This document shows positions 1 through 50,109 of a DNA stretch of 50,109 bases, piece by piece (within the stretch, counting starts at the first letter, position 1; each line of letters begins with the position of its first letter). This DNA comes from Shigella phage pSf-2. The notes beneath the pieces are model-generated. The model saw only the letters and a program-made list of their open reading frames with translations. It had not been told where the DNA came from and did no database searches. The DNA lies in sequence record KP085586; one strand, given 5' to 3'. A program made the translations under genes and the position numbers.

Positions 1-204
1 GATGTTATCACTGAGATCGCAAAGAAGAACAAAGGGCGCGCGCCTATTCATAGTATTGTTGCAAAGTGCCGGAACGTTACGCCGTTCAACGGTCAACAGA
101 AAGTATCTGAGCGAATCGACAGCCTTCTGATTACGCTCGAAGAGATGAACTACACTTGCCGCATTGATGATATTGTTTTCATCAATCCTCGACTGATGGG
201 TTAA
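1..204 (+). CDS. 3' end of a CDS entering from the window start (5' truncated); hypothetical, possibly the C-terminus of the P-loop protein at 48745..50109 if the molecule is circular
   Basis: Frame 1 open from nt 1 to TAA at 202-204 (...INPRLMG*); no start codon inside window. Confidence 0.4.
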   Translation, partial: DVITEIAKKNKGRAPIHSIVAKCRNVTPFNGQQKVSERIDSLLITLEEMNYTCRIDDIVFINPRLMG

Positions 205-208
205 TTAT

Positions 209-616
209 ATGCTTCTTCTTTTAGATCTGTTCAGGTTCTGCGAAGGTTACGACAAATACACTCGTCAGCACATAGCGAAATTTATATACGCCCACAAGGA
301 AAGTGAGCGATTTGCTAAGGCCGCCGGGATGACTCACCGTGAATTTACAAGCGCGCTATCTAAGGAGTTTTGCGCTCGTTGCGTTACTGATGGTTACTTG
401 GATCGTAAGGATGGATTTTACTGGTGCAAGGGAAAGATCAAGCGCCCGGTAATGATGAAGCTGATGTGTATTGATGGCTACAACAATCGATATACGTGGG
501 AAATGATGCATATTGGAGAAATGAGTGATGAGGAATTGTTTGGCGAACGTAGAAACGTTGATAGATCGGAACGTCGAATTGTGCGCAAGACTCCAGCTTA
601 CGAAAGAAGAATTTGA
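209..616 (+). CDS. hypothetical protein (3' part doubtful)
   Basis: 135-codon ORF; C-terminal 30 aa low complexity and overlapped by 528..728 in another frame. Confidence 0.3.
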   Translation: MLLLLDLFRFCEGYDKYTRQHIAKFIYAHKESERFAKAAGMTHREFTSALSKEFCARCVTDGYLDRKDGFYWCKGKIKRPVMMKLMCIDGYNNRYTWEMMHIGEMSDEELFGERRNVDRSERRIVRKTPAYERRI

Positions 617-728
617 ACAAGGATTGCTCAGTCTATTGCTTACTTCTATGAGGGCAAATAACGACAGTGAGCACAATCTTTGCGATCAGGAGGGCGAATT
701 ACTCCTCCATGTAAAAAGGCACAAATAA
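528..728 (+). CDS. hypothetical small protein
   Basis: ATG 528 with ggaga 8 nt upstream; ends at TAA just before terminator hairpin; overlaps 209..616. Confidence 0.35.
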   Translation: MRNCLANVETLIDRNVELCARLQLTKEEFEQGLLSLLLTSMRANNDSEHNLCDQEGELLLHVKRHK

Positions 729-731
729 GAA

Positions 732-754
732 AGGAGGCTAAGCCTCCTTTTTTT
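732..754. terminator. Rho-independent terminator (hairpin aggaggc-taa-gcctcct plus T8), between convergent genes
   Basis: 7-bp GC stem, 3-nt loop, T-run on + strand; stop of minus-strand spanin gene lies in the stem. Confidence 0.6.
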
Positions 755-1142
755 CGCCCTTACGAATTGAAAAATAAACCAGCAACAGACCAATGAGAAC
801 GAGGGTCCAACCAACTATAGGATCATACCAGTTTCCGGGCTTAGTCACAGTGATGCTTTCAGCGTTAACCGTGTTGGCCTGAATGGTTGACACTTCAATT
901 GACTTCTTCACGGAAGAGTCAACCTTTCCTACATTGGACTTTTCAACTTTAACATCTCGCTTATCTTCGGATTTTGCGGTTACTCCTGCTAATTGCTTTG
1001 TGTTCTCCTCCCCAATCTGTGCTGTAACTTCAGGCTTAGATCCTATTAAACCGCTCAGGGCAGATGCCGTCGAGCAACCTGATAGAGAAATAACACCAAC
1101 AGACACTACAATCGCAACGCACTTTTTCTTCAGTTTCATCAT
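738..1142 (-). CDS. unimolecular spanin-like lysis protein (OM lipoprotein with C-terminal TM anchor)
   Basis: N-terminal lipobox LSGC after signal peptide, C-terminal hydrophobic helix [13 protein letters not shown]; directly downstream of endolysin; architecture as in T1 u-spanin. Confidence 0.65.
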
Positions 1143-1627
1143 AATTCCTTAACGCAATACGCGTATTCTTCAGCGCGTCTGTTCTTGAGTCCTCTAGACA
1201 CTTCGCGCTTTTTGGTTTTTGGGTTGTAGTAGTATACCCATCGCCATAACTGATTGCACGCTTCCCTGTGCTTACCCTGATTTATTAGCTTAAGCATTGT
1301 AGAAGATCCGAACGCGCCAGTACCAACGTTGAAAGTAAAGCTATACAATGACGCGCGCATCGTTACAGGAATATCAACATTCACCTTTTTGTCTACGTAT
1401 CTCTGAGCAACGCCGATGTGTTTTATCAACAAAGCATCGCATTCTCGCTTAGTGTATTTCTTACCAGGTATGACGTCCGGCCCGGTTATTCCGCTGCATA
1501 CGGTAGGGACTCCGGCGATATCGTAATAAACCTCGTATTCTACACCTTCGATTCGTTCCAGTAGGGTAGGCGTCAACGTCAAAGCTGCCCCGATCGATGC
1601 GCCTATAACGTTATTTTTTAAACTCAT
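1139..1627 (-). CDS. endolysin, GH24 phage lysozyme (possible SAR type)
   Basis: Catalytic E-x8-D-x5-T pattern ([22 protein letters not shown]); hydrophobic N-terminus; ATGA overlap with spanin gene. Confidence 0.8.
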
Positions 1628-1842
1628 TATCTCCTCCTGATCTTAAGCGCCTTATTTAGATCGCCATCGTTTAACGCTTCCTGAATTGCCTTGCTATCGC
1701 GATACTTCCAGTACGCTCCCCAAGCGCCAAAAAGCAGAAAGCAAATGAATGTAGCGCCAGCAATATAAAGTTGACCTGTCGCCGCCCCCACCAACGAAGC
1801 ACCGCCCGTGCTTGACGTAGCTGCTGTTAAAAATTCTTTCAT
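1627..1842 (-). CDS. holin (start moved to internal ATG)
   Basis: 71 aa, one strong TM segment, charged C-terminus KALKIRRR; ggtgag SD 5 nt before ATG 1842; track start 1869 is TTG. Confidence 0.55.
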
Positions 1843-1979
1843 AATCTCACCATATATTTTTTTGAACAAGTGAGTCGATTTTAACCTTCAAATTTACTTG
1901 ATACAACGCAAAAAGGCCAGCATGTAAATCATGCCAGCCTGTAAGGTGATGAATGATATTGTTAATCTATCTCAATAAA

Positions 1980-2138
1980 TTACAGGTAGTAACCATTCAG
2001 AGGTGCTTGGATTACTGAGCCTCTACCGTCGTAAATCTCAAACAATCCCCAACCGAAATCATAACCAACACTATAGATCTGATTTACGCGGAATGGAAGT
2101 GTTTTGGAGTTATTTCGGATGCACTTAACTCGTTTCAT
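1980..2138 (-). CDS. hypothetical small protein (52 aa, not in ORF track)
   Basis: aaagagg SD before ATG 2138; sits 57 nt downstream of motif copy 2196..2213 with tatagt box. Confidence 0.35.
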   Translation of the reverse strand: MKRVKCIRNNSKTLPFRVNQIYSVGYDFGWGLFEIYDGRGSVIQAPLNGYYL

Positions 2139-2195
2139 GATATGTAGCCTCTTTGTTTTTGATGTTGTTACTATACCCGAATCCCTTCGGGCGTT

Positions 2196-2213
2196 TTTAT
2201 CAATTAGTGCGAT
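2196..2213 (-). promoter_or_regulatory. degenerate copy of 18-bp dyad motif (tttatcaattagtgcgat on + strand)
   Basis: 15/18 match to tttagcaattcgtgctat; tatagt 22 nt downstream on minus strand. Confidence 0.4.
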
Positions 2214-3355
2214 CCTGTCATTTCTGGACGGTAGATGAATCGACCTATCTCACCAAATTGCTTGTCGTAAACGATTACCGCCGCCTGACGATATGAGCGC
2301 CACCCGCCGCGCGCGGCGTATGCATCCTTCGCTCCTAACTGACCGTGAACCTCATCGATACCTAACGAGTGTTCAGTGATTGTCTGATGATGCCAGTGAC
2401 CGCTATGAGTATACACATACTTGCTCTCTCCGAAGTCTGCACGGAAGTCTGCCGCCATCGCTGCAAGTCGCGTGTCTGCCTTTTTCATAGTGTGCCCGTG
2501 AGTGTATCCCAATAAGGTGTTTCCCCATCGAGTCTTATGCAGAATCATAGGGCTAACGTCAACGAATACTCGCGGCTCGTCTTCATAATATGCCGACATT
2601 GCAGCACGTAGCCAAATCATCCCGGCCTGGTCGTGGTTCCCTTCAATAATCTGAACCTCGACTTCTTTGTGTTTCATAAGCATTTTGTCGATAGCGCGAC
2701 GCACAGAACGGATCGCAACATGCACCAATTTTGCGTATCGTGAATCCTGATCCAGAACGTGACCGCTTGCCGGGGTAACAGCATCAAGACCGTCCGAGTG
2801 AAGGAAGTCACCGCCAATTAACAGAACAGCCTTCTCTGCGTTAGGGGCAATATCGATCGCGTAATTGAAGAAGTCGCCAAGCACTTTTTCAGCTACGTCG
2901 GTAGAGTAGTTCTCTCCGCATTCATGCTTGTGAGCAAGCGCACCAATATGAAGATCGAATACCGGATAGAGTGCCAGCTTACCAATCTCTGTCGTAAGCC
3001 CTTGCGAGGTTAGTAGCTCGGTTGGCTTTGCTCGCGGCAGGTCTTCACAGAATGCAATACGCGCCGCTTCCATCATTGCCGCAATCTTCTCACGGTCCTG
3101 ATCGGTTTTTACCCAGCGCACTACCTCGGTCCCATCGCCGCGAATCATCGTCGACGTGCCTTTTACCATGAATCCCTCTGGCACGTTTTTAGCAACATGC
3201 TCGTTACCGTGAAAATGACCTTCTTTTGCCAGCTTTGCATGGCGCGCTTCAACAGTGCGAATGTGCATACCGTATTTTTCCGCGATTTCGCGAAGTGTTA
3301 GGCCGCTCATGCGCTCTTCAATAAGTTGCTCGGTGGTGATTTTAGCTTGTGACAT
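2204..3355 (-). CDS. HTH domain fused to calcineurin-like metallophosphoesterase
   Basis: N-terminal HTH (LTLREIAEKYGMHIRTV); phosphoesterase motifs FDLHIG, GGDFLHSDG, EGNHD, GYTHGH, HSGHWHH. Confidence 0.75.
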   Translation of the reverse strand: MSQAKITTEQLIEERMSGLTLREIAEKYGMHIRTVEARHAKLAKEGHFHGNEHVAKNVPEGFMVKGTSTMIRGDGTEVVRWVKTDQDREKIAAMMEAARIAFCEDLPRAKPTELLTSQGLTTEIGKLALYPVFDLHIGALAHKHECGENYSTDVAEKVLGDFFNYAIDIAPNAEKAVLLIGGDFLHSDGLDAVTPASGHVLDQDSRYAKLVHVAIRSVRRAIDKMLMKHKEVEVQIIEGNHDQAGMIWLRAAMSAYYEDEPRVFVDVSPMILHKTRWGNTLLGYTHGHTMKKADTRLAAMAADFRADFGESKYVYTHSGHWHHQTITEHSLGIDEVHGQLGAKDAYAARGGWRSYRQAAVIVYDKQFGEIGRFIYRPEMTGSH

Positions 3356-3433
3356 ATTTTAATCCTTACATGATAATGAAATACATTACTGAAAATGAAA
3401 TTAGCGGTGTTAATACTACAGCAAAATAAAGTT

Positions 3434-3835
3434 TCATGCCACAGCCTTTAACCAGAATCCTAGATCCGAAGATTTAAACTCAACAAGTTTTCCGTCAACC
3501 TCAAGCATCATACTGTTTCTGCCTGGTGAGTAGTAACCTATATGCAACTCCTGCTCAATGCCGATAGTGCAAAGCACATTAACAAAGTCAGGTGGCAACC
3601 AGTCAGAGAAAGGGATTTGTTTAACCTGCCTTTTCCCGATCCATATTGTCTGGTAGTAATCTGAGTTAATATTTAAGCCTGGAAGGCTTGTTGCTCTTTG
3701 CGTTCTTTCGTTCTCGCTCAATTCTCTTTCCTTCTTCACGATAAAACTCAAGTGACGGGGTTGCTGGCACTCTATGCATTTTTCTCGGCATATCTTCCAT
3801 AAATGAAATCTTTCCGTTTGATATAATGCTAACAT
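3434..3835 (-). CDS. hypothetical protein; likely 3' part of a gene split by a frameshift
   Basis: 133-codon ORF overlapping 3666..3938 by 170 nt in +1 frame; A/T homopolymer near 3779-3783. Confidence 0.3.
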   Translation of the reverse strand: MLALYQTERFHLWKICREKCIECQQPRHLSFIVKKERELSENERTQRATSLPGLNINSDYYQTIWIGKRQVKQIPFSDWLPPDFVNVLCTIGIEQELHIGYYSPGRNSMMLEVDGKLVEFKSSDLGFWLKAVA

Positions 3836-3938
3836 CCTTTATATCGAAATATTTTGCTATTAGTGCTATATCGTCTGATATTCCGCATTCCTTTGCGTGC
3901 TCCCAAACCTCTCGTTTACCTTGTTTTTTTATCAGCAT
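3666..3938 (-). CDS. hypothetical protein; likely 5' part of the same split gene
   Basis: 90-codon ORF; C-terminal half low complexity as expected after a frameshift. Confidence 0.3.
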   Translation of the reverse strand: MLIKKQGKREVWEHAKECGISDDIALIAKYFDIKDVSIISNGKISFMEDMPRKMHRVPATPSLEFYREEGKRIERERKNAKSNKPSRLKY

Positions 3939-4125
3939 TGGTTAGTTTCTCCACGCTTTCAATAAAACACTCAACATCTTTGACTGAGCATAGGTAATAA
4001 GCCATTTTAAGGAAGTTCATAGCAATATCCCAATCAAAGTTACCGCCTTTCTTGTTGGTGATATGAACAGCCATTTTTGCTGACTGTTGAGCGATATTGA
4101 AAAAGTTTGCGTTAATGCGTGACAT
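3916..4125 (-). CDS. hypothetical protein (start moved to internal ATG)
   Basis: aggaa SD 7 nt before ATG 4125; 59 nt downstream of motif 4184..4201. Confidence 0.45.
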   Translation of the reverse strand: MSRINANFFNIAQQSAKMAVHITNKKGGNFDWDIAMNFLKMAYYLCSVKDVECFIESVEKLTNADKKTR

Positions 4126-4183
4126 CTTTTTATTCCTCATCTTGTCTCAATGAAATAACTATACCCGACTTTCGCCGGGTATT

Positions 4184-4201
4184 TTTAGCAATTAGTGCTG
4201 A
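4184..4201 (-). promoter_or_regulatory. 18-bp dyad motif copy (tttagcaattagtgctga on + strand)
   Basis: Overlaps stop of 4192..4443; on minus strand followed after 22 nt by tatagt. Confidence 0.6.
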
Positions 4202-4443
4202 ACGATCGTATCTGCTTTAAGTTCCTCTACGTCTTTCTGGATAATTGAAGGCCAATTCTCGATATGTTCATTTTTTATCTCATCGAAAGACATATCAAGA
4301 GAACTAGTGAAATCCCACAGATCACAACCAATAACATCCTGAGTCAATCCGTTTCGCTCCATAATTTCGCAGCACGTAGCTCGATAAAGTAGCCATAAAC
4401 CTTGATCAGTTAACTTAACAGGAATCATTTTCTCGTTCATCAT
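4192..4443 (-). CDS. hypothetical protein
   Basis: 83-codon ORF, ATGA overlap with upstream methyltransferase gene. Confidence 0.5.
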   Translation of the reverse strand: MMNEKMIPVKLTDQGLWLLYRATCCEIMERNGLTQDVIGCDLWDFTSSLDMSFDEIKNEHIENWPSIIQKDVEELKADTIVQH

Positions 4444-5153
4444 ACTTTCCTTACTTTTGCGCGCTTGTTTTTAACCGAAGGGCAAATGCTTGTGATTGGG
4501 ATATAGTGAGTCTGTTGAACCTCACCCTCTTTCAGTTCGCGCATAATGAAAATTACCGAACCTTTGTTATTACCATCAACGGCCTTCCCGGTTTCACCTG
4601 ATATGAACGCCAGGCGACCGGATCGGGCGTACTCGTTCCCGTCGATATCCTCCGTCAAATCCGCTTCAATCCAGATAATCTCAGCCGCGTGCTGTCGCGC
4701 CTCAGTAAACCACGCTGTAGAATTATCGGCAGGCAACAGAATATCAATCTGGTTGTTGTGCTCCATTTGCTCGATCGCCTTCTTGACGAATATATCAGGT
4801 CGACTATAAGGAGGATTTAACCACACATGCTTATTTTTACCCCACCAACGTTTTAAGCAGTTTGTTTCCTGAGAATAGAACTTCTCGCAAACTTTATTTT
4901 CTTCACTTGCCGCAGCGTCGAGATCATATTTTCCATAGCGCCCCTCAAGGTATGCAATAACCTCTCGTGGAGTTGACCATAAATCACGAACTGCGTCAGG
5001 GGTATTTGTTCCCTTGTATCGACGCCCTGAAATCTCTTTGCAGGTTGGCGTTTTTAGCGCCTGATAATAACAGCCTGATGCTATTGCTTCGCGAGTGAAT
5101 GAGCAACCAGTATCTGCAAAGTCGATGGTTTCAATATCATTGAAGTCTTTCAT
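4440..5153 (-). CDS. DNA N6-adenine methyltransferase (Dam-like)
   Basis: NPPY catalytic motif (VWLNPPYSRPDIF); size and position as phage Dam. Confidence 0.8.
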   Translation of the reverse strand: MKDFNDIETIDFADTGCSFTREAIASGCYYQALKTPTCKEISGRRYKGTNTPDAVRDLWSTPREVIAYLEGRYGKYDLDAAASEENKVCEKFYSQETNCLKRWWGKNKHVWLNPPYSRPDIFVKKAIEQMEHNNQIDILLPADNSTAWFTEARQHAAEIIWIEADLTEDIDGNEYARSGRLAFISGETGKAVDGNNKGSVIFIMRELKEGEVQQTHYIPITSICPSVKNKRAKVRKV

Positions 5154-5206
5154 TTTTAGTCCTCTCGTTTTGGTGAAATAATAATGCCAGATTCCATTCC
5201 GGCAGT

Positions 5207-5224
5207 TTTAACAAAAAGTGCTAT
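5207..5224 (-). promoter_or_regulatory. 18-bp dyad motif copy (tttaacaaaaagtgctat on + strand)
   Basis: Overlaps TAG stop of 5221..5637; minus strand: 22 nt then cattat, then leader shared with copy at 45967. Confidence 0.65.
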
Positions 5225-5637
5225 TTCATCATTTCGTAAATTGCGATCTTGAATTGCTCAAATCCGTAAGCCACCGCAGAGAATCCACCGCGTTCGCGAA
5301 CCTTACGGAGAAATTCCTTTTGCTTATCGCTGACTGGCGATGCCTTTCCTTTGCCGGACTTATTACCCCGCTTGAGTTCTATTGCTGCAAACGGGTATCG
5401 TGAGTTGACACCAATCAGGATAACGAAGTCTGACACGCCTTTAAGTAATCCGGCTTGCTCATCCCTGAGCGCCGATGTGATTGTTTTTCCACCTTCATTG
5501 ACAGTGTGCCAAAATAGAAGGTGAGGAAAATTGTATTTCAGCCAGGACACGCAATCCACCTGATGAGCATCCTCCTTTCGAGTATCGCTGGGATCTCGCT
5601 CGTAAAACTCTAAATAATCACCTTTGTCTGTAATCAT
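5221..5637 (-). CDS. VRR-NUC domain nuclease
   Basis: C-terminal pattern DFVILIG...AIELKRG...SDKQKEFL typical of VRR-NUC fold. Confidence 0.7.
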   Translation of the reverse strand: MITDKGDYLEFYERDPSDTRKEDAHQVDCVSWLKYNFPHLLFWHTVNEGGKTITSALRDEQAGLLKGVSDFVILIGVNSRYPFAAIELKRGNKSGKGKASPVSDKQKEFLRKVRERGGFSAVAYGFEQFKIAIYEMMK

Positions 5638-7652
5638 TCCGGGATATCCTCCATACCGAAGTCTTTGCGTGAAATAATATCTTCTTTCTTCTGGTTGCGT
5701 CGATGAGTTACGCGCACCGGGTGAGCAATATGATGTGAGTACTGCACGATCTTGATTGCGTTCTTCATTCCGATAAAGTAGCGACGCATTTTAGGATCTG
5801 ACACATGAGGCAATACGCCCTTCGTTTTCCATAGCGTACCGCAAATCTTAGAGTCGGACTCAGGGAAGAATTTTTCATACGCCTTGAACTCATCACCATC
5901 ATCGTTAATCAGCGTGTATTTGTATATCACGCCCTTTTGGTTTTTGGTTAGCGTTACCTCAAAATTCTTGACCTCATACCAGTCATTCTTGGTGTACGCC
6001 TTGCCGGACAATTTCAGGTTAGGATCGACAAGTGACACATCACAGCAACGACAAACTCGGGCGACAACGTCATTCTCGGCACCACATCCTTTAACAAGAA
6101 TTTTCCCGGTTCGCTCATCAACCTGGTCCTCGCAAATCTGAGAAATCCAGAAGTGATCGCATCTCTCACCGTCTATAACGTTAACGCATCGGCGAGCGTA
6201 GAAGCTATTAACGCAACCACACTTAGGACACGTTTTCGGGTCTTTGCCGTTTTCAAAACGCTTCTGGAATTGCGCCTGCTCAAGTATCGGATCGAAATAA
6301 AGCTGACCCAACTCATCCATCGTACCTGCGAAATCCCATACCAGATGGTCCTGCTTAACCATTCCCTCAGCAACCTGCCAAGATTTAAGCAGACGCATAC
6401 CCCTACCCAAAAGTTGAATTAACAGTGTGAGCGACCCTATTTTGCGGAGTATGACACTGAAATCCCAATTTGGAACGTTAACACCAGTAGTGAGCGCCAT
6501 TACCTGAAAGGTGTATTTAATTTTTCCGGCCCTTACATCGTCAAGAATCTTCTTGCGCGCTTTGTTGTCTGTGTCGCCAGTGATGATTGCATAGGTACTT
6601 CCCGGAGGAAGTGCCGCCGCCGCCTCTTTGCAGTGACGCACCCCGGCGCATGTAATCAGTACCGCGTTACGCTCTTCAGCCTTTTTGGCAACCATTTGCA
6701 TGATTCGCTGAGTAAGAGATTTATCATGAAGGATCTCATCTTCCATTGCCTTCATATCTTTCTCTGTAAAGTCCTGTACCCCATCCTCGCTTGACGCCTT
6801 GAATTTATCAAGATCGTAGTGAACTCCGTCCGTCGAACCGAATATAGTCGGCACAACAGAACCGAACTCAATAAGATAATTTGTGTCAATATCAGTCACG
6901 CGCTCACGCCAGAATCCAAGCGCTTTCGGATTCTCTACCAGAATAGGAACTACGCCCCGAAATTCAGATCCAGTCATACCAAATATTCTGAGATCGTGAC
7001 CGTGAACCTTTTTACAGCGCCGCATCATTTCCATGATTACGATCGTGTACTGGCTTCGCTTAGTTCCAAGTAAAGGTTTCCCGTCATTACCAATCAGAGG
7101 AATATCCCCGTCCATAATAACTTTCCCTTTCTCGCCCTTCATCTGCTCCATCGTTTCCTTTCCTTCGATGGCTTGCGCAAGATCTTCCCAATCCACCTGG
7201 TGACATTCGTCGATCCCAATTACATGCGGGACAAAATCAGCCAACTCATTATCGAGGCCATTTGCAACCGTACCCTCAGAGCCAACCACGATCGGAAAAT
7301 AGCAGGACTTAATGCCCAATGAGGCTGAGAATATGGAGTTAGTTACCCCGAAATTGTCAATCTCCTCACTATCCTGATCGACAATCTCACCCTGGCGAGC
7401 CAGAACGAGCATTTTTAATCCCATTTTCTGACACTGCTTTGCAACCATAGCAAAAATGATAGTCTTACCAGCAGATACTGACGCTTTAACAAAGAATGGG
7501 TGCTCGTAATTTGATAGGCGTTTCGCGATCTCGGTATAAGCAACAACCTGGTACGGATAAGGAACAACCTCACCAACAGTAAATCGCTCCTGAGTTCGCT
7601 TTATGTAGTCCTCGCCAAGTAATGCAATCTGCTTTTTAATGTTCATTGTCAC
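5634..7652 (-). CDS. SF2 DEAD/DEAH-type DNA helicase with C-terminal Cys cluster
   Basis: Walker A SAGKTI, motif II GIDECHQ, motif VI-like LLGRGMRL, CPKCGC...C zinc cluster. Confidence 0.75.
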   Translation of the reverse strand: MTMNIKKQIALLGEDYIKRTQERFTVGEVVPYPYQVVAYTEIAKRLSNYEHPFFVKASVSAGKTIIFAMVAKQCQKMGLKMLVLARQGEIVDQDSEEIDNFGVTNSIFSASLGIKSCYFPIVVGSEGTVANGLDNELADFVPHVIGIDECHQVDWEDLAQAIEGKETMEQMKGEKGKVIMDGDIPLIGNDGKPLLGTKRSQYTIVIMEMMRRCKKVHGHDLRIFGMTGSEFRGVVPILVENPKALGFWRERVTDIDTNYLIEFGSVVPTIFGSTDGVHYDLDKFKASSEDGVQDFTEKDMKAMEDEILHDKSLTQRIMQMVAKKAEERNAVLITCAGVRHCKEAAAALPPGSTYAIITGDTDNKARKKILDDVRAGKIKYTFQVMALTTGVNVPNWDFSVILRKIGSLTLLIQLLGRGMRLLKSWQVAEGMVKQDHLVWDFAGTMDELGQLYFDPILEQAQFQKRFENGKDPKTCPKCGCVNSFYARRCVNVIDGERCDHFWISQICEDQVDERTGKILVKGCGAENDVVARVCRCCDVSLVDPNLKLSGKAYTKNDWYEVKNFEVTLTKNQKGVIYKYTLINDDGDEFKAYEKFFPESDSKICGTLWKTKGVLPHVSDPKMRRYFIGMKNAIKIVQYSHHIAHPVRVTHRRNQKKEDIISRKDFGMEDIPE

Positions 7653-7715
7653 GTCTATTAATCCTTTGAATCGTTGTAACGTTTACGCTATAATACACGG
7701 CATACAGTAAACGTT

Positions 7716-7733
7716 TTTAGCAAAAAGTGCTAT
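7716..7733 (-). promoter_or_regulatory. 18-bp dyad motif copy (tttagcaaaaagtgctat on + strand)
   Basis: Minus strand: 22 nt then tattat upstream of helicase start; abuts SD of + gene 7746. Confidence 0.65.
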
Positions 7734-7745
7734 AGGAGAATCAAG

Positions 7746-8198
7746 ATGAGTATTCAACGTATCGCAGAGTCAACTGGTGAAATCGATAAACGTCACATCA
7801 ATGGTAACAACGGAACACGACGCGGTAAAGACAAAAAGCCACGACAGCGCTGCGGCTTCTATATTCATAAAGAAGAAACACGCGCCGGATTGCGAGCGCG
7901 ACTTGATGCGCTTATCGAATATTATGGTGGCCCTGCGGCCTGCGCAAAAGCTCTAAAGGTTAGCAATCAGACGGTGCAAGGCTGGAAAGAACGCAACATG
8001 ATTTCGTGGCAAGGTGCTGAAGCTGCGCATCGTGCTTACCGACGACAGGGGTGTAAAGGATTTCGTGCCGCATGGTTGCGATTCGACCTGAAGTTTGACG
8101 GTAACGGCAAGTGCCTTGAGAAGCGATGCAAGAACAAGAAATTTATGCGCGTCGTGAAGAAGGAAGATATCGGGACGACCAATAGCATTTTTAGTTAA
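7746..8198 (+). CDS. HTH DNA-binding protein (candidate transcription regulator)
   Basis: aggaga SD; Cro/CI-like HTH segment CAKALKVSNQTVQGW; basic protein. Confidence 0.55.
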   Translation: MSIQRIAESTGEIDKRHINGNNGTRRGKDKKPRQRCGFYIHKEETRAGLRARLDALIEYYGGPAACAKALKVSNQTVQGWKERNMISWQGAEAAHRAYRRQGCKGFRAAWLRFDLKFDGNGKCLEKRCKNKKFMRVVKKEDIGTTNSIFS

Positions 8199-8199
8199 A
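8182..8199 (+). promoter_or_regulatory. degenerate copy of 18-bp dyad motif (atagcatttttagttaaa)
   Basis: Overlaps TAA stop of 7746..8198; no -10 at 22 bp. Confidence 0.3.
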
Positions 8200-8204
8200 A
8201 CAAA

Positions 8205-8247
8205 CGACGCGTAGCGGGTTAACATCCTTCTACGCGTTTTTTATTTT
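8205..8247 (+). terminator. Rho-independent terminator
   Basis: Stem gcgtag/ctacgc with long loop, then ttttttatttt. Confidence 0.5.
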
Positions 8248-8259
8248 GGAGATCTGGAA

Positions 8260-9195
8260 GTGAACGAAGAATTTATGATGTTTCAGAAAGAGGACGTTTT
8301 GCCGTACATGAAGGGGTTATGGCGCGAGGCTTTCCAATCAATCTGCGGATTGCCGAATGATGTTTTTAATAAGAAACACCAACCTTGCCCTAACTGCGGG
8401 GGTAAGGACCGCTTTCGCTGGACTGATAACCTTAACACTCCGGGCGACGGCGGTGCGATCTGCAACTCATGCGGTAACGACTCTGGAGTCGGTTGGTTGA
8501 TGAAATTAACTGGTATGCCGTACAGCGAATGTATAAATATCCTGGGAAGATTTCTCGGCAAGGTTCCGCAGGAATACATTGTCAAGGCCAACAAAAAAGC
8601 GCGAAGAACTCCGGTAGCTGGCGTCAATGTTATGATGGCAGAACACGAGGCAGTGATGAAAGTTATGGAGCGCACAGAGAAGCGCATAAACACACCTCTA
8701 AGCATGTTTGAGTCGCTACCTACTGAATCATTCGACGTTGGCGTAAAACGTCGAGAGGATGGCGGCGAGAGTGTATTTCACGCCATACCATGTCAACTTG
8801 TACACGAGGACGGTCTTGATGAAGAGTTTTGCAATATTTTGATTATTGATGAGGAGGGTAGGGAGTCATTTTATGCAAAGAAATACACAAGTTGCTCGGT
8901 TGCCGTGACTGGTAAAACTGAAAAAGCGATCTACTTATGCCTTAATTGGATTGATGCTCAGCATATTGCATTTCACACAAAGCAAGAGGTATGGGCCTGC
9001 TTCACTCCTGAAAATCTAGAAATGGTTGCGTACAGATACAAGGGAGATCGGGAGGTAAGGGTGGCGTGCGAACCATCTGATAAAGAAACTTTATACATGG
9101 CAGACGACAGACAATTAAAAATAATCATCCCGAATCAGGGAGGATACCGCTCAGGAATGCAAGCTAAGTTATTCTCAGCAAGTGATCTACTATAA
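8260..9195 (+). CDS. primase-type zinc-ribbon protein (putative DNA primase)
   Basis: CPNCGGKDRFRW...CNSCGN Zn ribbon as in P4/T7-type primases; start may be ATG 8275 not GTG 8260. Confidence 0.5.
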   Translation: MNEEFMMFQKEDVLPYMKGLWREAFQSICGLPNDVFNKKHQPCPNCGGKDRFRWTDNLNTPGDGGAICNSCGNDSGVGWLMKLTGMPYSECINILGRFLGKVPQEYIVKANKKARRTPVAGVNVMMAEHEAVMKVMERTEKRINTPLSMFESLPTESFDVGVKRREDGGESVFHAIPCQLVHEDGLDEEFCNILIIDEEGRESFYAKKYTSCSVAVTGKTEKAIYLCLNWIDAQHIAFHTKQEVWACFTPENLEMVAYRYKGDREVRVACEPSDKETLYMADDRQLKIIIPNQGGYRSGMQAKLFSASDLL

Positions 9196-9217
9196 CCGCC
9201 TTCGGGCGGTTTTTTAT
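9196..9217 (+). terminator. Rho-independent terminator
   Basis: ccgcc-ttcg-ggcgg hairpin followed by ttttttatt. Confidence 0.65.
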
Positions 9218-9223
9218 TGCCCG

Positions 9224-9252
9224 TTGCAAGACTCATGGCGCGATGATAAAAT
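9224..9252 (+). promoter_or_regulatory. sigma70-like promoter for tail-fibre gene (TTGCAA-17-TAAAAT)
   Basis: Near-consensus hexamers with 17-bp spacer, 44 nt before ATG 9296. Confidence 0.5.
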
Positions 9253-9257
9253 CTGTG

Positions 9258-9275
9258 TTTAGCAATTCGTGCTAT
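9258..9275 (-). promoter_or_regulatory. 18-bp dyad motif copy (tttagcaattcgtgctat) in operator-like position
   Basis: Lies 6-23 nt downstream of the -10 above and 20 nt before ATG 9296. Confidence 0.65.
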
Positions 9276-9295
9276 TTACTTAAGGAGTTTATATT

Positions 9296-11080
9296 ATGGC
9301 TTTATATCGACGCGGTACTGCATCAATGGATGCAGACGGAACGGTTCGCGGAACCGATACAAAATGGAAGGATCAGCTTGCTCTGATTCGAGTAGGTGCA
9401 ACTATCGTATTCCTGGAACAACCGATAAAGCTGGCTGTAATCAGCGATATCGTGAGCGACACTGAGTTAAAGGCTATCTCTACTGATGGTCAGACTGCCG
9501 CTGACGGTAAGTATGTGATCCTGCTTAACGATTCACTGACTGTTAACGGATTAGCTCAAAACGTTGCTGAGACGCTTCGATACTATCAAAGCAAAGAGAC
9601 TGAGATTGCGGCATCTATAGATCTGATAAATCAGCTTGATATGAATAAACTTGAGCAAATAGTTGCTGATGTGAATCAGGCGAAATCTGATTCTCAAGCT
9701 GCGCAAAATCAGGCTGAATTAGCGCGTGACGCAGCCAACGCTGCACGCGATGAAACTAACTCAATCAAGAATCAGACGCAACAGATTGTTGACGGTGCTG
9801 TCGGTAGCATCAATGCGGCGAAGGATCAGGCTATAACCGATGTGCAGCAAAAAGAAAATTCATCCATCACTCACATTGACTCAGAAGAAGCGGCGGCGAT
9901 TCAGGCAATTAATGACGCAAAAGGCGATCTGTCAGGTTACGTTAATGACGCTCAGACGGCAGCACAAACGGCGACCTCTGCAAAAAACGACGCTCAGGCA
10001 GCGCGTGACGATGCGGTAAGCTCAAAAGATGCGGCTGCGGTAAGTGCTCAAGAAGCAAAAGACGCAGCTAACAGCATCAATGCTGAAAATCTTTTAACTA
10101 AGGATGGCAATCTAGCTGGTCTTGAGGATAAAAAAGAGTCAAGAAAAAATATTGGGTTAGGTGAAAATGATGCTGTTAACTTTCTTACTATTAACACCAC
10201 TGGCGCTATAGGTGCAGGAAGGAATTCATGGGACGGTTCTAGCTGGGGTAGTCAGTCCATATTGTCATCATTGATGATTATGTCACCTGATGGAATATCT
10301 ACGCCAGGTATTTACGTCAGAAAAGAACGTAGCGATAATGGTTATGCTGGGGCTTTATTATTTTATGAGGGGGCAAACTACTTCGAGACTAACAATAGAT
10401 TCAGGGCCAATCAGTTTTTATGCCAGAAAACAGCTATGGGTTATAACCAGATGTGGTCTGCTTCATGCTTCCAGGGTAATGCTTACACCGCTGATAGTGG
10501 TGCTGAAAACTATCAATCACTTATTGCTGGATCGTGTGACACCAGAGGTCAGGGATACGCTGGCGGCGTAGCATTTGGCATGATGACTACGGGTAATCCT
10601 GAATGGCCCAGGGCACAAATATCAGTAGGCGCTCAAGATAGGGATGGAGTAGGCAATATTGGTCTGCAAATGCATTTCAGGTTTATGGCTTCAGGGCAAA
10701 TATCTTACGCTGGACCGCAAGTGGCTGGAAGTTTCCAACAGGTTCCGGCATCTGACAGAAATATAAAGCACAGCATAAAGGATGATGAATCAAGCATTGC
10801 ATACAACAACATAAAATCAATGAGATTTAGGAACTTTATATTTAACGATGATGAGCAAGAAAGGGTAAGGAGAGGTGTTATAGCTCAGGAGATAGAAGAG
10901 ATCGACAATCTATATGTTAAGAGAAGGGTGTATGAGAGCCACGAGCTAAACGGGCCAAAAGTTGAAAGGCTTGAGCTTGATACAACTCCTTTATTGCTTG
11001 ACACTATGAGAGCTTTACAGGATACAATAAAGAAAGTTGAAGAGTTACAAGAAGAGATAAAAATGTTGAAGTCCAAATGA
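9296..11080 (+). CDS. tail fibre protein with C-terminal intramolecular chaperone (peptidase S74-like) domain
   Basis: Ala/Gln-rich coiled N-part; C-terminal SDRNIKHSIK...GVIAQEIEEI autoproteolytic chaperone signature. Confidence 0.8.
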   Translation: MALYRRGTASMDADGTVRGTDTKWKDQLALIRVGATIVFLEQPIKLAVISDIVSDTELKAISTDGQTAADGKYVILLNDSLTVNGLAQNVAETLRYYQSKETEIAASIDLINQLDMNKLEQIVADVNQAKSDSQAAQNQAELARDAANAARDETNSIKNQTQQIVDGAVGSINAAKDQAITDVQQKENSSITHIDSEEAAAIQAINDAKGDLSGYVNDAQTAAQTATSAKNDAQAARDDAVSSKDAAAVSAQEAKDAANSINAENLLTKDGNLAGLEDKKESRKNIGLGENDAVNFLTINTTGAIGAGRNSWDGSSWGSQSILSSLMIMSPDGISTPGIYVRKERSDNGYAGALLFYEGANYFETNNRFRANQFLCQKTAMGYNQMWSASCFQGNAYTADSGAENYQSLIAGSCDTRGQGYAGGVAFGMMTTGNPEWPRAQISVGAQDRDGVGNIGLQMHFRFMASGQISYAGPQVAGSFQQVPASDRNIKHSIKDDESSIAYNNIKSMRFRNFIFNDDEQERVRRGVIAQEIEEIDNLYVKRRVYESHELNGPKVERLELDTTPLLLDTMRALQDTIKKVEELQEEIKMLKSK

Positions 11081-11083
11081 TAA

Positions 11084-11110
11084 AAGCCCCGCAATGCGGG
11101 GCTTTTCTTA
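11084..11110. terminator. bidirectional Rho-independent terminator between convergent genes
   Basis: aagccccgc-aat-gcggggctt hairpin with T-runs on both strands. Confidence 0.6.
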
Positions 11111-11527
11111 TCAGAATGGGATATCATCGTCAAATGTTGACTGAGGGTTCGGTTGTGGTTGTTGTTGAGTTCGCTGTTGTTGCTGAGGCGATCGCTGTTG
11201 TTGATTGCTTTGTCCTCGTTGACTGAATATCAACTTAGGGAAATCAGCAGCCTGCAATGAATTGTAAGTCGTTCCGTTGTGCTCACGGGATGAGATCTTC
11301 AACGTTTCGCATGATACAGATATAACTCGACCAACCTGGAACGCTTCACGATACCAGTCAGCAAGGCCAGGCTTTCCACCATCACTAAAAAAGAATGTGT
11401 AGTTGGTGTATTCTCGATCGCCATCACGAGGTTTATAGCTTTCTGCCAGTTCGATGATATAAGTATTGCCGCCGTTACGTTCCAGAATCTTTGGTTCTTT
11501 GCGGATCTCGCCAGTGATAATATGCAT
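11111..11527 (-). CDS. ssb: single-stranded DNA-binding protein
   Basis: OB-fold N-part, Gln/Pro-rich linker, acidic tail ending DDDIPF. Confidence 0.8.
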   Translation of the reverse strand: MHIITGEIRKEPKILERNGGNTYIIELAESYKPRDGDREYTNYTFFFSDGGKPGLADWYREAFQVGRVISVSCETLKISSREHNGTTYNSLQAADFPKLIFSQRGQSNQQQRSPQQQQRTQQQPQPNPQSTFDDDIPF

Positions 11528-11573
11528 TATTTTCTCCCATAAAATTTATGGGCGACCGAAGCCGCCCGGGTGA

Positions 11574-12221
11574 TTATTCGAAGTTGGTGATTGATTGAGA
11601 TTGTACAGGCTTCGCGCTCGTTGCTTCAACCTGTTTTTTCTGTTCCGGTTGCGCCGGGCGAATACCACGAGCTTTACCGATCTCAAACTTAGCCTTAAGT
11701 GCGTTGTAGTGATCCTGAATGATTGACTTGCTTGCCGTGTCAGTCTGGCGGTAAGCGTTAGCCCATACCTCTTTCAGTGATTCGATATCTTCACACGCAT
11801 CAAGTTCTTTTTTCCAGTCCTTGACAGATTTTACTGCAAGCTGAGCATCGTCATCACTCTGGCTAATCCCCAGCGCCGCAGCGAGTGAGTAACGTCGTGC
11901 ATAAGTCATCGCTGAGCCTACACCTTGAGGATCGCGCTTTGCAATAGGCATCATCATGAAGAATTTGGCCCACTGCCCGGATTTGTGAATCAGCATCGTT
12001 TCAAGATGGAAGGTTGTTTCCGTGCTGGTGTCCAGCATTGATTGCAGGATCATAATATCGTTGTCGGTTAGCGCCGGGCTTACTGCCGCCATCATTGCAT
12101 CAAGAGTTGCGTATGAATTTTTCAGGTGATTGTTTTTAGCGTCCTTCTTTGCTTTCGCGAATTTGTTGCGAGCATTGAACAGTGCAGGAAGGATTTCGTT
12201 TGTTTCTGGTGATAATTGCAT
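11574..12221 (-). CDS. single-strand annealing recombination protein (Erf-like candidate)
   Basis: GSAMTYARRYSLAAALGI segment; between SSB and exonuclease; start moved to ATG 12221 with accaatcaggag SD. Confidence 0.5.
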   Translation of the reverse strand: MQLSPETNEILPALFNARNKFAKAKKDAKNNHLKNSYATLDAMMAAVSPALTDNDIMILQSMLDTSTETTFHLETMLIHKSGQWAKFFMMMPIAKRDPQGVGSAMTYARRYSLAAALGISQSDDDAQLAVKSVKDWKKELDACEDIESLKEVWANAYRQTDTASKSIIQDHYNALKAKFEIGKARGIRPAQPEQKKQVEATSAKPVQSQSITNFE

Positions 12222-12277
12222 CTTAACTTCTCCTGATTGGTGTATGAGGTGCATTATAACACCTCATTAATTATTTG

Positions 12278-12295
12278 TTTAGCTATTTGTGCCGT
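12278..12295 (-). promoter_or_regulatory. degenerate copy of 18-bp dyad motif upstream of TATAAT box for Erf-like gene
   Basis: 14/18 match; minus strand has tataat about 21 nt downstream inside an 8-bp inverted repeat. Confidence 0.3.
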
Positions 12296-13360
12296 TTACT
12301 TATTTTGGTAACGCACCCATGATGGCGTTTCAAGTTCGATCTCGCTTGCGTCGCCAGCGTACCCAGGCCAAACATCCATTTCAGAGCAAGCCTTGTAAGT
12401 GTGGACTACGCTAATGTACTGGTTACGACCGATCCTGATTTGCTCCATAGTCATACGGTAAGCCAGTGCGATATAAGGCTCTTTTTTCTCCTGCGCAAGC
12501 AATCGAACTACGATCGGAATATCTTCCGGGAAGTTTCCTTCAAAAGCGCCAGCCTGGATTGCGCGACGTAGCAGGTCATGCTGCAATGCCATCTTCAGGT
12601 AATAGCCGTGATTGTATGCCAGTCTCGGGAACTCTAACGGGTTGGCGCTCATCGTAGTTTTGAAATCTGTGATAATCAGTGCTTCCGGGAAAATTACGTC
12701 TTCAAATACCGGATCACCATTCTCATCATAACCAGTCAGTACACGACCTGGTACATTCTCTTTGTAGTCCAGATGATCTAGTCGAACCTTAACCTTGACG
12801 CCGGATATTTCACCGAAGATTGAGATTTCACGCTGCGCTGTTTCGCTGTTGATGCACGCTTCATGATCGGGGTTCTGTTCAAGTATAGCTCTCATCTTCA
12901 TGCAGGCGTCGTATTTATCAGCGTCGACGAGTTTCTTTCCTTCAGCGCGCGCCTCAGCTTCTGCGATCAGTTCAATCAGGTATTGAACGTTAAGGTCTTC
13001 GCCACAATCAACCATCATTTTGATGAGGTCCGGGTACTGCTTACCGGATGTACCTTTCAGGCCAAAAGATTTTAATTTTGCTGCCAGCGCTGCCTGAGAA
13101 GTAATGAGATCTTTAAACTCTGCCGGAGCCGGACAACGCGCATACGATGCAGTAAACAGATCTCGGCTCTCAAAGTTGGTGTGCGACTGAGTGCCAAACT
13201 CCAGCGCTTTAGTCGTCTCGTTCTTCTTGAATCGCCAGTTAGCCGGGCAAGTCTGATAAATTTCTGCAAGGCTCGAACCGCTTACATACTCTGCCGCCCA
13301 ACCTTCGTTGCTATGATACTCGTCATTAGAAAGCTGACTTGATGTGAATACTTGGAACAT
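12296..13360 (-). CDS. PD-(D/E)XK family exonuclease (recombination exonuclease)
   Basis: VRLDHLD and IITDFKTT motifs; first gene of recombination operon. Confidence 0.55.
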   Translation of the reverse strand: MFQVFTSSQLSNDEYHSNEGWAAEYVSGSSLAEIYQTCPANWRFKKNETTKALEFGTQSHTNFESRDLFTASYARCPAPAEFKDLITSQAALAAKLKSFGLKGTSGKQYPDLIKMMVDCGEDLNVQYLIELIAEAEARAEGKKLVDADKYDACMKMRAILEQNPDHEACINSETAQREISIFGEISGVKVKVRLDHLDYKENVPGRVLTGYDENGDPVFEDVIFPEALIITDFKTTMSANPLEFPRLAYNHGYYLKMALQHDLLRRAIQAGAFEGNFPEDIPIVVRLLAQEKKEPYIALAYRMTMEQIRIGRNQYISVVHTYKACSEMDVWPGYAGDASEIELETPSWVRYQNK

Positions 13361-13391
13361 TGCGTTTATCTCCTTCGTTTACGATGAATCC

Positions 13392-13419
13392 ATTATAGCC
13401 ATTAACAGCGTTTAGTCAA
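13392..13419 (-). promoter_or_regulatory. sigma70-like promoter (TTGACT-16-TATAAT) for recombination operon
   Basis: Near-consensus hexamers 31 nt upstream of ATG 13360. Confidence 0.5.
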
Positions 13420-13639
13420 TCGGATACATGTAATTGGTGTGTAATAGCGTGTCTATATCGCTCAAGTTACAACCAGCATTAACGGAATCAATGGCTTAAG
13501 TCTATTTTTATGTGATGTCTACTGTGTAATACTTGTAACCGCTTTTTCTTAGAAATACAGGGATAGCTACAAGTAGAATCCATATTGATTAAATTTTGAA
13601 CATATATGATAGAAATTTGACGAATCAATCAAATCACCA

Positions 13640-13810
13640 GTTACACGATAGACAACTGTTACACAACAATAATTATATATATAAAGCTAAAATTAAATAT
13701 TATCTATCTATATATATTATATATAGTTTTTATCATATCCCTCTGCGGTCGGGTAGGGTGGATTTTGTAACACCCGTTCCGGTTACAAAAATAGACACCT
13801 GTTACACGAA
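13640..13810. repeat. AT-rich divergent control region with direct repeats TAGACAnCTGTTACAC (x2) and inverted repeat TTTTGTAAC-N10-GTTACAAAA
   Basis: Repeats at about 13644-13660 and 13790-13806; palindrome at about 13765-13792; (TA)n tract 13700-13725. Confidence 0.45.
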
Positions 13811-13828
13811 AAAATTGTAATCGCACTA

Positions 13829-13857
13829 TTGCAATAAAAGTAAATGCGACATACAAT
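13829..13857 (+). promoter_or_regulatory. sigma70-like promoter (TTGCAA-17-TACAAT) for lipoprotein gene
   Basis: Hexamers with 17-bp spacer, 29 nt before ATG 13887. Confidence 0.45.
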
Positions 13858-13886
13858 GCAATCACACTAACGACGAGGACATACAA

Positions 13887-14117
13887 ATGAAAAAGTTAAT
13901 CACCATTATCACCGCTGCATTCATCCTGACTGGTTGTGCTCAGAATCTTAAAAATGGCGACTGCGTTACTTACGCGTACGGCTCTTGCATGATGCGATTC
14001 GTTGATGGTAAAAAGGTTCCGGCTGGCGAAATTGACATGCGATTCAAAGGTCTGTCATCCGACGACGATCAGGGTAACTTTAGCGGCAAGGTATCAATCA
14101 AAACTAAAGAGTGGTAA
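13887..14117 (+). CDS. small lipoprotein, Cor-like superinfection-exclusion candidate
   Basis: Signal peptide with lipobox LTGC; 76 aa; lies next to J gene on opposite strand as cor does in FhuA-dependent phages. Confidence 0.55.
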   Translation: MKKLITIITAAFILTGCAQNLKNGDCVTYAYGSCMMRFVDGKKVPAGEIDMRFKGLSSDDDQGNFSGKVSIKTKEW

Positions 14118-14119
14118 TT

Positions 14120-15076
14120 ATGGGGCAAGGAATATACATAAATCTAAATGACGGTCGCCCGGCAATGGAGATAACTTCAGGGCTTCGCGCCCCGTCATGG
14201 TGCGGACCTATACAGGCTGACGGGGTTGATTCATCTGGATCGGTTTTTGATTTTGGTTTGCAAATGAGTCCAGGGTCTACTGCTTTTTGCCTTCCATCTC
14301 AGGCTATCTACATAGACGATATGGATTACATCCCGGAGGTGTATTATTTGACCAGTTTTCAGAAGGTCAATGATTCAACCGGACGAATAACGGTAGGTAA
14401 TTTTAACGGGCACGGTGGAAGGAGGATGAGATTTTATGGCAACTGTTACGAAATCCTCCCCGCTCAGGCTGGAAGTCAGGGGATACTTGTTAACGATTCA
14501 ACGAACTTCGCAGCGATACCGAATAACGCCAGATTGATGAGCGCTGCATTTGTTGGGGGTATTCAGGTTAACGGTCAGGCTCAGTTGCCAGTACAGGGCG
14601 TTCCTTTCGGTATGTGGGATAATCCAAACGTAACACTTGAATCTGACGGCAATACAATATGGTGCAGGGATGCAAACTATAACGGGATTGATGACGTTGG
14701 CGCGAGCGTATACGTTCAACTCGTAATATTTAATAACACCCCACCACCTCCCGGCCCTGGAATCACTATGAGCAATCCTGCTGGTCAGATCGTTTTCTCA
14801 AGCGTTCGACGTCCTTTTGTTCTCGGCGGGACTATGGCGATAAATGACGGGTGGCAGTGGTGCGGTGGATTTTTCCCAATACTGAGAACAGGTACGATAT
14901 GCAGAGTTACAGGTGGATATAATAACATTCGATACAAGGGCGTTTGCATGAGCGGCGGTAACGTGAGAAGCACACCCGGAACAAGGGTGGGTAACTATTC
15001 AACCCAAAGCGGAGCGCAATTCCCTTTCAATATAAACATTTCAATGCCAATTCCTTTCACTCCAAACATGTATTAA
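14120..15076 (+). CDS. hypothetical protein co-transcribed with lipoprotein (Gly/Asn-rich, PPPPGPG linker)
   Basis: ATG 14120 three nt after upstream TAA; track start 14111 is GTG; followed by bidirectional terminator. Confidence 0.55.
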   Translation: MGQGIYINLNDGRPAMEITSGLRAPSWCGPIQADGVDSSGSVFDFGLQMSPGSTAFCLPSQAIYIDDMDYIPEVYYLTSFQKVNDSTGRITVGNFNGHGGRRMRFYGNCYEILPAQAGSQGILVNDSTNFAAIPNNARLMSAAFVGGIQVNGQAQLPVQGVPFGMWDNPNVTLESDGNTIWCRDANYNGIDDVGASVYVQLVIFNNTPPPPGPGITMSNPAGQIVFSSVRRPFVLGGTMAINDGWQWCGGFFPILRTGTICRVTGGYNNIRYKGVCMSGGNVRSTPGTRVGNYSTQSGAQFPFNINISMPIPFTPNMY

Positions 15077-15100
15077 AAAAGGGGCCAATCGGCCCCTTTC
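15077..15100. terminator. bidirectional Rho-independent terminator
   Basis: aggggcc-aatc-ggcccct hairpin flanked by A-run and T-run. Confidence 0.6.
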
Positions 15101-15102
15101 TG

Positions 15103-18100
15103 TTACCAGACACCAACAACCACTCGACCACCGTTAGGTAGGTTAACCGTGATCCCGTTATTGTTTATCTGAACTGTGTTATTTGTTCCGTTAAATGCAA
15201 ACTCTCCGTTATTTGCGTAAATTCTACCCCTCACTGTTGCATTCATGAATGAAGCGTCGCCATTCTTGTTTATGGCCCATCCATTATTCCCATCCCAATT
15301 GTTAGATTGAATCCAGTTTCCAATCATGGCATTAGTAATAAATCCATCCTTGATGATCGCGCTACTTAAAATAACCTGACCATTCTCAACAACAAAAGGA
15401 TATTGAGTCTGACCATTCATTCCTGTCATGATGGCAAATCGTGACGCCTCGAATAAGATTTGCGCCTTAACCACAGCGCCTGAACCAATCAGAGACATAG
15501 CCATACCAGCACTGTATTCTTGGCCGTTATACTTCAGACCGAGCTTGACTCCGTACATTGCACCAGTCGAATCCGCATTGCTCCACGAATCAAGTTTTTG
15601 AGAAAGTGCCGCCTCATTATTCCCAAGCCTCGCGCTTAATGACAAGTCAGCTTGCGTTCTCGCCTCAGTCTCGTTTGCTATAGCCTCTCTGATATCAGTC
15701 AAACTTGCCTGAATATCATCACCAATCTCTGCCCTGAGTTGGTCAATTTCACGCGATAGCGCTCCGGTTTCAGTTGCGATAACTTCACGCAATTCGCTAT
15801 TGCTTGCGCTAATCTGATCACCAAAACTTGCCCTTAACTGCTCAACTGCTGTTACTCGCGCCTCAGTCTCATCAGCAATTAGCTTCAGTGATTTGGTGTA
15901 CTCTGCTTTTCGTTTTCCGTTCTCCTTCTTCATGTAGATCGCGTCTTTGTCATTAGCTAGAGCGTTCTCAATTGCTGCCTCTGCGTTCGCTGCGTTCTGC
16001 GCCGCGTTGTCGGTTGCGTTATCAACAAGCCACTCGTAACCCGGCGAGTTTTCGATATCGACAGAAATCTCTCCAATGATATCGTCAACGTTTGTTGATG
16101 CCATGCCTCTGACAAAATCAGTCCACTGAGACGCGTTACCGATCCTGTCAACCGTCCTTACCCGATACCACACAATATTCCCTCCCGGCATCGGTGAGTG
16201 ATAATACTCATGCTGCGGATACGGAATCAAAGAAAGCAAACTTGCGTTATCCACTGTTCCATCCGGTGACTGCTGCAACTCCGTATAGGCCGTATCTCCA
16301 GAACCATCAGAGAACCCCCATTTTGTACGGATACCAAAAACAACATCATCCGTAGCTGTAAGGTTAATCGGTCGGCCCGGTTCACCCTGTTTACCCGTCA
16401 ACGTTGCCGCGACGATATTTGACCAGCCTGAAGTTGTGCCAGAACCAGCGACGGAGCGCACGCGAACCTGATAGTTGCCAGCGTAAATCCCTTCAACATA
16501 AACCTCCTTGTTTGCCGTCTGCGGGACGTTCTGCCAGTTGCCGTTATCCTTTCGCCACTGGACGTCATAGAAAACTGCGTACGGTACTTTATCCCAGCTA
16601 ACAATCATCGTTTCTACGCTCATCCCCTGGACGATTCGTGACTCTGAGGACACTTGCACGTTTTCCGGTCTAGGGATCTGATCTGGTTCAACGATGCTCG
16701 TCGGTCGGTCGTCGATATTAACTCCGTAATCAATCTCATCGTACTTGTTAGGATCGTACTCCACCGCCGTTATTTTGTAGGTAAATTCCTCATCATCATC
16801 GCCCTTGTCGATTTTTGTCACGACGTACTGCTGTAACGCAATGTCGGTGCGGTCGATAGCGAATACCGTGTTAGGCTTCACAGGAAAGCCAAAGCCAATG
16901 TTAACCTCTATAGTCTTACCATCCGCACTAACACTTGATATTGTGCGCTTCACGGGCTTGCCATCTGGCTTATTTACGATAATAAAGTCACCCGCGCGTG
17001 CATCCACCCGGAACGGCAAGAAAATCTGACTACCGGATACTTCGAGCAAGCGCCCTGATAGGTTCATCGTCAAGTTACTTGACCAGAAGTTATCAGCTAT
17101 TGCCACAACATCTCCGATTGTCGGGATCATACCCTCAAGTCCGGTAGCGAAGTTTACCGTAGTGCTGCGGAGGTTAGTTTTCAGAATCCATCTCCCGCGT
17201 CGGTTGGCCTCGCTTCGACGTGTGCAGCCGATCGCTGTAATGCTCGTTACGTTGTTCCCGAACCGTAGAGTAGCCTCACGATCGAATACTGGCTCAACGT
17301 CCTGCTGATACATGTTTTGCTCGTCGTCAAACATCACATTACACGTCGTGTACATGCTCTTTTCGCTTGCAAACGTGTAGGAGAAGTCACCATTAACCAC
17401 GTTGTCGTTAGTGAAGATGTACGCAGGCTCACGCGGCCTATCGATGATTACCGAAATGCTTTCGCCATTCCAAAAGCTCATACCTCGAAAGATTGAGCAA
17501 ATATCTCGAATAACCTTGTAAGCGTCAGTCTGAGACTGGATTATCACGTCGCAAAGGTATCGAGGTTCCGTCCCGCCCTTCCCATCAGGAACCATCTGAT
17601 CGCAATATTGCGCAGCCTCGTAGAGCGCCCATTTATCGACAGCGATACCAAGCTCTTTCTGATCCAAGCCGTAACGCTGATTAATCATCAGGTCATAAAG
17701 AACCCACGCAGGATTATTCGTCCATGCTTTTTTGAAAGTGCCATCCCAATTGCCGTTGTATGTTCGCGATTCTGGGTCGTAGTTCGACGGAACGCTTACA
17801 ATCTTCCAGCGCTTACGAATTGAGATCGTAGGTAACTGGTTTGGGAACATCTTCGAATCGAACTCTACGAAAAGAAGACCAGTCAGAGGATATCGGAATT
17901 TGGCATCAATGACCTCGGCATAGCTTCTTACCTGGATTGCATCAACGACATTCGAGTCATTGGAATCAGGCGTCTTTCGAACAACTCTGAATATTACCTG
18001 ATTGTTGAAGTTAGGCAGGTTTACGCGACGGCTTCGATCATAACCTGACATTGTTTTACCTTCGATTACGTCAGTAAGAACAGTCTCAAACGAACCGCCA

Positions 18101-18552
18101 TCAACCGCTTGCTGCACCTCGTACTCAACTCGAACGCCGTTTTTATCACCATTGCTTTCAATTCGTACACCTCGAGGCATAAACATTTTGATGCGTATTG
18201 CCGATAGTGTTTTATTGGTTACTGAGATCGTGTATGGGTTATCGGTAGTAACCTCACGATTTACAGTTACCTCACTTGAGCTATCTTCCATGCCCTTGAT
18301 GTATTCCTGCGTCTGAGTTCCCGGCCTGAACTCAGCCCTTACCCCTTCGAAGTTGAATGATCCATCCTCGTTTTGCACCGGAACTGAGTTAAACATCAAC
18401 TGCTTTAGGCTGAATGTTTCGTCAATTTCACCATCAGATACAGCTAACAGGATCTTGATTTTGTTGATTGAGATTAGATTGTCCTCCATCTCAACTGGGT
18501 TATGAGGCTTCTGTGACCCACCTTTAGATCCGCTTATCACTTTTTTAATCAT
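15103..18552 (-). CDS. host specificity / central tail fibre protein (lambda J-like)
   Basis: 1149 aa, last gene of I-K-L-M tail-tip cluster, FN3-like segment, beta-rich C-terminus. Confidence 0.85.
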   Translation of the reverse strand: MIKKVISGSKGGSQKPHNPVEMEDNLISINKIKILLAVSDGEIDETFSLKQLMFNSVPVQNEDGSFNFEGVRAEFRPGTQTQEYIKGMEDSSSEVTVNREVTTDNPYTISVTNKTLSAIRIKMFMPRGVRIESNGDKNGVRVEYEVQQAVDGGSFETVLTDVIEGKTMSGYDRSRRVNLPNFNNQVIFRVVRKTPDSNDSNVVDAIQVRSYAEVIDAKFRYPLTGLLFVEFDSKMFPNQLPTISIRKRWKIVSVPSNYDPESRTYNGNWDGTFKKAWTNNPAWVLYDLMINQRYGLDQKELGIAVDKWALYEAAQYCDQMVPDGKGGTEPRYLCDVIIQSQTDAYKVIRDICSIFRGMSFWNGESISVIIDRPREPAYIFTNDNVVNGDFSYTFASEKSMYTTCNVMFDDEQNMYQQDVEPVFDREATLRFGNNVTSITAIGCTRRSEANRRGRWILKTNLRSTTVNFATGLEGMIPTIGDVVAIADNFWSSNLTMNLSGRLLEVSGSQIFLPFRVDARAGDFIIVNKPDGKPVKRTISSVSADGKTIEVNIGFGFPVKPNTVFAIDRTDIALQQYVVTKIDKGDDDEEFTYKITAVEYDPNKYDEIDYGVNIDDRPTSIVEPDQIPRPENVQVSSESRIVQGMSVETMIVSWDKVPYAVFYDVQWRKDNGNWQNVPQTANKEVYVEGIYAGNYQVRVRSVAGSGTTSGWSNIVAATLTGKQGEPGRPINLTATDDVVFGIRTKWGFSDGSGDTAYTELQQSPDGTVDNASLLSLIPYPQHEYYHSPMPGGNIVWYRVRTVDRIGNASQWTDFVRGMASTNVDDIIGEISVDIENSPGYEWLVDNATDNAAQNAANAEAAIENALANDKDAIYMKKENGKRKAEYTKSLKLIADETEARVTAVEQLRASFGDQISASNSELREVIATETGALSREIDQLRAEIGDDIQASLTDIREAIANETEARTQADLSLSARLGNNEAALSQKLDSWSNADSTGAMYGVKLGLKYNGQEYSAGMAMSLIGSGAVVKAQILFEASRFAIMTGMNGQTQYPFVVENGQVILSSAIIKDGFITNAMIGNWIQSNNWDGNNGWAINKNGDASFMNATVRGRIYANNGEFAFNGTNNTVQINNNGITVNLPNGGRVVVGVW

Positions 18553-18598
18553 GATGTTTACCTTTTTGTGCTATTTATCTGTGGACTCATTATACAGG

Positions 18599-18626
18599 CG
18601 AAAAAAAACCCGCGCAAGGCGGGTTA
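18599..18626 (-). terminator. intra-operon terminator/attenuator between I-like and J-like genes
   Basis: acccgc-gcaag-gcgggt hairpin followed on minus strand by T8; same stem-loop as at 20788. Confidence 0.5.
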
Positions 18627-18629
18627 ATT

Positions 18630-19229
18630 TTAACTCATATCCTCGGCATAAGAACCTGCTGAGAAAGTTGCGCCACCTCCGGCGCGATATCCATACGGGA
18701 CCGGGAGAGGGTATCCCGCCGCCGTCGTATTGACAGCACCGCCGAACGCGTACGAAGGTTTATTCTTGCTTGATTGAACTTCAAAGTTTGCGCCACCCGG
18801 CTGCGGTGAAATCATCTGCATTACGCCGCCCAGCACCATAGCGCCGCCCATCATAAACAGAGACGAGGACATTGTGCCCATTAAAGCCAGAGACGCGCCG
18901 CCAGTATAGAATGCTGCAACCATTATTGCCGCGCCCAATACAACCTGGAATAGACCTCCCGTCTTAGAACCAGTGGGGATCGGTACGATTCTTATCTCTT
19001 TCGCGCACTTGAATTTTTCCTCTTCATGGTGTCCCACGTTAACGCCATCCACAAATATTGCAAACTTGCTACGTGATCCGACTTCACTCTGCATGTATTC
19101 TTTAAACCCGTCCACCTGACTGGATAGCGCACGGATAGCTTCCGGGTAAGAGTCAACAGCAAATCGGTGAAAGACGCCAAAGCGCCTTCCAAGTGAACCT
19201 GATAATTTGATTACTTTTACATCATTCAT
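18630..19229 (-). CDS. tail assembly protein (lambda I-like)
   Basis: 199 aa between K-like and J-like genes; Gly-rich hydrophobic C-terminus. Confidence 0.7.
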   Translation of the reverse strand: MNDVKVIKLSGSLGRRFGVFHRFAVDSYPEAIRALSSQVDGFKEYMQSEVGSRSKFAIFVDGVNVGHHEEEKFKCAKEIRIVPIPTGSKTGGLFQVVLGAAIMVAAFYTGGASLALMGTMSSSLFMMGGAMVLGGVMQMISPQPGGANFEVQSSKNKPSYAFGGAVNTTAAGYPLPVPYGYRAGGGATFSAGSYAEDMS

Positions 19230-19993
19230 AATTTGAGATCCTTATGGCGAACAATTAAAACAGTGTGTTCCTGATACCAGCCTGAATAAATATCACGTCG
19301 CGACAGCTTACCGAAGGCGTGATGCAAGATCTGATTATCACCCAGGTAAATCCCTGCGTGATTCCATACCGGAACATTTTGCCCTATTTGCATGATTACC
19401 ATATCACCAAATGAAGGCTGATTCTGATCTGGAATCTCAACGAATCCATCTTGCTTGTAATAATCCTGATAGAGATTTATTCCATACTCCGGTTTCCACC
19501 ATTCAAAATTCAATCGCCGATCGCGTAATTCTACGCCGTGCTCTTTGTGCCACGCCATAACAAGACCGTAACAGTCGAATGATCCTAATGACCACGGACG
19601 ACCAATCAGAGGTAATTTCTCCGGCTTCACAAATCGCATATCTCCTTCCGGCACGCTAACAATAATCCAGGTAACTTCCATCTCGTTGCACATGCACGTA
19701 TCGTGAGCGCTTGGTAGAGTTGTAGCCCCATCTCCGGTGTGGCTGTGAACAATTGCGATCGTAGTTGATTCCGAATCGTCCTCAATACATGCGTATTGCA
19801 CTGCGTCCATCATGAAGTGATTTTCAGGATCACGGTGTACATTATCAACGCGATGGTATTTTTGCACGCGGCCCTTTTGGGTGACTACCCCGCAGCATTC
19901 GCGGGGGTATTCTTCCTGAGCGTGAGTCATAATTTCAAGTTTAATTTTTGCACTAATCATTGATTTTTCCTCTGTAGTGAAGCGACAGCGCAA
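19226..19993 (-). CDS. tail assembly protein (lambda K-like; MPN/JAB plus NlpC/P60-like domains)
   Basis: HSHTG metal-binding motif and Cys/His residues; position after L-like gene. Confidence 0.8.
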   Translation of the reverse strand: MRCRFTTEEKSMISAKIKLEIMTHAQEEYPRECCGVVTQKGRVQKYHRVDNVHRDPENHFMMDAVQYACIEDDSESTTIAIVHSHTGDGATTLPSAHDTCMCNEMEVTWIIVSVPEGDMRFVKPEKLPLIGRPWSLGSFDCYGLVMAWHKEHGVELRDRRLNFEWWKPEYGINLYQDYYKQDGFVEIPDQNQPSFGDMVIMQIGQNVPVWNHAGIYLGDNQILHHAFGKLSRRDIYSGWYQEHTVLIVRHKDLKL

Positions 19994-20739
19994 CCGCCAA
20001 AATCCAATTCATTGTTTGCACCGAATCTCAGGCGGCAGGCCGTTACTGTTCCTGGGCAAAAATCCAGCGAAGGATCGTCTACCGGATTATTGTCTTTATC
20101 GAAGTAACCATTTTGCCCGTTGTATCCGCACCCTTTCCCGGTTTTATACCATCCCCTCTGCGCCCAATAGCAGACACTTTGTGTGAGTCTGGACGGGATC
20201 ATGATGCCGTCCATATCGTAAGGTGACGTTAGATCGAACCGCGCAATGCTTTTATCAACATAGTTCGGACGCTCGATATAGTATACCAGTTTGCGGTAAG
20301 CTCCGTCAGCGATTGAGCCATCAGATTGAATCAAGTCCTTTTGAGTTATCCAGATTGTCACCTTCGCCTGCATCAATCCGTTATATGCGCGAATCATTGC
20401 AGACACTCGACTGTCAATGTTTGCCACTGTCAATTGTGGCTTTGTGGCCTTGCCGGAACTGTCGAACGAGATCCCGGATATACCGAAAGGTCGCGCGCCG
20501 TATTGCTCGCCACGGAAGGTGATTTCTTTCGGCGGTAGCGTTCCGGTTTGCTGGGCCTGCATGATTTCTTCTGGAGTGTACTGGATATTCTCACCGTGGA
20601 ATCGGTACACCTGAGCGCCGAACTTACTACCATCAACTTCAATGAGAGTGATTATCTCTCCCGGATATAGTGATTGAAGGCAGTTGTGAAACAGGCTCTT
20701 TCCGCTTTCTTCATCATAAAGTTTTTTGTTTTCGCTCAT
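19957..20739 (-). CDS. minor tail protein (lambda L-like)
   Basis: 260 aa between M-like and K-like genes; C-terminal Cys cluster. Confidence 0.8.
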   Translation of the reverse strand: MSENKKLYDEESGKSLFHNCLQSLYPGEIITLIEVDGSKFGAQVYRFHGENIQYTPEEIMQAQQTGTLPPKEITFRGEQYGARPFGISGISFDSSGKATKPQLTVANIDSRVSAMIRAYNGLMQAKVTIWITQKDLIQSDGSIADGAYRKLVYYIERPNYVDKSIARFDLTSPYDMDGIMIPSRLTQSVCYWAQRGWYKTGKGCGYNGQNGYFDKDNNPVDDPSLDFCPGTVTACRLRFGANNELDFGGCAVASLQRKNQ

Positions 20740-20779
20740 TTATTTTTCCTCTTGTTTACCTGCAACCATTCTACAGCTA

Positions 20780-20810
20780 CAAAAAAACCCGCGCAAGGCG
20801 GGCTTTTGTT
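20780..20810. terminator. terminator-like hairpin between M-like and L-like genes
   Basis: cccgc-gcaag-gcggg stem-loop flanked by A7 and T-run; near-identical to hairpin at 18608. Confidence 0.5.
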
Positions 20811-20818
20811 ATATGGCG

Positions 20819-21172
20819 TTACTCCATAGATGTAAACTGCTCCATAAACGTAACGTTAATTTCCATCACGTCGCGTGATACTGGCTTAGCTCCCAGGCTG
20901 TTAGGCTTTACAACCCATATTCCGATCTTCCCGTCCGGCGGCGTCCATGCGAACGGTTTAATTCTGTGAGAATCGCAGAAGTTGTAAACAGCCATGAAAT
21001 CCTCACCAGCGTAGACAATCGAATACTCGCGTCTCGTGGTGTTGAATCCAGAAGATGCAAGCTGCATGTAGCCGTTGCCAAACTGTATGGATCTGTCATT
21101 ATTGGTAGTGGTAAGGGAGCCGCCGCCCCCTTGAACCTGCGTACACCAACCGAAAGTGTCAAGTGCAGCCAT
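20819..21172 (-). CDS. minor tail protein (lambda M-like)
   Basis: FGNGYMQ...YS...WTPP pattern matching lambda gpM; directly downstream of tape measure. Confidence 0.85.
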   Translation of the reverse strand: MAALDTFGWCTQVQGGGGSLTTTNNDRSIQFGNGYMQLASSGFNTTRREYSIVYAGEDFMAVYNFCDSHRIKPFAWTPPDGKIGIWVVKPNSLGAKPVSRDVMEINVTFMEQFTSME

Positions 21173-21239
21173 TATTAGCCTCCTGTTTTTTCCTGAATGT
21201 AATTGTAAACCTCACCGCCCTGTGAACAAGACTCTCGAA

Positions 21240-24047
21240 TCATTTTTTGAACATCATTTCTACGCCCTGAGAAATTCCTCTCGGATCTGAACCGTTGTCA
21301 ACTTTAACCTCCATACCCCTAACATCAACGACCGTCCCGCCTGCTGATTGGTTCACTGCCTTCGGTGCGGATTTAGATGCGTTAAATCCAGATGTTGCAA
21401 CACTACCCGCAGCGGCAGCAAGCGAGGTAACAGCGACGCCTGAAGATAAAGACCTAAAACCAGAGACGGCAGGCGTAGGAGTTTCCTGTGATACCGCAGA
21501 AGCACCAGGCGACACCCCTCCAGCAAAGCTCCACGTCTTACCGCCCATCATGCCTGAGATCGTATTGAAGATTACCATTTGAGCAATCATCTTGATAATC
21601 ATGCTAATGATGTTTTTCGCAAAGTCCTCAAAATTTGCCTTACCTGTAGTCAGGAATTGGGTCATCATGTCACTCATTCCGTTAAGTGAACTTGACGCGA
21701 TATCATACACGTTGCCGTACATATCCATTGCAGAATCGCCGTAATCTGCAAATGCACTTTCAGCACCTGCTAACCAGTCAGAACGCTTGGCATCTTCCGC
21801 AGCATAGTAATCATTTTGTGCCTTGATCATGTTCTGGAGTTTTTCATCTCCTTCGCTGCCACCTGCATTAATATAATCAGTAGTGATCTTAGCCAACTCA
21901 GCTTGTCTTTCCATTTCTCGGGTGCTCATCCCTCGAGACGCGTTTAGCTGTTCTGTAGCTGCCGTCAAATCATTGACAAATTTCAGTGATTTATCGGTAA
22001 GAGCGTTCAGCTGCTGCTGCTTAACAATCTGATCGCCAATCTCAGCCTTTTGTTTCGCAAGCTCTAAAACCTTCTCTTGGTTTGCAAGTAGTGCTTTTTC
22101 TTCCGCAGATAGCTGACGCTTAGAACTAGCTTCTCGAAGAACAGCAATTGTAGCCTCAGTCGTAAACAGCGCCTTTCTCTGTGCTGATATTTTTTGCCCG
22201 ATCTCCTTGTGCTCCTGCAAAACCTTAAGCTGCGCTTTGAGTGAAATTAACTCCTTATCGAATTGCTCTGTAGGTGAGCGTAAAATTTTCGACTGCTTAT
22301 TTCGTTCACGGTTTCGCTTTTCGATCTCTTTAGCTTCTTCCTTGATAGCGTCCTTAGTTTCCTGGCTATACTGCTTTTCAAGAGTACGGCGCTGCTTCAT
22401 TGCTTCAATGTATCCCATCTCACCTTTTTCAACACGGGCGTTAATGGCATCAAGCTCTGAAGCTAACTGATCGTAGTTGTCACGAGAACTTTTTACAATA
22501 TTCTCCTGTTCCTTTAGTACATCAGCACCAAAATCACTCATGCCAGGCAGGGACTGTGTAGCCTTAATTGCAGATGCGATAAAGTTTGAGATGTACTCAT
22601 CACCCTTAGCAAGAATCATTTTCACCTGAATTACTGTACCTTGAACTACGTCAATAATCAGGTTTAACGCTCCGAGCGTATGATCCCCAACCCATCCCCA
22701 CGCATCAGAAGCCCACTGCTTAATATCGTTCCACATTTTTTCAAGAGGTGTGGCATTGTCTGCGATCGACTTCATTCGTTTTTCCATTACATCGGCGAAT
22801 AATTTCGTGGCTTCAGACACTGCCTCCGTTTCACCCTTAGTACGGCTTAGAGTATCGATGTATGTCAGCTGTCCTTTTTCTAAAAAATTGTATTGCTCGT
22901 TAAGTTTAGCTAAACCCTTTACAGGATCGCTTGCGATTTTATCGAACTCAGCGATGATTTTACTTGCTGATTTTCCGGTTGCTGTCGACCACTCAGCGGT
23001 AGCTTTTGTGATGTTCTGAATCTGCTCTCGCGTATACTTCCCCGTACTGGCAAGTTCAGTAACAATATCACGAATACTTCCAACGGTTGAGTTACTTGTC
23101 TGCGCAACCTTTTTAGCAACCAAATCAAGATCATCAGCCGTAACTCCAGCATAACCTCCAGTCTCAATAAGTGCATTCTGCATATCAGTTATTGACTTGT
23201 AAGAGTCATAACCAGCTTTCGCAAGAAGACCTAAAGAACCGACAAGAACACCAACGCCAACTGTGACCGGATTAATATAACTTAGCAATACCTTAAACGT
23301 ATTCCCGATCCCGCCGAACGAGTCCTTGATTTGACCGCCTTGCTGGATGGCAACCATCCAAACTGGCATACCGGACGCAAGAGATGTAACGACGTCGGTA
23401 ATCTGTGCAGGAAGCATTCGCATTGCCTGCCTATATTGCCCTGCGCTAATACCTGCGGCATTCATGGCTCGACCCTGTTCTTTCAGTTTTGCGATCAGGG
23501 GCGCTGCTTCATTTGATAGTCCAAGCTGAGCCGCTTTCAGTTCCATTAACTCTGCGTGAGTTTTGCCAATGGCGTTAACCTGACTATTCAGGGAATCCAT
23601 GAACGCTTTGTTTTTCGCTGCCGCCTGCTCTTTTGCTTTCGCCTCCTGCAATGCTGCCTGACCTTCTTCTGTAAGCATGGCCCGGCTGCGAGCAAGTTTT
23701 GCGTTTTGCATATCCAGCATTTCACCTAACCGGAAAAATGTTTCATCTGGAACGACGCCCTTTTGCCAGAGCTTGTCAAGCTGCTGAGATGCAATCTTCA
23801 GCCTTTCCATTTTTGATACTGTAGGATCGATTGCCTTTTCTACAGCCTCGTACTCTTTTCGCTGGCGCTTAAGTTGCTCAGCGTGTTCTTTAGCCTTCTG
23901 TTTTGCAACCTCAGCCTCATTGATTAAAGACCCCATAGAGTCAGCGGCTTGGTCGTTAGCTTTTGAAAACTCTTTCAATGACTTGACGGCGCGCTCCACT
24001 GTCGACACATCAACGTCAAGCGATAGACCTGCTACCTTATCAACCAT
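21240..24047 (-). CDS. tail tape measure protein
   Basis: 935 aa, coiled-coil rich, Gly/Ser C-terminal region, between chaperones and M-like gene. Confidence 0.85.
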
Positions 24048-24062
24048 ATAACCCCCTTATAT

Positions 24063-24086
24063 ACAAAAAAACCGCCAAACGGCGGC
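24063..24086 (-). terminator. terminator/attenuator hairpin
   Basis: ccgcc-gttt-ggcgg followed by T7 on minus strand, overlapping stop of 24087 ORF. Confidence 0.45.
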
Positions 24087-24413
24087 TTAGTTATTCTGCT
24101 TAGCAATCATTTCGAGCGCTTTCGCTTCCATGATCCTAACGTCCTGCAATGCCAGTTCTTCATCCTCTATTTTATAGATTTTAAACAACATAGGCAAAAC
24201 ATTATAATCAAGACCGTAAGCGCCAGCGCCTGAACTTCTCCACTGAGTGAGCATTGATGTAAAAACATTCCAAGCCTTCAACATTTCAGCGTCGCCAATT
24301 ATCGTTTCCGGTTCCTCGTCTTCATAGTCAGAAAGACTTAAACCAACCGATCGCAATTGTTCCTCTGTTGGCGGCTTCTGATATAACAGATAGACCGCCT
24401 TTTTTAGTTTTTT
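24087..24413 (-). CDS. T-like extension of tail assembly chaperone, expressed by -1 frameshift from 24404..24721
   Basis: -1 frame is open from the slippery heptamer to stop at 24087; no ATG (track start is TTG); position before tape measure. Confidence 0.6.
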   Translation of the reverse strand, partial: KKLKKAVYLLYQKPPTEEQLRSVGLSLSDYEDEEPETIIGDAEMLKAWNVFTSMLTQWRSSGAGAYGLDYNVLPMLFKIYKIEDEELALQDVRIMEAKALEMIAKQNN

Positions 24414-24721
24414 GCGCGGTGTCCGGCAAGCGCCTTGATGTAAGTCGCTGTCAGGTTGTACGCTGCGGAAGGATAATACTGAACCAGTTTTCGTGAATTT
24501 TCTTCGTTAAATTCTTCTTCAAGGTTCCATCCTGACGCGATCTTGGTAATGAACTCGCTGTCGTTCATTTCTCCCTGGTTAGCATACATGTCCTGAACTT
24601 CTTTACTGGAAAGGTGTCGCACAGTGAAAATGATCGTTGCATCTTCACCGTTAGGCATGGTGAAGGTAACTGGAAGTTTGAAGTCTGGAAGTTGACCAAG
24701 AACGAAATTAAATTTAGCCAT
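24404..24721 (-). CDS. tail assembly chaperone (lambda G-like)
   Basis: 105 aa, acidic; ends GCA AAA AAC TAA so a slippery heptamer precedes the stop. Confidence 0.65.
   Translation of the reverse strand: MAKFNFVLGQLPDFKLPVTFTMPNGEDATIIFTVRHLSSKEVQDMYANQGEMNDSEFITKIASGWNLEEEFNEENSRKLVQYYPSAAYNLTATYIKALAGHRAKN
24407..24413 (-). other. -1 programmed frameshift slippery heptamer A AAA AAC
   Basis: X XXY YYZ heptamer in zero frame of G-like ORF immediately before its stop. Confidence 0.6.
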
Positions 24722-24742
24722 GATATTTCTCCTGATTGGTTA

Positions 24743-24760
24743 ATAGCACTTTTTGTTAAA
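24743..24760 (+). promoter_or_regulatory. 18-bp dyad motif copy (atagcactttttgttaaa), opposite orientation to flanking late genes
   Basis: 21 nt upstream of G-like start 24721 on other strand; followed by accaatcaggag leader. Confidence 0.55.
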
Positions 24761-24792
24761 AGCAAAGAGTGCAAAGTTGATACGATGATTTT

Positions 24793-24823
24793 ACAGAAAT
24801 GAAGAAGGGGGCGCAAGCCCCCT
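24793..24823 (-). terminator. terminator-like hairpin after major tail gene
   Basis: aggggg-cgcaag-ccccct hairpin, modest T-rich tract. Confidence 0.35.
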
Positions 24824-24834
24824 GTGGATATGAT

Positions 24835-25503
24835 TTAGGCACCAGGTGATGCCAGAGCGGATGAAACGAAAGTGAAATCACCCTTCAGGGATACGGCGAG
24901 TTGTACCGTTTCCATTTCGTTTACTTGCGTAGATGGAATGTCGTTAAAAGACAAGATACCAGCCCACATGCGCATCTCGTTCGCTTTTGGAACATACATC
25001 CGAACCGCAGTTACCTGACCAGAAGAATCCAGCTTACGCAGAATAGGATAGATAGGGTTATCAAATTCGTGCGCGAAGGTGTACGTTAGCGAGATTGCAG
25101 ACTTAAACGTCGGGATCTGCTGCTCTTTATCGTCAGACAAACACTGATAAGTGTAATACTGCTGCTCGCCGCCGTCCTGACCAATCTCCTGTACGCAAGG
25201 GATCTCAGTCCAGCCAGTAATTTTTGCAAAGCTCATTGTACCGCCAGCCGGGAAAACAAGAGCATCAGTAGTGTCAATCCCAGCAAGAGTAATGCTTGTT
25301 TCTTGGGCGTCAGTAACAATTAGTACTCGACTAACCATCTTAGCCCAAGTTGACTGAGTTACAATAACGTAATCACCTTTCGCCAAGTCGCCCTTAGATG
25401 CAACTGTAGCAACAGGATTTTTTGCGTTAGTGACAGCGGTCGCCTCGATCTCTTCTCCGCGAGAGGTTTCCACGAAAATTTGCGCGCCATTTGGTAAGTG
25501 CAT
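24835..25503 (-). CDS. major tail protein
   Basis: 222 aa, beta-rich, directly upstream of chaperone pair. Confidence 0.55.
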   Translation of the reverse strand: MHLPNGAQIFVETSRGEEIEATAVTNAKNPVATVASKGDLAKGDYVIVTQSTWAKMVSRVLIVTDAQETSITLAGIDTTDALVFPAGGTMSFAKITGWTEIPCVQEIGQDGGEQQYYTYQCLSDDKEQQIPTFKSAISLTYTFAHEFDNPIYPILRKLDSSGQVTAVRMYVPKANEMRMWAGILSFNDIPSTQVNEMETVQLAVSLKGDFTFVSSALASPGA

Positions 25504-25504
25504 A

Positions 25505-25903
25505 TTAAGTCTCCTTTGTGTCTACTCGTACTGTAAAGCGAACCGGAATCATCCACCCGCTTTCGTGTTTAACAATTTGATGCACGATTGCACCCTCGAA
25601 AATATAACCAACGTTAAGCATTTTACCATCTTTGAAAAAATCAGCAATCTCTTTTGCTTTCAATCTTGCCTCGTCAACCCCTGATCCTGGAGGGAAAACC
25701 ACTCCAATTTGCACGATAGCAATGTAAGACTTGCATTTTCTGTCAATGGATAGATAACGTGTATCGCCTTCTATGTAATTAAATCTAAGCCACATACCGC
25801 CATCCTTCGGTGGTGTGAAGTTGCGGTTTTCCATGTAGTGAGGAAAATCTCTGTACTTTGACAGAAATGCGGCTCTAGCCGCCGCTGATAACTCATAGTG
25901 CAT
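25505..25903 (-). CDS. tail terminator / tail completion protein candidate
   Basis: 132 aa, position between head-tail joining genes and major tail. Confidence 0.4.
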   Translation of the reverse strand: MHYELSAAARAAFLSKYRDFPHYMENRNFTPPKDGGMWLRFNYIEGDTRYLSIDRKCKSYIAIVQIGVVFPPGSGVDEARLKAKEIADFFKDGKMLNVGYIFEGAIVHQIVKHESGWMIPVRFTVRVDTKET

Positions 25904-26336
25904 TTTGTTGTCTCCTTGCTTGCTTTATTGCACCAGACATATACGATCGCAGCCTCAACGCCACCAATCCTACTACGCCGCTTGGCGCTTGCTGTGAGTG
26001 ACCGTATTCAAGGGCGTTTGCATAAATTAACATATTTGAAAAGTGAACTGAGGTTATCGCGCCTCCACGGCTGAACATGCCATAAGTTTTGGCCTGTTCC
26101 TCACCTCTGACGACACCGCCAGTTTTATCGTATCGGTTTAATGCGTGGTTAGGGATTTCGTTAAAAGTTATCTGCCAGTTACCTTTAAATCTCCCTGTGT
26201 CGACAGGAGAACGGCTAACGAGCGCATCATGAACATCCCTCACGAATATCTCAATGGCATGTTCTAACGTGCTTTCAGCGGCCTTAATCCACGCATCAAT
26301 ATCGCCTTGAAATCTACGAATCTGATAATTAGCCAC
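25893..26336 (-). CDS. head-tail joining protein candidate
   Basis: 147 aa, synteny only. Confidence 0.4.
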   Translation of the reverse strand: MANYQIRRFQGDIDAWIKAAESTLEHAIEIFVRDVHDALVSRSPVDTGRFKGNWQITFNEIPNHALNRYDKTGGVVRGEEQAKTYGMFSRGGAITSVHFSNMLIYANALEYGHSQQAPSGVVGLVALRLRSYMSGAIKQARRQQNAL

Positions 26337-26709
26337 CGACTGATACCCTCCGCAATACTGGACGATAGGCGACAGGTTCTAATGACGCCTGAACCGGGCG
26401 AGCGTCAACTACAACATGACGAACACCGTCAATCTCTATATAGTCGCCTTCGTTTATTTCATGATCATTATTGAAGATCCCCAAAAGGTCGGAGGCGCGT
26501 ATTGTTTCTCCGTCAACCTCCCGAGAATTTGGTCTGCGAGTGGCTCCAGATATTGGAATAACCTGTTCCATCGGTGGAATCTCGAATCCGTTTTCATCAT
26601 ATCCGTATTCACCTTGCTTTATCAGGTTCATAGGTCTTGACGGATCGGTGAAGAAAGCCACACCTTTGCGAGCCATCCTTTCAATCTGTGAGTAGTTCAT
26701 TAGTGGCAT
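26329..26709 (-). CDS. head-tail adaptor / head closure protein candidate
   Basis: 126 aa, synteny only. Confidence 0.4.
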   Translation of the reverse strand: MPLMNYSQIERMARKGVAFFTDPSRPMNLIKQGEYGYDENGFEIPPMEQVIPISGATRRPNSREVDGETIRASDLLGIFNNDHEINEGDYIEIDGVRHVVVDARPVQASLEPVAYRPVLRRVSVGG

Positions 26710-27110
26710 CCTCCACGGAGTCCTGTCATTAATGCGAATCGACCACGGCGTCGCGCTTTAAGCTGTTCGAACATCTTACCCCACGGCGTCGAAAGCATCA
26801 TGTTCCCTGACTGGTTCTTTGTAACCTCTCCGAAAGTCTGGCTAAATTCACCGCTCAGGGAGAATGACGTAACTCGTCGTGAGTACGATTCCAGATCCTC
26901 ATCTTCACCTTTTAGCGCCCCGTCAAGGAAAGCAAGGTGCAATGCATAAAGAGCGAGCGCTTTTACGTATGCGTCTTTAAAGGTCTTCTGGCATACAAAA
27001 AGCTCAGCCATTTCTACCCACGCATAAAGCGTTTCGTCTGGAACCTTACGAAGTGCCGGAACCAGCTTTCGCATTTGCTCAACAACTGCAATTAAAGTTT
27101 CTTGATTCAT
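26700..27110 (-). CDS. head-tail connector protein candidate
   Basis: 136 aa, helical, synteny only. Confidence 0.4.
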   Translation of the reverse strand: MNQETLIAVVEQMRKLVPALRKVPDETLYAWVEMAELFVCQKTFKDAYVKALALYALHLAFLDGALKGEDEDLESYSRRVTSFSLSGEFSQTFGEVTKNQSGNMMLSTPWGKMFEQLKARRRGRFALMTGLRGGCH

Positions 27111-27121
27111 AATTTACCACC

Positions 27122-27148
27122 ATAAAAAAAAGGCGCTACATGAGCGCC
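27122..27148 (-). terminator. terminator-like hairpin
   Basis: aggcgct-acatg-agcgcct followed by T8 on minus strand. Confidence 0.45.
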
Positions 27149-27155
27149 TTGATGA

Positions 27156-27443
27156 TTAATATTCGCCGCCGTCCTCAAGCTCTTTAACGCTTTTGCTATC
27201 CCACGGATCTGGCTTAGTGATCTTTGCCATTTCAGCGCGGATTTTGCGGTTGGTTGCACTGTCGTCTTTAACTTCGATTTCTTCGCGAGCAATTAAGCAA
27301 CGCAGGCCAGGCAAATCAAGAACGGACGCCGGAAGCGTGACCTCTTTATCTGGAAGAACTTTAGCAAAGGAACCATCTTCAAGACGGAACATCTGAAGAG
27401 CTACACCAACGTTTACGATAACAACAGTTTTTTCTTTAGCCAT
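27156..27443 (-). CDS. hypothetical structural-module protein
   Basis: 95 aa, ggaga SD. Confidence 0.4.
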   Translation of the reverse strand: MAKEKTVVIVNVGVALQMFRLEDGSFAKVLPDKEVTLPASVLDLPGLRCLIAREEIEVKDDSATNRKIRAEMAKITKPDPWDSKSVKELEDGGEY

Positions 27444-27458
27444 TTTGATTTCTCCAAT

Positions 27459-27488
27459 AAAAAAAGGGACTAACTAAGTTAGCCCCTA
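27459..27488 (-). terminator. Rho-independent terminator after major capsid gene
   Basis: About 9-bp stem gggactaac/gttagcccc, T7 on minus strand. Confidence 0.55.
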
Positions 27489-27493
27489 TAATA

Positions 27494-28453
27494 TTACACG
27501 CCAGTGATTAAGACAATAGTCATCGGGCGATAAATTGTAAGACCAGTACACTTAGAGGTGCAAGGCACTTTAAAGTGCAAGTCTTTCGGTTGTGCTGGCA
27601 GCATGTTAAATGCTTCCGGGATCTCGATGGACATGTTCATCGGATTCTTTTCGTACACCAGTACGCCTTTGGTGCCTGCGCCGTCAATATCCTCAAGCTC
27701 TGCGATAGAGTCGATTTCGATACCTGAGTTCTGAGACTTGAAATAGTCCAGATAAGACATGGTAGTCTCAGGCATACGAATCGCCAGCACCTTACGCATG
27801 GACGGCGGGATCAGAATGTTGGTAGCTCGGTGCTGGCCTCGAGTAATCGTCTCGATGGTTTCGATCGCCTGAGTCAATTCCGCTTCAGCCGTTTCCGGTT
27901 TCTGAGTTGCGCCATCCATCCACTTACCGGAGGTAATTTTGGTGATGTTCGGATGATTGAACACGGACACAATCTTGTGCGGCGCGGAACCTTTGAACAC
28001 CAGGCGGTTAACAAGCTGATCATGAGCCAACTGGCACGCACTTGCCTTACGGGTTGACAGTGGACGACCAGTTGCCTGACCTGCTTTGATTTCGTCGATT
28101 GAGATCAGATACGCGTTACCAAGACGGAACACCTTGCCAAACTCAGAAGTACCCAGGGCGTCAACCAGCGGAAGATCGTCGGTGTAGTCTGCGATAATCT
28201 GAGCCGTACCAACCTTGTCAAAGGTCATGTATTCAAACGTCTTATCAGTCGGAGAAAGATCGGTTGTAACCGGGAATACGCGTAGAGCGGAGCCGACCGG
28301 GTAGTCTTCTTCATAGGACTGGCTTTTAATGCGGTGTAGTTCCTGAGCGGTCCAGATACCCATTGTTGCGGCTGCATCCTGTTTTACGCCAGCCTGGATC
28401 AGATACATTTCAACATTGCTTTTATCTGCTTCATCAAATTTTTTAGTAGTCAT
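27494..28453 (-). CDS. major capsid protein
   Basis: 319 aa, in capsid position downstream of scaffold and decoration-like genes, followed by strong terminator. Confidence 0.75.
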   Translation of the reverse strand: MTTKKFDEADKSNVEMYLIQAGVKQDAAATMGIWTAQELHRIKSQSYEEDYPVGSALRVFPVTTDLSPTDKTFEYMTFDKVGTAQIIADYTDDLPLVDALGTSEFGKVFRLGNAYLISIDEIKAGQATGRPLSTRKASACQLAHDQLVNRLVFKGSAPHKIVSVFNHPNITKITSGKWMDGATQKPETAEAELTQAIETIETITRGQHRATNILIPPSMRKVLAIRMPETTMSYLDYFKSQNSGIEIDSIAELEDIDGAGTKGVLVYEKNPMNMSIEIPEAFNMLPAQPKDLHFKVPCTSKCTGLTIYRPMTIVLITGV

Positions 28454-28472
28454 GATTACTTCTCCGTAGTTA

Positions 28473-28499
28473 ATAAAAAAGCCGTGATTATGTTCACGA
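28473..28499 (-). terminator. short hairpin plus T-run between promoter-like element and capsid gene
   Basis: cgtga-ttatgt-tcacg then T6 on minus strand. Confidence 0.35.
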
Positions 28500-28507
28500 C
28501 TTCAATA

Positions 28508-28525
28508 ATAGCACTTTTTGTTAAA
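28508..28525 (+). promoter_or_regulatory. 18-bp dyad motif copy (atagcactttttgttaaa) inside a minus-strand TTGACG-16-TATTAT element
   Basis: Motif occupies spacer of sigma70-like hexamers 28527-28532 and 28505-28510. Confidence 0.5.
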
Positions 28526-28544
28526 GCGTCAAAGTGTTTTTATG

Positions 28545-29312
28545 TTATGCATCAACCTCTGGCTCTGGCACTGCTTCTACGCGATAAGCAATGGTTGCCG
28601 TCGTCTTGCTGGCATCGTTAGCCGTCCATGTGATATTGAAATCACCGACAGATTCTCCACCAGCAGGAGTTACAAGACCTGAGTCAGGATCGATAGTAGC
28701 GATATTGGTAGCGTCTATTGACCACTTGCCAGTCTTATCAGTTGCATTAGCTGGAATAACATTAGCTACACACTGGATCGTAACGTTGTTTGGCTGAGGG
28801 CTTTCCTTGTCAGTGGTGATTGTAGCGGACTCAACAAGAACGACAGGGGGCGGCGGCGGTGGAACGATGAAAGCATTTTGTTTCACCTGAACCTCAATAA
28901 TGTAGCCATCTTCATGCTTAACAAAGCCGCCAGCAAAGGTCCATCCTGCGGAACCAGACCAACCAGTAACAACTCCACCAGATCCAAACTGCAACTTTGA
29001 GAACAAGCCGGGAGCCTCATCAAGAGAAGTAAGCGCCCACATGCGACCGTGAGAAACGACGTTGCAAACTTCGCCGTCGAGAATTTTACCGCTCAGGTGT
29101 TCATATTGAGAACGGAAAGCGATACCGTAAGGAGTCCCGCCATCAGAAAGTACTTTGACGACTTTTACACCATCAACGATGCCGACAACCTGAACCGCCG
29201 CGCCGAACTCAATGTCACCTTGAGCCACACAAGCGCCATCAATATTGTAGGTTGAAGTATCAGAAAGATTTCCCGGACACGCCGGGCGCAACATTAAATT
29301 TTCGTAAGCCAT
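28545..29312 (-). CDS. capsid-associated protein, paralog of 29374..29850 with poly-Pro linker and Ig-like C-terminal domain
   Basis: Shared N-terminal YNIDGACV...GAAVQVV...TPYG block; PPPPPPP linker. Confidence 0.5.
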   Translation of the reverse strand: MAYENLMLRPACPGNLSDTSTYNIDGACVAQGDIEFGAAVQVVGIVDGVKVVKVLSDGGTPYGIAFRSQYEHLSGKILDGEVCNVVSHGRMWALTSLDEAPGLFSKLQFGSGGVVTGWSGSAGWTFAGGFVKHEDGYIIEVQVKQNAFIVPPPPPPVVLVESATITTDKESPQPNNVTIQCVANVIPANATDKTGKWSIDATNIATIDPDSGLVTPAGGESVGDFNITWTANDASKTTATIAYRVEAVPEPEVDA

Positions 29313-29325
29313 AATGATTTCTCCA

Positions 29326-29358
29326 TAAAAAAAGGACTATCCAAAAAAGGATAGTCCC
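29326..29358 (-). terminator. Rho-independent terminator
   Basis: ggactatcc-aaaaaa-ggatagtcc hairpin, T7 on minus strand. Confidence 0.5.
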
Positions 29359-29373
29359 CATATTAAACGCTAA

Positions 29374-29850
29374 TTACAGTTGATGCAACTGAACCTCAAC
29401 AAGCTGAATATCTTTGTATTTAGTCCAACCGCCAGCGTAGGTCCAGGTTGTTTCGATCGTGCCATCAGATTTTTCCTGACCATCAACATCAAGTTTAACG
29501 GCAGAGCCGAAAGTTGGTGCTTCGGTGGATTTGGAAAGCATCCATACTCGGCCTGAAGTCATCACGTTGATAGCGCCGCCATCTTCGTAAATCATCTGAT
29601 TTTGAGCGTTAACAGTCTGCCAGTGAGATCGGATTGCCACGCCGTAAGGAGTGGTTCCGGTAGTAAGAGCCTTAACCAACTTATGACCATCAACCGCCTG
29701 AGATTGAACAACTTGTACGGCAGCGCCAACAAGAACATCACCTTCATTAACGACACAAGCGCCGTCAATATTGTACTTTGAAGTGTCCGCAACCATACCC
29801 GGAAGCGCAATCGCCATATCTCGCTGATAAGATGCATTAATTTGTGCCAT
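29374..29850 (-). CDS. capsid-associated protein (decoration-like candidate)
   Basis: 158 aa, paralogous to N-terminal domain of 28545..29312. Confidence 0.5.
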   Translation of the reverse strand: MAQINASYQRDMAIALPGMVADTSKYNIDGACVVNEGDVLVGAAVQVVQSQAVDGHKLVKALTTGTTPYGVAIRSHWQTVNAQNQMIYEDGGAINVMTSGRVWMLSKSTEAPTFGSAVKLDVDGQEKSDGTIETTWTYAGGWTKYKDIQLVEVQLHQL

Positions 29851-29861
29851 GATATTTCCCC

Positions 29862-30974
29862 TTACATTACTTTGCTTAAACGTGAATTTGGCGTAACAGG
29901 CGCGGCGTCGTTTTTCTCTTCCGGCTTACCGCCTTCGATAGAGTCGCCTTTTACTGCTTTACGCTGAATAGCCATGATATCAGAATCTTTAGCAACATCA
30001 AACATAGCGTCGATATATGCGTCTGATTTTTCACTAACATCTTTATCAAGCATGGCTTTAACTACGGCAATCTTGACGTCTTTGATATCAAGACCATCAT
30101 GTTTGACGCCTGCGGTTTCTGCTACTGCGGTAACTTCTGCGCGTGCGGCGGCATCGGCTTTTTGCTTCTCTACCTCGGCCTTCACAAGTTCCGGCAGAGA
30201 GTCAACCTTAACCTTCAGCGCATCGCGCTCAGCTTCGAAGCCATCAGCTTTGCCCTGAATGGTAGCAATCTGCGCGGTTAATTTTTCGATATGGTTCGCA
30301 ACTTCTTCGGTTACTTCCACATCAACTGAGTCGATCTTAATTTTTTTCATTTGCTTGTCCTCGTTAGTTAATTGAACGTTATTATCATACGGGAACTCCT
30401 GTTCGGCATCAAGATTTAATTTAGCAATTCCCGCACGACCTTTGAAAACAAGTGCAATATGGTTGACCTTGATATTAGTCTGTACCGCGTCAAATTTCAC
30501 CCAGCCTTCAGGTGGCGCTTCGTCCTGTTTCATATCCTCTTCGAAGATATATTCTCCAGTCTCATTTGAACCCCATCCCGGTTTATCAATATCTACTGAC
30601 GTGTAGCCAACAGATAATTCACCAGCTTCTTTTGCTTTAGCCTTGCTGATCGCGTAGTCGCTGTAAATGCTCAAAGGGACTTCAACTCCAACACCTGAAG
30701 CAATACCAGCGCCAGCGCACGATCCTACAACAACGTCCTTAGCATTCTGCGGAGTTACCGTTACGTGACCGACAGTAATTGGCTTCCCCGCAAAACTTTG
30801 CAAGGAGTCTTGCTTGAAAACTTCGGACGCCGGACGGAACTCAACTCGATCGCCGTGCGGCGTTTTGTAAACCTGAGCGCCGATTCGCGCCACGATTGGG
30901 CGGTCAACTAAAAAACCGTTATCATCAAAGTGCGCCTTGATTTTTACTGAATCGAATCTTTGCTTTGCCTTCAT
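29862..30974 (-). CDS. capsid scaffolding protein (possible protease-scaffold fusion)
   Basis: Coiled-coil, Ala/Lys/Glu-rich C-half; aggag SD before ATG 30974. Confidence 0.5.
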   Translation of the reverse strand: MKAKQRFDSVKIKAHFDDNGFLVDRPIVARIGAQVYKTPHGDRVEFRPASEVFKQDSLQSFAGKPITVGHVTVTPQNAKDVVVGSCAGAGIASGVGVEVPLSIYSDYAISKAKAKEAGELSVGYTSVDIDKPGWGSNETGEYIFEEDMKQDEAPPEGWVKFDAVQTNIKVNHIALVFKGRAGIAKLNLDAEQEFPYDNNVQLTNEDKQMKKIKIDSVDVEVTEEVANHIEKLTAQIATIQGKADGFEAERDALKVKVDSLPELVKAEVEKQKADAAARAEVTAVAETAGVKHDGLDIKDVKIAVVKAMLDKDVSEKSDAYIDAMFDVAKDSDIMAIQRKAVKGDSIEGGKPEEKNDAAPVTPNSRLSKVM

Positions 30975-30976
30975 TT

Positions 30977-31738
30977 TTAATCTCCTGTAGAAAAGTCTGG
31001 AACAGCCCAACAGCGGCAATTGTATTCCTCACCCGGGAATACGTGATCGGAATCTACCGCTATGCGCTTACCTTCCCATCTTACATGTTTTTCACGTTCA
31101 CGTAAATCCATCACCCCACGCCAGAAATAGTAAGAGACTCCAGCGTCTTTTATGCGCTGACGCATTAGTCTACTGTTCCAAGTTCCAACAATTCCCGACG
31201 CTCTATTTTTGGCCCAATTCCGGTAAACACCAAATCGCTCATTAGCAAGTTCAACAACAAAATCCTTGCTTTTACCCTGACCGGATGCAGCACGAAGTTT
31301 ATCAGTGAAATCAGTAACCATGTTGGCAGCAAATTTCCTGATAGAAGTAGTCACCTGCGATCGCCACAGATTATATTGTCCTGAGTACCAGCTTTCGGCA
31401 GCGGCAGGACCAATCAGGGCAAGTAGCATAACAGCTTGATTCTTCTTACCTCCAGCATTGCGAGCGATACGCAGCCACTGCTTAGAGTTGAATTTATAGA
31501 TCGTGAGCGCAACGGATGATAGAGAACCAATAATCGGAGCGATGAGTGATTCGACGTAATCAAGCAATGACCTTTCTGTCTGATCTATCTCTTCGTCGGT
31601 AGCATCAAATTTCATCGGCTTTAATTCGTCACGCATTTTTTCAGTTAGTTTGGCTGCAACATCCTGTAGGGAGCGCGACATTGCGCGCTCGCTCATTTCA
31701 GGATAGCGCCACTGTGTTGCAACGCCATTAATTTTCAT
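30977..31738 (-). CDS. head morphogenesis / minor capsid protein
   Basis: 253 aa immediately downstream of portal with overlapping start. Confidence 0.5.
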   Translation of the reverse strand: MKINGVATQWRYPEMSERAMSRSLQDVAAKLTEKMRDELKPMKFDATDEEIDQTERSLLDYVESLIAPIIGSLSSVALTIYKFNSKQWLRIARNAGGKKNQAVMLLALIGPAAAESWYSGQYNLWRSQVTTSIRKFAANMVTDFTDKLRAASGQGKSKDFVVELANERFGVYRNWAKNRASGIVGTWNSRLMRQRIKDAGVSYYFWRGVMDLREREKHVRWEGKRIAVDSDHVFPGEEYNCRCWAVPDFSTGD

Positions 31739-33011
31739 CTTCTAACTTCTCCCCTAATCCCGGTTCCGGTTCGGTTGTTTCTTCCGGTTCGCGAATGTTG
31801 ATGTTATTACCATCCTTGAGTTTGAACTCAGGGGCAATGGATCGCAACGTGTCGCGAGCTTCTTCCAGATCGATGATTTGCTCAGTGATAGCCTTCGTGA
31901 CTGACTCAACGTTATTCTTCGTGATCTCTGATTCCTCTTTCTTACTCGGAACAGACAAAGGCTCAAACTCGATCGACCACTCTTCCTCATCAACAATGAA
32001 CGGCAACAAGAACTCAAGAAGCGGCCTGTAATCTTCCTCGCGCTTGCGATCGACTAGCTTATAGAATGTCTCAAGCGCTGTGTTTTGGCTCGCTGATACG
32101 CCGCCTACGTTCTTATTCTTGATGATAATCTCATGAATCCCGGATAGGGAGACGATGCGGTCCATCTTGCTTGATAAGAACTCAGGAACTCCGCTGATAT
32201 CAGAGTTGAGAACGTCATATTCCTCAGTCTCAGCATCGATACCGATCGCACGGCCTACGCCGGAGTTATCATCAACCTGAGCAAGTCGCAGGCGCGCGGC
32301 ATACTGAGCATCATCATCATCACACATTTCGGCAAGACCTTTGACCTTCCATACAGCCTGTTGCTTACGTCGCAAGATCTGAGTAGCCAGGGATTCACAG
32401 TAATCATAGTCACAGATTGCATCAATCAGTGACTTGTTCAATACCGACGCTCCCCATCCTTGATTCTGCTTTCTTGCCTGTTGCGTTACTCGTTCACCAT
32501 CAGCAATAAAGACTCTTGAGTGATGAATCAGATACGGCTGCATATTGTCGCCAGGGGATACCTTGTAAATTTCAGGCTCACCATAGCGAGGGGATCTTGC
32601 ATTGGTGACTCGCTTTTCAACAGTGATAGCAAATCGATCGTAAACTCGGACGCCTTCAAGTTTAGCTCCAGGCCTTGCCTGACTGGTTAACATCCGGTTG
32701 TCGTTGATGATTGCCACCATCGCCGCGCCGCCGTAAAGTCGCGCCCAACAAAGAAGATCCACCAGACTTGAATCAAGTTTGTAGCTATCCCATAAAGACT
32801 TGAACTCTTTTTCATCCTTAACGCCTGACATTTTAAAACCAGCCGTCACCATCTCTTCCGGGATAACATCCACAATTCTCTTCGCGGTTGCGTTGTCGTT
32901 GTAGAAAGATCCTACGTGATATGATGCATCAGACATAAAGAATGGCTTAGGAGATCCGTCTGCACCGCCGTTAAAGATATCGTTATATCCATCATGCTTA
33001 ACAATTTTCAT
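31728..33011 (-). CDS. portal protein (start moved to internal ATG)
   Basis: 427 aa downstream of TerL; ggagg SD before ATG 33011; track start 33062 lies inside terminator hairpin. Confidence 0.75.
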   Translation of the reverse strand: MKIVKHDGYNDIFNGGADGSPKPFFMSDASYHVGSFYNDNATAKRIVDVIPEEMVTAGFKMSGVKDEKEFKSLWDSYKLDSSLVDLLCWARLYGGAAMVAIINDNRMLTSQARPGAKLEGVRVYDRFAITVEKRVTNARSPRYGEPEIYKVSPGDNMQPYLIHHSRVFIADGERVTQQARKQNQGWGASVLNKSLIDAICDYDYCESLATQILRRKQQAVWKVKGLAEMCDDDDAQYAARLRLAQVDDNSGVGRAIGIDAETEEYDVLNSDISGVPEFLSSKMDRIVSLSGIHEIIIKNKNVGGVSASQNTALETFYKLVDRKREEDYRPLLEFLLPFIVDEEEWSIEFEPLSVPSKKEESEITKNNVESVTKAITEQIIDLEEARDTLRSIAPEFKLKDGNNINIREPEETTEPEPGLGEKLEDEN

Positions 33012-33019
33012 GTTTCCTC

Positions 33020-33052
33020 CAATAAAAAAGGCCGTCAATTGACAGCCTTGAT
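33020..33052 (-). terminator. palindromic hairpin plus T-run between TerL and portal
   Basis: ggctgtcaa/ttgacggcc stem followed by T6. Confidence 0.4.
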
Positions 33053-33065
33053 TATATCTCATTTA

Positions 33066-34634
33066 TTACCGCTTAACCATCCCGGCGAGCCGCTTCATTC
33101 TCTCGATAGGATCATCAATGGTCAGCAATTCGATGTTCGCCGCATCCATGAAGTTATCGACGATATCATCATGCGGATGTGTGTCATCGTAAGTGAAGGC
33201 GCTGTGTTCAGCGATAATTTCAGCAAGCATAGGGTGCTCTTCTGGCAGAACCACACGCCCGGCTTTAATAACTGGCTGAGCATCCATAGCTCGGGTAACT
33301 TTGTCTTTGTTACGCTGCAACGGAGTGATAGAGATCGGAGTCTTTTTCCTGAGGTTCTGGATAAGGCCCGTACCGCTCGCTTTATCTTCCACGTAGATTT
33401 TTCGAAGCACGCCCATTGATTTATTGTGTCTCCATGCCTGATTAACGAAAGCGGTAAATTGTTTCTCCATATCCGGCGCTTCCCACTTACCGCGAATGCC
33501 GTCAATAAAGTAAACCTTATCGTTCTTCTTACCCCACAAGCAAAAGACTGTGTAGTCGTTTAGCTCGCCTGTCTTCTGAGCGGTATCGGCAGTGATGAAA
33601 CGGTAGTCGTACTTACCCGGATCTGGTTCGTCAGCGTCAAGGCTGCTGCCGTAATAAGTCCACCATTCCGAGTTAAACACGGAGCCACCAAGCGCGATCG
33701 GCTTCTGCTGATACTGAGAGTCAAAGGTGTACTGGTCAGCTTCGCGAAGCGCTAACAGGTCATGTACACTCTCCTTACTGGGCCAGAACGAGTAATGCTT
33801 GACGCCATCAAGTTCGACATACTCAGACGATAAAACGTCGCGCTCGAAGTAAGGTTGTAACCAGTCAGGAAGCGTCTTTCCGTATTCTTCCGTAACCAGC
33901 GCCGGGATTGAGATCTGGTCAAACTCAATACCCATCCCGCCATTCATCATGAACCATGTTGAATCCTGCGCGTGCAGCCTCTGCTGAATCGCAATAATTG
34001 GCGTCTCGTTGTGCATACGACGCGATCGAATGGTGTTCTTCAGTAGCATATGAGTACGCTCACGCTTAACCTTTGAGAACATATCATCAGGCTTATCGAT
34101 ATCGTCGAGCATCACCATACCGGAGAATCCCGGCATCATGTAGCCACCACGCGAACCAGTAATACGACCGCCAGCCGCTGCGGATATTAGCTCAAACCAA
34201 ACCTTTCCATCGCTATTAAGGACTTGCATCTCTTCGTCCTTCGACGTGCCGAATTTGCAGGGCCATAATTCTTGGAACTCGTTGCTGCTGATAATCTCAC
34301 GCACGCGCTTACTGTTACGCTTAACCAGACTGTCGGCAAACGACACGTTAAGGTTTCGCACCTTCTTACACTTGAGCATCGCGTACACCGGGAGATGTAT
34401 TGAGAACACCTCGGTTTTACCGGAGCCTGGCGTAACGTTAAAGATAGTATTACCGCGTCGGCCTGCAATAATTTCCTCCACTTCGTGGCAGAGGTAAAGG
34501 TGATGCCAGTTAGGCTGGAACTGCTGAGCCTGCATAAGCTGGAACCAGATCCGAATCATTTTTTCGAAATTGGCCTCGCTCATTTTCTTGATCGCTAACT
34601 TCTGAGTTGCGTCGAGTTCTTCCCATTGAATCAT
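33066..34634 (-). CDS. terminase large subunit
   Basis: 522 aa; ATPase N-domain, acidic nuclease-type motifs in C-half; upstream of portal. Confidence 0.85.
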   Translation of the reverse strand: MIQWEELDATQKLAIKKMSEANFEKMIRIWFQLMQAQQFQPNWHHLYLCHEVEEIIAGRRGNTIFNVTPGSGKTEVFSIHLPVYAMLKCKKVRNLNVSFADSLVKRNSKRVREIISSNEFQELWPCKFGTSKDEEMQVLNSDGKVWFELISAAAGGRITGSRGGYMMPGFSGMVMLDDIDKPDDMFSKVKRERTHMLLKNTIRSRRMHNETPIIAIQQRLHAQDSTWFMMNGGMGIEFDQISIPALVTEEYGKTLPDWLQPYFERDVLSSEYVELDGVKHYSFWPSKESVHDLLALREADQYTFDSQYQQKPIALGGSVFNSEWWTYYGSSLDADEPDPGKYDYRFITADTAQKTGELNDYTVFCLWGKKNDKVYFIDGIRGKWEAPDMEKQFTAFVNQAWRHNKSMGVLRKIYVEDKASGTGLIQNLRKKTPISITPLQRNKDKVTRAMDAQPVIKAGRVVLPEEHPMLAEIIAEHSAFTYDDTHPHDDIVDNFMDAANIELLTIDDPIERMKRLAGMVKR

Positions 34635-34672
34635 ATCAATTCTCCTGTATGGGCGCTTGCGCGCCCTTAACG

Positions 34673-35197
34673 TTAAAGCATGTCAAGAATACTGTTTACA
34701 GCCTCTTTCATTGCGTCCTCAGTGGTGGCGACTACTGTCGATGCGGAAGCTGCCGAGTTTTCGATATTGATTGAGGCTGGCTTATCGATTCCGAGATCCT
34801 TACCGATAAAGGAGGCGTTAATAACACCGTTGGCGGCAAGCTGGAATTTTTGCTCATTTATTACCGACTCAACAAACTCCATAACCTCACTGTATTCTTC
34901 CTCTCGCTTCCACTTAATGATTGCGGCCTCGCTTGCACCGATAAATAGTCGGTATCCGGTCCAGGTGAAGACGCGCGGCTTATGAACTAGCGATTCATAA
35001 ACGCCACCCTGAAAGCTGGCTGATTCTGACGCCTTGATTGCGTTGTCCTCGGCCCATTCGAAATACTTCACTGAAAGATCGAATAGTTGCTCTGGCGTCA
35101 TCGCTCTGTTTTTCGCGAGTACAGTGCCGAATTTTTTCTTGTATAGCTCTTTGAAATTACCTCCCTGGACTACGGGAGCGTTCTTAGGTTCACTCAT
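34673..35197 (-). CDS. terminase small subunit candidate (start moved to internal ATG)
   Basis: Upstream of TerL; aaagagga SD before ATG 35197. Confidence 0.5.
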   Translation of the reverse strand: MSEPKNAPVVQGGNFKELYKKKFGTVLAKNRAMTPEQLFDLSVKYFEWAEDNAIKASESASFQGGVYESLVHKPRVFTWTGYRLFIGASEAAIIKWKREEEYSEVMEFVESVINEQKFQLAANGVINASFIGKDLGIDKPASINIENSAASASTVVATTEDAMKEAVNSILDML

Positions 35198-35249
35198 AAA
35201 TAAATCCTCTTTGTTTAACATTTAGTGTTATTTTACCATATTGCAGGCA

Positions 35250-35273
35250 TAAAAAAACCCGCCGAAGCGGGTT
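35250..35273 (-). terminator. Rho-independent terminator upstream of terminase genes
   Basis: acccgc-cgaa-gcgggt hairpin, T7 on minus strand; extended -10 tggtaaaat follows. Confidence 0.5.
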
Positions 35274-35281
35274 AGTATTTA

Positions 35282-35509
35282 TCACGATAATAGTCGTTTA
35301 ATGCCTTTAGGGTGGGCCTGAGCTTTAGAGTAGCAGTGAGCAAGGTCGCCAGTCATTTCCCATTGGTCCTTCTTGGGCGAGTAGGTCAGCCATACACCAG
35401 TTTTATTCTTCGCGTCCAACGCAATTGCTGCCGCCGCAAGTGCGAAGCCAGAAAATAAACCAGCACCAAAAATAACGATACCAGCGATAATCCATAAAAA
35501 AATTTCCAT
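35282..35509 (-). CDS. small membrane protein
   Basis: N-terminal TM helix IFLWIIAGIVIFGAGLFSGFALAAAAIAL. Confidence 0.45.
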   Translation of the reverse strand: MEIFLWIIAGIVIFGAGLFSGFALAAAAIALDAKNKTGVWLTYSPKKDQWEMTGDLAHCYSKAQAHPKGIKRLLS

Positions 35510-35510
35510 G

Positions 35511-35696
35511 TTAGATCTCCTTAATTAATTCAATGTTTATTTTGTGAGTGTCAAGGTTTGCGCCGGAAAGTTTTTTTGCTTTCGCGATGGCTTCTGCCTG
35601 ACTGGTTGCCGATAATTCAGTCTCGAAAGATTGTTTGCATGATTGGCAAAACATACCCATCTTTCGAATGATTAATTTAACTTTGAATCGCTTCAT
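35511..35696 (-). CDS. hypothetical small protein
   Basis: 61-codon ORF. Confidence 0.4.
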   Translation of the reverse strand: MKRFKVKLIIRKMGMFCQSCKQSFETELSATSQAEAIAKAKKLSGANLDTHKINIELIKEI

Positions 35697-35838
35697 CTTC
35701 TTGCGCCTTAATCATAACGCCATCGATGCGACCAATAACGGCCTCTCCAGGATTTAACCGCTTTTTATAACGAGTTGTTTTGCCGTTGCGAGTTACTTTA
35801 ATTTCGATTTTGACTGATTCGTTTTTGATATTTTGCAT
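35677..35838 (-). CDS. hypothetical small protein (53 aa, not in ORF track)
   Basis: aagagg SD 8 nt before ATG; overlaps next gene start by 20 nt; coordinates +/-1. Confidence 0.3.
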   Translation of the reverse strand: MQNIKNESVKIEIKVTRNGKTTRYKKRLNPGEAVIGRIDGVMIKAQEDEAIQS

Positions 35839-36002
35839 TACGCAATCCTCTTGAATTGTTGCCGCTTACGGGTCTGCGGCGTTGCTTAACCACTATGCAA
35901 CCGAGCTTGTTAGCTGGAAGTGTGAGAATCGTCTCACGCGTTGCGCTTATTTGCGCCTCGTCTGTCTACGGGATTAATACTATCACCGCTCAGAGATTCA
36001 GG

Positions 36003-36206
36003 TCAATCATTAATTTCAAATTGGCCCTTAGTAATATCCTGCGGGTAGTCAATCTCATGAATATTTCCATCGTCTCCGTATACAAATACGAGTCTCTTTG
36101 CTTTACTTACTCTTTCAACGTCATACAAGCATCCAGCTGAGAAAGCATCACCATTGCGTGATGTAACACATCGAACCTGATCGCCTTTCTTCGGTAAATT
36201 GGCCAT
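36003..36206 (-). CDS. hypothetical protein
   Basis: 67-codon ORF in tightly coupled operon. Confidence 0.5.
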   Translation of the reverse strand: MANLPKKGDQVRCVTSRNGDAFSAGCLYDVERVSKAKRLVFVYGDDGNIHEIDYPQDITKGQFEIND

Positions 36207-36436
36207 TATTCGTAATCCCCTTCTTTGTTACCTACGCGCCCGGCAATGTACCCGGCAGTCCAGACAAATTTGTAGCGGTCGATGAGTAGCTCGACCTTTT
36301 TGTGGTGAGCCGAGATTACATCAATCATGATCTTGTCATTTTTACGATCTTCTTTTTTCATGCCGCTGACGAATTTATTCAGTTCCTTCGCCGCGCGCTT
36401 TACTACGTTCCATTCTGCTTCACTTAAACCGAACAT
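36206..36436 (-). CDS. hypothetical protein
   Basis: 76-codon ORF, overlapping stop/start with neighbours. Confidence 0.5.
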   Translation of the reverse strand: MFGLSEAEWNVVKRAAKELNKFVSGMKKEDRKNDKIMIDVISAHHKKVELLIDRYKFVWTAGYIAGRVGNKEGDYE

Positions 36437-36780
36437 TATTTATCACCTTTGAATGAAAAGCATACACCTAAAACCTGATTGCAAACTGATTCCATGTATC
36501 GCAACTGGTATTGAGCAACCTTTGAAGGACTTAATTCATCGGCAAATAAATCCTCAACATTTATTTCTTTTTTATGCTTGCGCTTCCATGCCTTGATAAT
36601 ATTCGGCGTAATGCGTTCGCTTTTCCATGCTGCGAACTCAGCTTGATTCGTCGACACAGGGGTTAGCTGTCTTTCGATCTGGTTAAGCAGCTCAGCGGTA
36701 GCGCCTTTGATGTGTAATTGATCGCCAATCGTATCAAGGATCTCACGCGCTTGTTCATCTGACAGGTTAATCGTGATCAT
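36436..36780 (-). CDS. hypothetical protein
   Basis: 114-codon ORF, ATGA overlap with upstream gene. Confidence 0.5.
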   Translation of the reverse strand: MITINLSDEQAREILDTIGDQLHIKGATAELLNQIERQLTPVSTNQAEFAAWKSERITPNIIKAWKRKHKKEINVEDLFADELSPSKVAQYQLRYMESVCNQVLGVCFSFKGDK

Positions 36781-36986
36781 GCCTCATCTCCTTCTTCTTC
36801 GATCGGGGTAAAAAACTGAGTGTTCACTGCCGGGTTATAATAAACTCCGTCGTCATAGTCGCTTTCTTTCACTTCAATAAAAGCGTCACAACCGTCATGC
36901 ATGAAATCACCATTATCAGTATGAACCAGTTCGAATACTTCAGAAGTTTTAGTGCAAGTGAAAAACTTATCAGTTGATACCATCAT
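36777..36986 (-). CDS. hypothetical acidic protein
   Basis: 69-codon ORF, first gene after motif/promoter at 37045. Confidence 0.5.
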   Translation of the reverse strand: MMVSTDKFFTCTKTSEVFELVHTDNGDFMHDGCDAFIEVKESDYDDGVYYNPAVNTQFFTPIEEEGDEA

Positions 36987-37044
36987 TTCGATTTTCTCTC
37001 TTCGTTGTCGATGAGGTAACTATATCAAATCACCCCACCGACGT

Positions 37045-37062
37045 TTTAGCAATTCGTGCTAT
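37045..37062 (-). promoter_or_regulatory. 18-bp dyad motif copy (tttagcaattcgtgctat)
   Basis: Overlaps TAG stop of kinase gene; minus strand: 22 nt then tatagt (37019-37024). Confidence 0.7.
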
Positions 37063-37631
37063 TTGTTGATGAACGTGGCGGCTATGTGCTGAGCGGTAAT
37101 TTCTGGATGACCTTCGACAGAAAAGAAGTCACACTCATGATAACCGTTGACACCGATCATATCGTCAAGATAGATATAGTCGCGGCTGTCGTTGTCAAAG
37201 TTGCAACCGTTGCGATGGATTCGACACAGCTTGACCTGGATGTCACCTTCAATCATCTGCAAGATCTCGTCTTTGAATCCACCGTCAGTAAATACCGAAA
37301 GTGAATGCGACTCTTTCACCTTGCTTTCCGCTCGCATACCGAAGAAGCGATTTCCGAACTGCGGCTTGATGACCTCCTCGCTAATCCAGATCATAAACTG
37401 GCGCGGGCTTTTACCGTTCAGGATTGATGCTGGCTCTTCTTTATATCGACGGTCCTCATACAAGAACATGAAATACTCGTAGTTAGCTTCACCCAGGATT
37501 GCCCGGGCAATCTCAAACATTGGCGCTTTGAAGCTGCGTAGCGCTACATGATCGTAAGTGTCAGCCAGGATGCATCCGATAGTGTCCTTTCCTGCGCCAG
37601 GCGCGCCGTTTAAAATGATAGCTGTTTTCAT
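37059..37631 (-). CDS. P-loop kinase (dNMP kinase / polynucleotide kinase-like)
   Basis: N-terminal Walker A MKTAIILNGAPGAGKDT resembling T4 dNMP kinase / Pnk kinase domain. Confidence 0.6.
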   Translation of the reverse strand: MKTAIILNGAPGAGKDTIGCILADTYDHVALRSFKAPMFEIARAILGEANYEYFMFLYEDRRYKEEPASILNGKSPRQFMIWISEEVIKPQFGNRFFGMRAESKVKESHSLSVFTDGGFKDEILQMIEGDIQVKLCRIHRNGCNFDNDSRDYIYLDDMIGVNGYHECDFFSVEGHPEITAQHIAATFINK

Positions 37632-37632
37632 G

Positions 37633-37743
37633 TTAGCATCTCCCTAAAAATAATTTTGCCATATTGATGATAGTGTGATTGATGATTAACAGGATGATAA
37701 CCGTCAATACCGGATGTGCTGCAATAAATTCGTACAGGTTCAT
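37633..37743 (-). CDS. small hydrophobic protein (36 aa, not in ORF track)
   Basis: ATGA overlap with HAD gene stop, TAA 1 nt before kinase ATG; TM segment PVLTVIILLII. Confidence 0.3.
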   Translation of the reverse strand: MNLYEFIAAHPVLTVIILLIINHTIINMAKLFLGRC

Positions 37744-38273
37744 TCATCTACCCCGTGAGATTTTAAATGATTGTGAACGTTATCGCCATAGTCAACTACA
37801 GCGTAAGTGGTTATCCCAAGCGATCGGAATAATGGAATAATTTGCGGCGAGTCATCCCAGGCCGCCAGAATGTTCTCAATACCGATAGCGCGCACCGCCT
37901 CCTCTTTCATCACCGTATCTTTCCGGTTATCGGTGTGCGGACGCATAATCAGGTAATCATATCGCGCACCGTAGCGCTTTAACCATAACTTTGATTCGTG
38001 ACGCACCTCATCACTACGTCCGGTTAAGATAATGACGTGATAACCCGCAGCAAATAATGAGTTCATCACCTCAATAGTGCTCTGAATAGGATCGTCATGA
38101 TTTGCTGCACGGTTAAATTCAGACCAACTTTCCGTAAGGTGCAAATCATTTGTCGGTAGCAAGTGGAGGCGCTTTGAGCCATCGCTAAGCGTTCCGTCAA
38201 AGTCAAAGATTGCTACGCGGCGCGCGCCGAGAAACAGGTTGATTGTCTGGCCCCAAATTGTGATTTTATCCAT
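37740..38273 (-). CDS. HAD-superfamily phosphatase (Pnk 3'-phosphatase / 5'-nucleotidase-like)
   Basis: DxDGT motif FDFDGTL near N-terminus; HAD-like spacing of later Asp residues. Confidence 0.6.
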   Translation of the reverse strand: MDKITIWGQTINLFLGARRVAIFDFDGTLSDGSKRLHLLPTNDLHLTESWSEFNRAANHDDPIQSTIEVMNSLFAAGYHVIILTGRSDEVRHESKLWLKRYGARYDYLIMRPHTDNRKDTVMKEEAVRAIGIENILAAWDDSPQIIPLFRSLGITTYAVVDYGDNVHNHLKSHGVDE

Positions 38274-38476
38274 TATGCTTTCTCCTGTACGCGAATGATT
38301 TTGATGGTTAATTCTTCTTCAACAATTTTGTAGCCGGATGATTCAAATTTACTCTCACGAGTCTGATTGCATGAATCAATAACGACCTGGCTATTCTGAA
38401 TATCGTCAGCCATGCCGATTAGCATGCTAACGATCTGCGTTCTCGTTTCGTTGCTCATTCCGGTAATAGTTTTCAT
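38273..38476 (-). CDS. hypothetical protein (start moved to internal ATG)
   Basis: acgaggaag SD before ATG 38476; track start 38518 lies inside promoter hairpin. Confidence 0.45.
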   Translation of the reverse strand: MKTITGMSNETRTQIVSMLIGMADDIQNSQVVIDSCNQTRESKFESSGYKIVEEELTIKIIRVQEKA

Positions 38477-38532
38477 GATCGCTTCCTCGTTTGTTGGCGT
38501 AGGGGAATCATAGCGCATTCCCCTTGATAGGT

Positions 38533-38550
38533 TTTAGCAATTCGTGCTAT
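38533..38550 (-). promoter_or_regulatory. 18-bp dyad motif copy (tttagcaattcgtgctat)
   Basis: Minus strand: 22 nt then tatgat inside 8-bp inverted repeat aggggaat/attcccct. Confidence 0.7.
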
Positions 38551-38752
38551 TCGTTTTAATGGTGATGCAAAAATAATTTTTTAAGCACGTCACCACGCGC
38601 GCCGAATCGACTTGTGGGAGCCTTAAAATTTCGTGGACCAATTGCACTGCCGAAACCTCAGATTTGTAGTAGTGTGCGATTCTGGAGCTATTTGGGAGCA
38701 TTCCTTCCACTGCATCGCGTGCTGCATCTTCTGCTGTCATGATGGTAGCCAT
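38534..38752 (-). CDS. hypothetical protein; C-terminus encoded by the motif
   Basis: 72-codon ORF ending ...NSTNC* across the motif. Confidence 0.35.
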   Translation of the reverse strand: MATIMTAEDAARDAVEGMLPNSSRIAHYYKSEVSAVQLVHEILRLPQVDSARVVTCLKNYFCITIKTNSTNC

Positions 38753-38855
38753 AAAACACCCTTAAGAGATAATGTCAGGATCAGTAGGCAAAATAGCAAC
38801 TCCTGAAATGATGGCGGCTCGTTATTCCAGTTAGAAAAGTCTGGCATAGTGTTTT

Positions 38856-38893
38856 CTCCAAAAGAAAGGGGAACCGTTCAGAGCCGATTCCCC
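38856..38893 (-). terminator. Rho-independent terminator
   Basis: ggggaa/ttcccc stem with 14-nt loop followed by T-rich run on minus strand. Confidence 0.45.
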
Positions 38894-38900
38894 ATTAGCA

Positions 38901-39539
38901 TTACATGATGAACAACAGCGAAATCGAAGCGACCAAGAGAACAAGAGCGATAGCCAAACCAGACAAATCTGCCTTCTCTTCAAACTTCAGCGCTGGCTTA
39001 CGGTCAACTTCCGACGGCTTGACGTTGTGGATCTTGTTAGCTGCAACATTGCCATTGACGCTGAAAGTGCGCTTGCGCTTCTTGCCGAACGTTGCGAACT
39101 TAGTGCCGCCGCTGTTCCAGCGAAGGCCTTCGCCATTGTGAGTTACGGTTGCAATTCGGTGGCGGCCCGTGTCATCGGTCAGCGCTACAGTGTGCTTTGC
39201 GTGCTCAGTAGGCACGTCGTAGATTTTGCCAACAGTAAATTTTTTGGTGTTATCGCTGATACATTCGAATTTCATAAATTTTACCTCTTTATTATGCAGT
39301 TGGTTGATTGCTTCGATTACGTCGTTAAATTTAACACCATCCACGATCCGATGAAAGATATATTTTGAACTACCGCCATACGGAAGGAAAATTTCCTGAT
39401 ATTCGCGACGACGGACAATGTTCACGTTACTACCGTGCTCATCAGTAATGATGAAGCTGTCATCATTTACGCGAACACCTTTGTAAGTTTTTCCCCACTT
39501 AAAACCAGATCCGCTACTTGATACGCATTCAAATTTCAT
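38901..39539 (-). CDS. tail-anchored membrane protein with two tandem copies of a small Cys-containing domain
   Basis: Repeats MKFECVSSSGSGFKWGKTYKGV and MKFECISDNTKKFTVGKIYDV; C-terminal TM LAIALVLLVASISLLFI. Confidence 0.55.
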   Translation of the reverse strand: MKFECVSSSGSGFKWGKTYKGVRVNDDSFIITDEHGSNVNIVRRREYQEIFLPYGGSSKYIFHRIVDGVKFNDVIEAINQLHNKEVKFMKFECISDNTKKFTVGKIYDVPTEHAKHTVALTDDTGRHRIATVTHNGEGLRWNSGGTKFATFGKKRKRTFSVNGNVAANKIHNVKPSEVDRKPALKFEEKADLSGLAIALVLLVASISLLFIM

Positions 39540-39823
39540 GGTCTAACCTTCCTGTAAGGTTTGATTGATAACATCACGTACTGCGTGAAGTAGCATTCTT
39601 GCTCGTCATACCCGCGATTGATGTATGGCGTCACATCAGTAACATCAGATACCCTGGCGTGAACTTCCCACCCGGTAAACTCATCGCGATCGAACTCGCA
39701 TAGCTCCAGGATATCGCCAGGCTGGAAGTTTCGGTCATTGACGCGGAACTCTGCCGTTTTGGTTCCGTTCATTACTCCGATGAAATGTACCGGGGCGATT
39801 TTTAACTTATGAGTTTTGCTCAT
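39536..39823 (-). CDS. ASCH/DUF3850-like PUA-fold protein
   Basis: N-terminal KLKIAPVHF...GTKTAEFRVNDRNFQPGDIL pattern. Confidence 0.5.
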   Translation of the reverse strand: MSKTHKLKIAPVHFIGVMNGTKTAEFRVNDRNFQPGDILELCEFDRDEFTGWEVHARVSDVTDVTPYINRGYDEQECYFTQYVMLSIKPYRKVRP

Positions 39824-40013
39824 CTTTCTTTACCTCGAATGTCACGTTCCAGAATTTATTGCCGCATGAATGATAGATTACGTCCTGAGACGTGAGTTCG
39901 TGCAATGCGTGCCCGATAATCTCCATTCTGTCGTTCGGTGTCAATCCGCGAAGTGATTCGCGTATGCGTGATGCCTTGTCGTAAATCTGCCACTGAGTGA
40001 GTCGTGTAGCCAT
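39807..40013 (-). CDS. hypothetical protein (start moved to internal ATG)
   Basis: Track start 40055 lies inside promoter hairpin; ATG 40013 follows aaccaatcagag leader. Confidence 0.4.
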   Translation of the reverse strand: MATRLTQWQIYDKASRIRESLRGLTPNDRMEIIGHALHELTSQDVIYHSCGNKFWNVTFEVKKDEQNS

Positions 40014-40079
40014 AGCTGATTTCTCTGATTGGTTGCCGTGCTTCAATAAGGCCACTATATCAAATGGCCTTGCGGAAGG

Positions 40080-40097
40080 TTTAGCAATTCGTGCTAT
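40080..40097 (-). promoter_or_regulatory. 18-bp dyad motif copy (tttagcaattcgtgctat)
   Basis: Minus strand: 22 nt then tatagt inside inverted repeat aaggcca/tggcctt. Confidence 0.7.
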
Positions 40098-40243
40098 CGT
40101 TTAACGCACATCGTTTTTACTTCATATCCGAACGGCTTATTCTCTGCAATTACTTCCCGAGCCTTGTTGCATGATTGCTCACTTTCCATGTATACGTGAT
40201 CCGGCCCAGTGCCCATTAAGATAATCAAAACCCATGCAGCCAT
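40094..40243 (-). CDS. small hydrophobic-N-terminus protein (49 aa, not in ORF track)
   Basis: gaggtg SD; TAATG overlap with upstream gene; TAG stop inside motif. Confidence 0.35.
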   Translation of the reverse strand: MAAWVLIILMGTGPDHVYMESEQSCNKAREVIAENKPFGYEVKTMCVKR

Positions 40244-40749
40244 TATTTCACCTCATAGCGTACAAGTGTTCCGCGCTTAATGCTGATTTCACCTGATACA
40301 GTCTTGTTCTTAAAGCCGCCGTAATGCAACAGGAGAATCACTACGTCATCGTGTACCTCAATAGTTTTAGGCGTTGCGGTAATGTCGGCCCAGGATTCGC
40401 TATCAAGCTGGACACCCTTTAGCGTCGCGCTCAATGGCATGTTCTCGATCTGAGTGCACTGTAGCATTGGCTTGATTTCTGGCTTTGCAGCTTTGAATAT
40501 TGAGCCTTCAATCTTCCAGCTATCATACAAGCTGTAAGCATTCTGATTGCCACTCATAATGTAGTGGTAGTCCTTATTTGGTGAATTTTCTTTATTCACT
40601 TCGTTATGTCTGGCTATAAACCATTCCAGCTTAAGCTGCGACACCTCATCGGTGGCCCACGTACCCTTATCTTCATCGGTGAACGTAATTTCACCACATC
40701 CCAGACTGATAAATTTGATCGGGAATTTGACGTCTTCTAATTTCAACAT
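40243..40749 (-). CDS. hypothetical protein
   Basis: 168-codon ORF, aagagga SD, first gene after promoter at 40806. Confidence 0.55.
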   Translation of the reverse strand: MLKLEDVKFPIKFISLGCGEITFTDEDKGTWATDEVSQLKLEWFIARHNEVNKENSPNKDYHYIMSGNQNAYSLYDSWKIEGSIFKAAKPEIKPMLQCTQIENMPLSATLKGVQLDSESWADITATPKTIEVHDDVVILLLHYGGFKNKTVSGEISIKRGTLVRYEVK

Positions 40750-40805
40750 AACTCTTTCCTCTTAGTTGTTGGCGTGGGGATTATACCAGTCAGGACAAAT
40801 CCCCT

Positions 40806-40823
40806 TTTAACAATTCGTGCTTA
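40806..40823 (-). promoter_or_regulatory. 18-bp dyad motif copy, variant (tttaacaattcgtgctta)
   Basis: Minus strand: 22 nt then consensus tataat inside inverted repeat ggggatt/aatcccc. Confidence 0.7.
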
Positions 40824-41309
40824 GTAAACTAACTCGCACTCAATATCGAACGGCTCGGCGTTACAGTGGAAGAAGCAAAGTGCCTCTTTATTCATCCCGC
40901 CGACAAATCCAACGGCTCGCAACTGCTCATCGTTAACGTATGCCAGGTTGCCAGTAATTCTTTCAAAGTCCACAATAACTGGGAACGTGCGGTTCTCATA
41001 ACCTGGTCGCATCGGGTAGCCGCCATTGTTGAGAAGTCGAACCTTGCGCGGCTTAGGATTTGCTTGGACTTCCCATCCGAAGAAGAACATCGTTCCGTCA
41101 TTCTCGTTAAGGTCAGCCGGACCAAATACAGGGCTAACCGAAAGTCCATAGTCCAGATCGTACACTCCAGCTTTAACCAGATCGTCAACCTTAACGCGGT
41201 AGCCTCCAGTGCTGGAATCGCATTTAACCGCATCAACCACGATAGGGTCTGCTTCCAGGTTTCGGGTAAAGCCTTTGTAACCGCCAGTGCAAAGTAATTT
41301 GATTTTCAT
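40821..41309 (-). CDS. hypothetical protein
   Basis: 162-codon ORF downstream of promoter at 41367. Confidence 0.55.
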   Translation of the reverse strand: MKIKLLCTGGYKGFTRNLEADPIVVDAVKCDSSTGGYRVKVDDLVKAGVYDLDYGLSVSPVFGPADLNENDGTMFFFGWEVQANPKPRKVRLLNNGGYPMRPGYENRTFPVIVDFERITGNLAYVNDEQLRAVGFVGGMNKEALCFFHCNAEPFDIECELVY

Positions 41310-41366
41310 GTTTGTATCCTCGTTCGTTGTCGATGGGGTTACTATATCGCAACCCCGATATTGTGT

Positions 41367-41384
41367 TTTAACAAAAAGTGCTAT
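41367..41384 (-). promoter_or_regulatory. 18-bp dyad motif copy (tttaacaaaaagtgctat)
   Basis: Overlaps TAG stop of 41381..41572; minus strand: 22 nt then tatagt. Confidence 0.7.
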
Positions 41385-41572
41385 TCTTTAATCTCGAAGC
41401 AATCAGTATCTTCGTCGAATATCCAGGGATCGCCATTATCATCAAGCAATGAGATATTCCCGAAGCTGGTTAGTGACGCGTTATAAGGCTTGTTAACGGT
41501 AAAGCACCCTTTAACTTCCTCATCATCACTGCCTTTGAATACTGCAATCATTTGGTGCATAAAATCAGCCAT
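41381..41572 (-). CDS. hypothetical acidic small protein
   Basis: 63-codon ORF, aggat SD. Confidence 0.45.
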   Translation of the reverse strand: MADFMHQMIAVFKGSDDEEVKGCFTVNKPYNASLTSFGNISLLDDNGDPWIFDEDTDCFEIKE

Positions 41573-41581
41573 TGTTAAATC

Positions 41582-41752
41582 CTATTCGCAAGTAATTTCA
41601 TTTGATGTGATTGGTAGCAATACGTTGCCGACCATCATGAACGTAGTAACCTGGTTTCCGGTTTCATGGCATCGCTCTTTTACCTCTCCACAACCGGACA
41701 CCACAAGGATAGCCAGGGCGACCGCCGCCATCATGCAAATAAGAATACGCAT
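41582..41752 (-). CDS. small lipoprotein candidate (start moved to internal ATG)
   Basis: Signal peptide with lipobox VVSGC; track start 41773 is GTG; TGATG coupling with upstream small ORF. Confidence 0.4.
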   Translation of the reverse strand: MRILICMMAAVALAILVVSGCGEVKERCHETGNQVTTFMMVGNVLLPITSNEITCE

Positions 41753-41862
41753 CATTCGAACGCTCCAGCACACAGTAGTAACATGATTACGATCCCGTCA
41801 ATGGCATGACCCATGCAGAAGAACCAGACGGCAGACCATAAGGCAATTGTATTGAAGTTCAT
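41752..41862 (-). CDS. small hydrophobic protein (36 aa, not in ORF track)
   Basis: gaggtg SD, ATGA overlap with upstream gene; hydrophobic LWSAVWFFCMG...IVIMLLLCAGA. Confidence 0.3.
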   Translation of the reverse strand: MNFNTIALWSAVWFFCMGHAIDGIVIMLLLCAGAFE

Positions 41863-42086
41863 TTCAGCACCTCGATCTTGTTGTCACCGATTGAGTTTTC
41901 TACTACCGATTGCGGGTCATCGCCAGGAACGCGCATGTAGAAATTACTAACCGCCGTGAAGTTCCATTGACCGCGCCACTTGAAATAGACTCCGTGCTTT
42001 GCGCCCATGGCGTAGTGAGTTGATTTTGCCGGGATCATGTGCCCGTTGACTCGGGTTAGTTGAGTTAGGTTGCTGTAACGTGGCAT
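41859..42086 (-). CDS. hypothetical protein
   Basis: 75-codon ORF in coupled operon. Confidence 0.5.
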   Translation of the reverse strand: MPRYSNLTQLTRVNGHMIPAKSTHYAMGAKHGVYFKWRGQWNFTAVSNFYMRVPGDDPQSVVENSIGDNKIEVLK

Positions 42087-42091
42087 GATTA

Positions 42092-42322
42092 TTACTCCTC
42101 AATTAAAGTGCTGATATCGTCAAAGCCCTGGAGGTCTGCGTTCCAGACTAGGAAGTTTGCAAGGTTTTCGCACCACACCCATTTCCCGTTATCCTCCATG
42201 TATGTTTTGTGCCCACCCGGTACGGCACTGACAGCAAATCGCTTGTTGTCGCGAGTGATGAAAATAGCAAAGCGGTTGTGGCTGGTTGAGTCGATGGCTT
42301 GCTGGTTCTTGACGATTGACAT
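42092..42322 (-). CDS. hypothetical protein
   Basis: 76-codon ORF; accaatcagagg leader before ATG 42322. Confidence 0.5.
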   Translation of the reverse strand: MSIVKNQQAIDSTSHNRFAIFITRDNKRFAVSAVPGGHKTYMEDNGKWVWCENLANFLVWNADLQGFDDISTLIEE

Positions 42323-42386
42323 GGTGATTCCTCTGATTGGTATCTCGTTTCGATGGGGTAACTATATCAAGATACCCCGATTCGTT

Positions 42387-42404
42387 TTTAACAATTCGTG
42401 CTAT
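42387..42404 (-). promoter_or_regulatory. 18-bp dyad motif copy (tttaacaattcgtgctat)
   Basis: Overlaps TAG stop of 42401..42871; minus strand: 22 nt then tatagt flanked by ggggta/tacccc. Confidence 0.7.
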
Positions 42405-42871
42405 TTGGTGAGATATTTCACACAGCTTCCGGCAGTCTCATTCCAGCCATCCTCAAAGAATACGCCATAGCAAGTTGTCGAACGCTGGCGAACCTTCGAC
42501 ACAGTGCGCCACACTTTACGGCCCGAGTAACCAGTCAGCACACGCATCCCCGGCAACAACTCACCAGCCTTTCTCACCTCAATGGTCACATCAGAACCAA
42601 GCTCGAAAGACTCAAGGAAAACCGGGTCAATCATATCACACATGCGGCGCTCTTCATGCCCATCGTGCCACTCGCCACCATCTCTTAATTTAACATGCTC
42701 AATAAATCGACTAAGTTTTTCAGTGATCGAGTCGCAGGCGTAGGAGTTGATATCGATAACCGTGTAGCGACTGTACATATGCCAGTGCGATCCGGTTTTA
42801 TGCTCGAACGCGAATAATGACATAGCGCCGTCAACATTATCTTTAGCAAGAAATACGGTAATGGTCGCCAT
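42401..42871 (-). CDS. hypothetical protein
   Basis: 156-codon ORF, agagg SD. Confidence 0.55.
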   Translation of the reverse strand: MATITVFLAKDNVDGAMSLFAFEHKTGSHWHMYSRYTVIDINSYACDSITEKLSRFIEHVKLRDGGEWHDGHEERRMCDMIDPVFLESFELGSDVTIEVRKAGELLPGMRVLTGYSGRKVWRTVSKVRQRSTTCYGVFFEDGWNETAGSCVKYLTK

Positions 42872-42873
42872 GA

Positions 42874-43068
42874 TTAAGCCTCTGCAAAGTAAGTGTTAAA
42901 GCCTTTGAGTTTGTAGTCGCTACCTACGCGCACAACATTCCAGGTAAGGCCAGAGTGATACGCCACCATATCTTCCAGGTCGATTGTGATTTCAGTTCCT
43001 TTCTTGAACAGACCCTTTTCATGGGTTGAGTCCCGCTGAACAACCACTACGTCAATTTGCGTTTCCAT
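42874..43068 (-). CDS. hypothetical protein (start moved to internal ATG)
   Basis: agagga SD before ATG 43068; track start 43134 lies inside the motif. Confidence 0.45.
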   Translation of the reverse strand: METQIDVVVVQRDSTHEKGLFKKGTEITIDLEDMVAYHSGLTWNVVRVGSDYKLKGFNTYFAEA

Positions 43069-43126
43069 CTTTGTTTCCTCTGTATCGTTTCGATGATAAG
43101 ATAATACCCGATCCGCTAGACCGGGC

Positions 43127-43144
43127 TTTAACAAAAAGTGCTAT
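43127..43144 (-). promoter_or_regulatory. 18-bp dyad motif copy (tttaacaaaaagtgctat)
   Basis: Overlaps TAG stop of 43141..43461; minus strand: 22 nt then tattat. Confidence 0.7.
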
Positions 43145-43461
43145 TCTACGGTAAACTCGACGTCGGTGATTTTCCACCCCTCAGTCTTGGGAGTGGTGAG
43201 GTTCTCAATTTCAAGAATGTTACCCTCAACCTTGAGGAATTTTAGATCTTGCCCACTTATTTCACGCAACTTACCTACGAGCATTCCAGCGTTTAGTCTT
43301 ACGACGCTCTCATCGAATCCTTTTGTGAAGTATCCTGGGCCAACGGTATCAAGGTTTATCTTGATTGACCTCTTACCAATCAGTGCGTCAGCTATCTTCT
43401 TGATGTTTTCCTTCTGCTTACCAATTACCTTACGCCCTTCTTCTGTTAACGGTTTAAACAT
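43141..43461 (-). CDS. hypothetical protein
   Basis: 106-codon ORF. Confidence 0.5.
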   Translation of the reverse strand: MFKPLTEEGRKVIGKQKENIKKIADALIGKRSIKINLDTVGPGYFTKGFDESVVRLNAGMLVGKLREISGQDLKFLKVEGNILEIENLTTPKTEGWKITDVEFTVE

Positions 43462-43473
43462 AGTAATTTCTCC

Positions 43474-43989
43474 TCACAGTCCGCACTTTTCGATATGCGC
43501 TTTCATCTGGCGAACCAGGTCGCGCACGGTGCTTACAGCCACGTCACCTTTCTCAAGGTCATCAATATCAGGAACAAACGAGTCCAGGCAGTCGGACAGG
43601 CTAACTTTTTTCCGGCTACGGCGCTTCTTCACCGGAACCTCTTCATCAGTAACGGTAACGGTTATCATTGTGATTGCCGACTCATTCCGGCCCACCTTCA
43701 CCTTTGCCATCTTGCCGTACTTGCAGAAGTGCCGGGTAATAATCGGAGTGATGAAAGCAGACTTAAATCGCTTCTCCACCTCCTTCCCGTTCGAGGTCAA
43801 CCATGTTGATACACCTCGCTCAATCTCTTCCTCTGTAATATCCCGATCTCGGAAGTAAAATTTTACCGCCTCTCTCGCCATATCATCAGCCAAGAAAGAG
43901 AACTCGGTCATGCCTTTGTCGCGATACATTGCGTCGCAGGTTAGGCGAATCATGTCGGTGATTTTTAATTCCTGACTGGTATTGCTCAT
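43474..43989 (-). CDS. hypothetical protein, first gene of leftward early operon
   Basis: 171-codon ORF, basic patch KKRRSRKK. Confidence 0.55.
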   Translation of the reverse strand: MSNTSQELKITDMIRLTCDAMYRDKGMTEFSFLADDMAREAVKFYFRDRDITEEEIERGVSTWLTSNGKEVEKRFKSAFITPIITRHFCKYGKMAKVKVGRNESAITMITVTVTDEEVPVKKRRSRKKVSLSDCLDSFVPDIDDLEKGDVAVSTVRDLVRQMKAHIEKCGL

Positions 43990-44047
43990 AATATATCCTC
44001 TTTGTCTATTCGCGTGTAAATGGTGTCATAATGTGTCAACAATTGCC

Positions 44048-44076
44048 ATTGTGACATCTCGATGTAGAGCTGTCAA
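44048..44076 (-). promoter_or_regulatory. sigma70-like promoter candidate (TTGACA-17-CACAAT) for leftward early operon
   Basis: Consensus -35 with 17-bp spacer, 58 nt upstream of ATG 43989; TGTCA/TGACA inverted repeats nearby. Confidence 0.4.
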
Positions 44077-44129
44077 TGCCTGCGAGCCAATTTTAAGCCG
44101 TGTAACATTTGTCTAGCTGTCTATAGCCA

Positions 44130-44390
44130 CTATAGAAATATATGGCTCTCAAAAAAAGTACTGTATATATAAACACTCAGATAGAAATATGCCAACAGTA
44201 CGCTAGACAATGTAAGACAGCTATACACAACTATTACAATATAATTATCTATATATATAAATAAAAAAAACACTATATATATTATATATATACATATATC
44301 TATATGTATATTGTGAGGCGTCACAGTGTGTATTTTTGTCACAAGTGCGATTCTAGACAAATATTACAGTCGTGACAAGTTAAAGTGTAA
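44130..44390. repeat. AT-rich tract with (TA)n/ATATA runs and TAGACA / GTCACAAG repeats; candidate origin or early control region
   Basis: Long ATATATA-type tracts at 44160-44320; repeated ctagacaa, gtcacaag/gtgacaag words. Confidence 0.45.
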
Positions 44391-44393
44391 TCG

Positions 44394-44411
44394 ATAGCAC
44401 TTTTTGCTAAA
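44394..44411 (+). promoter_or_regulatory. 18-bp dyad motif copy (atagcactttttgctaaa)
   Basis: First rightward copy; no clear -10 at 22 bp. Confidence 0.5.
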
Positions 44412-44598
44412 AATGGAGATGAATGCCAGGCGAACCGGGTAACACCAATTCCTCCCTCTCACAATCATTGCATTCTCAGCAACAAATCAACCAACTGTTG
44501 CACACCATGCAATAATCACGTTTCATCATTCGTAATCAATAACAATCAAGATTATTCCACCTATTCCAGTATTGATTGAATAATGAGCAATTATTGGA

Positions 44599-44616
44599 AT
44601 AGCATTTTTTGCTAAC
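44599..44616 (+). promoter_or_regulatory. 18-bp dyad motif copy, variant (atagcattttttgctaac)
   Basis: tatgat about 23 nt downstream, then caaccaatcaggag leader to ATG 44675. Confidence 0.6.
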
Positions 44617-44674
44617 GACTTAGCAAGGCCGATTGGGTATGATTCATCACATCAACCAATCAGGAGCAATCGAC

Positions 44675-44818
44675 ATGACAACTGCAAACATCAACGCAAC
44701 AATTAATCGTTACGAACACATCTATCGCGTAGCGCTGTTCTCTGACATGGCGTTAGCTAACAAGGCGAAGTTAATAATCGACAAACTGAATCACTACAAA
44801 AAGGAGATCGAAAAATGA
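44675..44818 (+). CDS. hypothetical small protein (start moved to internal ATG)
   Basis: aggag SD 8 nt before ATG 44675; track start 44633. Confidence 0.4.
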   Translation: MTTANINATINRYEHIYRVALFSDMALANKAKLIIDKLNHYKKEIEK

Positions 44819-45519
44819 AGTTGATTTGGTCGCTATTCGACGGTTCCGGCCTGGCAGGTCATGAACTGGCAAAGCAAGGTCATAAGGTGATGTGCTTCAA
44901 CTTTGACGGGGCAGATCACGGAGATTACGCAAAGTACAATGCCCGGGTAGAGCATCCGAACATTGAGTATGTGAACGTCTTCATTGATGAGAAGTTCGAA
45001 CGTGATGCGATCGCTGGTGTGTATGGCAAACCTGATTTCATCATGGCTTTCCCACCATGCACTGACCTAGCTGTTAGTGGTGCTCGCCATTTTGCCAGCA
45101 AGCGTGAACGTGATCCGTTATTCCATGAGAAGGCTGTTGCCACCGCTCGGATTGCTGCTAATATTGGCGAAGCTATGGGCGTGACGTACATCATTGAGAA
45201 TCCGGTTAGCGTCCTGTCATCTGCCTGGAGAAAACCAGATCACTCCTTTAATCCCTGGGAGTATGGCGGCTATCTTCCTGAGAATGACTCACATCCCTGG
45301 TTCCCGATGTATATTGCGCCGCGCGATGCTTACCCTAAGAAGACGTGTCTTTGGACCTCGGACGATTTTGTCATGCCGGAGAGAAATCCAGTAAGCCTGC
45401 CTGACGGGTACTCTGCACAGCAAAACAAGCTGGGCGGCAAGTCTGCCAAAACTAAGCTGATACGATCCCTGTCGCCGCGTGGATTTTTCAAAGCGATCGC
45501 AAATAGCACTTTTTGTTAA
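44815..45519 (+). CDS. minimal C5-cytosine methyltransferase-like protein
   Basis: Motif I-like LFDGSGLAG, PC motif FPPCTDLAVSG, ENV-like IIENPVS with canonical spacing; only 234 aa; aaggag SD. Confidence 0.5.
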   Translation: MKLIWSLFDGSGLAGHELAKQGHKVMCFNFDGADHGDYAKYNARVEHPNIEYVNVFIDEKFERDAIAGVYGKPDFIMAFPPCTDLAVSGARHFASKRERDPLFHEKAVATARIAANIGEAMGVTYIIENPVSVLSSAWRKPDHSFNPWEYGGYLPENDSHPWFPMYIAPRDAYPKKTCLWTSDDFVMPERNPVSLPDGYSAQQNKLGGKSAKTKLIRSLSPRGFFKAIANSTFC

Positions 45520-45520
45520 A
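45503..45520 (+). promoter_or_regulatory. 18-bp dyad motif copy (atagcactttttgttaaa)
   Basis: Encodes C-terminal ...NSTFC* of upstream gene; 22 nt then cataat. Confidence 0.7.
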
Positions 45521-45579
45521 ACTCGATCGGTGTGATTTGGCATAATTACCTCATCGAAACGAGATTGAGGAAAAACAAA

Positions 45580-45765
45580 ATGGCACGTCGCATCACTAAA
45601 GACCTTAAAGTCCTGAACAAAGAAAACGTAGTTAAAATTCTGGTTATTTGGGGTTACAACGAAGAATCAGCAAAGCATAAGGTAGAAGCGGGTTACGACC
45701 TGGCTGTCAAGGCAATGCCTAACGACGACGCCAAAGGCATTGTAAACTATGTAGCATTCTTTTAA
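45580..45765 (+). CDS. hypothetical small protein (start moved to internal ATG)
   Basis: gagga SD before ATG 45580. Confidence 0.45.
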   Translation: MARRITKDLKVLNKENVVKILVIWGYNEESAKHKVEAGYDLAVKAMPNDDAKGIVNYVAFF

Positions 45766-45780
45766 TTAACGGGCTAACAA

Positions 45781-45966
45781 ATGAAAACGAAATTAGTGCA
45801 TAAATCAGAAATCAAGATCGGCGATACTGTGATTCACAACGGAGAGCTTAGAACAGTTGGTAAGGAGTCAATAAGCAGAGATGAATTTATGGGGTTATTG
45901 TTGTTCGGCGACTCCTATCGCCTGGGGTGCAAAATGGTTGAGCTTGTTGAGGAAGTAAAATTCTAA
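45781..45966 (+). CDS. hypothetical small protein
   Basis: 61-codon ORF, weak SD. Confidence 0.4.
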   Translation: MKTKLVHKSEIKIGDTVIHNGELRTVGKESISRDEFMGLLLFGDSYRLGCKMVELVEEVKF

Positions 45967-45984
45967 ATAGCACGAATTGCTAAA
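45967..45984 (+). promoter_or_regulatory. 18-bp dyad motif copy (atagcacgaattgctaaa)
   Basis: Starts right after TAA of upstream gene; 22 nt then cattat; leader shared with copy at 5207. Confidence 0.7.
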
Positions 45985-46048
45985 CATGCCGGAATGGAAT
46001 CTGGCATTATTACTTCATCGAAACGAAACATCAAAACAGGAATCGGAA

Positions 46049-46231
46049 ATGAAAAAGTTAACATCAAACACAAAATATGAAATTATTGACGGTGAAGCTA
46101 TTATTTATGCTCGCGCGAAAGGATCAAATAAACTAACAGCCGCATTCAAATGCCACCCAGCGACAATTGATCTCATCAAAGAGTATGGATTCAAGTCGGC
46201 TATAAGCAAGTCGTTATTATGCAAGGCTTAA
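46049..46231 (+). CDS. hypothetical small protein (start moved to internal ATG)
   Basis: aggaa SD before ATG 46049; track start 45977 lies inside motif. Confidence 0.45.
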   Translation: MKKLTSNTKYEIIDGEAIIYARAKGSNKLTAAFKCHPATIDLIKEYGFKSAISKSLLCKA

Positions 46232-46300
46232 CGCTTTGGGTAAAAATATAAACAATGACACACAATACTATAAGTGGGATCTCGTAAAATATTTATCAAA

Positions 46301-46318
46301 ATAGCACGAATTGCTAAA
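46301..46318 (+). promoter_or_regulatory. 18-bp dyad motif copy (atagcacgaattgctaaa)
   Basis: 22 nt (with hairpin ccccga/tcgggg) then tatagt; caaccaatcaggag leader to ATG 46377. Confidence 0.7.
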
Positions 46319-46376
46319 CGCCCCGAAGGGAATCGGGGTATAGTAAACAACATCAACCAATCAGGAGAATCGCCAG

Positions 46377-46607
46377 ATGGCAATCAAACATCCCGGATTA
46401 AAGAAAGCAATCCAGCGAGCCAATGACGAGGGATTTATTGTATATCGAACACATTACGGTCACATGGGTGGACTTAAAGAGCATCATACAAAGGTTGAGC
46501 TTGTGGACTTATGGGAGGATTACGATACATTCCAGTACATCGCCACGTCTGACGTAGAGGCGCAAGTGAAATACATCAATGACACTATTGATAGCTTCAG
46601 AGGGTAA
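46377..46607 (+). CDS. hypothetical protein
   Basis: 76-codon ORF with aggag SD. Confidence 0.5.
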   Translation: MAIKHPGLKKAIQRANDEGFIVYRTHYGHMGGLKEHHTKVELVDLWEDYDTFQYIATSDVEAQVKYINDTIDSFRG

Positions 46608-46611
46608 TTAT

Positions 46612-46983
46612 ATGTTTAAGCAGTTCACAGATCTGGACTTCTCAGCCAGCACGGCAATCAAGACTGACGAGAAAGAAAGCGTAGCGATCGAGAACATCGC
46701 GCGCAAGATTTACAACAAGCAAGAGAAGGCCGTTAGAGCCGCTCTGAGCGCTTATTACGGTGTAAGTGATGCAATGGAGTGTGTTAGCAGGGTAACGCGC
46801 GTAGTGGACAGTTCTGGCGCGCCTCGTTTCGTAGATGACGATACTGGCGAGACAATCATTCAACTTAACAATCCATCCATGCGCACAGAGTTAGGAAACG
46901 TCGCATTGTGGGGCGTGGCTAACTACTCAATCACCGTCAATTCCTGCATTGCGCACCGTGTTAAGGAGGCATTGTATGAGTGA
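46612..46983 (+). CDS. hypothetical protein (start moved to internal ATG)
   Basis: ATG 46612 five nt after upstream TAA; track start 46579. Confidence 0.5.
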   Translation: MFKQFTDLDFSASTAIKTDEKESVAIENIARKIYNKQEKAVRAALSAYYGVSDAMECVSRVTRVVDSSGAPRFVDDDTGETIIQLNNPSMRTELGNVALWGVANYSITVNSCIAHRVKEALYE

Positions 46984-47176
46984 TAATATTTACCGCGTAG
47001 TGGCGATCTCACGCAAGACGCAAAAGAGCGTAGTTGCCTACATGGGAAATAGCGCCATTGAGGCAACAGACGACTTCGAGCTACTGAAGAATAACGAAGG
47101 ATTTATGAACACGTTCCGCGTTCGACTTGAGCGTCTCGAACCTGTTATAATTGATGAAGCGCGAAAGCTATCCTGA
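46976..47176 (+). CDS. hypothetical small protein (start moved to internal ATG)
   Basis: aaggagg SD before ATG 46976; overlaps upstream TGA. Confidence 0.45.
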   Translation: MSDNIYRVVAISRKTQKSVVAYMGNSAIEATDDFELLKNNEGFMNTFRVRLERLEPVIIDEARKLS

Positions 47177-47192
47177 CTGGTTAGGGGGAATA

Positions 47193-47513
47193 ATGAACCA
47201 CACTTATAAAATCACAACGAAATCACCGAAGATTAACGGAAGCACGGTCGCGGCATTGAATAACGCGGCAGCAATCCACGAAAAAAACATCATGGAGCGC
47301 GTGAAGGCGGCAGTAGGCCGATTCTATGGAATCAACGCTGATATTGCCGACAGCAAGCGACTGTTCAAATACGTGCCAGGTCATCCATATAGCCGGATGA
47401 TCGATATTAAGCATGATAAAGAACTGGTTCGAATCGGATCGCTTAGCATTGACGAGTTCGACCATAGCATTAACCTTGTGACGGCGTATCAAACATGGGA
47501 CGGTAAAAAATGA
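47193..47513 (+). CDS. hypothetical protein (start moved to internal ATG)
   Basis: aggggg SD before ATG 47193. Confidence 0.5.
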   Translation: MNHTYKITTKSPKINGSTVAALNNAAAIHEKNIMERVKAAVGRFYGINADIADSKRLFKYVPGHPYSRMIDIKHDKELVRIGSLSIDEFDHSINLVTAYQTWDGKK

Positions 47514-47653
47514 TTTATATTCACACTTTCTATACTGGCAAATTTAACAGCGTAAAAAATGTTCGCGTTTACGATAGCCACCAAAAAGCAATGATGCAGA
47601 AAGTAGTTCTAGGTGGAACAATCAAAGAGTGTAAAGTAATTTCCGAGTACTGA
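47510..47653 (+). CDS. hypothetical small protein (47 aa, not in ORF track)
   Basis: ATGA overlap with upstream stop; TGA merges into next motif copy. Confidence 0.3.
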   Translation: MIYIHTFYTGKFNSVKNVRVYDSHQKAMMQKVVLGGTIKECKVISEY

Positions 47654-47670
47654 TAGCACTAATTGCTAAA
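47653..47670 (+). promoter_or_regulatory. 18-bp dyad motif copy (atagcactaattgctaaa)
   Basis: -10-like gtatat/tatatt at 22-23 nt; 60 nt upstream of ATG 47731. Confidence 0.6.
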
Positions 47671-47730
47671 GACAATAAATAGGGAGTAAGGTATATTACT
47701 CCAACACCAAACGAAATAAAGGAATTAAAA

Positions 47731-47955
47731 ATGAGTATTAAAGTTGAGAATATCATCAAGCATCTGAACGCGAAAGGACGTGTAGTTATCAAAATGGATA
47801 AGTCTTCCGGTTTTGTTTCAATGACGGTAACTAAGGCTCGGAACGGTAATAACGTTATTGGCAGCACACCAGGATCGCGCTTAGTAAATGCAACAGATGC
47901 GGATGTTCGCGCAACGCTTGAGGCTAACTCGATTTACATTAATTCATGGGGCTAA
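47731..47955 (+). CDS. hypothetical small protein
   Basis: 74-codon ORF with aaggaa SD. Confidence 0.5.
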   Translation: MSIKVENIIKHLNAKGRVVIKMDKSSGFVSMTVTKARNGNNVIGSTPGSRLVNATDADVRATLEANSIYINSWG

Positions 47956-47958
47956 TTA

Positions 47959-48171
47959 ATGGAACAGGATAATTTCTGGACTCGTTATTTTGCCGCGCTC
48001 GATGCCGGGCTTAGTGCGGAATGGTGTATCAAGGTTGCATATAAAGAAATTACGCTTGACGACGCACTAGGGAATATGGATATGGACGCAGAAAGTGAAT
48101 ATAATCCCGACTTCGAGATGCCCGGCGATGATATTGGTGATAATGACGACGACGATTATATTCCCTGGTAA
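47959..48171 (+). CDS. small highly acidic protein (DNA-mimic candidate)
   Basis: C-terminal third about 50 percent Asp/Glu (DFEMPGDDIGDNDDDDYIPW). Confidence 0.45.
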   Translation: MEQDNFWTRYFAALDAGLSAEWCIKVAYKEITLDDALGNMDMDAESEYNPDFEMPGDDIGDNDDDDYIPW

Positions 48172-48189
48172 ATAGCACGATTTGTTAAT
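48172..48189 (+). promoter_or_regulatory. 18-bp dyad motif copy, variant (atagcacgatttgttaat)
   Basis: Starts right after TAA of upstream gene; 22 nt then taaagt; aaccaatcaggag leader. Confidence 0.6.
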
Positions 48190-48251
48190 ATTGCCGTAAG
48201 GTCATTTGATAAAGTGGCCTTATTCAAGATAACCAATCAGGAGTGAACGCA

Positions 48252-48668
48252 ATGAAATCCATCAAACTTAAATGTACTTCCGCAGACAAAATCACAGGAT
48301 TTGAAGTTAACAACCTTTACAAAGGTCGAGAGCGCTACGATGGAACTCGTGAGGTTAAGTTAAAGTGCGGTAAGTATTTAAAACTTGATAAGCATGATGA
48401 ATTACAGATTCACGGATCTGATGAAATCTTCTTCGCAAAATTCACTGAACTTAAAACCAAAACACTCAAGTGTACCGGGCTTGACCATCGCAACACAATG
48501 AAAAAATCATTCAAAGTTGGCAAGCGTTACCAGGTGGAAAGCGGTCGTGCTCTCGGTGGAGTGGCTGGTTACATCTTTGATGAGGACGGTTGCCGCTGGA
48601 CATTATTCCGCGAAGAGGTTGGTTTTAGTATTGCTGACGGCACAACCTTTGAGGCCAAATACTTATAA
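48252..48668 (+). CDS. protein with tandem small Cys-containing repeats (start moved to ATG 48252)
   Basis: aggag SD; track start 48243 is GTG; repeats KLKCTSADKITGFEV / TLKCTGLDHRNTMKKSFKVGKRY resemble those in 38901..39539. Confidence 0.5.
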   Translation: MKSIKLKCTSADKITGFEVNNLYKGRERYDGTREVKLKCGKYLKLDKHDELQIHGSDEIFFAKFTELKTKTLKCTGLDHRNTMKKSFKVGKRYQVESGRALGGVAGYIFDEDGCRWTLFREEVGFSIADGTTFEAKYL

Positions 48669-48671
48669 CCA

Positions 48672-48689
48672 ATAGCACTTTTTGCAAAA
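48672..48689 (+). promoter_or_regulatory. 18-bp dyad motif copy (atagcactttttgcaaaa)
   Basis: 22 nt then tatcat (48710-48715); aaggag SD and ATG 48745 follow. Confidence 0.65.
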
Positions 48690-48744
48690 CGCGTGTACCA
48701 TTGGCGGTGTATCATTCACACCGTCAACTAAGGAGTTTATTGTG

Positions 48745-50109
48745 ATGTTTAATATTAAGCCAAAGCTGAATTACCAACAGATTATTGAGATCGCAAATAG
48801 CACTGGAGTGAATCCGGTGGCGATCGCAATTCGTGAAAACAGTTACGGGGATTCAGTTTCTTTTTGGCAAGATCCGATCGATATCAACAGCGGAAACGAT
48901 AAGTTCCCTCTGATTTCGTTAGGTGGCGATAACCTGGTATTCGAATATGCAAAAGCAAAAGCTGAATCAGTCCAGTTCCCGGTTTCATCCGCGTATGCTC
49001 ATTTTATCGGTTGCATCTCAGCCGCGATGCTCGGGAAGTTTTGGGTGCAATATCATGGAGAAGAACAGCCGACAGCGCTTTACATGGTAATCAGTCAGCC
49101 ACCATCAACAGGTAAATCAGCGATTAACTCAGCGGCGATTACACCTATGCGTGCGGAGATTCAGCGACTGAATGAAGAGCGCAAAAAGGAACGTATCCGT
49201 TTAACCAGTCAGCTACGTCAGGTCGAGAAGGAAATAAAAAACGATCCGAAGGGTAACACGACGGCGGCTCTGTACGAGGACAAAGAAAAACTGGAAGAGA
49301 AGATCAAGAAGATGGCTGATATTGTTTTCGCGGTATCAGATCCTACACCTGAAGGTCTTGCGAAAGTGGCGGCAGTGCAAGGTCACTTTTCCGTAATATC
49401 TGACGAGGCAACGGCAATCAATACATTGCTCGGGCTTACGTATGGCGGTTCAGATAAGAAATCTAACAGTGAGCTTATCCTTAAGGCGTGGGATAAAAAC
49501 CATATGGAGGTCGCGCGTTCAAATCAGGACAACAACTTATCTCTTTGCCCGGTCGGTTCGATCTGCGTCATTGCGCAGGATGAAACAATCAAGGGTATCA
49601 TGGATGCAGGCCAGCGAGGTATCGGTGTGTCCGAACGTTTCCTGTTGGTTCGCGAGGAGCCGCTTTTAGGTACTCGTATTCTTTGCGATGAAAATGGCGA
49701 TGCGCTGTATAAGGAAGTCGATCGAGGATTGGTTAGTAAATATTATCGACTCGTTCACAACATCATGAAGGAGGACAACGTTGTTCTCTCTGTGAGCCGT
49801 AATGCTATGCGTGAATTAAACCTTGCGCGCCAGGCGATGGAGCCTGATTTCGCCGCCGGGGGGAAATACTCTCACTCAATGCTTCGCGGTCATCTCGGCA
49901 AGTTCGATAAGCACGCTTTGCGTATTGCTTCAGTTCTACACACGATCAAGAATTGGGAGGGTGAATCACCGAACCGTTCCAACCGTGAGATTGACCTTGA
50001 AACAATGCAGGAAGCGATCATGATCTTCAATGAGCTTTCCAAGACTTATCTGTCGTCTGCCAGCGCTGCCGGGTATGCTGGTGATGAGGCTGAATCTCGT
50101 AAGCTGATT
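48745..50109 (+). CDS. P-loop NTPase, replication helicase/primase-associated ATPase candidate (3' truncated at window end)
   Basis: aaggag SD before ATG 48745; frame open to the last base; Walker A QPPSTGKS, Walker B-like ICVIAQDE. Confidence 0.6.
   Translation, partial: MFNIKPKLNYQQIIEIANSTGVNPVAIAIRENSYGDSVSFWQDPIDINSGNDKFPLISLGGDNLVFEYAKAKAESVQFPVSSAYAHFIGCISAAMLGKFWVQYHGEEQPTALYMVISQPPSTGKSAINSAAITPMRAEIQRLNEERKKERIRLTSQLRQVEKEIKNDPKGNTTAALYEDKEKLEEKIKKMADIVFAVSDPTPEGLAKVAAVQGHFSVISDEATAINTLLGLTYGGSDKKSNSELILKAWDKNHMEVARSNQDNNLSLCPVGSICVIAQDETIKGIMDAGQRGIGVSERFLLVREEPLLGTRILCDENGDALYKEVDRGLVSKYYRLVHNIMKEDNVVLSVSRNAMRELNLARQAMEPDFAAGGKYSHSMLRGHLGKFDKHALRIASVLHTIKNWEGESPNRSNREIDLETMQEAIMIFNELSKTYLSSASAAGYAGDEAESRKLI

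Follow-up and report, generated by a model that had tools for sequence, protein, structure and literature searches.

No function was found for T1 or TLS early genes in the literature searched. T4 Imm and HK97 gp15 are small phage proteins, each combining one or two transmembrane (TM) spans with a short soluble part, that are made in infection and stop incoming phage DNA. The single-TM peptides AcrZ, MgrB, KdpF and CydX (30 to 50 amino acids) exert their effect through association with a larger complex in the membrane. Among lipoproteins, the relevant group is the superinfection-exclusion proteins Cor/Llp of phages T1, phi80 and T5 (PF24052). Working from the periplasmic face, Cor-type proteins block the receptor of the phage, and the T1 exclusion lipoprotein Cor, which is accompanied by membrane proteins, serves as a precedent (PMC13164509).

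The window, a stretch of 50,109 nucleotides from Shigella phage pSf-2 (KP085586), is a Tunavirus (T1-like) genome. A sequence-only reading had pointed to a cluster of very small membrane proteins and lipoproteins in a leftward early region, namely the ORFs here denoted A (35282..35509), B (37633..37743), C (40094..40243), D (41582..41752) and E (41752..41862). All five lie on the minus strand, within a gene block upstream of the terminase, with a probable shift in the start of D (see below). The leftward layout holds: the minus-strand block extends from an AT-rich divergent intergenic zone at approximately 44.0-44.4 kb to an intrinsic terminator (minus strand, 35256..35273; AACCCGCTTCGGCGGGTT followed by a T-run) that lies 3' of A and upstream of TerS and closes the block. 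A promoter scan performed at chance level (19 found vs 19.7 expected), so the label "early" reflects position only. The term "cluster" is loose because the five ORFs are dispersed through about 28 genes over approximately 6.6 kb, E and D being the sole neighboring pair. Thus, A-E do not comprise one functional cluster or machine; the only tight module consists of E, D and the upstream DUF7274 gene, g75. Other host-interaction genes in the block are the polynucleotide kinase/phosphatase gene (pnk) and a homolog of Gp54, the CapRel trigger (PMC11578894).

A-E are genuine, translated-type genes of this block, as judged from sequence conservation. In a comparison with 13 good Tunavirus relatives, all 13 carry A, D and E in intact form, 11 carry an intact B and 11 an intact C. 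The in-frame pN/pS values are 0.27 (A), 0.13 (B), 0.15 (C), 0.21 (D) and 0.10 (E), compared to 1.15-4.25 in the two off-frames used as the control, indicating purifying selection in the claimed frame only, and there is an excess of third-position variation across the ORFs (from p = 0.016 for B to p = 2e-5 for E). As decoys, we considered non-genic ORFs of at least 30 amino acids in the region, of which only 2 of 56 reach a similar hydrophobicity, and these two lack conservation as ORFs. Shine-Dalgarno motifs precede A (AAGGAG), C, D and E. The previously noted translational coupling is borne out at several of the ORFs: ATGA junctions join the g75 stop to the E start, the E stop to the D start and the pnk stop to the B start, and a TAATG junction joins the g168 stop to the C start, whereas B and the following kinase gene, as well as g61 and A, are spaced as TAA-c-ATG. 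Within the genus Tunavirus, A, D and E belong to the core, and B and C are accessory and dispensable. The accessory status of B follows from its replacement by an HNH endonuclease in T1 and JMPW2 (the same replacement is seen in KanT1), and that of C from its absence in SA30RD and Shfl1.

The description of the candidates as membrane proteins or lipoproteins applies to four of the five. Calls of TM segments were made by hydropathy, a segment being defined as a hydrophobic run of at least about 19 residues whose Kyte-Doolittle mean exceeds 1.6. The maximum over 19 residues (KD19) is 2.26 for A, 2.22 for B, 2.08 for E, 2.75 for D and 1.17 for C; A, B and E have membrane-grade segments under this definition, and the hydrophobic segments are conserved in orthologs. 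A is predicted to be a 75-aa single-pass protein with a TM segment at approximately residues 3-31 and a K-rich C-terminal domain of about 45 amino acids, and B, a 36-aa single-TM peptide encoded between pnk and a dNMP-kinase-like gene. Both are predicted to insert into the inner membrane, and their acidic N-termini combined with K/R-rich C-termini suggest an N-out/C-in topology, in which case the 45-aa domain of A would be cytoplasmic. E, with 36 amino acids, no lysine or arginine and hydrophobic character nearly throughout, is a predicted bilayer-embedded peptide, and the same is predicted for F36, another 36-aa product (minus strand, 38737..38847) with a hydrophobic C-terminal half (KD19 2.10) that is intact in 13 of 13 relatives (pN/pS 0.21) and is annotated in T1, LeonhardEuler and AV106.

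F36 is one of two membrane genes in the block that the sequence-only reading overlooked. The other (minus strand, 38901..39539) encodes a protein of 212 amino acids that contains two internal repeats and is anchored by a TM segment at its C-terminus (KD19 2.78 at residue 194); it belongs to phrog_10580 and shows a weak match to DUF7244.

The remaining candidate, C, had been described as signal-like, and this description does not hold. There is no lysine or arginine before residue 27, hydropathy is low, and the conserved N-terminus is predicted to form part of the fold: the AlphaFold2 model (pLDDT 87.5) is a compact beta-beta-alpha-beta structure in which residues 4-10 comprise a beta-strand. 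A Sec signal peptide, which would call for a basic n-region, a hydrophobic h-region, a cleavage site and an N-terminus that the fold can do without, was accordingly rejected. Homologs of C were identified in Tempevirinae and Braunvirinae, and W4, L6, I8, C25 and C46 are invariant across three subfamilies, the two cysteines being among these conserved positions. The 49-aa product is therefore predicted to be a soluble, cytoplasmic mini-protein that is not of a kind with A, B, D and E.

The sole translationally coupled module among these genes consists of g75, E and D. The first of the three, g75 (minus strand, 41859..42086), encodes a 75-aa soluble DUF7274 protein (PF23939, E = 3.2e-40), and its stop overlaps the start of E (phrog_25570), which is coupled on both sides. 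For D, the lipobox VVSGC noted previously is confirmed, but the start is most likely at 41755 rather than 41752, giving a gene at 41582..41755 and a predicted 57-aa prolipoprotein beginning MMRIL. This start is favored because its ATG overlaps the E stop, because relatives annotate 174-nt genes at this position, and because the second methionine varies (MIRIL in P0004 and P0010). We searched for lipoboxes with a PROSITE-style pattern, [LVI][ASTVI][GAS]-C within the first 15-35 residues, following a basic residue and a hydrophobic core; among the 29 proteins of the block, D alone matches. Its N-terminus consists of two methionines, R3, the core ILICMMAAVALAILV and V-S-G-C22. Cys22 is present in 13 of the 13 panel genomes and is nearly invariant over 21 aligned clusters; the exceptions in the lipobox are P0021, which lacks Cys22, SH6, with V at -1, and ISF001, with E at -3. 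The residue following Cys22 is variable (G, V, S or D), so that sorting of D to the outer or the inner membrane is not predictable.

D, the ortholog of T1p72, was found in 53 phage records, all from Tunavirus, and its relatives amount to 22 clusters among 5.8e9 proteins and 4 representatives among 1.84e9. E occurs in 54 phage records and abuts D in every one of them. In a divergent metagenomic contig (L020), E is absent, g75 directly precedes the D homolog, and that homolog has lost the lipobox cysteine while keeping the hydrophobic N-terminus and the cysteine pair; the link between the loss of E and the loss of the lipobox comes from this single contig. The AlphaFold2 model of mature D (36 aa) is a beta-hairpin closed by C29-C56, which we regard with moderate confidence (pLDDT 70.9, pTM 0.30, shallow alignment).

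Similarly to the Cor/Llp proteins, D is a small putative lipoprotein with a classical lipobox and extra cysteines in a short mature domain, and small membrane-protein genes lie alongside. However, mature D is shorter than the Cor-like protein of the same phage (13887..14117; PF24052, E = 1.7e-24), a 76-aa precursor with about 59 amino acids after Cys17, and whereas a Cor/Llp gene is expected beside the tail-tip or receptor-binding genes, such as J, D belongs to the terminase-upstream block, approximately 23 kb from the J-like gene (15103..18552). Membership of D in PF24052 was rejected, with zero Pfam families at E <= 1; BLASTP of D against the phage's own Cor gave no alignment, and Foldseek of the D model found no match in the PDB. 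A and B resemble Imm and gp15 in general architecture, but homology was not detected and B is far smaller. B, E and F36 are similar in size to AcrZ, MgrB, KdpF and CydX and, like them, conserve specific residues, but are phage-encoded and non-homologous.

A further parallel comes from three other Drexlerviridae lineages (BananaBelafonte, JeanPiccard and tonijn), in which the equivalent block encodes a DUF4884-like lipoprotein (phrog_6360) with the same 4-nt coupling to the upstream gene. These proteins are unrelated to D in sequence and contain about 90 amino acids; none was detected in this genome or in any of the Tunavirus loci examined.

A-E match no exclusion, takeover or defense model in Pfam, NCBIfam and PADLOC, and no known exclusion, spanin or defense family; their PHROG families are all labeled "unknown function", and in the records of relatives the genes are already listed as encoding hypothetical proteins. 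They are already-annotated orphans, and for this reason the finding is sound but fairly ordinary. The structural part of the interpretation, that these are real small envelope proteins, is very likely to be correct. An envelope role, for example in exclusion or host modulation, is plausible; host takeover, superinfection exclusion and defense inhibition, as proposed previously, are generic expectations only. As the most likely role, we tentatively propose that these are early-made accessory factors that would act on the host envelope, and the combined structural and functional statement, that genuine small early envelope genes act there, appears evenly balanced.

From sequence rules, D is predicted to be exported by Sec, acquire lipid at Cys22 and be cleaved by signal peptidase II, yielding a lipid-tethered 36-aa periplasmic beta-hairpin with a C29-C56 disulfide staple and a hydrophobic tip. 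In the proposed role, the E-D module would be a second, Cor-independent system modifying some target in the outer membrane or periplasm. A and B would associate with host complexes of the inner membrane in the manner of small bacterial membrane-protein regulators. The outcome would be either a block to the entry of DNA of competing or sibling phages or stabilization of the infected envelope. A second exclusion lipoprotein is, however, less needed given that the phage already has Cor. A more specific version appears decidedly improbable: g75-E-D would be an unrecognized early envelope system in which the D hairpin, aided by E, docks by strand addition on a beta-rich host machine, closing the envelope to competitors without Cor. 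Candidate outer-membrane or periplasmic docking targets for D are a TonB-dependent receptor or a component of Lpt or Bam. If so, the DUF4884-like lipoproteins of the other Drexlerviridae would be functional analogues, implying an undescribed, family-wide early envelope step.

Purifying selection also bears on whether B, E, F36 and perhaps A are instead toxins of host takeover or timing that perturb or depolarize the inner membrane, causing host shut-down or tuning lysis timing, in the manner of type I toxin peptides or holin/antiholin-like factors. Infection by T phages causes a transient early membrane leakage, and the location in the presumed early block, the size of 36-75 amino acids with one hydrophobic segment each and the lack of any lysine or arginine in E would fit such an activity. 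Nevertheless, we consider it unlikely: family searches linked them to no known toxin or holin, the strong selection acts on particular residues, some of them polar in the case of B, and favors specific binding over generic damage, and the phage encodes elsewhere a full lysis cassette, with a holin (1627..1869), a SAR-endolysin (1139..1627) and a unimolecular spanin (738..1142) containing a lipobox and a C-terminal TM segment.

The patchy distribution of B and C, which is typical of accessory counter-defense genes, and the presence of pnk and the Gp54 homolog in the same block are compatible with anti-defense factors that would neutralize membrane-associated abortive-infection or defense systems of E. 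coli. This explanation is quite unlikely, considering that A, D and E are not patchy but belong to the genus core, that known anti-defense families are unmatched by the candidates, and that KanT1, a close relative, yielded zero anti-defense genes in DefenseFinder (PMC13164509).

That some of the ORFs, in particular B and E with 36 amino acids each, are not genes but conserved spacers, sequences for ribosome loading or target DNA of a homing endonuclease is very improbable. B does occupy the exact place of the HNH endonuclease insertion of T1 and JMPW2 and has a greater nucleotide identity (93-98%) than the flanking pnk (83-87%), and B or E is left unannotated in many records; yet the variable sites pile up at third codon positions (4/2/10 by position in B and 8/3/24 in E), the in-frame pN/pS values of these two ORFs contrast with 1.3-4.3 off-frame, and their start and stop codons are conserved among relatives. 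Finally, the overlap of a small membrane-protein gene with a downstream lipoprotein gene gives E-D a superficial likeness to Rz/Rz1, but a part in lysis, whether as a two-part spanin or as a regulator of spanins or lysis, is barely credible. A two-component spanin would consist of an i-spanin with an N-terminal TM segment and a long periplasmic domain and an o-spanin lipoprotein, both encoded in the lysis cassette. It was rejected, given that the 36-aa E lacks a periplasmic domain with which to cross the envelope, mature D contains a single proline, the D homolog of the metagenomic contig lacks both a lipobox and E, and the pair lies outside the phage's own cassette, 40 kb away at 738..1869, which already provides a u-spanin.

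A is the final gene of the block ahead of the terminator and TerS (T1p55 ortholog; phrog_5976). Its match to DUF7299 (PF23973) scores 19.7 bits (E = 9.4e-4), under the Pfam gathering threshold of 27 bits; the same below-threshold match is seen in 17 of 17 family members, with a best E of 1.8e-6, and the ortholog P0046 has a precomputed PF23973 hit on record. A is likely to be a distant relative of DUF7299. In Badaguanvirus and Sertoctavirus, an equivalent gene occupies the same slot upstream of TerS.

The 6.9-kb stretch that contains the small open reading frames (ORFs) analyzed here matches 305 phage records; the best matches, at about 90% nucleotide identity, come from coliphages and Shigella phages of the genus Tunavirus (T1-like, Drexlerviridae), namely AV106, IME18, LeonhardEuler, Shfl1 and T1. 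Between 15.1 and 44.0 kb, nearly all genes are on the minus strand. The block that holds the five ORFs, A to E, begins at an AT-rich divergent intergenic zone (GC content of 0.38 at 44-45 kb), lies upstream of TerS (34673..35221) and TerL (33066..34634) and ends at a clean intrinsic terminator (35273..35256). The top minus-strand sigma-70-like matches map to 44378..44048; because the promoter scan overall was at chance level (19 found vs 19.7 expected from shuffled sequence), we infer the early timing of the block from its position only. The same block also encodes a polynucleotide kinase/phosphatase (pnk), a P-loop kinase, a DUF3850 protein and a strong Gp54 homolog, which marks it as rich in host-interaction genes. 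The Gp54 homolog, encoded just outside the small-ORF stretch by an 86-aa ORF (42874..43134, minus strand) that probably starts at the internal Met23 (METQIDV...), gives a strong match (E = 1.2e-35) to PF25180 ('Phage antiviral trigger protein Gp54'). Gp54 itself, a Bas11 protein of 66 aa, activates the CapRel-SJ46 defence directly (PMC11578894).

The sequence-only reading had proposed a cluster of very small membrane proteins and lipoproteins. All five ORFs exist as described, namely A (35282..35509, 75 aa), B (37633..37743, 36 aa), C (40094..40243, 49 aa), D (41582..41755, 57 aa) and E (41752..41862, 36 aa), all on the minus strand, and the characterization was accurate for four of them; C was mislabelled, one start was placed 3 nt off, and the term 'cluster' was an overstatement. 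For comparison, the early regions of 15 relatives were assembled, of which 13 were retained after exclusion of one record from another lineage (L005) and one error-ridden record (L003). In the latter (MK335533.1, Shigella phage vB_SsoS_008), many otherwise conserved early genes are frameshifted or prematurely stopped and the ORF annotation is broken into fragments; the record resembles an assembly rich in errors and was therefore kept out of the statistics. Intact ORFs with conserved starts and stops are present in all 13 genomes for A, D and E, and in 11 of the 13 for B and C. The in-frame pN/pS ratios (pairwise Nei-Gojobori-style counts) are 0.27, 0.13, 0.15, 0.21 and 0.10 for A to E, respectively, compared with 1.15 to 4.25 for the identical alignments in the two other frames, and variable sites are in excess at third positions (from p = 0.016 for B down to 2e-5 for E).

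The translational coupling proposed previously was borne out at each junction. ATGA overlaps chain the DUF7274 gene g75 (41859..42086, minus strand), E and D, and also join pnk to B; the g168/C junction is TAATG, the B/kinase and g61/A junctions are TAA-c-ATG, and Shine-Dalgarno motifs precede A, C, D and E.

Protein A contains one segment of transmembrane (TM) grade, with a Kyte-Doolittle 19-residue maximum (KD19) of 2.26. The positive-inside rule relates charge distribution to membrane topology; given the acidic N-terminus of A (E2) and the excess of basic residues in its C-terminal 45 positions (eight K/R vs four D/E), this rule suggests an N-out/C-in protein with a small predicted cytoplasmic domain. 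A is found in 67 phage records, and its homologs in Badaguanvirus IME347 and Sertoctavirus SRT8 (42-51% identity) keep the slot immediately upstream of TerS; all 17 family members show a sub-threshold match to DUF7299. In B (KD19 of 2.22), the hydrophobic segment is flanked by E5 on its N-terminal side and by K30 and R35 on its C-terminal side. B is restricted to close relatives: nucleotide matching identifies it in 11 of the 13 panel genomes, whereas tblastn recovers only 6 records, an undercount caused by the short, low-complexity 36-aa query. In T1, JMPW2 and KanT1, an HNH endonuclease takes the place of B and the 3' end of pnk. B and the last ~64 nt of pnk make up one 'allele' (37633..37800, minus strand; 5465..5959 and 4431..4925 in the relatives' loci L004 and L015, respectively), and DNA conservation is 93-98% in B vs 83-87% in the flanking pnk sequence, which may reflect homing-site constraints.

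Two further candidates in the block had been missed. The 36-aa F36 (38737..38847, minus strand) shows a pN/pS of 0.21 and a KD19 of 2.10, and a 212-aa protein (38901..39539, minus strand) carries a TM anchor in its last ~20 residues (KD19 of 2.78). The latter consists in part of two internal repeats, each beginning with MKFEC, with weak DUF7244 (SH3 clan) and phrog_14592-like matches; the phrog_14592-like domain is shared with a 63-aa protein encoded next to D (41381..41572, minus strand). Judging from these matches, the block seems to contain recurrent small modules of SH3-like type.

The description of C as signal-like did not hold: the KD19 is just 1.17 and a basic n-region is lacking. Homologs from Tunavirinae, Tempevirinae and Braunvirinae (90 phage records in these three subfamilies) conserve the N-terminal sequence MxxWVLIILM, and W4, L6, I8, C25 and C46 are invariant among them. 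In the AlphaFold2 model (pLDDT 87.5), residues 4-10 form a strand of a compact beta-beta-alpha-beta domain, and C is best read, from this model, as a soluble mini-protein; dropping it from the envelope list removes one false lead. That the products of the other ORFs are real small envelope proteins we regard as very highly probable, which leaves for genetics a validated short list of envelope-targeted early proteins: A, D and E, the genus core, along with B, F36 and the anchored 212-aa protein.

The VVSGC lipobox of D was recognized correctly, but the gene most likely starts at 41755 rather than at 41752: the ATG at 41755 forms the ATGA overlap, the genes annotated in relatives are 174 nt long, and conservation does not extend to the second Met. 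The signal is of the textbook lipoprotein type (R3, a hydrophobic core and V-S-G-C22) and is the sole lipobox match among the 29 proteins of the block. In an AlphaFold2 model based on a 21-sequence alignment (pLDDT 70.9), a signal helix (2-19) and a loose linker are followed by one long beta-hairpin (29-42/45-56) with a hydrophobic distal half (VTTFMMVGNVLLPI). The nearly invariant C29 and C56 are located at the hairpin ends, so that a disulfide would staple the hairpin; this stapling and the lipidation of D are predictions, as are membrane insertion and topology throughout the set. Directly after the lipidated Cys, most orthologs have Gly and some have Val, Ser or Asp, a variation that does not allow the membrane sorting of D to be predicted; the IME18 ortholog has Asp, the classical inner-membrane retention residue.

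Protein E was rightly called hydrophobic: among its 36 residues there is no K or R, and ~31 consecutive positions are apolar. E is found in 54 and D in 53 of 50,697 phage records, all from Escherichia or Shigella Tunavirus, and E always abuts D. Asp22 of E (41797..41799) is unique to pSf-2; the 13 panel genomes have Val22, and Val22 is followed by Arg23 in L009. A metagenomic T1-like contig (Logan DRR001793, 1609..2014) departs from this arrangement in that the DUF7274 gene is directly followed by a D homolog, with no E gene. This homolog (56% identity) has lost the lipobox Cys (IIIILSYDD...) and retains the hydrophobic N-terminus and the downstream Cys pair, so that the conserved core comprises a membrane tether and a small hairpin with two Cys. 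Judging from this single case, E may accompany D where D is a lipoprotein. The E-D pair is the most testable unit and the part most worth experiment. In the T1 record (MK213796.1), an annotated 2.8-kb terminal repeat (1..2800) spans the g75, E and D orthologs; these genes would thus be present at both ends of the first-headful virion DNA.

All candidates were scanned against Pfam, PHROGs, NCBIfam and PADLOC. No match for B, C, D or E was obtained in Pfam, NCBIfam or PADLOC; the PHROG families of the candidates are all of 'unknown function', and hits other than the sub-threshold DUF7299 match of A are at chance level. A word-indexed search of 5.8 billion clustered proteins recovered only close Tunavirus relatives of A, C and D (17, 8 and 22 clusters, respectively), under names that are uninformative save for an automatic 'Lipoprotein' label. 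Run exhaustively as a HMMER profile against 1.84 billion representatives, the D family recovered only its own members, and Foldseek found no significant or informative neighbor for the models of D (against PDB) and C (against PDB and BFVD). These genes are conserved, genus-restricted orphans that encode small phage envelope proteins, not a new kind of system, and dozens of database records already carry them, unnamed, as hypothetical proteins. About half of the genes of T1-like phages have no known function, and most genes of the presumed early block upstream of the terminase, including these, have no assigned function (PMC13164509, PMC11447400); a 2026 analysis of the close relative KanT1 lists all locatable counterparts as hypothetical (PMC13164509). 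Searches of the literature on T1 early-gene function, transcriptomes and membrane physiology yielded nothing specific, and in the re-annotation of TLS, presumptive early products that degrade the host genome could not be picked out.

The phage also encodes a canonical Cor-type exclusion lipoprotein (MKKLITIITAAFILTGC..., 13887..14117, plus strand; PF24052, E = 1.7e-24, and a weak match in PHROGs to 'Cor superinfection exclusion protein'). It overlaps the next gene, for a 321-aa DUF6453 protein (14111..15076, plus strand; E = 2.9e-126), and the pair lies just past the end of the J-like tail-tip gene (15103..18552, minus strand), on the opposite strand. D shows no similarity to this lipoprotein and was rejected as a Cor paralog.

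The sequence-only reading noted that such proteins often serve in host takeover, superinfection exclusion or defence inhibition at the membrane, which is plausible here as a generic expectation. We tentatively favor accessory proteins that are made early and act on the host envelope, giving this functional reading somewhat less than an even chance. E and D would then make up a further envelope system that works independently of Cor, and A and B would bind host complexes in the inner membrane; overall, this would exclude competing phage DNA or stabilize the infected envelope. Should D prove to be a second exclusion or envelope-remodelling lipoprotein, it would bear on phage competition and on the design of phage cocktails against E. 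coli and Shigella, and would be a source of small envelope-binding peptides.

Among the alternatives, membrane-perturbing peptides that act in takeover or timing are unlikely. Anti-defence at the membrane appears slightly less probable still; the KanT1 analysis found no anti-defence genes, and the sole exclusion function that it regards as known is Cor (PMC13164509). The dbAPIS 'SieA' call in KanT1 was rejected as one of the candidates, being the soluble 76-aa gene at 36206..36436. That the ORFs are non-coding spacers is very improbable: of the region's 56 non-genic ORFs with 30 aa or more, only 2 match the candidates in hydrophobicity, one intact in 1 of the 13 relatives with a pN/pS of 3.8 and the other without a conserved counterpart, and hydrophobic proteins are more common among real genes (6/23 vs 2/56, Fisher p = 0.0065). 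A lysis role is the most remote of the four; the complete lysis cassette (738..1869) comprises a holin, an endolysin and a unimolecular spanin with a lipobox and a C-terminal TM segment, and E-D was rejected as a spanin. Thus, in a phage with its own Cor and its own lysis cassette, D-E is neither a Cor nor a spanin.

Finally, BananaBelafonte, JeanPiccard and tonijn, three Drexlerviridae at a greater distance, encode in the corresponding gene block a conserved DUF4884-like lipoprotein of ~90 aa (phrog_6360) that is unrelated to D and is also 4-nt-coupled to the upstream gene (L005 10210..10485, minus strand; L017 475..738 and L016 701..973, plus strand; motif RLFTVDGCTxYRF...Y.T.C.G). It is absent from pSf-2 and from the Tunavirus loci examined, which weakly suggests that this block recurrently requires a small lipoprotein.

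Follow-up and report, generated by a model that had tools for sequence, protein, structure and literature searches.

The window analysed here is the whole 50,109-nt stretch of sequence record KP085586, which is the complete genome of a T1-like phage (Tunavirus, Drexlerviridae). The motif TAGCACnnnTTGYTAAAA (TAGCACNNNTTGYTAAAA) occurs in it 22 times with at most two mismatches, compared with 0.36 copies expected from shuffles, and a rescan of the window showed that all 15 coordinates listed in the original prediction are genuine copies. GCAC and TTG are invariant across the copies, and the conserved 20 bp can be written A-T-A-GCAC-nnW-TT-G-Y-T-AAA-n-n, at positions -50 to -31 of the predicted promoters. 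The same element was described in 2024 as a 21-nt direct repeat (aaATAGCACnnnTTGnTAAAA) in phage TLS, present also in T1, Rtp, and Rogue1, approximately 76 nt upstream of start codons; its function was given as unknown, and a stoperator, an enhancer site, or a UP element was suggested (PMC11447400). That study mentions neither an exact phasing to a -10 hexamer nor an identity with the marbox, and our literature search found no paper tying marboxes to phage promoters.

Promoter modules of the early regions

Seven modules on the minus strand combine a 20-bp motif, called a marbox here on grounds given below, with a -10 hexamer and a start codon. In the first (36986..37062), marbox 37062..37043 (ATAGCACGAATTGCTAAAAC) is followed by TATAGT at 37024..37019, preceded by TG, with a predicted start near 37012 and an ATG at 36986; this module has a hairpin of -22.4 kcal/mol (z=-6.1), and the gene upstream (37059..37631) has its stop codon in the TAG at 37061..37059. 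The second (38476..38550) has marbox 38550..38531, TATGAT at 38512..38507 enclosed by the hairpin GGGGAAT/ATTCCCC, a predicted start near 38500, and an ATG at 38476. At 40097..40078, the third module (40013..40097) has a marbox that agrees with the 20-mer consensus at every one of its 14 specified positions, and TATAGT with TG at 40059..40054, a predicted start near 40047, and an ATG at 40013 follow. In the fourth (40749..40823), marbox 40823..40804 (TAAGCACGAATTGTTAAAAG) precedes TATAAT with TG at 40785..40780, with a predicted start near 40773 and an ATG at 40749. Exact matches to the marbox 15-mer are found in the fifth module (41309..41384; marbox 41384..41365, TATAGT 41346..41341, predicted start near 41334, ATG 41309) and the seventh (43068..43144; marbox 43144..43125, TATTAT 43106..43101, predicted start near 43094, ATG 43068). 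Between them, the sixth module (42322..42404) has marbox 42404..42385, TATAGT with TG at 42366..42361 enclosed by the hairpin GGGGTA/TACCCC, a predicted start near 42354 (the A of CATCGAAACGA), and an ATG at 42322.

Four more minus-strand modules of the same build lie within 2138..7733, with marboxes at 2213..2194 (TATAGT 2175..2170), 4201..4182 (TATAGT 4163..4158), 5224..5205 (CATTAT 5186..5181), and 7733..7714 (TATTAT 7695..7690), the last belonging to the helicase gene. A variant module at 12221..12295 on the same strand, with marbox 12295..12276 (ACGGCACAAATAGCTAAACA), has its TATAAT (12258..12253) 1 nt nearer than usual and enclosed by the hairpin GAGGTG/CACCTC; its ATG at 12221 starts an Erf-like recombinase gene, and the same site is present in T1 and KP36. 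The rightward early arm (44599..48745, plus strand) holds seven modules, with marboxes starting at 44599 (TATGAT at 44638, gap longer by 1), 45503 (CATAAT at 45541), 45967 (CATTAT at 46005), 46301 (TATAGT at 46339), 47653 (TATATT at 47692, gap longer by 1), 48172 (TAAAGT at 48210), and 48672 (TATCAT at 48710). Another plus-strand copy, marbox 8182..8201 in the region 8182..8262, overlaps the stop codon of the Cro-like regulator gene upstream of the primase gene start (GTG 8260); at the standard spacing it has TAACAT in the loop of a strong terminator hairpin (-17.3 kcal/mol, z=-5.2), followed by a T-run. As had been proposed, each small early operon, of which there are about twenty, appears from this layout to have its own such promoter.

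The upstream gene's stop codon usually lies inside the motif, either as TAG at -49 to -47 or as TAA at -36 to -34, and a conserved 25-nt leader with a ribosome-binding site ends the module. A stable hairpin (mean z=-2.95 in 75 promoters) separates the motif from +1 and lies either in the spacer or around the -10 hexamer. The stop-codon role of the motif's TAG, this hairpin, and the G at -14 or TG discussed below were absent from the original prediction. Records of T1, SA30RD, and KP36 annotate these hairpins as rho-independent terminators. Our terminator scan passed only one of the seven in the region 36986-43144, the spacer hairpin 43126..43106 of the seventh module. By analogy with the PeSL (promoter-early stem-loop) cassettes of T4-type phages, the stem-loop is probably an attenuator for read-through from upstream.

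Phasing to the -10 hexamer and the predicted start

The original prediction placed a -10-like hexamer exactly 22 nt after TTGYTA in at least 17 copies. With such a hexamer defined here by four or more of six matches to TATAAT, the A in second and the T in sixth place being required, this holds for 18 of the 22 copies. The hexamers are those named originally (TATAGT, TATAAT, TATTAT, TATGAT, CATTAT, TAAAGT, and TATCAT), with CATAAT in addition. When the window was rescanned with the published marbox 15-mer, 17 of 24 copies had an exactly spaced hexamer; with a background frequency of 2.2% for such hexamers at random positions, the binomial P is 1.6e-23. The hexamer is at 23 nt in copies 44599 and 47653 and at 21 nt in copy 12276. 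The same phasing was found in T1, TLS, Rtp, and Klebsiella phage KP36, with 14-15 copies each; the 20-nt gap from the 15-mer is present in 15/22 copies in T1, 15/21 in TLS, 14/16 in Rtp, and 14/16 in KP36, and P ranges between 1e-20 and 1e-24 across the five genomes. The spacing is invariant in about 75 promoters from the five genomes, which represent four Drexlerviridae lineages, while the intervening 20-22 nt vary, and this combination argues for physical coupling of a motif-bound factor with RNA polymerase at the -10 hexamer.

The claim that a -35 element is missing is borne out, as AAAACN occupies the 17-bp position and there is no -35 match at 16-18 bp; across 74 promoters of the five genomes, the match to TTGACA at 17 bp averages 1.55/6. 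A sigma-70 consensus scan of 36900-44700 called none of the marbox sites as a promoter, and canonical promoters were not enriched there (14 found vs 15.7 expected). A start 7 nt after the hexamer places TAGCAC-NNN-TTGYTA at -49 to -35 with its centre at -42, as predicted. This start is supported by features that were not selected for, namely A at +1 in 62/74 promoters and a pyrimidine at -1 in 67/74. The 20-mer marbox is centred near -40.5, in place of the absent -35 element, with exactly 18 bp to the sigma-70 -10 hexamer and a C-A start signal 7 nt further on.

These promoters might also work without any activator, as extended -10 promoters in which the motif is kept for another reason: it might serve RNA polymerase itself as a UP-like upstream contact, an idea put forward for TLS, belong to a terminator or attenuator, or provide the homology by which mobile promoter/stem-loop cassettes shuffle early genes. 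G is present at -14 in 62/74 promoters (84%) and a full TG extended -10 in 34/74 (46%), the hairpins are stable and annotated as terminators in related phages, and UP-element and enhancer ideas have already been raised for the TLS repeat (PMC11447400). The PeSL cassettes of the T4-type phages RB49 and phi1 show the same order of stop codon, promoter, stem-loop, and Shine-Dalgarno sequence, and their stem-loops terminate in vivo. However, invariant GCAC and TTG are at odds with the A/T-tract UP consensus, and neither recombination homology nor a terminator role needs single-base-exact phasing over variable sequence. The low yield of the terminator scan and the conservation of the -10 hexamer whether it lies in the hairpin loop or after the stem also speak against this alternative, which we consider unlikely. 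The frequent extended -10 elements could nevertheless confer basal factor-independent activity, and many of the promoters may fire without an activator.

An asymmetric site resembling host marboxes

The original prediction described the motif as a dyad, and this part has to be revised. Perfect 5-bp arms are indeed present in 33/74 sites, but this is only a pseudo-dyad inherent to an asymmetric marbox: about half of the sites have it broken by T at -37, AAA occupies -35 to -33 almost without exception and the positions mirroring it hold A rather than T, and all promoter-linked copies have one orientation (forward). In our reading, the motif has no true dyad symmetry.

Based on sequence comparison, we read the motif as an asymmetric marbox, to which the host activators MarA, SoxS, and Rob bind as monomers. 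It agrees with the published consensus GCAHWWWWTGYYAAA, to which the window has 10 exact matches and 24 with one mismatch, compared with 0 and 1.4 in Markov-chain simulations of the window and 0 and 2 in phage lambda. The phage consensus fits 13 of the 14 specified positions of the 20-mer AYNGCACNNWNNRYYAAAYN, including A at -50 (68/74) and T/C at -49 (71/74), neither of which was selected by the search pattern. The exceptions are position 19 of the 20-mer, where 56/74 phage sites have A and the consensus Y, and a GAA subclass with G where the 15-mer specifies W. All hosts of the compared phages are Enterobacteriaceae, which possess MarA/SoxS/Rob.

The class II mar/sox/rob (RamA) promoters of E. 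coli and Salmonella, such as micF and inaA, share with the phage an asymmetric 20-bp marbox in forward orientation that overlaps the -35 position and is centred near -41, a sigma-70 -10 hexamer, and no -35 consensus. The gap is likewise common to both, at 20 nt from the 15-mer core or 18 nt from the 20-mer. In the MG1655 sequence, E. coli micF has GCACTGAATGTCAAA-20 nt-TAGAAT, and the sequence upstream of inaA has a marbox-like 20-mer, 18 nt, and then TATAGT. The class II rules in the literature (forward, overlapping the -35 position, near -41, a -35 match averaging 1.9/6, and a canonical -10) all hold for the phage sites. In contrast, host marboxes are degenerate and belong to stress genes, while those of the phage are about 20 near-consensus copies in a 50-kb virulent genome, each built into one unit with a stop codon, stem-loop, and conserved leader, and their binding and activation are predicted.

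Two further copies lie at canonical promoters. On the minus strand at 44343..44413, marbox 44394..44413 is reversed relative to TTGTCA (44378..44373)-17-TAGAAT (44355..44350), 15 nt from the -35 element, with its centre at about -60.5 and no -10 at the standard spacing. This class I-like geometry recurs in T1 and comes very close to that of the E. coli mar class I promoter, in which a reversed marbox is followed by 16 nt and TTGACT-17-TATTAT. In the control region of the major capsid gene (28453..28545, minus strand), a reversed marbox (28508..28527) fills the spacer of TTGACG-16-TATTAT, followed by a hairpin and T-run, a ribosome-binding site, and the ATG at 28453, an arrangement conserved in T1 and TLS. 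Copies placed where binding should repress, such as the one in this capsid spacer, and those between the promoter and ribosome-binding site of late genes and the regulator gene bring to mind the stoperators of mycobacteriophage L5, at which a bound protein would block elongating polymerase or repress; an asymmetric, intergenic site oriented with transcription would suit such a role. The phage is virulent, however, no repressor of that kind was found among its ORFs, a roadblock would not need exact phasing to a -10 hexamer and start signal, and a site at -50 to -31 leaves the -10 unoccluded, so that a stoperator role seems very improbable.

The candidate activator

Other known systems share parts of this architecture. 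The site near -41.5 that replaces the -35 element at CRP/FNR class II promoters, the analogy drawn originally, matches in position, but CRP/FNR sites are true dyads for dimers and the phage site is asymmetric and strictly oriented. T4 middle promoters, which rely on the MotA box and AsiA ("sigma appropriation"), also lack a -35 element and have a TTTGCT-containing box upstream of a sigma-70 -10. The T4 box is located around -30, 11-13 bp from the -10, as opposed to 18-22 bp in the phage modules, and no MotA or AsiA family member was found among the phage ORFs. PeSL cassettes are similarly repeated and intergenic. Each runs from the stop codon of the preceding gene through an early promoter and a Shine-Dalgarno sequence to a start codon, and its stem-loop, with G-T pairs, either covers the -10 or lies between it and the upstream element. 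PeSLs contain both promoter hexamers (-35 and -10) in consensus form and work without an activator, whereas the modules described here have a marbox instead of the -35.

The motif at the class II position, the lack of a -35 element, and the fixed phasing to the -10 together support the class II activator architecture that was predicted, and we infer that the phage promoters depend on an activator. A DNA-binding protein of the phage itself could be the class II activator or a temporal regulator, recognizing the motif as a pseudo-dyad or otherwise. Candidates are a dimer of the Cro-like regulator (ORF 7746-8198, a homologue of T1 gp23) or an early protein of unknown function. The TAGCA-N5-TGCTA inverted repeat of the sites with perfect arms would suit such a factor, the Cro-like helix-turn-helix protein is kept in T1, Rtp, TLS, and KP36 with its gene flanked by two motif copies, and most early phage proteins have no detectable family. 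On the other hand, the dyad is broken in half of the sites, the flanks are asymmetric, and a symmetric dimer site would not require a single orientation. The promoter of the first gene of the rightward arm (44599) already has the motif, before any phage protein exists, and the agreement with the host system in sequence, orientation, and spacing would have to be coincidence. This explanation is therefore doubtful, and of the two, a phage protein or a monomeric activator of the host (Rob, MarA, or SoxS), the latter is the likelier factor. A search of the phage ORFs found no AraC-family protein; a phage protein with a different fold and marbox-like specificity is possible.

We favor the explanation that each module is a class II mar/sox/rob-type promoter at which a host activator takes the place of -35 recognition, and we give it a probability of about 0.58. 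A monomeric host AraC/XylS-family activator would bind the marbox and contact RNA polymerase, standing in for -35 recognition as at E. coli micF. Rob would be supplied constitutively, MarA or SoxS under stress, and RamA in Klebsiella, and the unmodified host polymerase could thereby transcribe every small early operon. T1-like phages grow fast in ordinary cultures, yet unstressed cells contain little MarA or SoxS, and Rob is reportedly largely sequestered without inducer, which weakens the case for a host activator; our literature search found no rob, marA, or soxS phenotype reported for these phages. If this explanation is correct, the phage would turn on its early genes by means of an activator borrowed from its host.

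Phasing of the repeated motif with the -10 hexamer

In both gene content and gene order, the 50,109-bp window agrees with phage T1, so we regard it as the essentially complete genome of a virulent T1-like siphovirus (Drexlerviridae). T1 is one of the original T phages, and to our knowledge the transcription of its own genome by unmodified host polymerase has never been explained. The region studied here (36986-43144, 6.2 kb) is 88-90% identical to many Tunavirus genomes, such as LeonhardEuler, SH6, JMPW1, ADB-2, and Shfl1, and its small minus-strand genes, which have no assigned function, make up the leftward early arm. The two divergent early arms are separated by a 400-bp non-coding stretch (43990-44400) that contains long alternating A/T repeats (atatatacatatagatatatgtatatatataatatatatag) and, on the minus strand, three candidate sigma-70 promoters of canonical type (44378, 44310, and 44076); this is probably an immediate-early control region, a packaging or replication region, or both.

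The motif TAGCACNNNTTGYTAAAA occurs 22 times in the window at two or fewer mismatches, against 0.36 copies expected. We oriented every copy and examined the hexamer that follows TTGYTA at each distance, and a -10-like hexamer began exactly 22 nt past TTGYTA in 18 of the 22 copies. When the published 15-mer consensus of the marbox, the binding site of the host activators MarA, SoxS, and Rob, was used as the search pattern, the hexamer lay at the equivalent 20-nt gap in 17 of 24 window copies, compared with 0-3 copies at each of the remaining gaps from 10 to 30 nt. As -10-like hexamers take up 2.2% of window positions, the probability of this phasing in the 15-mer count is P = 1.6e-23. The original prediction had placed the hexamer exactly 22 nt past the right half-site, and the motif positions that it named were all correct. 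The same motif is present in 16-22 copies per genome in T1, in TLS (Tempevirinae), in Rtp (Braunvirinae), and in Klebsiella phage KP36 (Webervirus), with the same motif-to-hexamer gap in 14-15 copies per genome (P 1e-20 to 1e-24). The 20 nt that separate motif and hexamer vary between copies while their number is constant, which argues for a physical link between a motif-bound factor and RNA polymerase at the -10. In a scan of IMG/VR, multi-copy occurrence of the motif was restricted to T1-like contigs of ~50 kb; two single matches, on contigs of 96 kb and 149 kb, look like chance.

The -10 consensus of these modules is TATAGT/TATAAT, and no TTGACA-like hexamer was found 16-18 bp upstream of it. 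Across the 74 promoters of the five genomes (motif copies with a -10 at the standard spacing), the match to TTGACA at 17 bp averaged 1.55 of 6 positions, which agrees with the earlier claim that the -35 element is missing. A consensus promoter scan of 36900-44700 called none of the motif sites a promoter, and canonical promoters were not in excess there. Reading TTGYTA itself as the -35 would require a spacer of 22 bp, beyond any sigma-70 range, and TTAAAA and TAAAAC, at 18 and 17 bp, agree with TTGACA at only 2-3 positions. If TGYTAAAAN were instead an extended -10, the T at -7 would be missing, the hairpin of the module would fall at the RNA 5' end, and the downstream TATAGT and CA start signal would be left unexplained. 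Two other sigma factors were considered and rejected. Sigma-54 recognizes GG-N10-GC (TGGCAC-N5-TTGC) at -24/-12; the TAGCAC-N3-TTGC of the phage has a spacing 2 bp short and AG for GG, and it stands 22 nt upstream of a sigma-70 -10. As for a sigma-32 promoter, CCCCAT follows the -10 in many copies, but at 29 nt from TTGTTAA it is too distant.

Several features of the 74-promoter logo played no part in the selection of the copies. Position -50 is A in 68 of 74 promoters, -49 is T in 67, and -48 is A in 73. G is found at -14 in 62 promoters, and 34 have a full TG extended -10. At the predicted start, -1 is a pyrimidine in 67 of 74 and +1, exactly 7 nt past the hexamer, is A in 62 of 74; a conserved leader (ATCGAAACGA or CAACCAATCAGGAG; median length 25 nt) then runs up to a Shine-Dalgarno sequence and start codon. 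The leaders of all modules (e.g., 42354-42323) carry ATCGA(A/C)AACGA or end in CAACCAATCAGGAG directly 5' of the start codon, and this shared sequence may be a translation-initiation or RNA-processing signal.

The repeat has been noted before. The 2024 re-annotation of TLS described a 21-nt direct repeat, aaATAGCACnnnTTGnTAAAA, in 21 copies oriented with transcription, ~76 nt 5' of start codons and also present in T1, Rtp, and Rogue1 (PMC11447400). Its authors found only three sigma-70-like promoters and suggested that the repeat is a stoperator, an enhancer-binding site, or a UP element, leaving its function open; they do not mention phasing with a -10 (PMC11447400). The motif itself is already known, and we found neither its marbox identity nor its exact -10 phasing in any searchable paper.

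Resemblance of the motif to the marbox

The consensus of the marbox is given in the literature as 5'-GCAHWWWWTGYYAAA-3' (15-mer) and also as AYNGCACNNWNNRYYAAAYN (20-mer). Of the 15 positions of the former, 14-15 are satisfied by the phage consensus ATAGCAC-(TTT/GAA/TAA)-TTG-Y-T-AAA-A, and the consensus of the 74 promoters agrees with the latter at 13 of its 14 specified positions, position 19 being mostly A. The window contains the 15-mer 10 times exactly and 24 times with one mismatch, versus 0 and 1.4 in Markov-chain simulations of the window; the lambda genome has no exact and two one-mismatch matches. The central triplet (-43 to -41) divides the promoters of all genomes into subclasses, with TTT in 37 of 74, GAA in 24, and TAA in 7. 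Such subclasses were also noted in the TLS re-annotation (PMC11447400), and they might set differing affinities for Rob, MarA, and SoxS or mark temporal classes.

Proteins of the MarA type recognize an oriented site as monomers. All 74 copies with a -10 at the standard spacing are in the orientation of micF, with GCAC distal and AAA proximal to the -10, and the conservation of the motif flanks is asymmetric. This bears on the original prediction of a dyad, which is probably wrong. The apparent arms TAGCA/TGCTA look like a dyad site for a CRP/FNR-type dimer, but they are inherent in the marbox consensus (GCA...TGC); moreover, perfect 5-bp arms occur in only 33 of 74 promoters, the positions -44 and -40 never pair, the flanks are A/A rather than T/A, and the orientation is fixed.

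Promoters of the mar/sox/rob regulon fall into two classes. In class I, a reversed marbox lies ~50-70 bp upstream and is combined with a good -35, and in class II a forward marbox, clustered near -41, overlaps the -35, which is unrecognizable (mean 1.9 matches to consensus), and the -10 is canonical. If transcription begins 7 nt past the hexamer, the marbox of the phage extends from -50 to -31, with its center at -40.5. The modules thus resemble class II in sequence, forward orientation, overlap with the -35 near -41, fixed distance, absence of a -35, and canonical -10, and the class II activator-type architecture that had been proposed for them is supported. The archetypal class II promoter micF (MG1655 genome) reads GCACTGAATGTCAAA, 20 nt, TAGAAT, with an annotated RNA start 8 nt past the hexamer, and its 20-nt gap is the same as that of the phage modules. 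The region upstream of inaA (ACGACACGTTTCATTAAGAT, 18 nt, TATAGT) also has the same spacing as the phage modules, and fumC is ambiguous as a second spacing standard because it has several overlapping -10 candidates. One copy without a downstream -10 (44394-44413) is reversed and lies 15 nt 5' of a canonical minus-strand promoter, TTGTCA-17-TAGAAT, that heads the leftward arm. With its center at about -60.5 and a good -35, this is a class I layout, similar to the mar promoter of E. coli (reversed marbox, 16 nt, TTGACT-17-TATTAT), and T1 has the same geometry with other promoter hexamers.

Two further identities would also place a recognition element upstream of the -10. T4 middle promoters use a MotA box at about -30 and the phage proteins MotA and AsiA; the box of the present phage, at -41 to -33, is in the wrong position, and neither protein was among the Pfam families listed for its ORFs. 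UP elements, which the alpha C-terminal domain contacts, have a consensus of A/T tracts from -59 to -38, whereas the invariant positions here are GCAC (-47 to -44) and TTG (-40 to -38). With regard to the marbox, our literature searches found no EMSA or footprint, in vitro transcription, or host-mutant data with MarA, SoxS, or Rob at these promoters, no paper tying the marbox or any of the three proteins to Drexlerviridae phages, and no start-site mapping or transcriptome of a Drexlerviridae phage.

Candidate binding factors and the promoter hairpins

The original prediction had considered candidate phage factors, a detail that is probably wrong. No AraC-type domain (HTH_18, HTH_AraC), MotA, or AsiA was found by Pfam in 53 early or small ORFs (all 23 families listed) or among the best 25 of 59 families for 85 ORFs. 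A phage-encoded MarA homolog also found no support in a phmmer search of all six-frame fragments with MarA and SoxS, which gave only matches with E>1. The sole recognizable phage regulator is a weak Cro-like helix-turn-helix protein (ORF 7746-8198). Given that no AraC-type phage protein was listed and that the motif is present from the first rightward-arm promoter onward, we favor a host factor. Within this family, Rob is made constitutively and MarA and SoxS are induced by stress; in Klebsiella, RamA would serve. The case for a host factor is weakened by the frequent extended -10, by reports that Rob is sequestered without inducer, and by the lack of a known host-mutant phenotype. On the sequence evidence, our best explanation is that the modules are a marbox-dependent promoter cassette served by host MarA, SoxS, or Rob, to which we assign a probability of roughly 0.58.

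The modules also have a propensity to fold. The 44-nt segment between the marbox and +12, taken from 75 promoters of the five genomes, had a mean z of -2.95 relative to shuffled sequences, with 72% below -2, and the sense strand folded more stably than the antisense strand (-12.2 vs -10.0 kcal/mol), which suggests G-U pairs at the RNA level. Some stems reach only the first bases of the -10 and others surround it, and because they do not share a single register, covariation in a fixed-register hairpin gave only weak column-pair signals (z up to 3.3). Hairpins beside the repeat have been annotated as rho-independent terminators in related genomes. In the region studied here, a T-rich tail follows only one of seven hairpins, and in many modules the -10 sits within the loop. 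Within the early arm, an intrinsic terminator of canonical form (GGGGAATCGGCTCTGAACGGTTCCCC, then TTTCTTTT) is present at 38868-38893 on the minus strand, with no link to a marbox, so genuine terminators coexist with the promoter hairpins.

The closest analog of the T1-type module is the promoter-early stem-loop (PeSL) cassette of the T4-type phages RB49 and phi1. In a PeSL, an early promoter follows the stop codon of the preceding gene, a stem-loop either separates the -35 from the -10 or covers the -10, and a Shine-Dalgarno sequence leads into the start codon; the stem-loops terminate transcription in vivo. The T1-type modules likewise have a TAG within the motif (-49 to -47, 66/74 promoters), a stem-loop in the spacer or over the -10, and a leader with a Shine-Dalgarno sequence and start codon, but they carry a marbox where PeSL has the -35. 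This TAG terminates the upstream gene, for example, at 37059-37061, 41381-41383, 42401-42403, and 43141-43143, and a TAA at -36 to -34 closes a second frame, used by the gene that stops at 38534. Gene end and regulatory element are thus fused.

Marbox-like sites elsewhere in the genome and implications

Other marbox sites occur in different settings. Upstream of the major capsid gene (28453-28545, minus strand), a reversed marbox fills the spacer of a near-consensus sigma-70 promoter, TTGACG-16-TATTAT, and is followed by a hairpin with a T-run (GCCGTGaacataatCACGGC TTTTTT) and then the ribosome-binding site; this layout is kept in T1 (L002:15050-15140) and TLS (L009:15010-15080). It suggests repression by a marbox-binding factor, a need for antitermination in late transcription, or both. 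Within 7660-7746, a near-consensus plus-strand promoter, TTGAAT-17-TATAAT (7689-7694), belongs to the Cro-like regulator gene; its -10 overlaps TATTAT (7695..7690), the -10 of the opposed marbox promoter of the helicase gene. Numbered on the regulator transcript, the helicase marbox covers about +13 to +32, and the two divergent promoters are mutually exclusive and could form a switch. Marbox-like copies also abut the ribosome-binding sites of four late genes, encoding the small terminase (35212-35231, minus strand), tail protein J (18555-18574, minus), a tail gene product (24743-24762, plus), and the tail fiber (9256-9275, minus). These are in either orientation, leave no space for a downstream -10, and are found at the same sites in T1 and TLS; for the copy at 24743, a TG-TACGAT directed antisense to the tail genes is found at the standard spacing.

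It is tempting to combine these sites into one temporal program run by a virulent phage on a host stress regulator, though we consider this joint reading of the sequence, including repression at the capsid promoter and the regulator leader and titration by replication, to be improbable. About 20 early promoters, of class II apart from one of class I, would be switched on by Rob, MarA, or SoxS, and the same protein, bound in the spacer of the capsid promoter and on the leader of the regulator gene, would hold both down. Replication would then produce thousands of near-consensus marboxes that would titrate the few thousand activator molecules, so that the early promoters would fall and the late promoter would be released, while the mar/sox/rob defense response of the host (efflux and envelope remodeling) would be stripped. 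If this were true, bile salts, salicylate, oxidants, or antibiotics would tune phage growth.

The marbox-dependent cassette has broader consequences of its own. Annotators of T1-like genomes find just a handful of sigma-70 promoters, and a class II marbox reading of the repeat offers a concrete and immediately testable mechanism. If correct, it would cover early genes across the Drexlerviridae, with hundreds of isolates on E. coli, Shigella, Klebsiella, Salmonella, and Citrobacter, and these would be, as far as we searched, the first phages to use the antibiotic-resistance regulators MarA, SoxS, and Rob as a promoter-recognition factor. The phage genome could be a sponge for the three regulators, and its modules would offer promoter parts that are compact, portable, and activator-gated. 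Many therapeutic phages of Klebsiella and E. coli are T1-like, and their early expression could respond to the antibiotics, bile, and oxidative stress that induce these regulators.

Follow-up and report, generated by a model that had tools for sequence, protein, structure and literature searches.

A Pnkp-type phosphatase gene linked to a gp1-type deoxynucleoside monophosphate kinase gene in Shigella phage pSf-2: a probable nucleotide-salvage module

Shigella phage pSf-2 (KP085586) encodes a stand-alone HAD phosphatase of the type found in T4 polynucleotide kinase-phosphatase (Pnkp), followed by a deoxynucleoside monophosphate kinase (DNK) of the T4 gp1 type, and the two genes are linked in several families of phages. 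We propose that this operon of a dNMP kinase and a Pnkp-clade phosphatase is a nucleotide-salvage module, in which the phosphatase would act on 3'-phosphates and would be coupled to a nuclease; the probability that we give to this reading is about 0.6. Most likely, the operon supplies building blocks for DNA and does not serve the repair of cut RNA. The whole 50,109-nucleotide stretch of DNA that was analysed is called the window in the following.

The transcription unit and its surroundings

The segment 36000-39600 was compared by megablast and matched 115 phage records with 80-95% identity. All of these were T1-like siphoviruses of Escherichia, Shigella and Klebsiella that belong to the Drexlerviridae, mainly to Tunavirus. 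Judged from these matches, the window corresponds to essentially an entire T1-like genome (Drexlerviridae, Tunavirus). The gene order was the same in the annotated relatives phiL and SA30RD, and the pair sits among small early genes upstream of the terminase. The ORF listing returned the three minus-strand reading frames of the preliminary description where it had placed them, and the order of phosphatase and then kinase is, as it had noticed, the reverse of that in T4 Pnkp (Table 1).

Four genes are tightly packed in this region. The 81-aa ORF and the HAD gene share 1 nt, at the stop codon of the former and the start of the latter; the HAD stop in turn runs into the start of the 36-aa ORF in the sequence ATGA, and the kinase ATG, with a GGGAG Shine-Dalgarno sequence ahead of it, lies 1 nt past the stop of the 36-aa ORF. 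The hairpin downstream of the kinase has no U-tract and was not called by a simple or consensus terminator scan. In phage SA30RD, terminators are annotated at the equivalent sites flanking the four genes, including the hairpin site after the kinase. The hairpin is probably where the transcription unit ends. The 81-aa ORF, the HAD gene, the 36-aa ORF and the kinase gene form one compact four-gene transcription unit.

Table 1. Positions of the phosphatase and kinase genes and of associated features in the window
Feature	Position	Strand	Remarks
ORF, 81 aa	38518..38273	-	PHROG 29229; first gene of the tightly packed four-gene unit
HAD (DxDxT) phosphatase, stand-alone, 177 aa	38273..37740	-	T4 Pnkp phosphatase clade; homologue of T1p63 of T1 and of Rao1 gp57
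Hydrophobic ORF, single transmembrane-like, 36 aa	37743..37633	-	between the two enzymes
Deoxynucleoside monophosphate kinase (DNK), 190 aa	37631..37059	-	T4 gp1 / PHROG 139 family; homologue of T1p62 of T1 and of Rao1 gp58 (R1DNK)
15-bp hairpin directly 3' of the kinase stop	37007..37042	-	RNA fold -26.1 kcal/mol, z = -5.0 vs shuffles
PHROG 704 'DNA repair exonuclease' (calcineurin-like metallophosphoesterase)	2219..3355	-	tblastn with Rao1 gp56: 65.5% identity, E 1e-173

The 36-aa hydrophobic peptide (MNLYEFIAAHPVLTVIILLIINHTIINMAKLFLGRC), which had been put forward as possibly interposed between the two enzymes, is conserved in the Tunavirus relatives. There, 12 of its variable codons showed only synonymous changes and 3 changed the amino acid, which corresponds to a pN/pS of about 0.09 from five sequences only. 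The ORF is also annotated as CDS17 in phage Sfin-1 (PMC6714547). Phages with overlapping HAD and kinase genes do not have it. We conclude that the 36-aa ORF is a real, dispensable and lineage-specific insert and not a component of the enzyme pair.

The two enzyme genes are 111 nt apart in Tunavirus and 486 nt apart in T1 itself. Several Drexlerviridae genera have unrelated small ORFs between them that take up 0.7-2.2 kb, which speaks against a tight coupling. The intergenic slot is an insertion hotspot.

In T1 and two close relatives (L005/L003/L007, 4514-5001), an ORF of about 150 aa for a homing endonuclease of the HNH/AP2 type fills the gap and replaces the 36-aa ORF. In the distant relative L016 (about 4890-5001), the small hydrophobic ORF appears to be split by a 2-nt difference (MTEFYAFASA / HPVLTFF...VAKVIKGVK), which is either a sequencing error or gene decay. 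In other Drexlerviridae genera (L017-L047), a variable island with 3-8 small ORFs separates the HAD gene from the kinase gene. One recurrent product of this island, for example in L041 (4605-4790) and L045 (4423-4608), is a membrane protein (MIWLLVFLVVFFYISGLF...FKW) that has about 60 aa and is unrelated to the 36-aa ORF.

Family assignment of the phosphatase and the kinase

The 177-aa protein contains ...VAIFDFDGTLSDG..., including the HAD motif FDFDGTL that had been noticed before, and its matches to Pfam and PHROG profiles exclude a chance ORF. It scored 62.6 bits with the Pfam family PF25109 HAD_PNKP, far above the curated gathering threshold of 27.6, and covered the profile positions 3-141 of 143. 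The match to PHROG 415 had an E value of 1.4e-66. A phmmer search of the PDB found Capnocytophaga Pnkp1 (1e-8) and T4 Pnkp. When the profile was aligned with T4 PseT, a probability of 97.5% and an E value of 6.6e-12 were obtained over 136 columns, which span the whole phosphatase domain.

The catalytic residues were then mapped by alignment columns. D24, D26 and T28 of the window protein align with D165, D167 and T169 of T4 Pnkp, R35 with R176, T84 and R86 with S211 and R213, D119 with D254, K123 with K258, and D140 and D141 with D277 and D278. In the family alignment, each mapped residue is either invariant or conserved to at least 90%. We take R176, R213, D254 and D277 of T4 Pnkp to be functional residues from the mutational literature. 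The roles of D165, D167, S211, K258 and D278 have been described (PMC3592404). The catalytic set of the DxDxT acylphosphatase domain of T4 Pnkp is fully kept in the window HAD: the nucleophile, the acid-base residue, the phosphate-binding Ser/Thr and Lys and the Mg-binding Asp. The C-terminal phosphatase of T4 Pnkp (PseT) and Capnocytophaga Pnkp1 (4XRP), which share the DxDxT HAD fold, were the best structural and sequence matches. By sequence, fold and catalytic residues, the protein is a phosphatase of the T4 Pnkp type.

There are clear differences to T4 Pnkp. The window HAD stands alone, without a Pnk-type kinase domain and without a ligase partner, and its partner kinase belongs to a family other than Pnk and is encoded downstream, whereas the kinase of T4 Pnkp lies upstream of the phosphatase. 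Since the protein is entirely a phosphatase and has no kinase domain, the usual database label 'polynucleotide kinase' comes from the wrong half of Pnkp and is a misnomer for this HAD-only protein. Two parts of the window HAD are absent from T4: an extra, highly conserved segment that follows motif I and has a length of about 16 residues (HRLHLLPTxDLHLTESWSEFN), and a C-terminal tail that is conserved but disordered and has the sequence HLKSHGV.

The residues 36-55 and 165-177 are near-invariant in the family, yet they were modelled with low confidence (pLDDT about 37-75). The segment after motif I and the HLKSHGV tail might serve to dock a partner protein or the substrate. In some HAD orthologues (L004, L008, L011, L014 at about 4817-4890, L018, L051 and L082), the C-terminus is extended by about 25 residues with the pattern CxH...CxxC (e.g. 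VCNHEPSEPLPPFGEKICIKCKELLK), which resemble a small zinc-binding tail; the window HAD is without this extension. The records of the Campylobacter phages A112a and C4 contained T1-like HAD and kinase sequence with about 70% identity. This is unexpected for a Campylobacter host and may reflect contamination or mislabelling.

The 190-aa kinase begins with MKTAIILNGAPGAGKDT. The P-loop kinase that the preliminary description had seen here is real, as it matches PHROG 139 'deoxynucleoside monophosphate kinase' with an E value of 1.5e-46. T4 gp1 matches PHROG 139 too, over the same profile span. No Pfam family was found above threshold, and searches with NCBIfam and PADLOC yielded nothing useful. 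Since searches of the PDB with the single sequence and with the profile reached only P-loop-level matches, the family was set by the fold and by PHROG. The structure model had a pLDDT of 95.6, and its top structural relatives were T4 gp1 and phosphomevalonate kinase. Both the window kinase and T4 gp1 have the GKD variant of the P-loop, and the kinase thus belongs to PHROG 139 by sequence membership, by its gp1-like fold and by its P-loop. A direct hhalign comparison of the kinase family with the single T4 gp1 sequence was moderately convincing, with 75% probability in the N-terminal half, and the identity of the window kinase to T4 gp1 is only about 13%. The alignment of the kinase family with T4 PseT was limited to 27 P-loop columns. 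We conclude that the kinase is of the gp1 type and not of the Pnk type.

A characterised homologue is present in phage Rao1 (PQ221054.1), which DNA similarity singled out in the phage collection. Over the full length, the window kinase and Rao1 gp58 are 42% identical (E 1e-46), with K15 at the same position. The window kinase shares its family, fold, length and GKD P-loop, with the catalytic K15, with the group of Rao1 gp58 and T4 gp1 (PDB 1DEK). Rao1 gp58, named R1DNK, phosphorylates dAMP, dGMP, dCMP and dTMP, and its effect is abolished by the substitution K15A (bioRxiv 10.1101/2024.12.20.629578). T4 gp1 has a narrower specificity, given as dGMP, dTMP and hmdCMP in a database record note. 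R1DNK is the trigger that enables Kongming to make dITP, and the DNK of the Drexlerviridae phage KarlJaspers triggers Kongming too (bioRxiv 10.1101/2024.12.20.629578). KarlJaspers is a Hanrivervirus, and the homology of its kinase was deduced via the genus-mate Henu8, which has a 47%-identical kinase homologue. Because of the homology to Rao1 gp58 and the triggering of Kongming by the KarlJaspers DNK, we assign the window protein as a predicted dNMP kinase with high confidence. Its predicted activity, the ATP-dependent conversion of 5'-dNMPs to dNDPs, is supported by homology to a characterised enzyme, namely by the 42% identity to gp58.

Another homologue of the dNMP kinases, gp34 of phiEco32 (L088, 2689-3582), has about 100 extra N-terminal residues (PHROG 26149). 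It has no HAD neighbour and adjoins a 5'-3' exonuclease.

Linkage of the two genes and their neighbours

Loci were retrieved with the kinase as the query, and in 75 of the resulting 82 the HAD gene was found upstream on the same strand. The same order of HAD and kinase was observed in Drexlerviridae, Guernseyvirinae, Autographiviridae and Rao1. Stop and start codons of the two genes overlap in Webervirus-like phages, in Kagunavirus K1ind1 and in the Autographiviridae phage Ahp1. Both enzymes have many homologues on phage contigs of about 50 kb.

Three fusion proteins were found (P0216, P0349 and P0230), in all of which HAD_PNKP forms the N-terminal part and the gp1-type kinase the C-terminal part. 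Fusions of 403 and 461 aa came from an exhaustive profile search and one of 413 aa from a follow-up. They were found via a protein database, and none was detected in IMG/VR. On phage contigs from four samples, P0216 and P0349 were each confirmed to be encoded by one uninterrupted ORF. Two of the fusions have diverged to 37% identity, yet they keep the linker. Next to the genes of the 403- and 413-aa fusions, a PHROG 704 gene follows on the contig. From the conserved synteny, the stop/start overlaps and the natural fusions in the same order, we conclude that the HAD and kinase genes are functionally linked.

In the window, the PHROG 704 gene and the pair are widely separated (Table 1). In Rao1, the consecutive genes gp56, gp57 and gp58 encode the PHROG 704 'DNA repair exonuclease', the orthologous PHROG 415 HAD and, directly downstream, the DNK. 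In K1ind1 the pair follows a PHROG 704 gene, and in Ahp1 it follows a PHROG 221 metallophosphoesterase gene. The authors of the KanT1 paper noted that a 'PNK' and a 'dNMP kinase' adjoin an exonuclease in some Drexlerviridae and suggested a role in nucleotide supply (PMC13164509).

Proposed pathway and alternative explanations

In the proposed salvage pathway, the broad-specificity DNK would convert 5'-dNMPs to dNDPs, which the host Ndk would convert to dNTPs for phage replication. Since the host does not use dAMP as a precursor of dATP (bioRxiv 10.1101/2024.12.20.629578), the dNMPs for the kinase probably come from the breakdown of DNA. The HAD phosphatase would act in the same pathway by stripping 3'-phosphates off DNA ends or off 3'-phosphorylated deoxynucleotides. 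The removal of the 3'-phosphate would let nuclease digestion go on, and 5'-dNMP products usable by the kinase would be formed. The PHROG 704 metallophosphoesterase, a neighbour of the pair in many phages, would be the nuclease partner. The pathway is dispensable in Rao1: deletion of R1DNK moderately lowered dATP and had no fitness cost in the laboratory (bioRxiv 10.1101/2024.12.20.629578).

A farther-reaching version of this proposal, which we hold to be possible but rather unlikely, is that the Pnkp-type HAD, the gp1-type kinase and PHROG 704 are a new three-enzyme machine across phage families, sometimes fused. Such a machine would either make dNDPs from 3'-phosphorylated DNA breakdown products or heal ends as a non-orthologous analogue of Pnkp, and the label 'polynucleotide kinase' would hide a new activity.

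The preliminary description had also considered scavenging by a dNMP kinase with a 5'-nucleotidase. This came closer to our results than its other suggestion. An alternative that we regard as unlikely builds on the 5'-nucleotidase: the HAD protein would be a 5'-deoxynucleotidase like Dmp of phage T5, which balances or sanitises the kinase pool, for example by destroying dIMP or dUMP, or counters the triggering of Kongming by the DNK. T5 Dmp, the anti-Kongming deoxynucleoside 5'-monophosphatase, is a phage HAD protein with DxDxT (D22) and the conserved segment after motif I of the window HAD family, and it likewise has a DNK in the same genome. DNKs often accompany homologues of Dmp, which block Kongming (bioRxiv 10.1101/2024.12.20.629578). 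The resemblance of the window HAD to T5 Dmp, a 5'-dNMP phosphatase, indicates that the regiospecificity varies within the clade. However, the hhalign match of the two is restricted to the N-terminal 81 columns (70% probability, E 4e-5) and is much weaker than that to T4 Pnkp described above. T5 Dmp is expressed separately and ahead of the DNK, unlike the window HAD, and a general dNMP phosphatase that is cotranslated or fused with a dNMP kinase would lead to a futile cycle. The Rao1 data also disfavour a general 5'-nucleotidase. Although Rao1 encodes next to its DNK the orthologous gp57 (58% identical to the window HAD), the phage is fully sensitive to Kongming, its dAMP goes up in the course of infection and the addition of T5 Dmp rescues it (bioRxiv 10.1101/2024.12.20.629578). 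Unlike T5 Dmp, the Rao1 orthologue appears neither to deplete dAMP nor to protect from Kongming.

Quite improbable, in our estimate, is that the pair works as a non-orthologous Pnkp analogue that heals ends. Here, the HAD would remove 3'- or 2',3'-cyclic phosphates, the kinase would be recruited to 5'-OH ends, and a host ligase would seal the ends or decay of the RNase E type would be stimulated. The preliminary description had pictured a T4 Pnkp split into two genes in reversed order. What stands of this is the phosphatase, which is nearest to Pnkp1 and T4 Pnkp with all catalytic residues kept, and the linkage of the genes. A phosphatase followed by a P-loop kinase, also in fusions, matches the logic of Pnkp. 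In mammalian PNKP, the HAD phosphatase likewise precedes the P-loop kinase, in the same order as in the genes and fusions here; its kinase, of the Pnk type with an Asp as the general base, works on the 5'-OH ends of DNA. The CxH...CxxC tail of some HAD orthologues could bind nucleic acid, and elsewhere, in K1ind1 and Ahp1, DNA-processing enzymes are neighbours.

The kinase half of the comparison did not hold, and what the preliminary description had named as a refutation, a restriction to free nucleotides or top structural matches outside the expected families, applies to the kinase. The kinase is of the gp1 type, and its similarity to T4 Pnk is restricted to the P-loop. Both gp1 and phosphomevalonate kinase, its top structural relatives, use a phosphate group and not a hydroxyl as the acceptor. 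The general-base Asp and the Arg contacts of a Pnk-type domain for 5'-OH polynucleotides were not found in the window kinase, and from the alignment the general-base position seems to have no conserved acidic residue. In place of a kinase and a phosphatase on one polypeptide with a cognate ligase, there are two genes with the 36-aa ORF between them. As the preliminary description had remarked, no ligase partner is apparent: tblastn with T4 RnlA, the sole ligase query, found none in the window, and none is annotated in the relative phiL. RNA end healing would also be of no help given that E. coli RtcB joins unhealed RNA ends directly. The idea of an RNA or DNA end-healing module is thus weakened by the family of the kinase, by the work of the Rao1 homologue on free dNMPs and by the ligase search. 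A retron Eco2 paper that names Drexlerviridae and PNK turned out to be irrelevant, PNK being a reagent there.

Least probable is that the HAD and kinase are functionally independent neighbours in the early cluster whose adjacency reflects expression timing only: the lineage-varied inserts between them (the 0.7-2.2 kb islands, the HNH endonuclease and the 36-aa ORF), the gp1-type kinases without the HAD in T4 and phiEco32 and the Pnkp-type HAD without this kinase in T4 would fit, but the order kept across four phage groups, the stop/start overlaps in several of them and the three fusions, two of which share a linker at 37% identity, argue against it.

Roles in anti-signalling (CBASS, Thoeris, type III CRISPR), in NAD+ salvage and in the reversal of tRNA 3' pyrophosphorylation by CapRel-type toxins were also considered and found no support here.

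The HAD and kinase genes are common in phages, with annotations in hundreds of genomes, and a homologue of the kinase has been characterised. A correction of the 'polynucleotide kinase' label would touch hundreds of Drexlerviridae and related genomes that are used in phage therapy work. The kinase makes the phage a likely target of Kongming, which hijacks the phage DNK for its dITP alarm signal. The conserved association, now and then as a fusion, between the Pnkp-clade phosphatase, the dNMP kinase and the metallophosphoesterase suggests an unstudied step of recycling from DNA to nucleotides in small lytic phages.

Follow-up and report, generated by a model that had tools for sequence, protein, structure and literature searches.

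Inverted repeats in the promoter cassettes of Shigella phage pSf-2: sense-strand stem-loops as candidate 3' boundaries of upstream messages

Why do the -10 boxes of early promoters in a phage carry inverted repeats whose arms differ from site to site? An earlier note on Shigella phage pSf-2 (KP085586) listed five GC-rich repeats of this kind, and all five were present where it placed them. The window (the whole stretch analysed, 50,109 nucleotides) is a T1-like phage genome of the Drexlerviridae, and the genes at 36-44 kb all lie on the minus strand, so the elements there were read on the sense strand. The inverted repeats belong to about 25 repeated intergenic cassettes, each ordered as stop codon, 20-bp direct repeat (hereafter the box), 18 bp, extended -10, leader of about 30 nt and ATG.

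Cassettes and hairpins in the window

The 20-bp box has the consensus aATAGCACnnnTTGYTAAAAn and contains the stop codon of the upstream gene. The extended -10 (TGnTAnnnT) is followed by about 6 nt to the inferred start and then by the leader with its Shine-Dalgarno sequence. The features are as follows, each cassette being called by a box position, which in the leftward arm is the G of GCAC.

36990..43145, minus strand: leftward arm of seven cassettes (37059, 38547, 40094, 40820, 41381, 42401, 43141)
45500..48730, plus strand: rightward arm, cassettes 45506, 45970, 46304, 47656, 48175, 48675
2160..12295, minus strand: cassettes of the same family, 2210, 4198, 5221, 7730, 12292
38531..38550, minus strand: box of cassette 38547, ATAGCACGAATTGCTAAAAC, a marbox-like 20-bp direct repeat
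38501..38524, minus strand: hairpin of cassette 38547, AGGGGAAT (38524-38517) and ATTCCCCT (38508-38501), loop GCGCTATG; brackets TATGAT (38512-38507) and ends at the predicted -1; RNA MFE -12.9, z -3.57
40048..40071, minus strand: hairpin of cassette 40094, AAGGCCA(TT) (40071-40063) and (AG)TGGCCTT (40056-40048), in full AAGGCCATT / AGTGGCCTT; TATAGT (40059-40054) inside; box 40097-40078; MFE -12.9, z -4.14
40776..40804, minus strand: hairpin of cassette 40820, GGGGATT (40804-40798) and AATCCCC (40782-40776), 15-nt loop with TGGTATAAT; -10 TATAAT (40785-40780); box 40823-40804; MFE -14.0, z -2.86
41335..41356, minus strand: hairpin of cassette 41381, GGGGTTGC / GTAACCCC around TATAGT (41346-41341); box 41384-41365; MFE -14.9, z -4.68
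42355..42378, minus strand: hairpin of cassette 42401, GGGGTA(TCT) (42378-42370) and (AGT)TACCCC (42363-42355), in full GGGGTATCT / AGTTACCCC; TATAGT (42366-42361) inside; box 42404-42385; MFE -11.7, z -2.50
46320..46339, plus strand: class A hairpin of cassette 46304, (G)CCCCGA (46320-46326) and TCGGGG(T) (46333-46339); TATAGT (46339-46344) directly after it; box 46301-46320; MFE -12.4, z -2.61
37007..37042, minus strand: hairpin of cassette 37059, 15-bp stem including G·U pairs, GTCGGTGGGGTGATT / AGTTACCTCATCGAC; TATAGT (37024-37019) inside; box 37062-37043; MFE -22.4, z -6.67
43106..43126, minus strand: class A hairpin of cassette 43141, GCCCGGTCT / GGATCGGGT, entirely within the 18-bp gap and ending on the first base of the -10 TATTAT (43106-43101); box 43144-43125; MFE -13.5, z -3.97

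RNA folding z-scores at ten window sites ranged from -2.5 to -6.7. The earlier note had missed the hairpins of cassettes 41381, 37059 and 43141 and further sites at 4182-4161, 2192-2175, 5204-5185, 12267-12244, 7715-7678, 45986-46007, 47683-47702, 48196-48223 and 48701-48727. In cassette 4198 the box is the exact consensus marbox GCACTAATTGCTAAA, followed by a hairpin with a GAAA tetraloop, and over 200 distant Drexlerviridae with non-matching flanks share the element of cassette 40094 at 89-98% conservation.

The 22-bp spacer described earlier stands as the distance from TTGYTA to the -10-like hexamer (of 495 unique elements, 328 have exactly 22 bp and another 42 have 21 or 23 bp), but not as a -35/-10 spacer, because TTGYTA belongs to the marbox-like box and is no -35 hexamer. 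The claimed conservation of geometry held only loosely, with two placements and several registers. In class A both arms lie within the 18-bp gap, starting 16-22 nt ahead of the hexamer and closing on short GNRA or UUCG loops. Class B hairpins place the 5' arm in the gap, often starting 10-12 nt ahead of the hexamer, and the 3' arm in the 6-nt stretch past the -10, with the -10 inside the loop. With box and -10 fixed, the hairpin occupies the sole free sequence. Among 296 hairpins, 3'-arm ends peaked at the first -10 base and 6 nt past the -10 (84/296); the 3' arm ended ahead of the predicted +1 in 77%, usually at -1. The hairpin was weak or absent in about 19% of elements.

Conserved pairing on the sense strand

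The family sample consisted of 366 non-redundant cassettes or homologous regions from 128 loci. The mean MFE of the sense strand was -12.0 kcal/mol in these regions, against -6.4 for dinucleotide shuffles, and complementarity was kept across 185 distinct arm pairs. Native elements folded about 5-7 kcal/mol better than chimeras made from the 5' half of one element and the 3' half of another (class B, -14.6 vs -7.6; class A, -12.5 vs -7.4). In one register, seven pairs exchanged GC, AU, CG, UA and GU with pairing retained; because the sequences of this alignment (A1) had been picked for having a stem there, its percentage of paired cells is inflated. The covariation score in this register was 0.418, compared with 0.170 for shuffles (0 of 500 reached it) and at most 0.186 for slid partners. 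No covariation was seen in fixed columns across the whole family, and syntenic orthologues in close relatives were nearly invariant; the covariation stems from paralogues and distant homologues. The structural selection suggested in the earlier note is thus borne out by the arm pairs, the chimera control and the covariation.

Of the 366 regions, 246 were more stable when folded as the sense strand than as the antisense strand. Stem mismatches among distinct hairpins were G·T in 47 cases and A·C in 4 (10:0 in class A, 34:4 in class B), and tetraloops were GNRA or UNCG in 16/31 on the sense strand but in 1/31 when read as antisense, with UUCG-type loops making up 6/31. Together with the fold excess and the 185 arm pairs, the G·T bias and these sense-only loops point to a sense-strand RNA stem-loop and not to an operator or cruciform. 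Were replication to begin near 44 kb, in the divergent region, the sense strand would serve as the lagging-strand template as well; an asymmetry between strands is by itself compatible with a role as single-stranded DNA, and what argues for RNA is the enrichment of UUCG.

This bears on a promoter element acting as DNA, in which a cruciform or a non-template-strand hairpin, extruded in supercoiled or melted DNA, would tune open-complex formation or activator action at the cassette's own promoter. The arms do flank or abut the melting region with the -10 in the loop, the class B 3' arm coincides with the GC-rich stretch between -10 and start, and GAAA loops stabilise DNA hairpins as well. MarA is also able to distort base pairing beside its site at another promoter (PMC12781870). 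However, a cruciform requires pairing on both strands, which the mismatch bias contradicts, and class A hairpins lie entirely upstream of the melted region. UUCG-type loops are extra-stable in RNA but not in DNA, and hairpin strength follows the presence of an upstream co-directional ORF (see below), a link not expected of a role confined to the promoter itself. We regard such an element as unlikely, though it survives better than the other alternatives.

Start site, read-through and gene modules

The earlier note allowed for an RNA hairpin if transcription starts further upstream; the RNA hairpin is upheld, but nothing suggests an upstream start. Columns -14G, -11A and -7T, which lie in the loop or beside the stem, were invariant in alignment A1, by which the predicted -10 is judged genuine, and the box occupies the position of a class II activator site. 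From these two facts we infer a start just past the 3' arm. Because most 3' arms stop at -1, transcripts from the cassette's own promoter would lack the hairpin and only read-through transcripts from upstream would carry one. We found no T1-like phage with mapped 5' or 3' transcript ends in the literature, so both the start site and read-through are deduced from these features. Elements with an abutting upstream ORF of 50 codons or more in the same direction folded better than the others (-13.1 vs -9.4, p = 3.5e-7), and the stop codon of the abutting ORF was the box TAG in 154 of 234 cases; some elements without a long abutting ORF still had strong hairpins.

What the comparisons show is a stem-loop with its covariation, strand and position, and a tie to indel boundaries. 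On balance, we think it probable that the hairpin, lying in the predicted untranscribed part of the cassette, serves as the 3' boundary of the upstream message, and that the cassettes serve as homology patches. Read-through transcripts from an upstream promoter would carry the hairpin directly after the upstream gene's stop codon, where it could act as a partial read-through attenuator, as a barrier to 3'-to-5' exonucleases that fixes and stabilises the 3' end of the upstream mRNA, or as both. Attenuation or 3'-end protection is the most likely activity, and it would insulate each promoter-gene module from its neighbour. The conserved cassettes may double as homology patches for gain, loss and swap of modules.

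Canonical Rho-independent termination, as annotated in GenBank for phage SA30RD, whose orthologous hairpins are labelled "rho-independent terminator; WebGeSTer/TransTermHP", appears improbable. No U-tract was seen after the hairpins (T-tail score 1.4 in class A, 0.67 in class B, 0.68 at random), which makes efficient intrinsic termination unlikely; only about 5% reached a score of 3. A few family members do have U-tracts (window element 8185; T57 and T62 of phage TLS, beside DR10 and DR12), but a consensus scan found 12 terminator-like sites against 12.3 expected, only two of them cassette hairpins. Elsewhere the phage does have canonical terminators with a U-tract, such as the one at 38893-38868, which scores 3.8.

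The evidence on gene modules came from the following segment and from boundaries between genomes.

42405..43124, minus strand: segment of two genes, ORFs 42401-42871 and 42874-43134, flanked by the direct repeats of cassettes 43141 and 42401

Of these two ORFs, the second has a Pfam match, PF25180. Phage T1 lacks the segment and has a single hybrid cassette there instead of two cassettes and two genes. Boundaries of indels or replacements fell in cassettes in 18 of 108 cases against 8.9 expected (p = 0.004), and cassette 40017-40097 forms a 97.5% island where the flanks on both sides have been replaced. Judged by these comparisons, the cassettes act as recombination joints bordering gene gains and losses. 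The same facts would suit a signal that exists primarily for recombination, with hairpin and box promoting cassette exchange and no role in gene expression. However, in the clear case the crossover falls in the direct repeat and not in the hairpin, no part of the cassette varies more than the arms, which therefore offer little homology, and RNA-specific signatures are unexpected for a DNA recombination site. We give this reading as little credence as canonical termination; a recombination role and an expression role are compatible.

Still slightly less probable is a 5'-terminal stabiliser of the cassette's own mRNA, protecting it from RNase E, with a start upstream of the hairpin (driven, for example, from the box). 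If the box TAAAA were a weak -10, class B 5' arms at 10-12 nt before the hexamer would lie about 7 nt past it, and the sense-strand RNA signatures would fit equally. However, TAAAAn lacks -7T, the -35 distance upstream holds only variable coding sequence with nothing conserved, and such a start would cut class A hairpins. It also leaves unexplained the invariant -14G, -11A and -7T and the exact 18 bp to the box, as at micF. The second operator of the earlier note, which would bind a dimeric repressor or another protein specific for a DNA sequence, is close to refuted: an inverted repeat overlapping the -10 is a classic operator layout, but the 185 arm sequences and loops of 3-21 nt leave no common half-site and the wobble pairs are strand-asymmetric.

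Comparison with known systems

Early promoters of phage N4 also carry an inverted repeat, as DNA hairpins recognised by the virion RNA polymerase, with 5-7 bp stems, 3-nt loops and conserved sequence. N4 needs its phage RNA polymerase, whereas T1-like phages have no gene for an RNA polymerase or a sigma factor, and in the pSf-2 family sequences are variable and loops of 3 nt occur in just 4 of 296 hairpins. The T4 C(UUCG)G hairpins, REP elements and processed Rho-terminated ends are intercistronic and have no U-tract; they define the 3' ends of mRNAs or protect them, and share with pSf-2 short GC-rich stems, often UUCG or GNRA loops, and a place directly past the stop codon. To our knowledge, none of these is embedded in the promoter of the next gene, unlike the hairpins of pSf-2.

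Compared by sequence, the direct repeat equals the published consensus marbox, the binding site of the host stress regulators MarA/SoxS/Rob, in the class II position and orientation found at micF; we found no literature report of this identity. The box of cassette 38547, whose TAG is the stop of ORF 38534-38752, is identical to it at 14/15 positions, and the ChIP-seq consensus 5'-gcactaattgctaaa-3' occurs exactly at 4198 and 47656 and with one mismatch at seven others. The class II MarA/SoxS/Rob/RamA promoters of Enterobacteriaceae (micF, fumC) likewise have the forward orientation, with ACAGCACTGAATGTCAAAAC-N18-TAGAAT at micF against ATAGCACGAATTGCTAAAAC-N18-TATGAT in the phage, and N18/19 at fumC. 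If +1 lies 7 nt past the -10, GCAC occupies -47 to -44 in the phage, which matches the Rob-RNA polymerase-micF structure, with the centre near -41. However, micF and fumC are activator-dependent and have no hairpin in the 18-bp gap, while the phage box is a putative activator site and its near-consensus extended -10s might work unaided. Host marboxes are also degenerate, in contrast to about 25 near-perfect copies in the phage.

The same element is known from phage TLS as a 21-nt direct repeat, aaATAGCACnnnTTGnTAAAA, noted in T1, Rtp and Rogue1 as well (PMC11447400); the consensus, the A/T/G sub-groups, the orientation with transcription and the spacing of about 76 nt from the start codon all agree. 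Its function was left open as stoperator, enhancer site or UP element, and the fixed 18/22-bp distance to the -10, the following hairpin and the marbox identity are absent from that paper (PMC11447400). A listed terminator is adjacent to only 2 of 18 TLS repeats.

Among known systems, the nearest analogue is the PeSL (promoter-early stem-loop) of the T4-like phages RB49/phi1, PST and nt-1 (Arbiol et al. 2010, PMC2839356; Comeau et al. 2014, PMC4122927). The PeSLs belong to T4-like phages and are unrelated in sequence to the cassettes of this Drexlerviridae siphovirus, which lack U-tracts and have, instead of a canonical -35 at 17 bp, the marbox-like box 18 bp from an extended -10. Terminator activity and mini-circles have been demonstrated for PeSLs, and one RB49/phi1 stem-loop reduced expression of a downstream reporter to the same extent as a terminator did (PMC2839356), whereas the activity proposed here is read from the genome. 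Both are repeated intergenic units of about 100 bp running from the upstream stop codon through Shine-Dalgarno sequence and ATG, with the same order of parts in RB49 and phi1 (PMC2839356), and both are concentrated among small genes of unknown function and flank indels.

Cassettes in the window and in the larger sample

The window was essentially a complete genome of a T1-like phage (Drexlerviridae, Tunavirus-like), and its region 38000-43000 was about 88-90% identical to phages LeonhardEuler, SH6, JMPW1, Shfl1, and T1. The genes at about 36-44 kb lie on the minus strand, so the promoters and repeats reported there were read on the minus strand. The earlier note had described five GC-rich inverted repeats around or ahead of the -10 boxes of early promoters, and all five were found in the window where it had placed them. 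A motif search with the conserved upstream motif returned 24 window sites, compared with 4.1 expected, and context extraction gave about 25 intergenic cassettes over the genome. The order within the cassettes was constant: the stop codon of the upstream ORF inside the 20-bp box aATAGCACnnnTTGYTAAAAn, then 18 bp, a TATAAT-like hexamer, a conserved leader (...CATCGAAACGAGG...), and ATG, and nearly all of the window cassettes carried a GC-rich hairpin. The larger sample consisted of seven phage records (six genome-length and one 8.9-kb contig) and 119 motif-containing IMG/VR stretches, which contained 495 unique elements in 1.25 Mb. A -10-like hexamer with A at position 2 and T at position 6 stood exactly 22 bp past TTGYTA in 328 of the 495 unique elements, and 21 or 23 bp past it in 42.

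In most cassettes, the predicted transcripts also shared conserved sequence over their initial 10-15 nt (ATCGAAACGAG / ATCGACAACGA / ACACCAACAA), 5' of the Shine-Dalgarno, and these leader starts could serve in RNA processing or as a signal for translation.

Examples of conserved leaders (most cassettes are alike)
42354-42325, minus strand, conserved leader
41334-41310, minus strand, conserved leader
45553-45590, plus strand, conserved leader

Pairing, strand, and placement of the hairpin

Ten window hairpins folded as RNA had energies of -11.7 to -22.4 kcal/mol, with z values of -2.5 to -6.7 relative to dinucleotide shuffles. Over 366 non-redundant regions covering the gap and the -10, minimum free energies averaged -12.0 kcal/mol for the sense strand and -10.4 for the antisense strand, compared with -6.4 for shuffles. 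The hairpins fell into class A (79 regions), in which the arms lie inside the 18-bp gap with short loops and the 3' arm ends on the first -10 base, and class B (175 regions), in which the -10 is bracketed by the arms. As a control, chimeras were made from the 5' half of one element and the 3' half of another, so that within-element complementarity was lost but position-specific composition, for example the common GGGG...CCCC, was preserved. Native class B regions folded at -14.6 kcal/mol and their chimeras at -7.6, and the corresponding values of class A were -12.5 and -7.4. These statistics count akin sequences as independent, an effect that is reduced and not removed by the use of unique regions and of distinct arm pairs, of which the cassette hairpins had 185.

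Fixed-column covariation over all 322 elements with the 22-bp spacing gave no nested signal, because the hairpin register varies between elements, so per-element stem finding, the chimera controls, and a single-register alignment were used in its place. This gap-free alignment (A1) held 64 elements of one register, which were picked for a stem there and many of which were akin to one another. Seven inner pairs were kept in almost all of its sequences while they alternated among GC, AU, CG, UA, and GU, with both-sided changes in 155 cells. The covariation score was 0.418, compared with 0.170 for shuffled alignments (0 of 500 reached 0.418) and at most 0.186 with slid partners. Among syntenic orthologues in close relatives, which were few, the stems were almost invariant. 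The pairing of the hairpin is under selection, and the structural selection proposed in the earlier note was borne out by the diversity of arm pairs, the energy lost in chimeras, and the covariation in A1. The covariation among homologues by which it was to be checked appeared in the single-register alignment, but not over the whole family in fixed columns or in the near-invariant close orthologues.

Of mismatches with Watson-Crick pairs on both sides, distinct hairpins had 47 G·T and 4 A·C (10:0 in class A and 34:4 in class B). Read on the sense strand, the 31 distinct tetraloops included 10 GNRA and 6 UNCG loops, compared with 1 of 31 in the antisense reading; in RNA, loops of the UUCG type are unusually stable. 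Neither a protein operator nor a cruciform predicts any strand asymmetry, so this wobble and tetraloop bias means that the hairpin is selected in sense-strand RNA. A palindromic operator would also have a common half-site as well as two-strand symmetry, and with so many different arm pairs no half-site was common, so the second operator that had been suggested is not supported. Hairpin promoters of the N4 type combine a 3-nt loop, stems of conserved sequence, and an RNA polymerase encoded by the phage, and the cassette hairpins do not agree with this, since 3-nt loops occurred in only 4 of 296. T1-like phages have no RNA polymerase or sigma gene (PMC11447400). A search of the whole window against Rfam at the gathering score gave 0 matches.

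The 3'-arm ends peaked sharply twice, at 5-6 nt before the hexamer end and at 6 nt past the hexamer (84 of 296), and 77% of the 3' arms finished ahead of a start set 7 nt past the hexamer. Three columns of A1 were invariant, namely the G of TGn (-14), A(-11), and T(-7). Sigma-70 requires these bases in an extended -10, which makes the hexamer a real -10. From this placement, we infer that the cassette's own transcript starts just past the hairpin and that the hairpin is present only in transcripts coming from upstream. Where a co-directional ORF of 50 or more codons ran up to the element, the hairpin was stronger than where none did (-13.1 vs -9.4 kcal/mol, p = 3.5e-7), which is consistent with a hairpin carried by upstream transcripts, and the TAG of the box was the stop codon of the abutting ORF in 154 of 234 elements. 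No 5'- or 3'-end mapping for T1-like phages was found in the literature. In the first cassette of the rightward arm (44599-44660, plus strand), the box TTGCTAA pairs with a downstream TTAGCAA (TTGCTAAcgacTTAGCAA), and this cassette has neither a separate GC-rich hairpin nor a long abutting upstream ORF.

For the upstream message, we favour a role of the hairpin as a partial attenuator and/or a barrier to 3'-exonuclease. Orthologous hairpins are labelled rho-independent terminators (WebGeSTer) in the records of phage SA30RD, and the cassette hairpins have the GC-rich stem of an intrinsic terminator but lack its U-tract. Class A had a T-tail score of 1.4 and class B one of 0.67, compared with 0.68 for random sequence and 3.8 for the phage's own canonical terminator; a score of 3 was reached by about 5% of the hairpins, and a consensus terminator scan picked up just 2 cassette hairpins. 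A terminator on the antisense strand, with the complement of the box AAAA as its T-run, was rejected, since the T-tails scored low in that direction (1.6 and 1.0) and it is the sense strand that has the wobble pairs. The stem-loops called rho-independent terminators in some GenBank records have no U-tract and sit within promoters, which matters for annotation.

Canonical intrinsic terminator of the window
38868-38893, minus strand, GGGGAATCGGCTCTGAACGGTTCCCC then TTTCTTTTGG, after the ORF 38901-39539, without direct repeat

This terminator, which is annotated in SA30RD as well, indicates that the phage employs proper U-tract terminators where they are needed. One family member, at 8185-8260 (plus strand), has a full U-tract hairpin (ACGCGTAG...CTACGCGTTTTTTATTTT) around a weak -10-like TAACAT, and its stem-loop looks like a true terminator.

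The box as a candidate marbox

The box belongs to the published T1/TLS direct-repeat family, a 21-nt repeat whose function was left undecided when it was described from TLS, T1, Rtp, and Rogue1 (PMC11447400). It matches the marbox, the site bound by the MarA, SoxS, and Rob regulators of the host, whose ChIP-seq consensus is 5'-gcactaattgctaaa-3' (PMC5684230). The exact consensus 15-mer was found at 4198 (minus strand, 4182-4201) and 47656 (plus strand, 47653-47672), seven further sites differed by one base, and 26 window sites had at most 3 mismatches, compared with 1.5 in shuffles. The box has the asymmetric 20-bp form of marbox promoters (GCAC, 7 nt, AAA; gcactaattgctaaa), and also agrees with the marbox descriptions gcannwwntgnnaaa (PMC12052159) and CAC(G/T)-7N-AAA (PMC8811837). 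Given the inferred -10 and start, the layout was that of class II: the box is forward, over the -35 position, with its centre at about -41 and 18-19 bp to the -10. Class II marbox promoters have 18-19 bp from the box to the -10 hexamer. This rule was compared with micF and fumC alone: micF in the E. coli genome reads ACAGCACTGAATGTCAAAAC-N18-TAGAAT-N7-(+1), the phage reads ATAGCACGAATTGCTAAAAC-N18-TATGAT, and fumC has N18/19 from box to -10, while sodA as a third check had a box too degenerate for placement. A start 7 nt past the -10 puts GCAC at -47 to -44, which matches the structure of Rob-RNA polymerase-micF (PMC9178005).

Judged by these sequence matches, TTGYTA is the promoter-proximal half of a marbox-like box and not a -35 hexamer. 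The 22-bp spacer of the earlier note, taken as a -35/-10 spacer, does not hold. A canonical sigma-70 reading with TTGYTA as -35 was rejected, since it implies the 22-bp spacer and the promoter scan found 32 sites compared with 26.6 expected and missed the cassettes; no -35 hexamer was found in the canonical scan at 16-18 bp from the cassette -10s. The idea that the box itself forms a small RNA hairpin or a palindromic operator (TAGCA-N5-TGCTA) gave way to its exact match with the marbox, and a sigma-32-like reading of CCCCATCG was dismissed on inspection because its spacing to any CTTGAA-like element was wrong.

Good canonical sigma-70 promoters near cassettes occurred only in 44048-44378 (minus strand), the divergent region between the early arms, and these could be activator-independent immediate-early promoters.

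Canonical promoters of the divergent region
44378-44350, minus strand, TTGTCA-17-TAGAAT
44310-44281, minus strand, TATACA-18-TATAAT
44076-44048, minus strand, TTGACA-17-CACAAT with TG

When E. coli MarA was the tblastn query, the window and six genomes yielded nothing beyond noise (E = 0.47), and Pfam and PHROGs found no MarA-like regulator among ten ORFs from the arms flanking the divergent region (~44 kb), out of a genome with about 70 other ORFs. No link between the marbox and T1-like phages was found in the literature searched; within that scope, the reading of the T1/TLS repeat as a class II marbox is new, and it is the most interesting lead here. A tentative model, to which we give somewhat less than an even chance, is that nearly all non-late promoters of T1-like phages are of the class II MarA/SoxS/Rob(/RamA) type, with a consensus marbox 18 bp 5' of an extended -10 and no -35, and that the nested RNA stem-loop insulates the modules. 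The phage transcription programme would then be wired to the host regulators of antibiotic, oxidative, and bile stress, among which Rob is constitutive and MarA and SoxS are stress-induced. If this is true, the stress state of the host or mutations in rob, marA, or soxS should alter T1-like gene expression and yield. MarA, SoxS, Rob, and RamA drive multidrug resistance, and on this model the 25 or so high-affinity marboxes of each phage genome, whose copy number rises with replication, might titrate these regulators off host resistance genes. The identity of box and marbox offers a cheap and concrete test of dependence on, or response to, MarA/SoxS/Rob/RamA in a phage family that is common in laboratory, gut, and therapy work.

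Box copies also occurred on the plus strand at 24743-24815 and 28508-28560, in intergenic gaps of the minus-strand late (tail/head) genes. The box at 24746 (plus strand) is followed at the usual distance by TACGAT and is opposed by an GGGGGCGCAAGCCCCC hairpin resembling the terminator of the minus-strand gene, and TLS has the same arrangement with DR7 beside T35. An antisense or short transcript could start from these boxes.

Recombination joints and comparison with known systems

The cassette at 40017-40097 had 89-98% identity in more than 200 distant Drexlerviridae (phages of Klebsiella, Salmonella, Citrobacter, and Yersinia), with the flanking genes unmatched. When the early arms of the window were compared with related loci, 18 of 108 homology ends fell within cassettes, compared with 8.9 expected (p = 0.004). 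The plainest example is T1, with a single cassette where the window has the two cassettes whose boxes start at 43141 and 42401. In this hybrid cassette, the upstream flank and the 'TTT'-type repeat match 43141, while the hairpin (GGGGTA/TACCCC), the leader, and the gene match 42401, and the two window genes between the repeats (42405-43124) are missing from T1. At the site of the T1 hybrid cassette, another locus (L113) has duplicated repeats that enclose about 300 bp of additional sequence. T1 also lacks 41387-41581, a deletion bounded by the 5' edge of a repeat, and the homology of all relatives breaks at the start codon after the cassette at 38547.

ORF in the segment that T1 lacks
42874-43134, minus strand, 86-aa ORF, Pfam PF25180 'Phage antiviral trigger protein Gp54' (E = 1e-35)

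Judged by this domain, the phage apparently carries a defence-related accessory gene in cassette form.

In the host fumC promoter (E. coli K-12 fumA-fumC, locus L132), the fumA terminator hairpin with its U-tract comes first, then the marbox, and then the -10, whereas the phage cassettes have their hairpin nested between the marbox-like box and the start. The closest described system is the promoter-early stem-loop (PeSL) of T4-like phages. As in the definition of PeSLs (PMC2839356), the stem-loop lies between the upstream element and the -10 or over the -10 and has G-run/C-run stems with G-T pairs, and the elements border sites where small genes have been inserted, deleted, or replaced in one related phage relative to another. 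PeSLs have a sigma-70 -35/-10 pair at about 17 bp, but in the cassettes only the -10 is present, with TTGYTA 22 bp off. The PeSL stem-loop blocks downstream expression in vivo, one such stem-loop was a strong terminator in a reporter (PMC2839356), and mini-circles arise by recombination between the elements. The T1-like cassettes probably work like PeSLs, with which they share no homology and from which they differ in one defining feature, the canonical -35/-10 promoter. In the PeSL design, a compact cassette serves at once as promoter, RNA stem-loop, and recombination joint, and its presence in T1-like siphoviruses means an origin independent of that in T4-like myoviruses, which argues for a general solution for modular phage genomes.

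Follow-up and report, generated by a model that had tools for sequence, protein, structure and literature searches.

A probable T1-type genome-end region between the divergent early genes of Shigella phage pSf-2

What signals are carried by the long non-coding gap from which the early genes of Shigella phage pSf-2 diverge? T1-like phages are frequent laboratory contaminants as well as therapy candidates. For these phages the replication origin, the early promoters and the role of a 21-nt repeat are listed as open questions (PMC11447400). The window analysed here is the complete 50,109-nt genome of pSf-2, a T1-like Tunavirus, and Tunavirus relatives were used for comparison. Our main reading, which has a probability of about 0.65 on sequence grounds, is that the gap is a T1-type genome-end region in which a packaging start site lies together with divergent early promoters. 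The gap is functional but mostly already understood in relatives, and nothing known is overturned.

Boundaries and composition of the gap

The 685-nt gap (43990-44674) is exactly the interval between a leftward ORF and a rightward ATG at 44675, upstream of which AGGAG is found at 44662-44666. The adjoining genes are as follows.

43474 to 43989, minus strand: first leftward early gene (171 aa, pSf2_069, phrog_11083)
44675 to 44818, plus strand: first rightward ORF (47 aa), annotated in Sfin-3 and CLB_P3
44815 to 45519, plus strand: DNA methylase gene after the 47-aa ORF, with methylase annotations in relatives

The initial annotation had described a 0.65-kb AT-rich divergent region, and these boundaries bear it out, with a GC content of 0.18-0.23 at 44200-44349 and 0.42-0.50 elsewhere. 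For the protein of the first leftward gene, no recognisable DNA-binding fold and no assignable fold was found. A switch of polarity had also been claimed, and gene order agrees with it. The leftward chain runs up to 43.99 kb (all ORFs of at least 150 aa at 15.1-39.5 kb are on the minus strand, likewise the probable genes at 40.2-43.99 kb), and the probable genes that follow, between 44675 and about 50 kb, occupy the plus strand. Further strand switches are located at about 7.7, 11.1-11.6, 13.4-13.9 and 15.1 kb. Small ORFs of 23-76 aa inside the gap were considered as genes and rejected; since none is kept as a reading frame in all aligned groups, the gap was treated as non-coding.

The gap is made of three parts: a left part that differs between phage groups and has leftward promoter candidates, 16-nt TAGACA...TTACA boxes and a TATATA core (18-23% GC); an invariant block at 44392-44618; and a rightward promoter cassette of the type headed by the 21-nt direct repeat (DR). 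This composite make-up had been missed by the initial annotation, which stressed the AT tract and not the invariant block to its right, where the signal is strongest.

The invariant block and the packaging site

What does the block contain, and how strongly is it conserved? Its features are given below; those without a strand have no orientation assigned.

44394 to 44412, plus strand: DR1, repeat ATAGCACTTTTTGCTAAAA, 0 mismatches, at the left edge of the block
44426 to 44446: neighbourhood of the inferred pac cleavage, CCAGGCGAACCGGGTAACAC followed by the cut and then C; cut at 44445/44446 by homology
44468 to 44512: nested inverted repeat TTGCA-N6-GCAAC-N13-GTTGC-N6-TGCAA, arms nearly invariant, loops variable
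44553 to 44601: array TATTCC, TATTCC ... G(G/A)ATA ... GGAATA, abutting DR2
44599 to 44617, plus strand: DR2, repeat ATAGCATTTTTTGCTAACG, 3 mismatches, heading the cassette of the first rightward gene

Across ten Tunavirus the mean identity of the block is 87-92%, and that of the neighbouring DNA is 56-67%. By segment, mean pairwise identity is 0.92 from DR1 to the cut, 0.90 in the nested inverted-repeat block and 0.87 in IR2 with DR2, to be compared with 0.59-0.67 in the flanking promoter and box segments and 0.56 at the 5' end of the adjacent gene. DR1 is invariant in all aligned phages. The TATTCC/GGAATA array is even kept between Tunavirus and Klebsiella Webervirus, where 59-62 Klebsiella phage records match at about 78% identity. 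The words AATCA and CAATCA were tried as terminase repeats and dropped for weak enrichment (6 in 290 nt, where other windows reach 5).

Might the gap be a low-complexity AT-rich spacer with no specific function, that is, a mosaic recombination joint between the two gene arrays? Its left half does vary by phage group, and the boundary of invariance falls exactly at DR1, as expected for such a joint. But a non-coding stretch of 685 nt stands out where the genome is otherwise compact, conservation is 87-92% in the AT core and the block against 56-67% nearby, the architecture is conserved in another genus, and the word and octamer statistics given below also speak against a spacer. We find this idea hardly credible.

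Is the block then a packaging site, as the initial annotation had proposed among other roles? The only published base-level pac cut in the genus is that of phage Chapo (MT682715), which lies at record positions 68/69, was determined from reads with identical ends and was reported in a short genome announcement; the start of the record was set to align with reference phages (PMC7471380). This cut aligns to 44445/44446 inside the invariant block, a position transferred to pSf-2 from its relative, and the 20-mer adjoining it is unique in the genome. Position 1 of both the T1 and the Chapo record corresponds to 44513, the first base after the nested inverted repeat, and from there the T1 records NC_005833 and MK213796 have an annotated repeat_region 1..2800 running leftward. 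Other records are opened nearby: SH2 has its position 1 at 44445 and its last base at 44446, IME167 and Henu5_2 were opened at 44425/44426, and Shfl1 at 44459/44460. In Webervirus, the records of the mtp series, derived with PhageTerm, also begin in the homologous gap, but at a different point of it. Because the T1 start is 68 nt off the Chapo cut and the Webervirus termini are elsewhere in the gap, the position given may not be exact, or may hold for certain lineages only. The SU57 paper puts the T1 pac in the untranslated end region; no pac position is stated in the papers on Sfin-1, Sfin-2/6 and KanT1. Both subunits of a headful-type terminase are encoded in pSf-2, the small one at 34673..35221 (minus strand; PF16677 GP3_package, E=8.5e-10; P22 gp3-like) and the large one at 33066..34634 (minus strand; PF17289 Terminase_6C). 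The reading as a packaging site is thus supported by homology.

An operator, or some other function at the DNA level, could explain the block's high conservation equally well. It may be imagined that the block is an operator or enhancer for the rightward promoter, with TTGCA/GCAAC and TATTCC/GGAATA as binding sites and DR1 as a decoy repeat, while pac lies elsewhere and the record ends cluster by convention. The block adjoins DR2 and holds symmetric word arrays, part of it accompanies DR2 into Webervirus, the T1 convention is indeed followed in many record starts, and in P22-like systems pac sits in terS. However, the Chapo cut came from read ends and not from convention, the openings of SH2, IME167, Henu5_2 and Shfl1 differ from that of T1 and are at most 35 nt from that cut, the PhageTerm-based Webervirus starts are in the same gap, and the T1 terminal repeat is annotated from the block. 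Regulation without packaging is therefore improbable. A P22-like pac had been looked for by the authors of the TLS study (PMC11447400). With their AAGATTTATCTG as query, AAGATTATTCC at 44548 is similar, but its AAG is not conserved, and this candidate was rejected.

How would packaging start? The small terminase would recognise sequences in the block 44392-44618 on concatemeric DNA, and the large terminase would make the series-initiating cut at or near 44445/44446, as homology suggests. Following the T1 annotation, packaging would then proceed leftward in window coordinates, via the leftward early genes to the terminase and structural genes. Each head would take slightly more than one genome, giving a terminal redundancy of about 2.8 kb, roughly from 44445 down to 41650. 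For pSf-2 this indicates where to open the genome and which 2.8 kb or so are probably terminally redundant, and the few hundred bases needed for packaging of a transducing or engineered construct would now be delimited.

The arrangement can be compared with known pac sites. T1 (AY216660, NC_005833, MK213796) and Chapo have homologous DNA with a block about 90% identical, divergent small early-gene arrays on both sides and the same terminase type, but pSf-2 has a sequence type distinct from both T1 and Chapo in the left half of its gap (43990-44230) and in the N-terminal part of the adjacent gene. In SPP1 (pacL-pacC-pacR) and P1, too, the cut is surrounded by at least about 200 bp of conserved sequence, with symmetric or repeated words on both sides, an AT-rich and probably bent stretch adjoins it, and headful packaging is one-directional. 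The repeated hexamers that flank the cut of P1 pac are methylation-controlled, whereas the Dam or Dcm sites by the present cut, such as CCAGG at 44426 or the GATC of some relatives, lack conservation. In sequence the pSf-2 site is not similar to those of SPP1 and P1; it lies in an early-gene control region, and, unlike in P22 or SPP1, terS is about 9 kb from the inferred pac site.

A small non-coding RNA in the block was also considered, which would run from a weak promoter GTAACA-18-AATCAT (start at about 44475) to a hairpin and T6 at about 44610. Folding z-scores are -2.2 to -3.1, the stems are nearly invariant while the loops vary, an AT-rich hairpin is followed by TTTTTT, and the weak promoter match is positionally invariant. 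Against this, the promoter matches at only 8/12, the terminator stem fails the scan with too few G-C pairs, Rfam returned no match at E up to 1, and RNAalifold found 0 compensatory pairs in 12 sequences, with a covariation term of +0.2. Invariance at the sequence level is better explained by protein-DNA contacts. Rfam, folding and RNAalifold taken together gave an RNA element in the gap no support, and we consider it very unlikely.

Divergent early promoters

Which promoters would drive the two gene arrays? Leftward, three candidates resembling σ70 promoters were found.

44076 to 44048, minus strand: PL1, TTGACA-17-CACAAT (TTGACA 44076..44071, CACAAT 44053..44048), 10/12 in the scan
44310 to 44281, minus strand: TATACA-18-TATAAT, 10/12, conserved, inside the AT module
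44378 to 44350, minus strand: PL2, TTGTCA-17-TAGAAT, 10/12, overlapping the GTGACAAG word and the box at 44353

All three keep a spacer within 16-18 nt, and T1 has a counterpart of each. The leftward TTGACA-17-CACAAT of the initial annotation is PL1, which has a TG extension upstream of its -10 and is conserved in T1: TTGACA and the stretch TGTnACAnT are retained there in surroundings only about 63% identical. PL1 has also been annotated independently as a promoter in phage SA32RD. The position of PL2 is kept as TTGATT-17-TATGAT in T1 and TTGTAA-17-TACCAT in Chapo. Note that promoter-like matches in the region number 7, against 4.5 ± 2.1 in shuffles, which is not above chance, so that the credibility of PL1 comes from its conservation in T1 and the annotation in SA32RD. 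Host σ70 RNA polymerase would start leftward transcription from at least one of the three.

Rightward, the "two motif copies" noted earlier turn out to be the 21-nt repeat of Drexlerviridae, ATAGCACnnnTTGnTAAAA, at 44394 (DR1) and 44599 (DR2); it has 26 copies genome-wide, where 2.1 are expected. TLS and other T1-like phages have it as an intergenic direct repeat, aaATAGCACnnnTTGnTAAAA, whose function was left open between stoperator, enhancer and UP element (PMC11447400). Like the TLS repeat, DR1 and DR2 match the consensus and point with transcription. DR2 is 76 nt before the ATG at 44675, the distance also given for TLS, and the same geometry is present in Klebsiella phages 1513 and mtp30. 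Its cassette has the following -10 element.

44638 to 44643, plus strand: -10-like TATGAT of the DR2 cassette, 23 nt after TTGCTA

In relatives the -10 column reads TATGAT, TATAGT or TATGGT, and a transcription start near 44650 is predicted. Going beyond the TLS description, the pSf-2 repeat has a fixed distance to a TAnnnT hexamer: in 18 of 26 copies, exactly 22 nt separate the repeat from the best such hexamer. The same spacing holds for 5/6 gene-associated copies in the T1 stretches examined, and for two Klebsiella phages. Nothing like a -35 element is seen at normal distance in these cassettes. From the rigid 22-nt spacing and the missing -35 we infer that the repeat is a factor site substituting for -35 recognition; its imperfect palindrome TAGCA-N5-TGCTA, centred near -42, would bind a hypothetical factor, and rightward early transcription would start from the DR2 cassette (DR at 44599, TATGAT at 44638-44643). 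Three other interpretations of the repeat were rejected by eye: a σ54 promoter (TGGCAC-N5-TTGC) would need GG and 2 nt more of spacing, an extended -10 would need a T at the sixth position, and with TTGNTA as a normal -35 the spacer would be 22 nt. The class II promoters of CRP/FNR and the Mor/C promoters of Mu (-43.5) similarly combine a good -10 with no -35 at 17 nt, and the fixed palindrome at about -42 is analogous to the -42 dyad sites of activator-dependent promoters. Unlike the CRP/FNR or Mu sites, the DR site has an activator that is hypothetical, and there is no sequence relation. The small hairpin of the DR repeat may instead have a role at the RNA level.

DR1 differs from TLS-type repeats. 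It is perfect, yet it agrees with the DR cassettes in sequence only: no gene follows it, and no TAnnnT hexamer lies at 22 nt in either pSf-2 or T1, while other copies have a -10 hexamer. It stands 33 nt before the inferred pac cut.

The initial annotation had offered the gap as a candidate origin, packaging site or master early control region. With three leftward candidates and one rightward cassette of DR type, consensus and conservation support early control, as homology supports packaging. The origin is the doubtful part.

The AT-rich core and the question of an origin

Why is the centre of the gap so rich in AT, and could replication start there? The elements concerned are listed here.

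44101 to 44116, minus strand: 16-nt box CTAGACAAATGTTACA, left arm of an inverted pair around the AT-rich segment
44203 to 44219, plus strand: box copy CTAGACAATGTAAGACA, from the word count
44223 to 44313, no strand assigned: AT-rich module, degenerate box ATACACAACTATTACA and then the TATATA core, GC about 0.18-0.23
44353 to 44368, plus strand: 16-nt box CTAGACAAATATTACA, right arm of the inverted pair

The ATATATA-type tracts noted earlier are real: all 10 TATATATA octamers of the 50-kb genome lie in two gaps, 6 in this one and 4 at 13.67-13.73 kb, where chance would give 0.62. The repeated words that had been claimed hold in part. CTAGACAA (44203, 44353) and its reverse complement TTTGTCTA (44001, 44108) are present twice each; GTCACAAG (44338) and GTGACAAG (44372) are also present, but their joint count of 4 against 3.1 expected is not above chance alone. 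TAGACAA is not over-represented genome-wide (7 against 5.9 expected), and 4 of the 7 copies lie within the 685-nt gap, for which our own arithmetic gives about 0.1. The 16-nt box CTAGACAAATRTTACA has 6 matches at no more than 3 mismatches (0.9 expected), 5 of them in the 44-kb or the 13.6-kb gap. The TGTCA...TGACA inverted repeats exist as described but are weak, with 72-77% complementarity; the two box arms, 236 nt apart, are 94% complementary. Sharing of the TAGACA word with the 13.6-kb region was confirmed, and the alignment extends beyond the word: 44223-44299 aligns to 13648-13724 with a score of 61, where shuffles gave 22 ± 3 and at most 34. The mean identity of the AT module among 10 Tunavirus is 87%. 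At the core position DELF2 and Chapo, which represent a third gap type, are AT-rich too, with another sequence.

The TATATA core might be an unwinding element, with an initiator bound by the inverted 16-nt boxes and by words near the DnaA box (CTATACACA at 44221). The 13.6-kb paralogue would be a second origin, and both would coexist with promoters and pac. Such a proposal has several attractions: the extreme AT content, the inverted box pair flanking it, the confinement of boxes and octamers to two gaps, a conserved core between diverging box surroundings, and a minimum of cumulative GC skew at 44-45 kb. No origin has been found in T1-like phages to date, and the primary origin of T7 is likewise a promoter with an AT-rich stretch. 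The skew minimum, however, is accounted for by the switch of gene strand at that place. There is no tandem iteron array, only four to five 16-nt boxes in mixed orientation, and no initiator gene is adjacent, the neighbouring protein having no recognisable DNA-binding fold. The DnaA-box-like words match at 8/9 in our own reading and are not conserved in T1, the core sequence is different in the DELF2/Chapo group, and the same module recurs in the recE/cor gap. An origin here is possible, but we doubt it.

Because the AT/box module has its paralogue in the other divergent gap, it is not specific to pac. The most likely role of the core and boxes is promoter-region architecture or factor binding in both divergent control regions, and the TATATA core with its flanking boxes forms a module common to this gap and the recE/cor gap at 13.6 kb. 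One may go further and suppose that the pac site is built on a disabled DR cassette, that the DR factor marks or times packaging, and that the TATATA/box modules are factor-controlled hubs, a picture that is rather unlikely as a whole. If true, the -10 hexamer of DR1 would have been replaced by the cleavage motif GGTAACAC, ending at the cut, in T1-like pac sites generally. The hypothetical factor bound at the 26 DR copies would have a second task, marking or timing the start of packaging, the modules at 44.2 and 13.7 kb would be an immediate-early promoter pair or twin origins, and a small set of phage DNA-binding proteins would couple early transcription, replication and packaging. New handles are the rigid geometry of repeat, 22 nt and TAnnnT, the promoter-less repeat by the pac cut, and the duplicated AT/box module.

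It was suspected that the box words are swapped between phage groups together with the adjacent gene (TAGACAA here, CGATTAAC in T1), and the idea was dropped. The adjacent-gene proteins of pSf-2 and T1 are homologues (same PHROG, 60% identity), the T1 box words include the same TTAACAC half-word, and the third gap type does not follow protein type; for covariation of box words and protein, the 11 related loci are too few. A difference remaining in both gaps is TATACA in T1 where pSf-2 has TAGACA.

Finally, one island is conserved within the diverged left part.

44159 to 44176, no strand assigned: island TACTGTATATATAAACAC, conserved within diverged DNA, LexA-box-like

It is identical through ...AAACA in 9/10 Tunavirus, and its flanks average 65% identity. 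The island matches at 17/20 positions TACTGTATATATATACAGTA, which we take to be the LexA consensus. Compared with the core CTGT-N8-ACAG, it has one perfect half-site, and the second, CAG, half-site lacks its G, the position being C in pSf-2 and T in relatives.

Structure and conservation of the divergent gap

The non-coding gap fills exactly the interval 43990-44674 given in the initial annotation, bounded by the leftward ORF and the rightward ATG listed below. The window is the whole genome of Shigella phage pSf-2, whose pSf2_069 and the left gene product share 100% identity; this 171-aa protein gave a confident model with no recognisable fold or domain, and none of the small ORFs inside the gap is kept as an ORF in relatives. 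By BLAST, the relatives of the gap and its flanks are T1-like phages only (Tunavirus, Drexlerviridae; 80-95% identity). The cumulative GC-skew minimum of the genome lies at 44-45 kb because the gene strand changes there. We take the gap for the counterpart in pSf-2 of the 'genome-end' region of T1, with a probable pac and candidate divergent early promoters.

Segments of the gap and its flanks, with mean pairwise identity in an alignment of ten Tunavirus genomes (Chapo, SH2 and IME167 added later)
43474..43989, minus strand, first leftward ORF; 0.56 at its 5' end
43990-44100; 0.63
44101-44231; 0.65
44232-44313, TATATA-rich AT core; 0.87
44314-44391; 0.67
44392-44446; 0.92
44447-44530; 0.90
44531-44618; 0.87
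44619-44674; 0.59
44675, plus strand, ATG of a short ORF, with a DNA methylase gene next

Since these identities differ from segment to segment, the gap is composite. Its left half is variable, with at least three sequence types (pSf-2-like, T1-like and DELF2/Chapo-like), and the AT-rich core is kept in all three. An invariant block, running from DR1 (44394) to DR2 (44617), two copies of the Drexlerviridae direct repeat (DR), is conserved above the level of neighbouring coding DNA, and its last ~80 nt are recognisable even in Klebsiella Webervirus. The DR repeat has been described for Drexlerviridae but not explained. What is new here is the segment-wise conservation map, the transfer of the pac cut to 44445/44446, the fixed geometry between repeat and hexamer, a DR1 without promoter adjoining the cut, and the paralogy of two AT modules.

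Could the gap act as RNA? No Rfam family matched it and its alignment contained no compensatory base changes, so an RNA element was rejected despite mildly negative folding z-scores.

The probable packaging site

Where does packaging start? The T1 records open inside the invariant block, and in NC_005833 and MK213796 the terminal redundancy is annotated from position 1 ('repeat_region 1..2800'). For Chapo, also a Tunavirus, a genome announcement describes packaging as headful and reports a 'pac cut at pos. 68/69', based on identical ends in ~20% of reads there; record starts had been set so as to align with reference phages (PMC7471380). In our alignment position 1 of T1 and Chapo corresponds to window position 44513, reading leftward, and the Chapo cut maps between 44446 and 44445, at the junction of CCAGGCGAACCGGGTAACAC and CAATTCC. 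The SH2 record begins at 44445 and ends at 44446, which is the same bond, while IME167 and Henu5_2 open at 44425/44426 and Shfl1 at 44459/44460; none of these record ends comes with a documented origin. The Klebsiella 'mtp' Webervirus records, whose termini were determined with PhageTerm, all begin in the homologous gap, just past its AT core, with a DR1-like element 12 nt further on, and the SU57 paper placed pac of T1 in the same untranslated end region. pSf-2 encodes a P22-gp3-like small terminase subunit and a large subunit at 33-35 kb, and the 20-mer adjoining the inferred cut is unique in its genome. This homology leads us to place pac within the invariant block, and packaging most likely starts at about 44445 and proceeds leftward. 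Thus the packaging site, one of the functions initially proposed for the gap, is upheld by homology.

Several other features surround the cut. A Dcm site (CCAGG, 44426-44430) lies where the IME167 and Henu5_2 records open; GATC directly follows the cut in T1, SH2, IME167, ISF001 and IME18 and is absent in pSf-2; and a phage methylase gene lies 370 nt away. In P1, pac cleavage is under methylation control. Such control is conceivable here, but neither the Dcm nor the GATC sites are conserved. Directly 5' of DR2 there is an array of two TATTCC words followed by two GGAATA words (window 44553-44601; compared sequences L020, 910-960, and L018, 270-320). Its spacings are nearly equal in Tunavirus and Klebsiella Webervirus while the DNA between the words differs, and it is probably a protein-binding array, for terminase or a regulator.

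Candidate leftward and rightward promoters

The predicted early control region holds three leftward candidates, all kept in position between pSf-2 and T1. The leftward TTGACA-17-CACAAT promoter candidate proposed earlier was recovered, with a TG extension.

Leftward sigma-70-like promoter candidates
44076..44048, minus strand; annotated in SA32RD
44310..44281, minus strand
44378..44350, minus strand; also kept in Chapo

In the rightward direction the only convincing element is the cassette of DR2. The two rightward motif copies of the initial annotation proved to belong to the Drexlerviridae repeat. This repeat, ATAGCACnnnTTGnTAAAA, occurs 26 times in the window against 2.1 expected. We tabulated all 26 copies and scanned the stretch 11-32 nt past TTGNTA for hexamers whose second base is A and whose sixth is T. 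The best such TAnnnT hexamer (TATAGT, TATTAT, TATGAT, TATAAT and others) stands exactly 22 nt past TTGNTA in 18 copies, and across the window the start codon of a cassette follows the repeat by ~75 nt. The 22-nt spacing recurs in two Klebsiella phages and, for the T1 stretches examined, in 5/6 of the copies associated with a gene.

Examples of DR cassettes
46301-46346, plus strand
43144..43100, minus strand
42404..42360, minus strand

With a spacer as long as 22 nt, TTGNTA is too far off to play a normal -35 role, no -35-like element was found 17 nt upstream of the -10 in the cassettes, and the centre of the TAGCA-N5-TGCTA palindrome in the repeat would fall near -42. Taken together, these features of the sequence suggest -35-less promoters needing a factor bound at the repeat, whose function is listed as unknown in the TLS paper (PMC11447400). 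DR2 (44599-44617, plus strand) fits the pattern, with a spacer of 23, TATGAT at 44638-44643 and 76 nt from repeat to ATG. DR1, on the same strand, does not: the repeat is perfect and invariant, but in none of the phages does a -10 hexamer accompany it, it has no gene, and it lies 33 nt before the inferred cut.

Cassettes also carry G+C-rich inverted repeats (for example 46320-46338, 43125..43107, 42379..42355, 41359..41335), either between DR and -10 (such as GCCCCGAAGGGAATCGGGG) or with arms around the -10 (such as GGGGTA...TATAGT...TACCCC). Their symmetry is constant and their sequence varies by copy; as no T-run follows, they are not ordinary terminators. Two good DR copies (24743-24761 and 28508-28526, both plus strand) oppose the surrounding late genes, one of them immediately 5' of a minus-strand gene start and pointing away; they may act as antisense promoters or have survived by chance. 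Within diverged DNA, the conserved island TACTGTATATATAAACAC (44159-44176) by our reading matches the E. coli LexA-box consensus at 17/20 positions, but its second CAG half-site is missing the G. Alternatively, the island may belong to a promoter.

The AT/box module and the second gap

The reported AT-richness was confirmed, GC falling to 0.18-0.23 at 44200-44349. All 10 genome copies of the TATATATA octamer (0.6 expected) lie in the gap or at 13.67-13.73 kb. Other reported words fared less evenly: CTAGACAA/TTTGTCTA are present in the gap, GTSACAAG is present but its count is not significant, and the TGTCA/TGACA inverted repeats are weak. The TAGACAA 7-mer is not over-represented genome-wide, yet 4/7 copies fall inside the gap. 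Its 16-nt form CTAGACAAATRTTACA, the box, has 6 matches against 0.9 expected, five of them in one or other of two gaps, here or at 13.6 kb. The sharing of the TAGACA word between the two was confirmed. Moreover, 44223-44299 aligns as a paralogue with 13648-13724. Two boxes (44116..44101, minus strand; 44353-44368, plus strand) form an inverted pair, 94% complementary and 236 nt apart, enclosing the AT-rich segment.

Second long divergent gap
13380-13890, between recE (minus strand) and the cor lipoprotein gene (plus strand)

The boxes of this region are of the same TAGACA-N4-GTTACAC form, it too has a TATATA core, and it is strongly conserved in T1, SH6 and SA32RD. The AT/box module thus stands at two divergent promoter regions and is therefore not pac-specific. 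It could be a promoter architecture common to both gaps, or a factor-binding platform, or it could be an unwinding element of one or two origins. We hold it unlikely that one shared group of DNA-binding factors acts at the repeat and the box modules to link early transcription with the initiation of packaging and, possibly, with replication.

At the box positions of both gaps (window 13649, 13792 and 44354), T1 (L011, L002) has TATACA where pSf-2, SH6 and ISF001 have TAGACA, which may be a coordinated change of the recognition word, few genomes being compared. The second gap also has a degenerate DR-like element (ATCGCACTATTGCAATAAAA); TTGCAA-17-TACAAT comes after it, ahead of cor.
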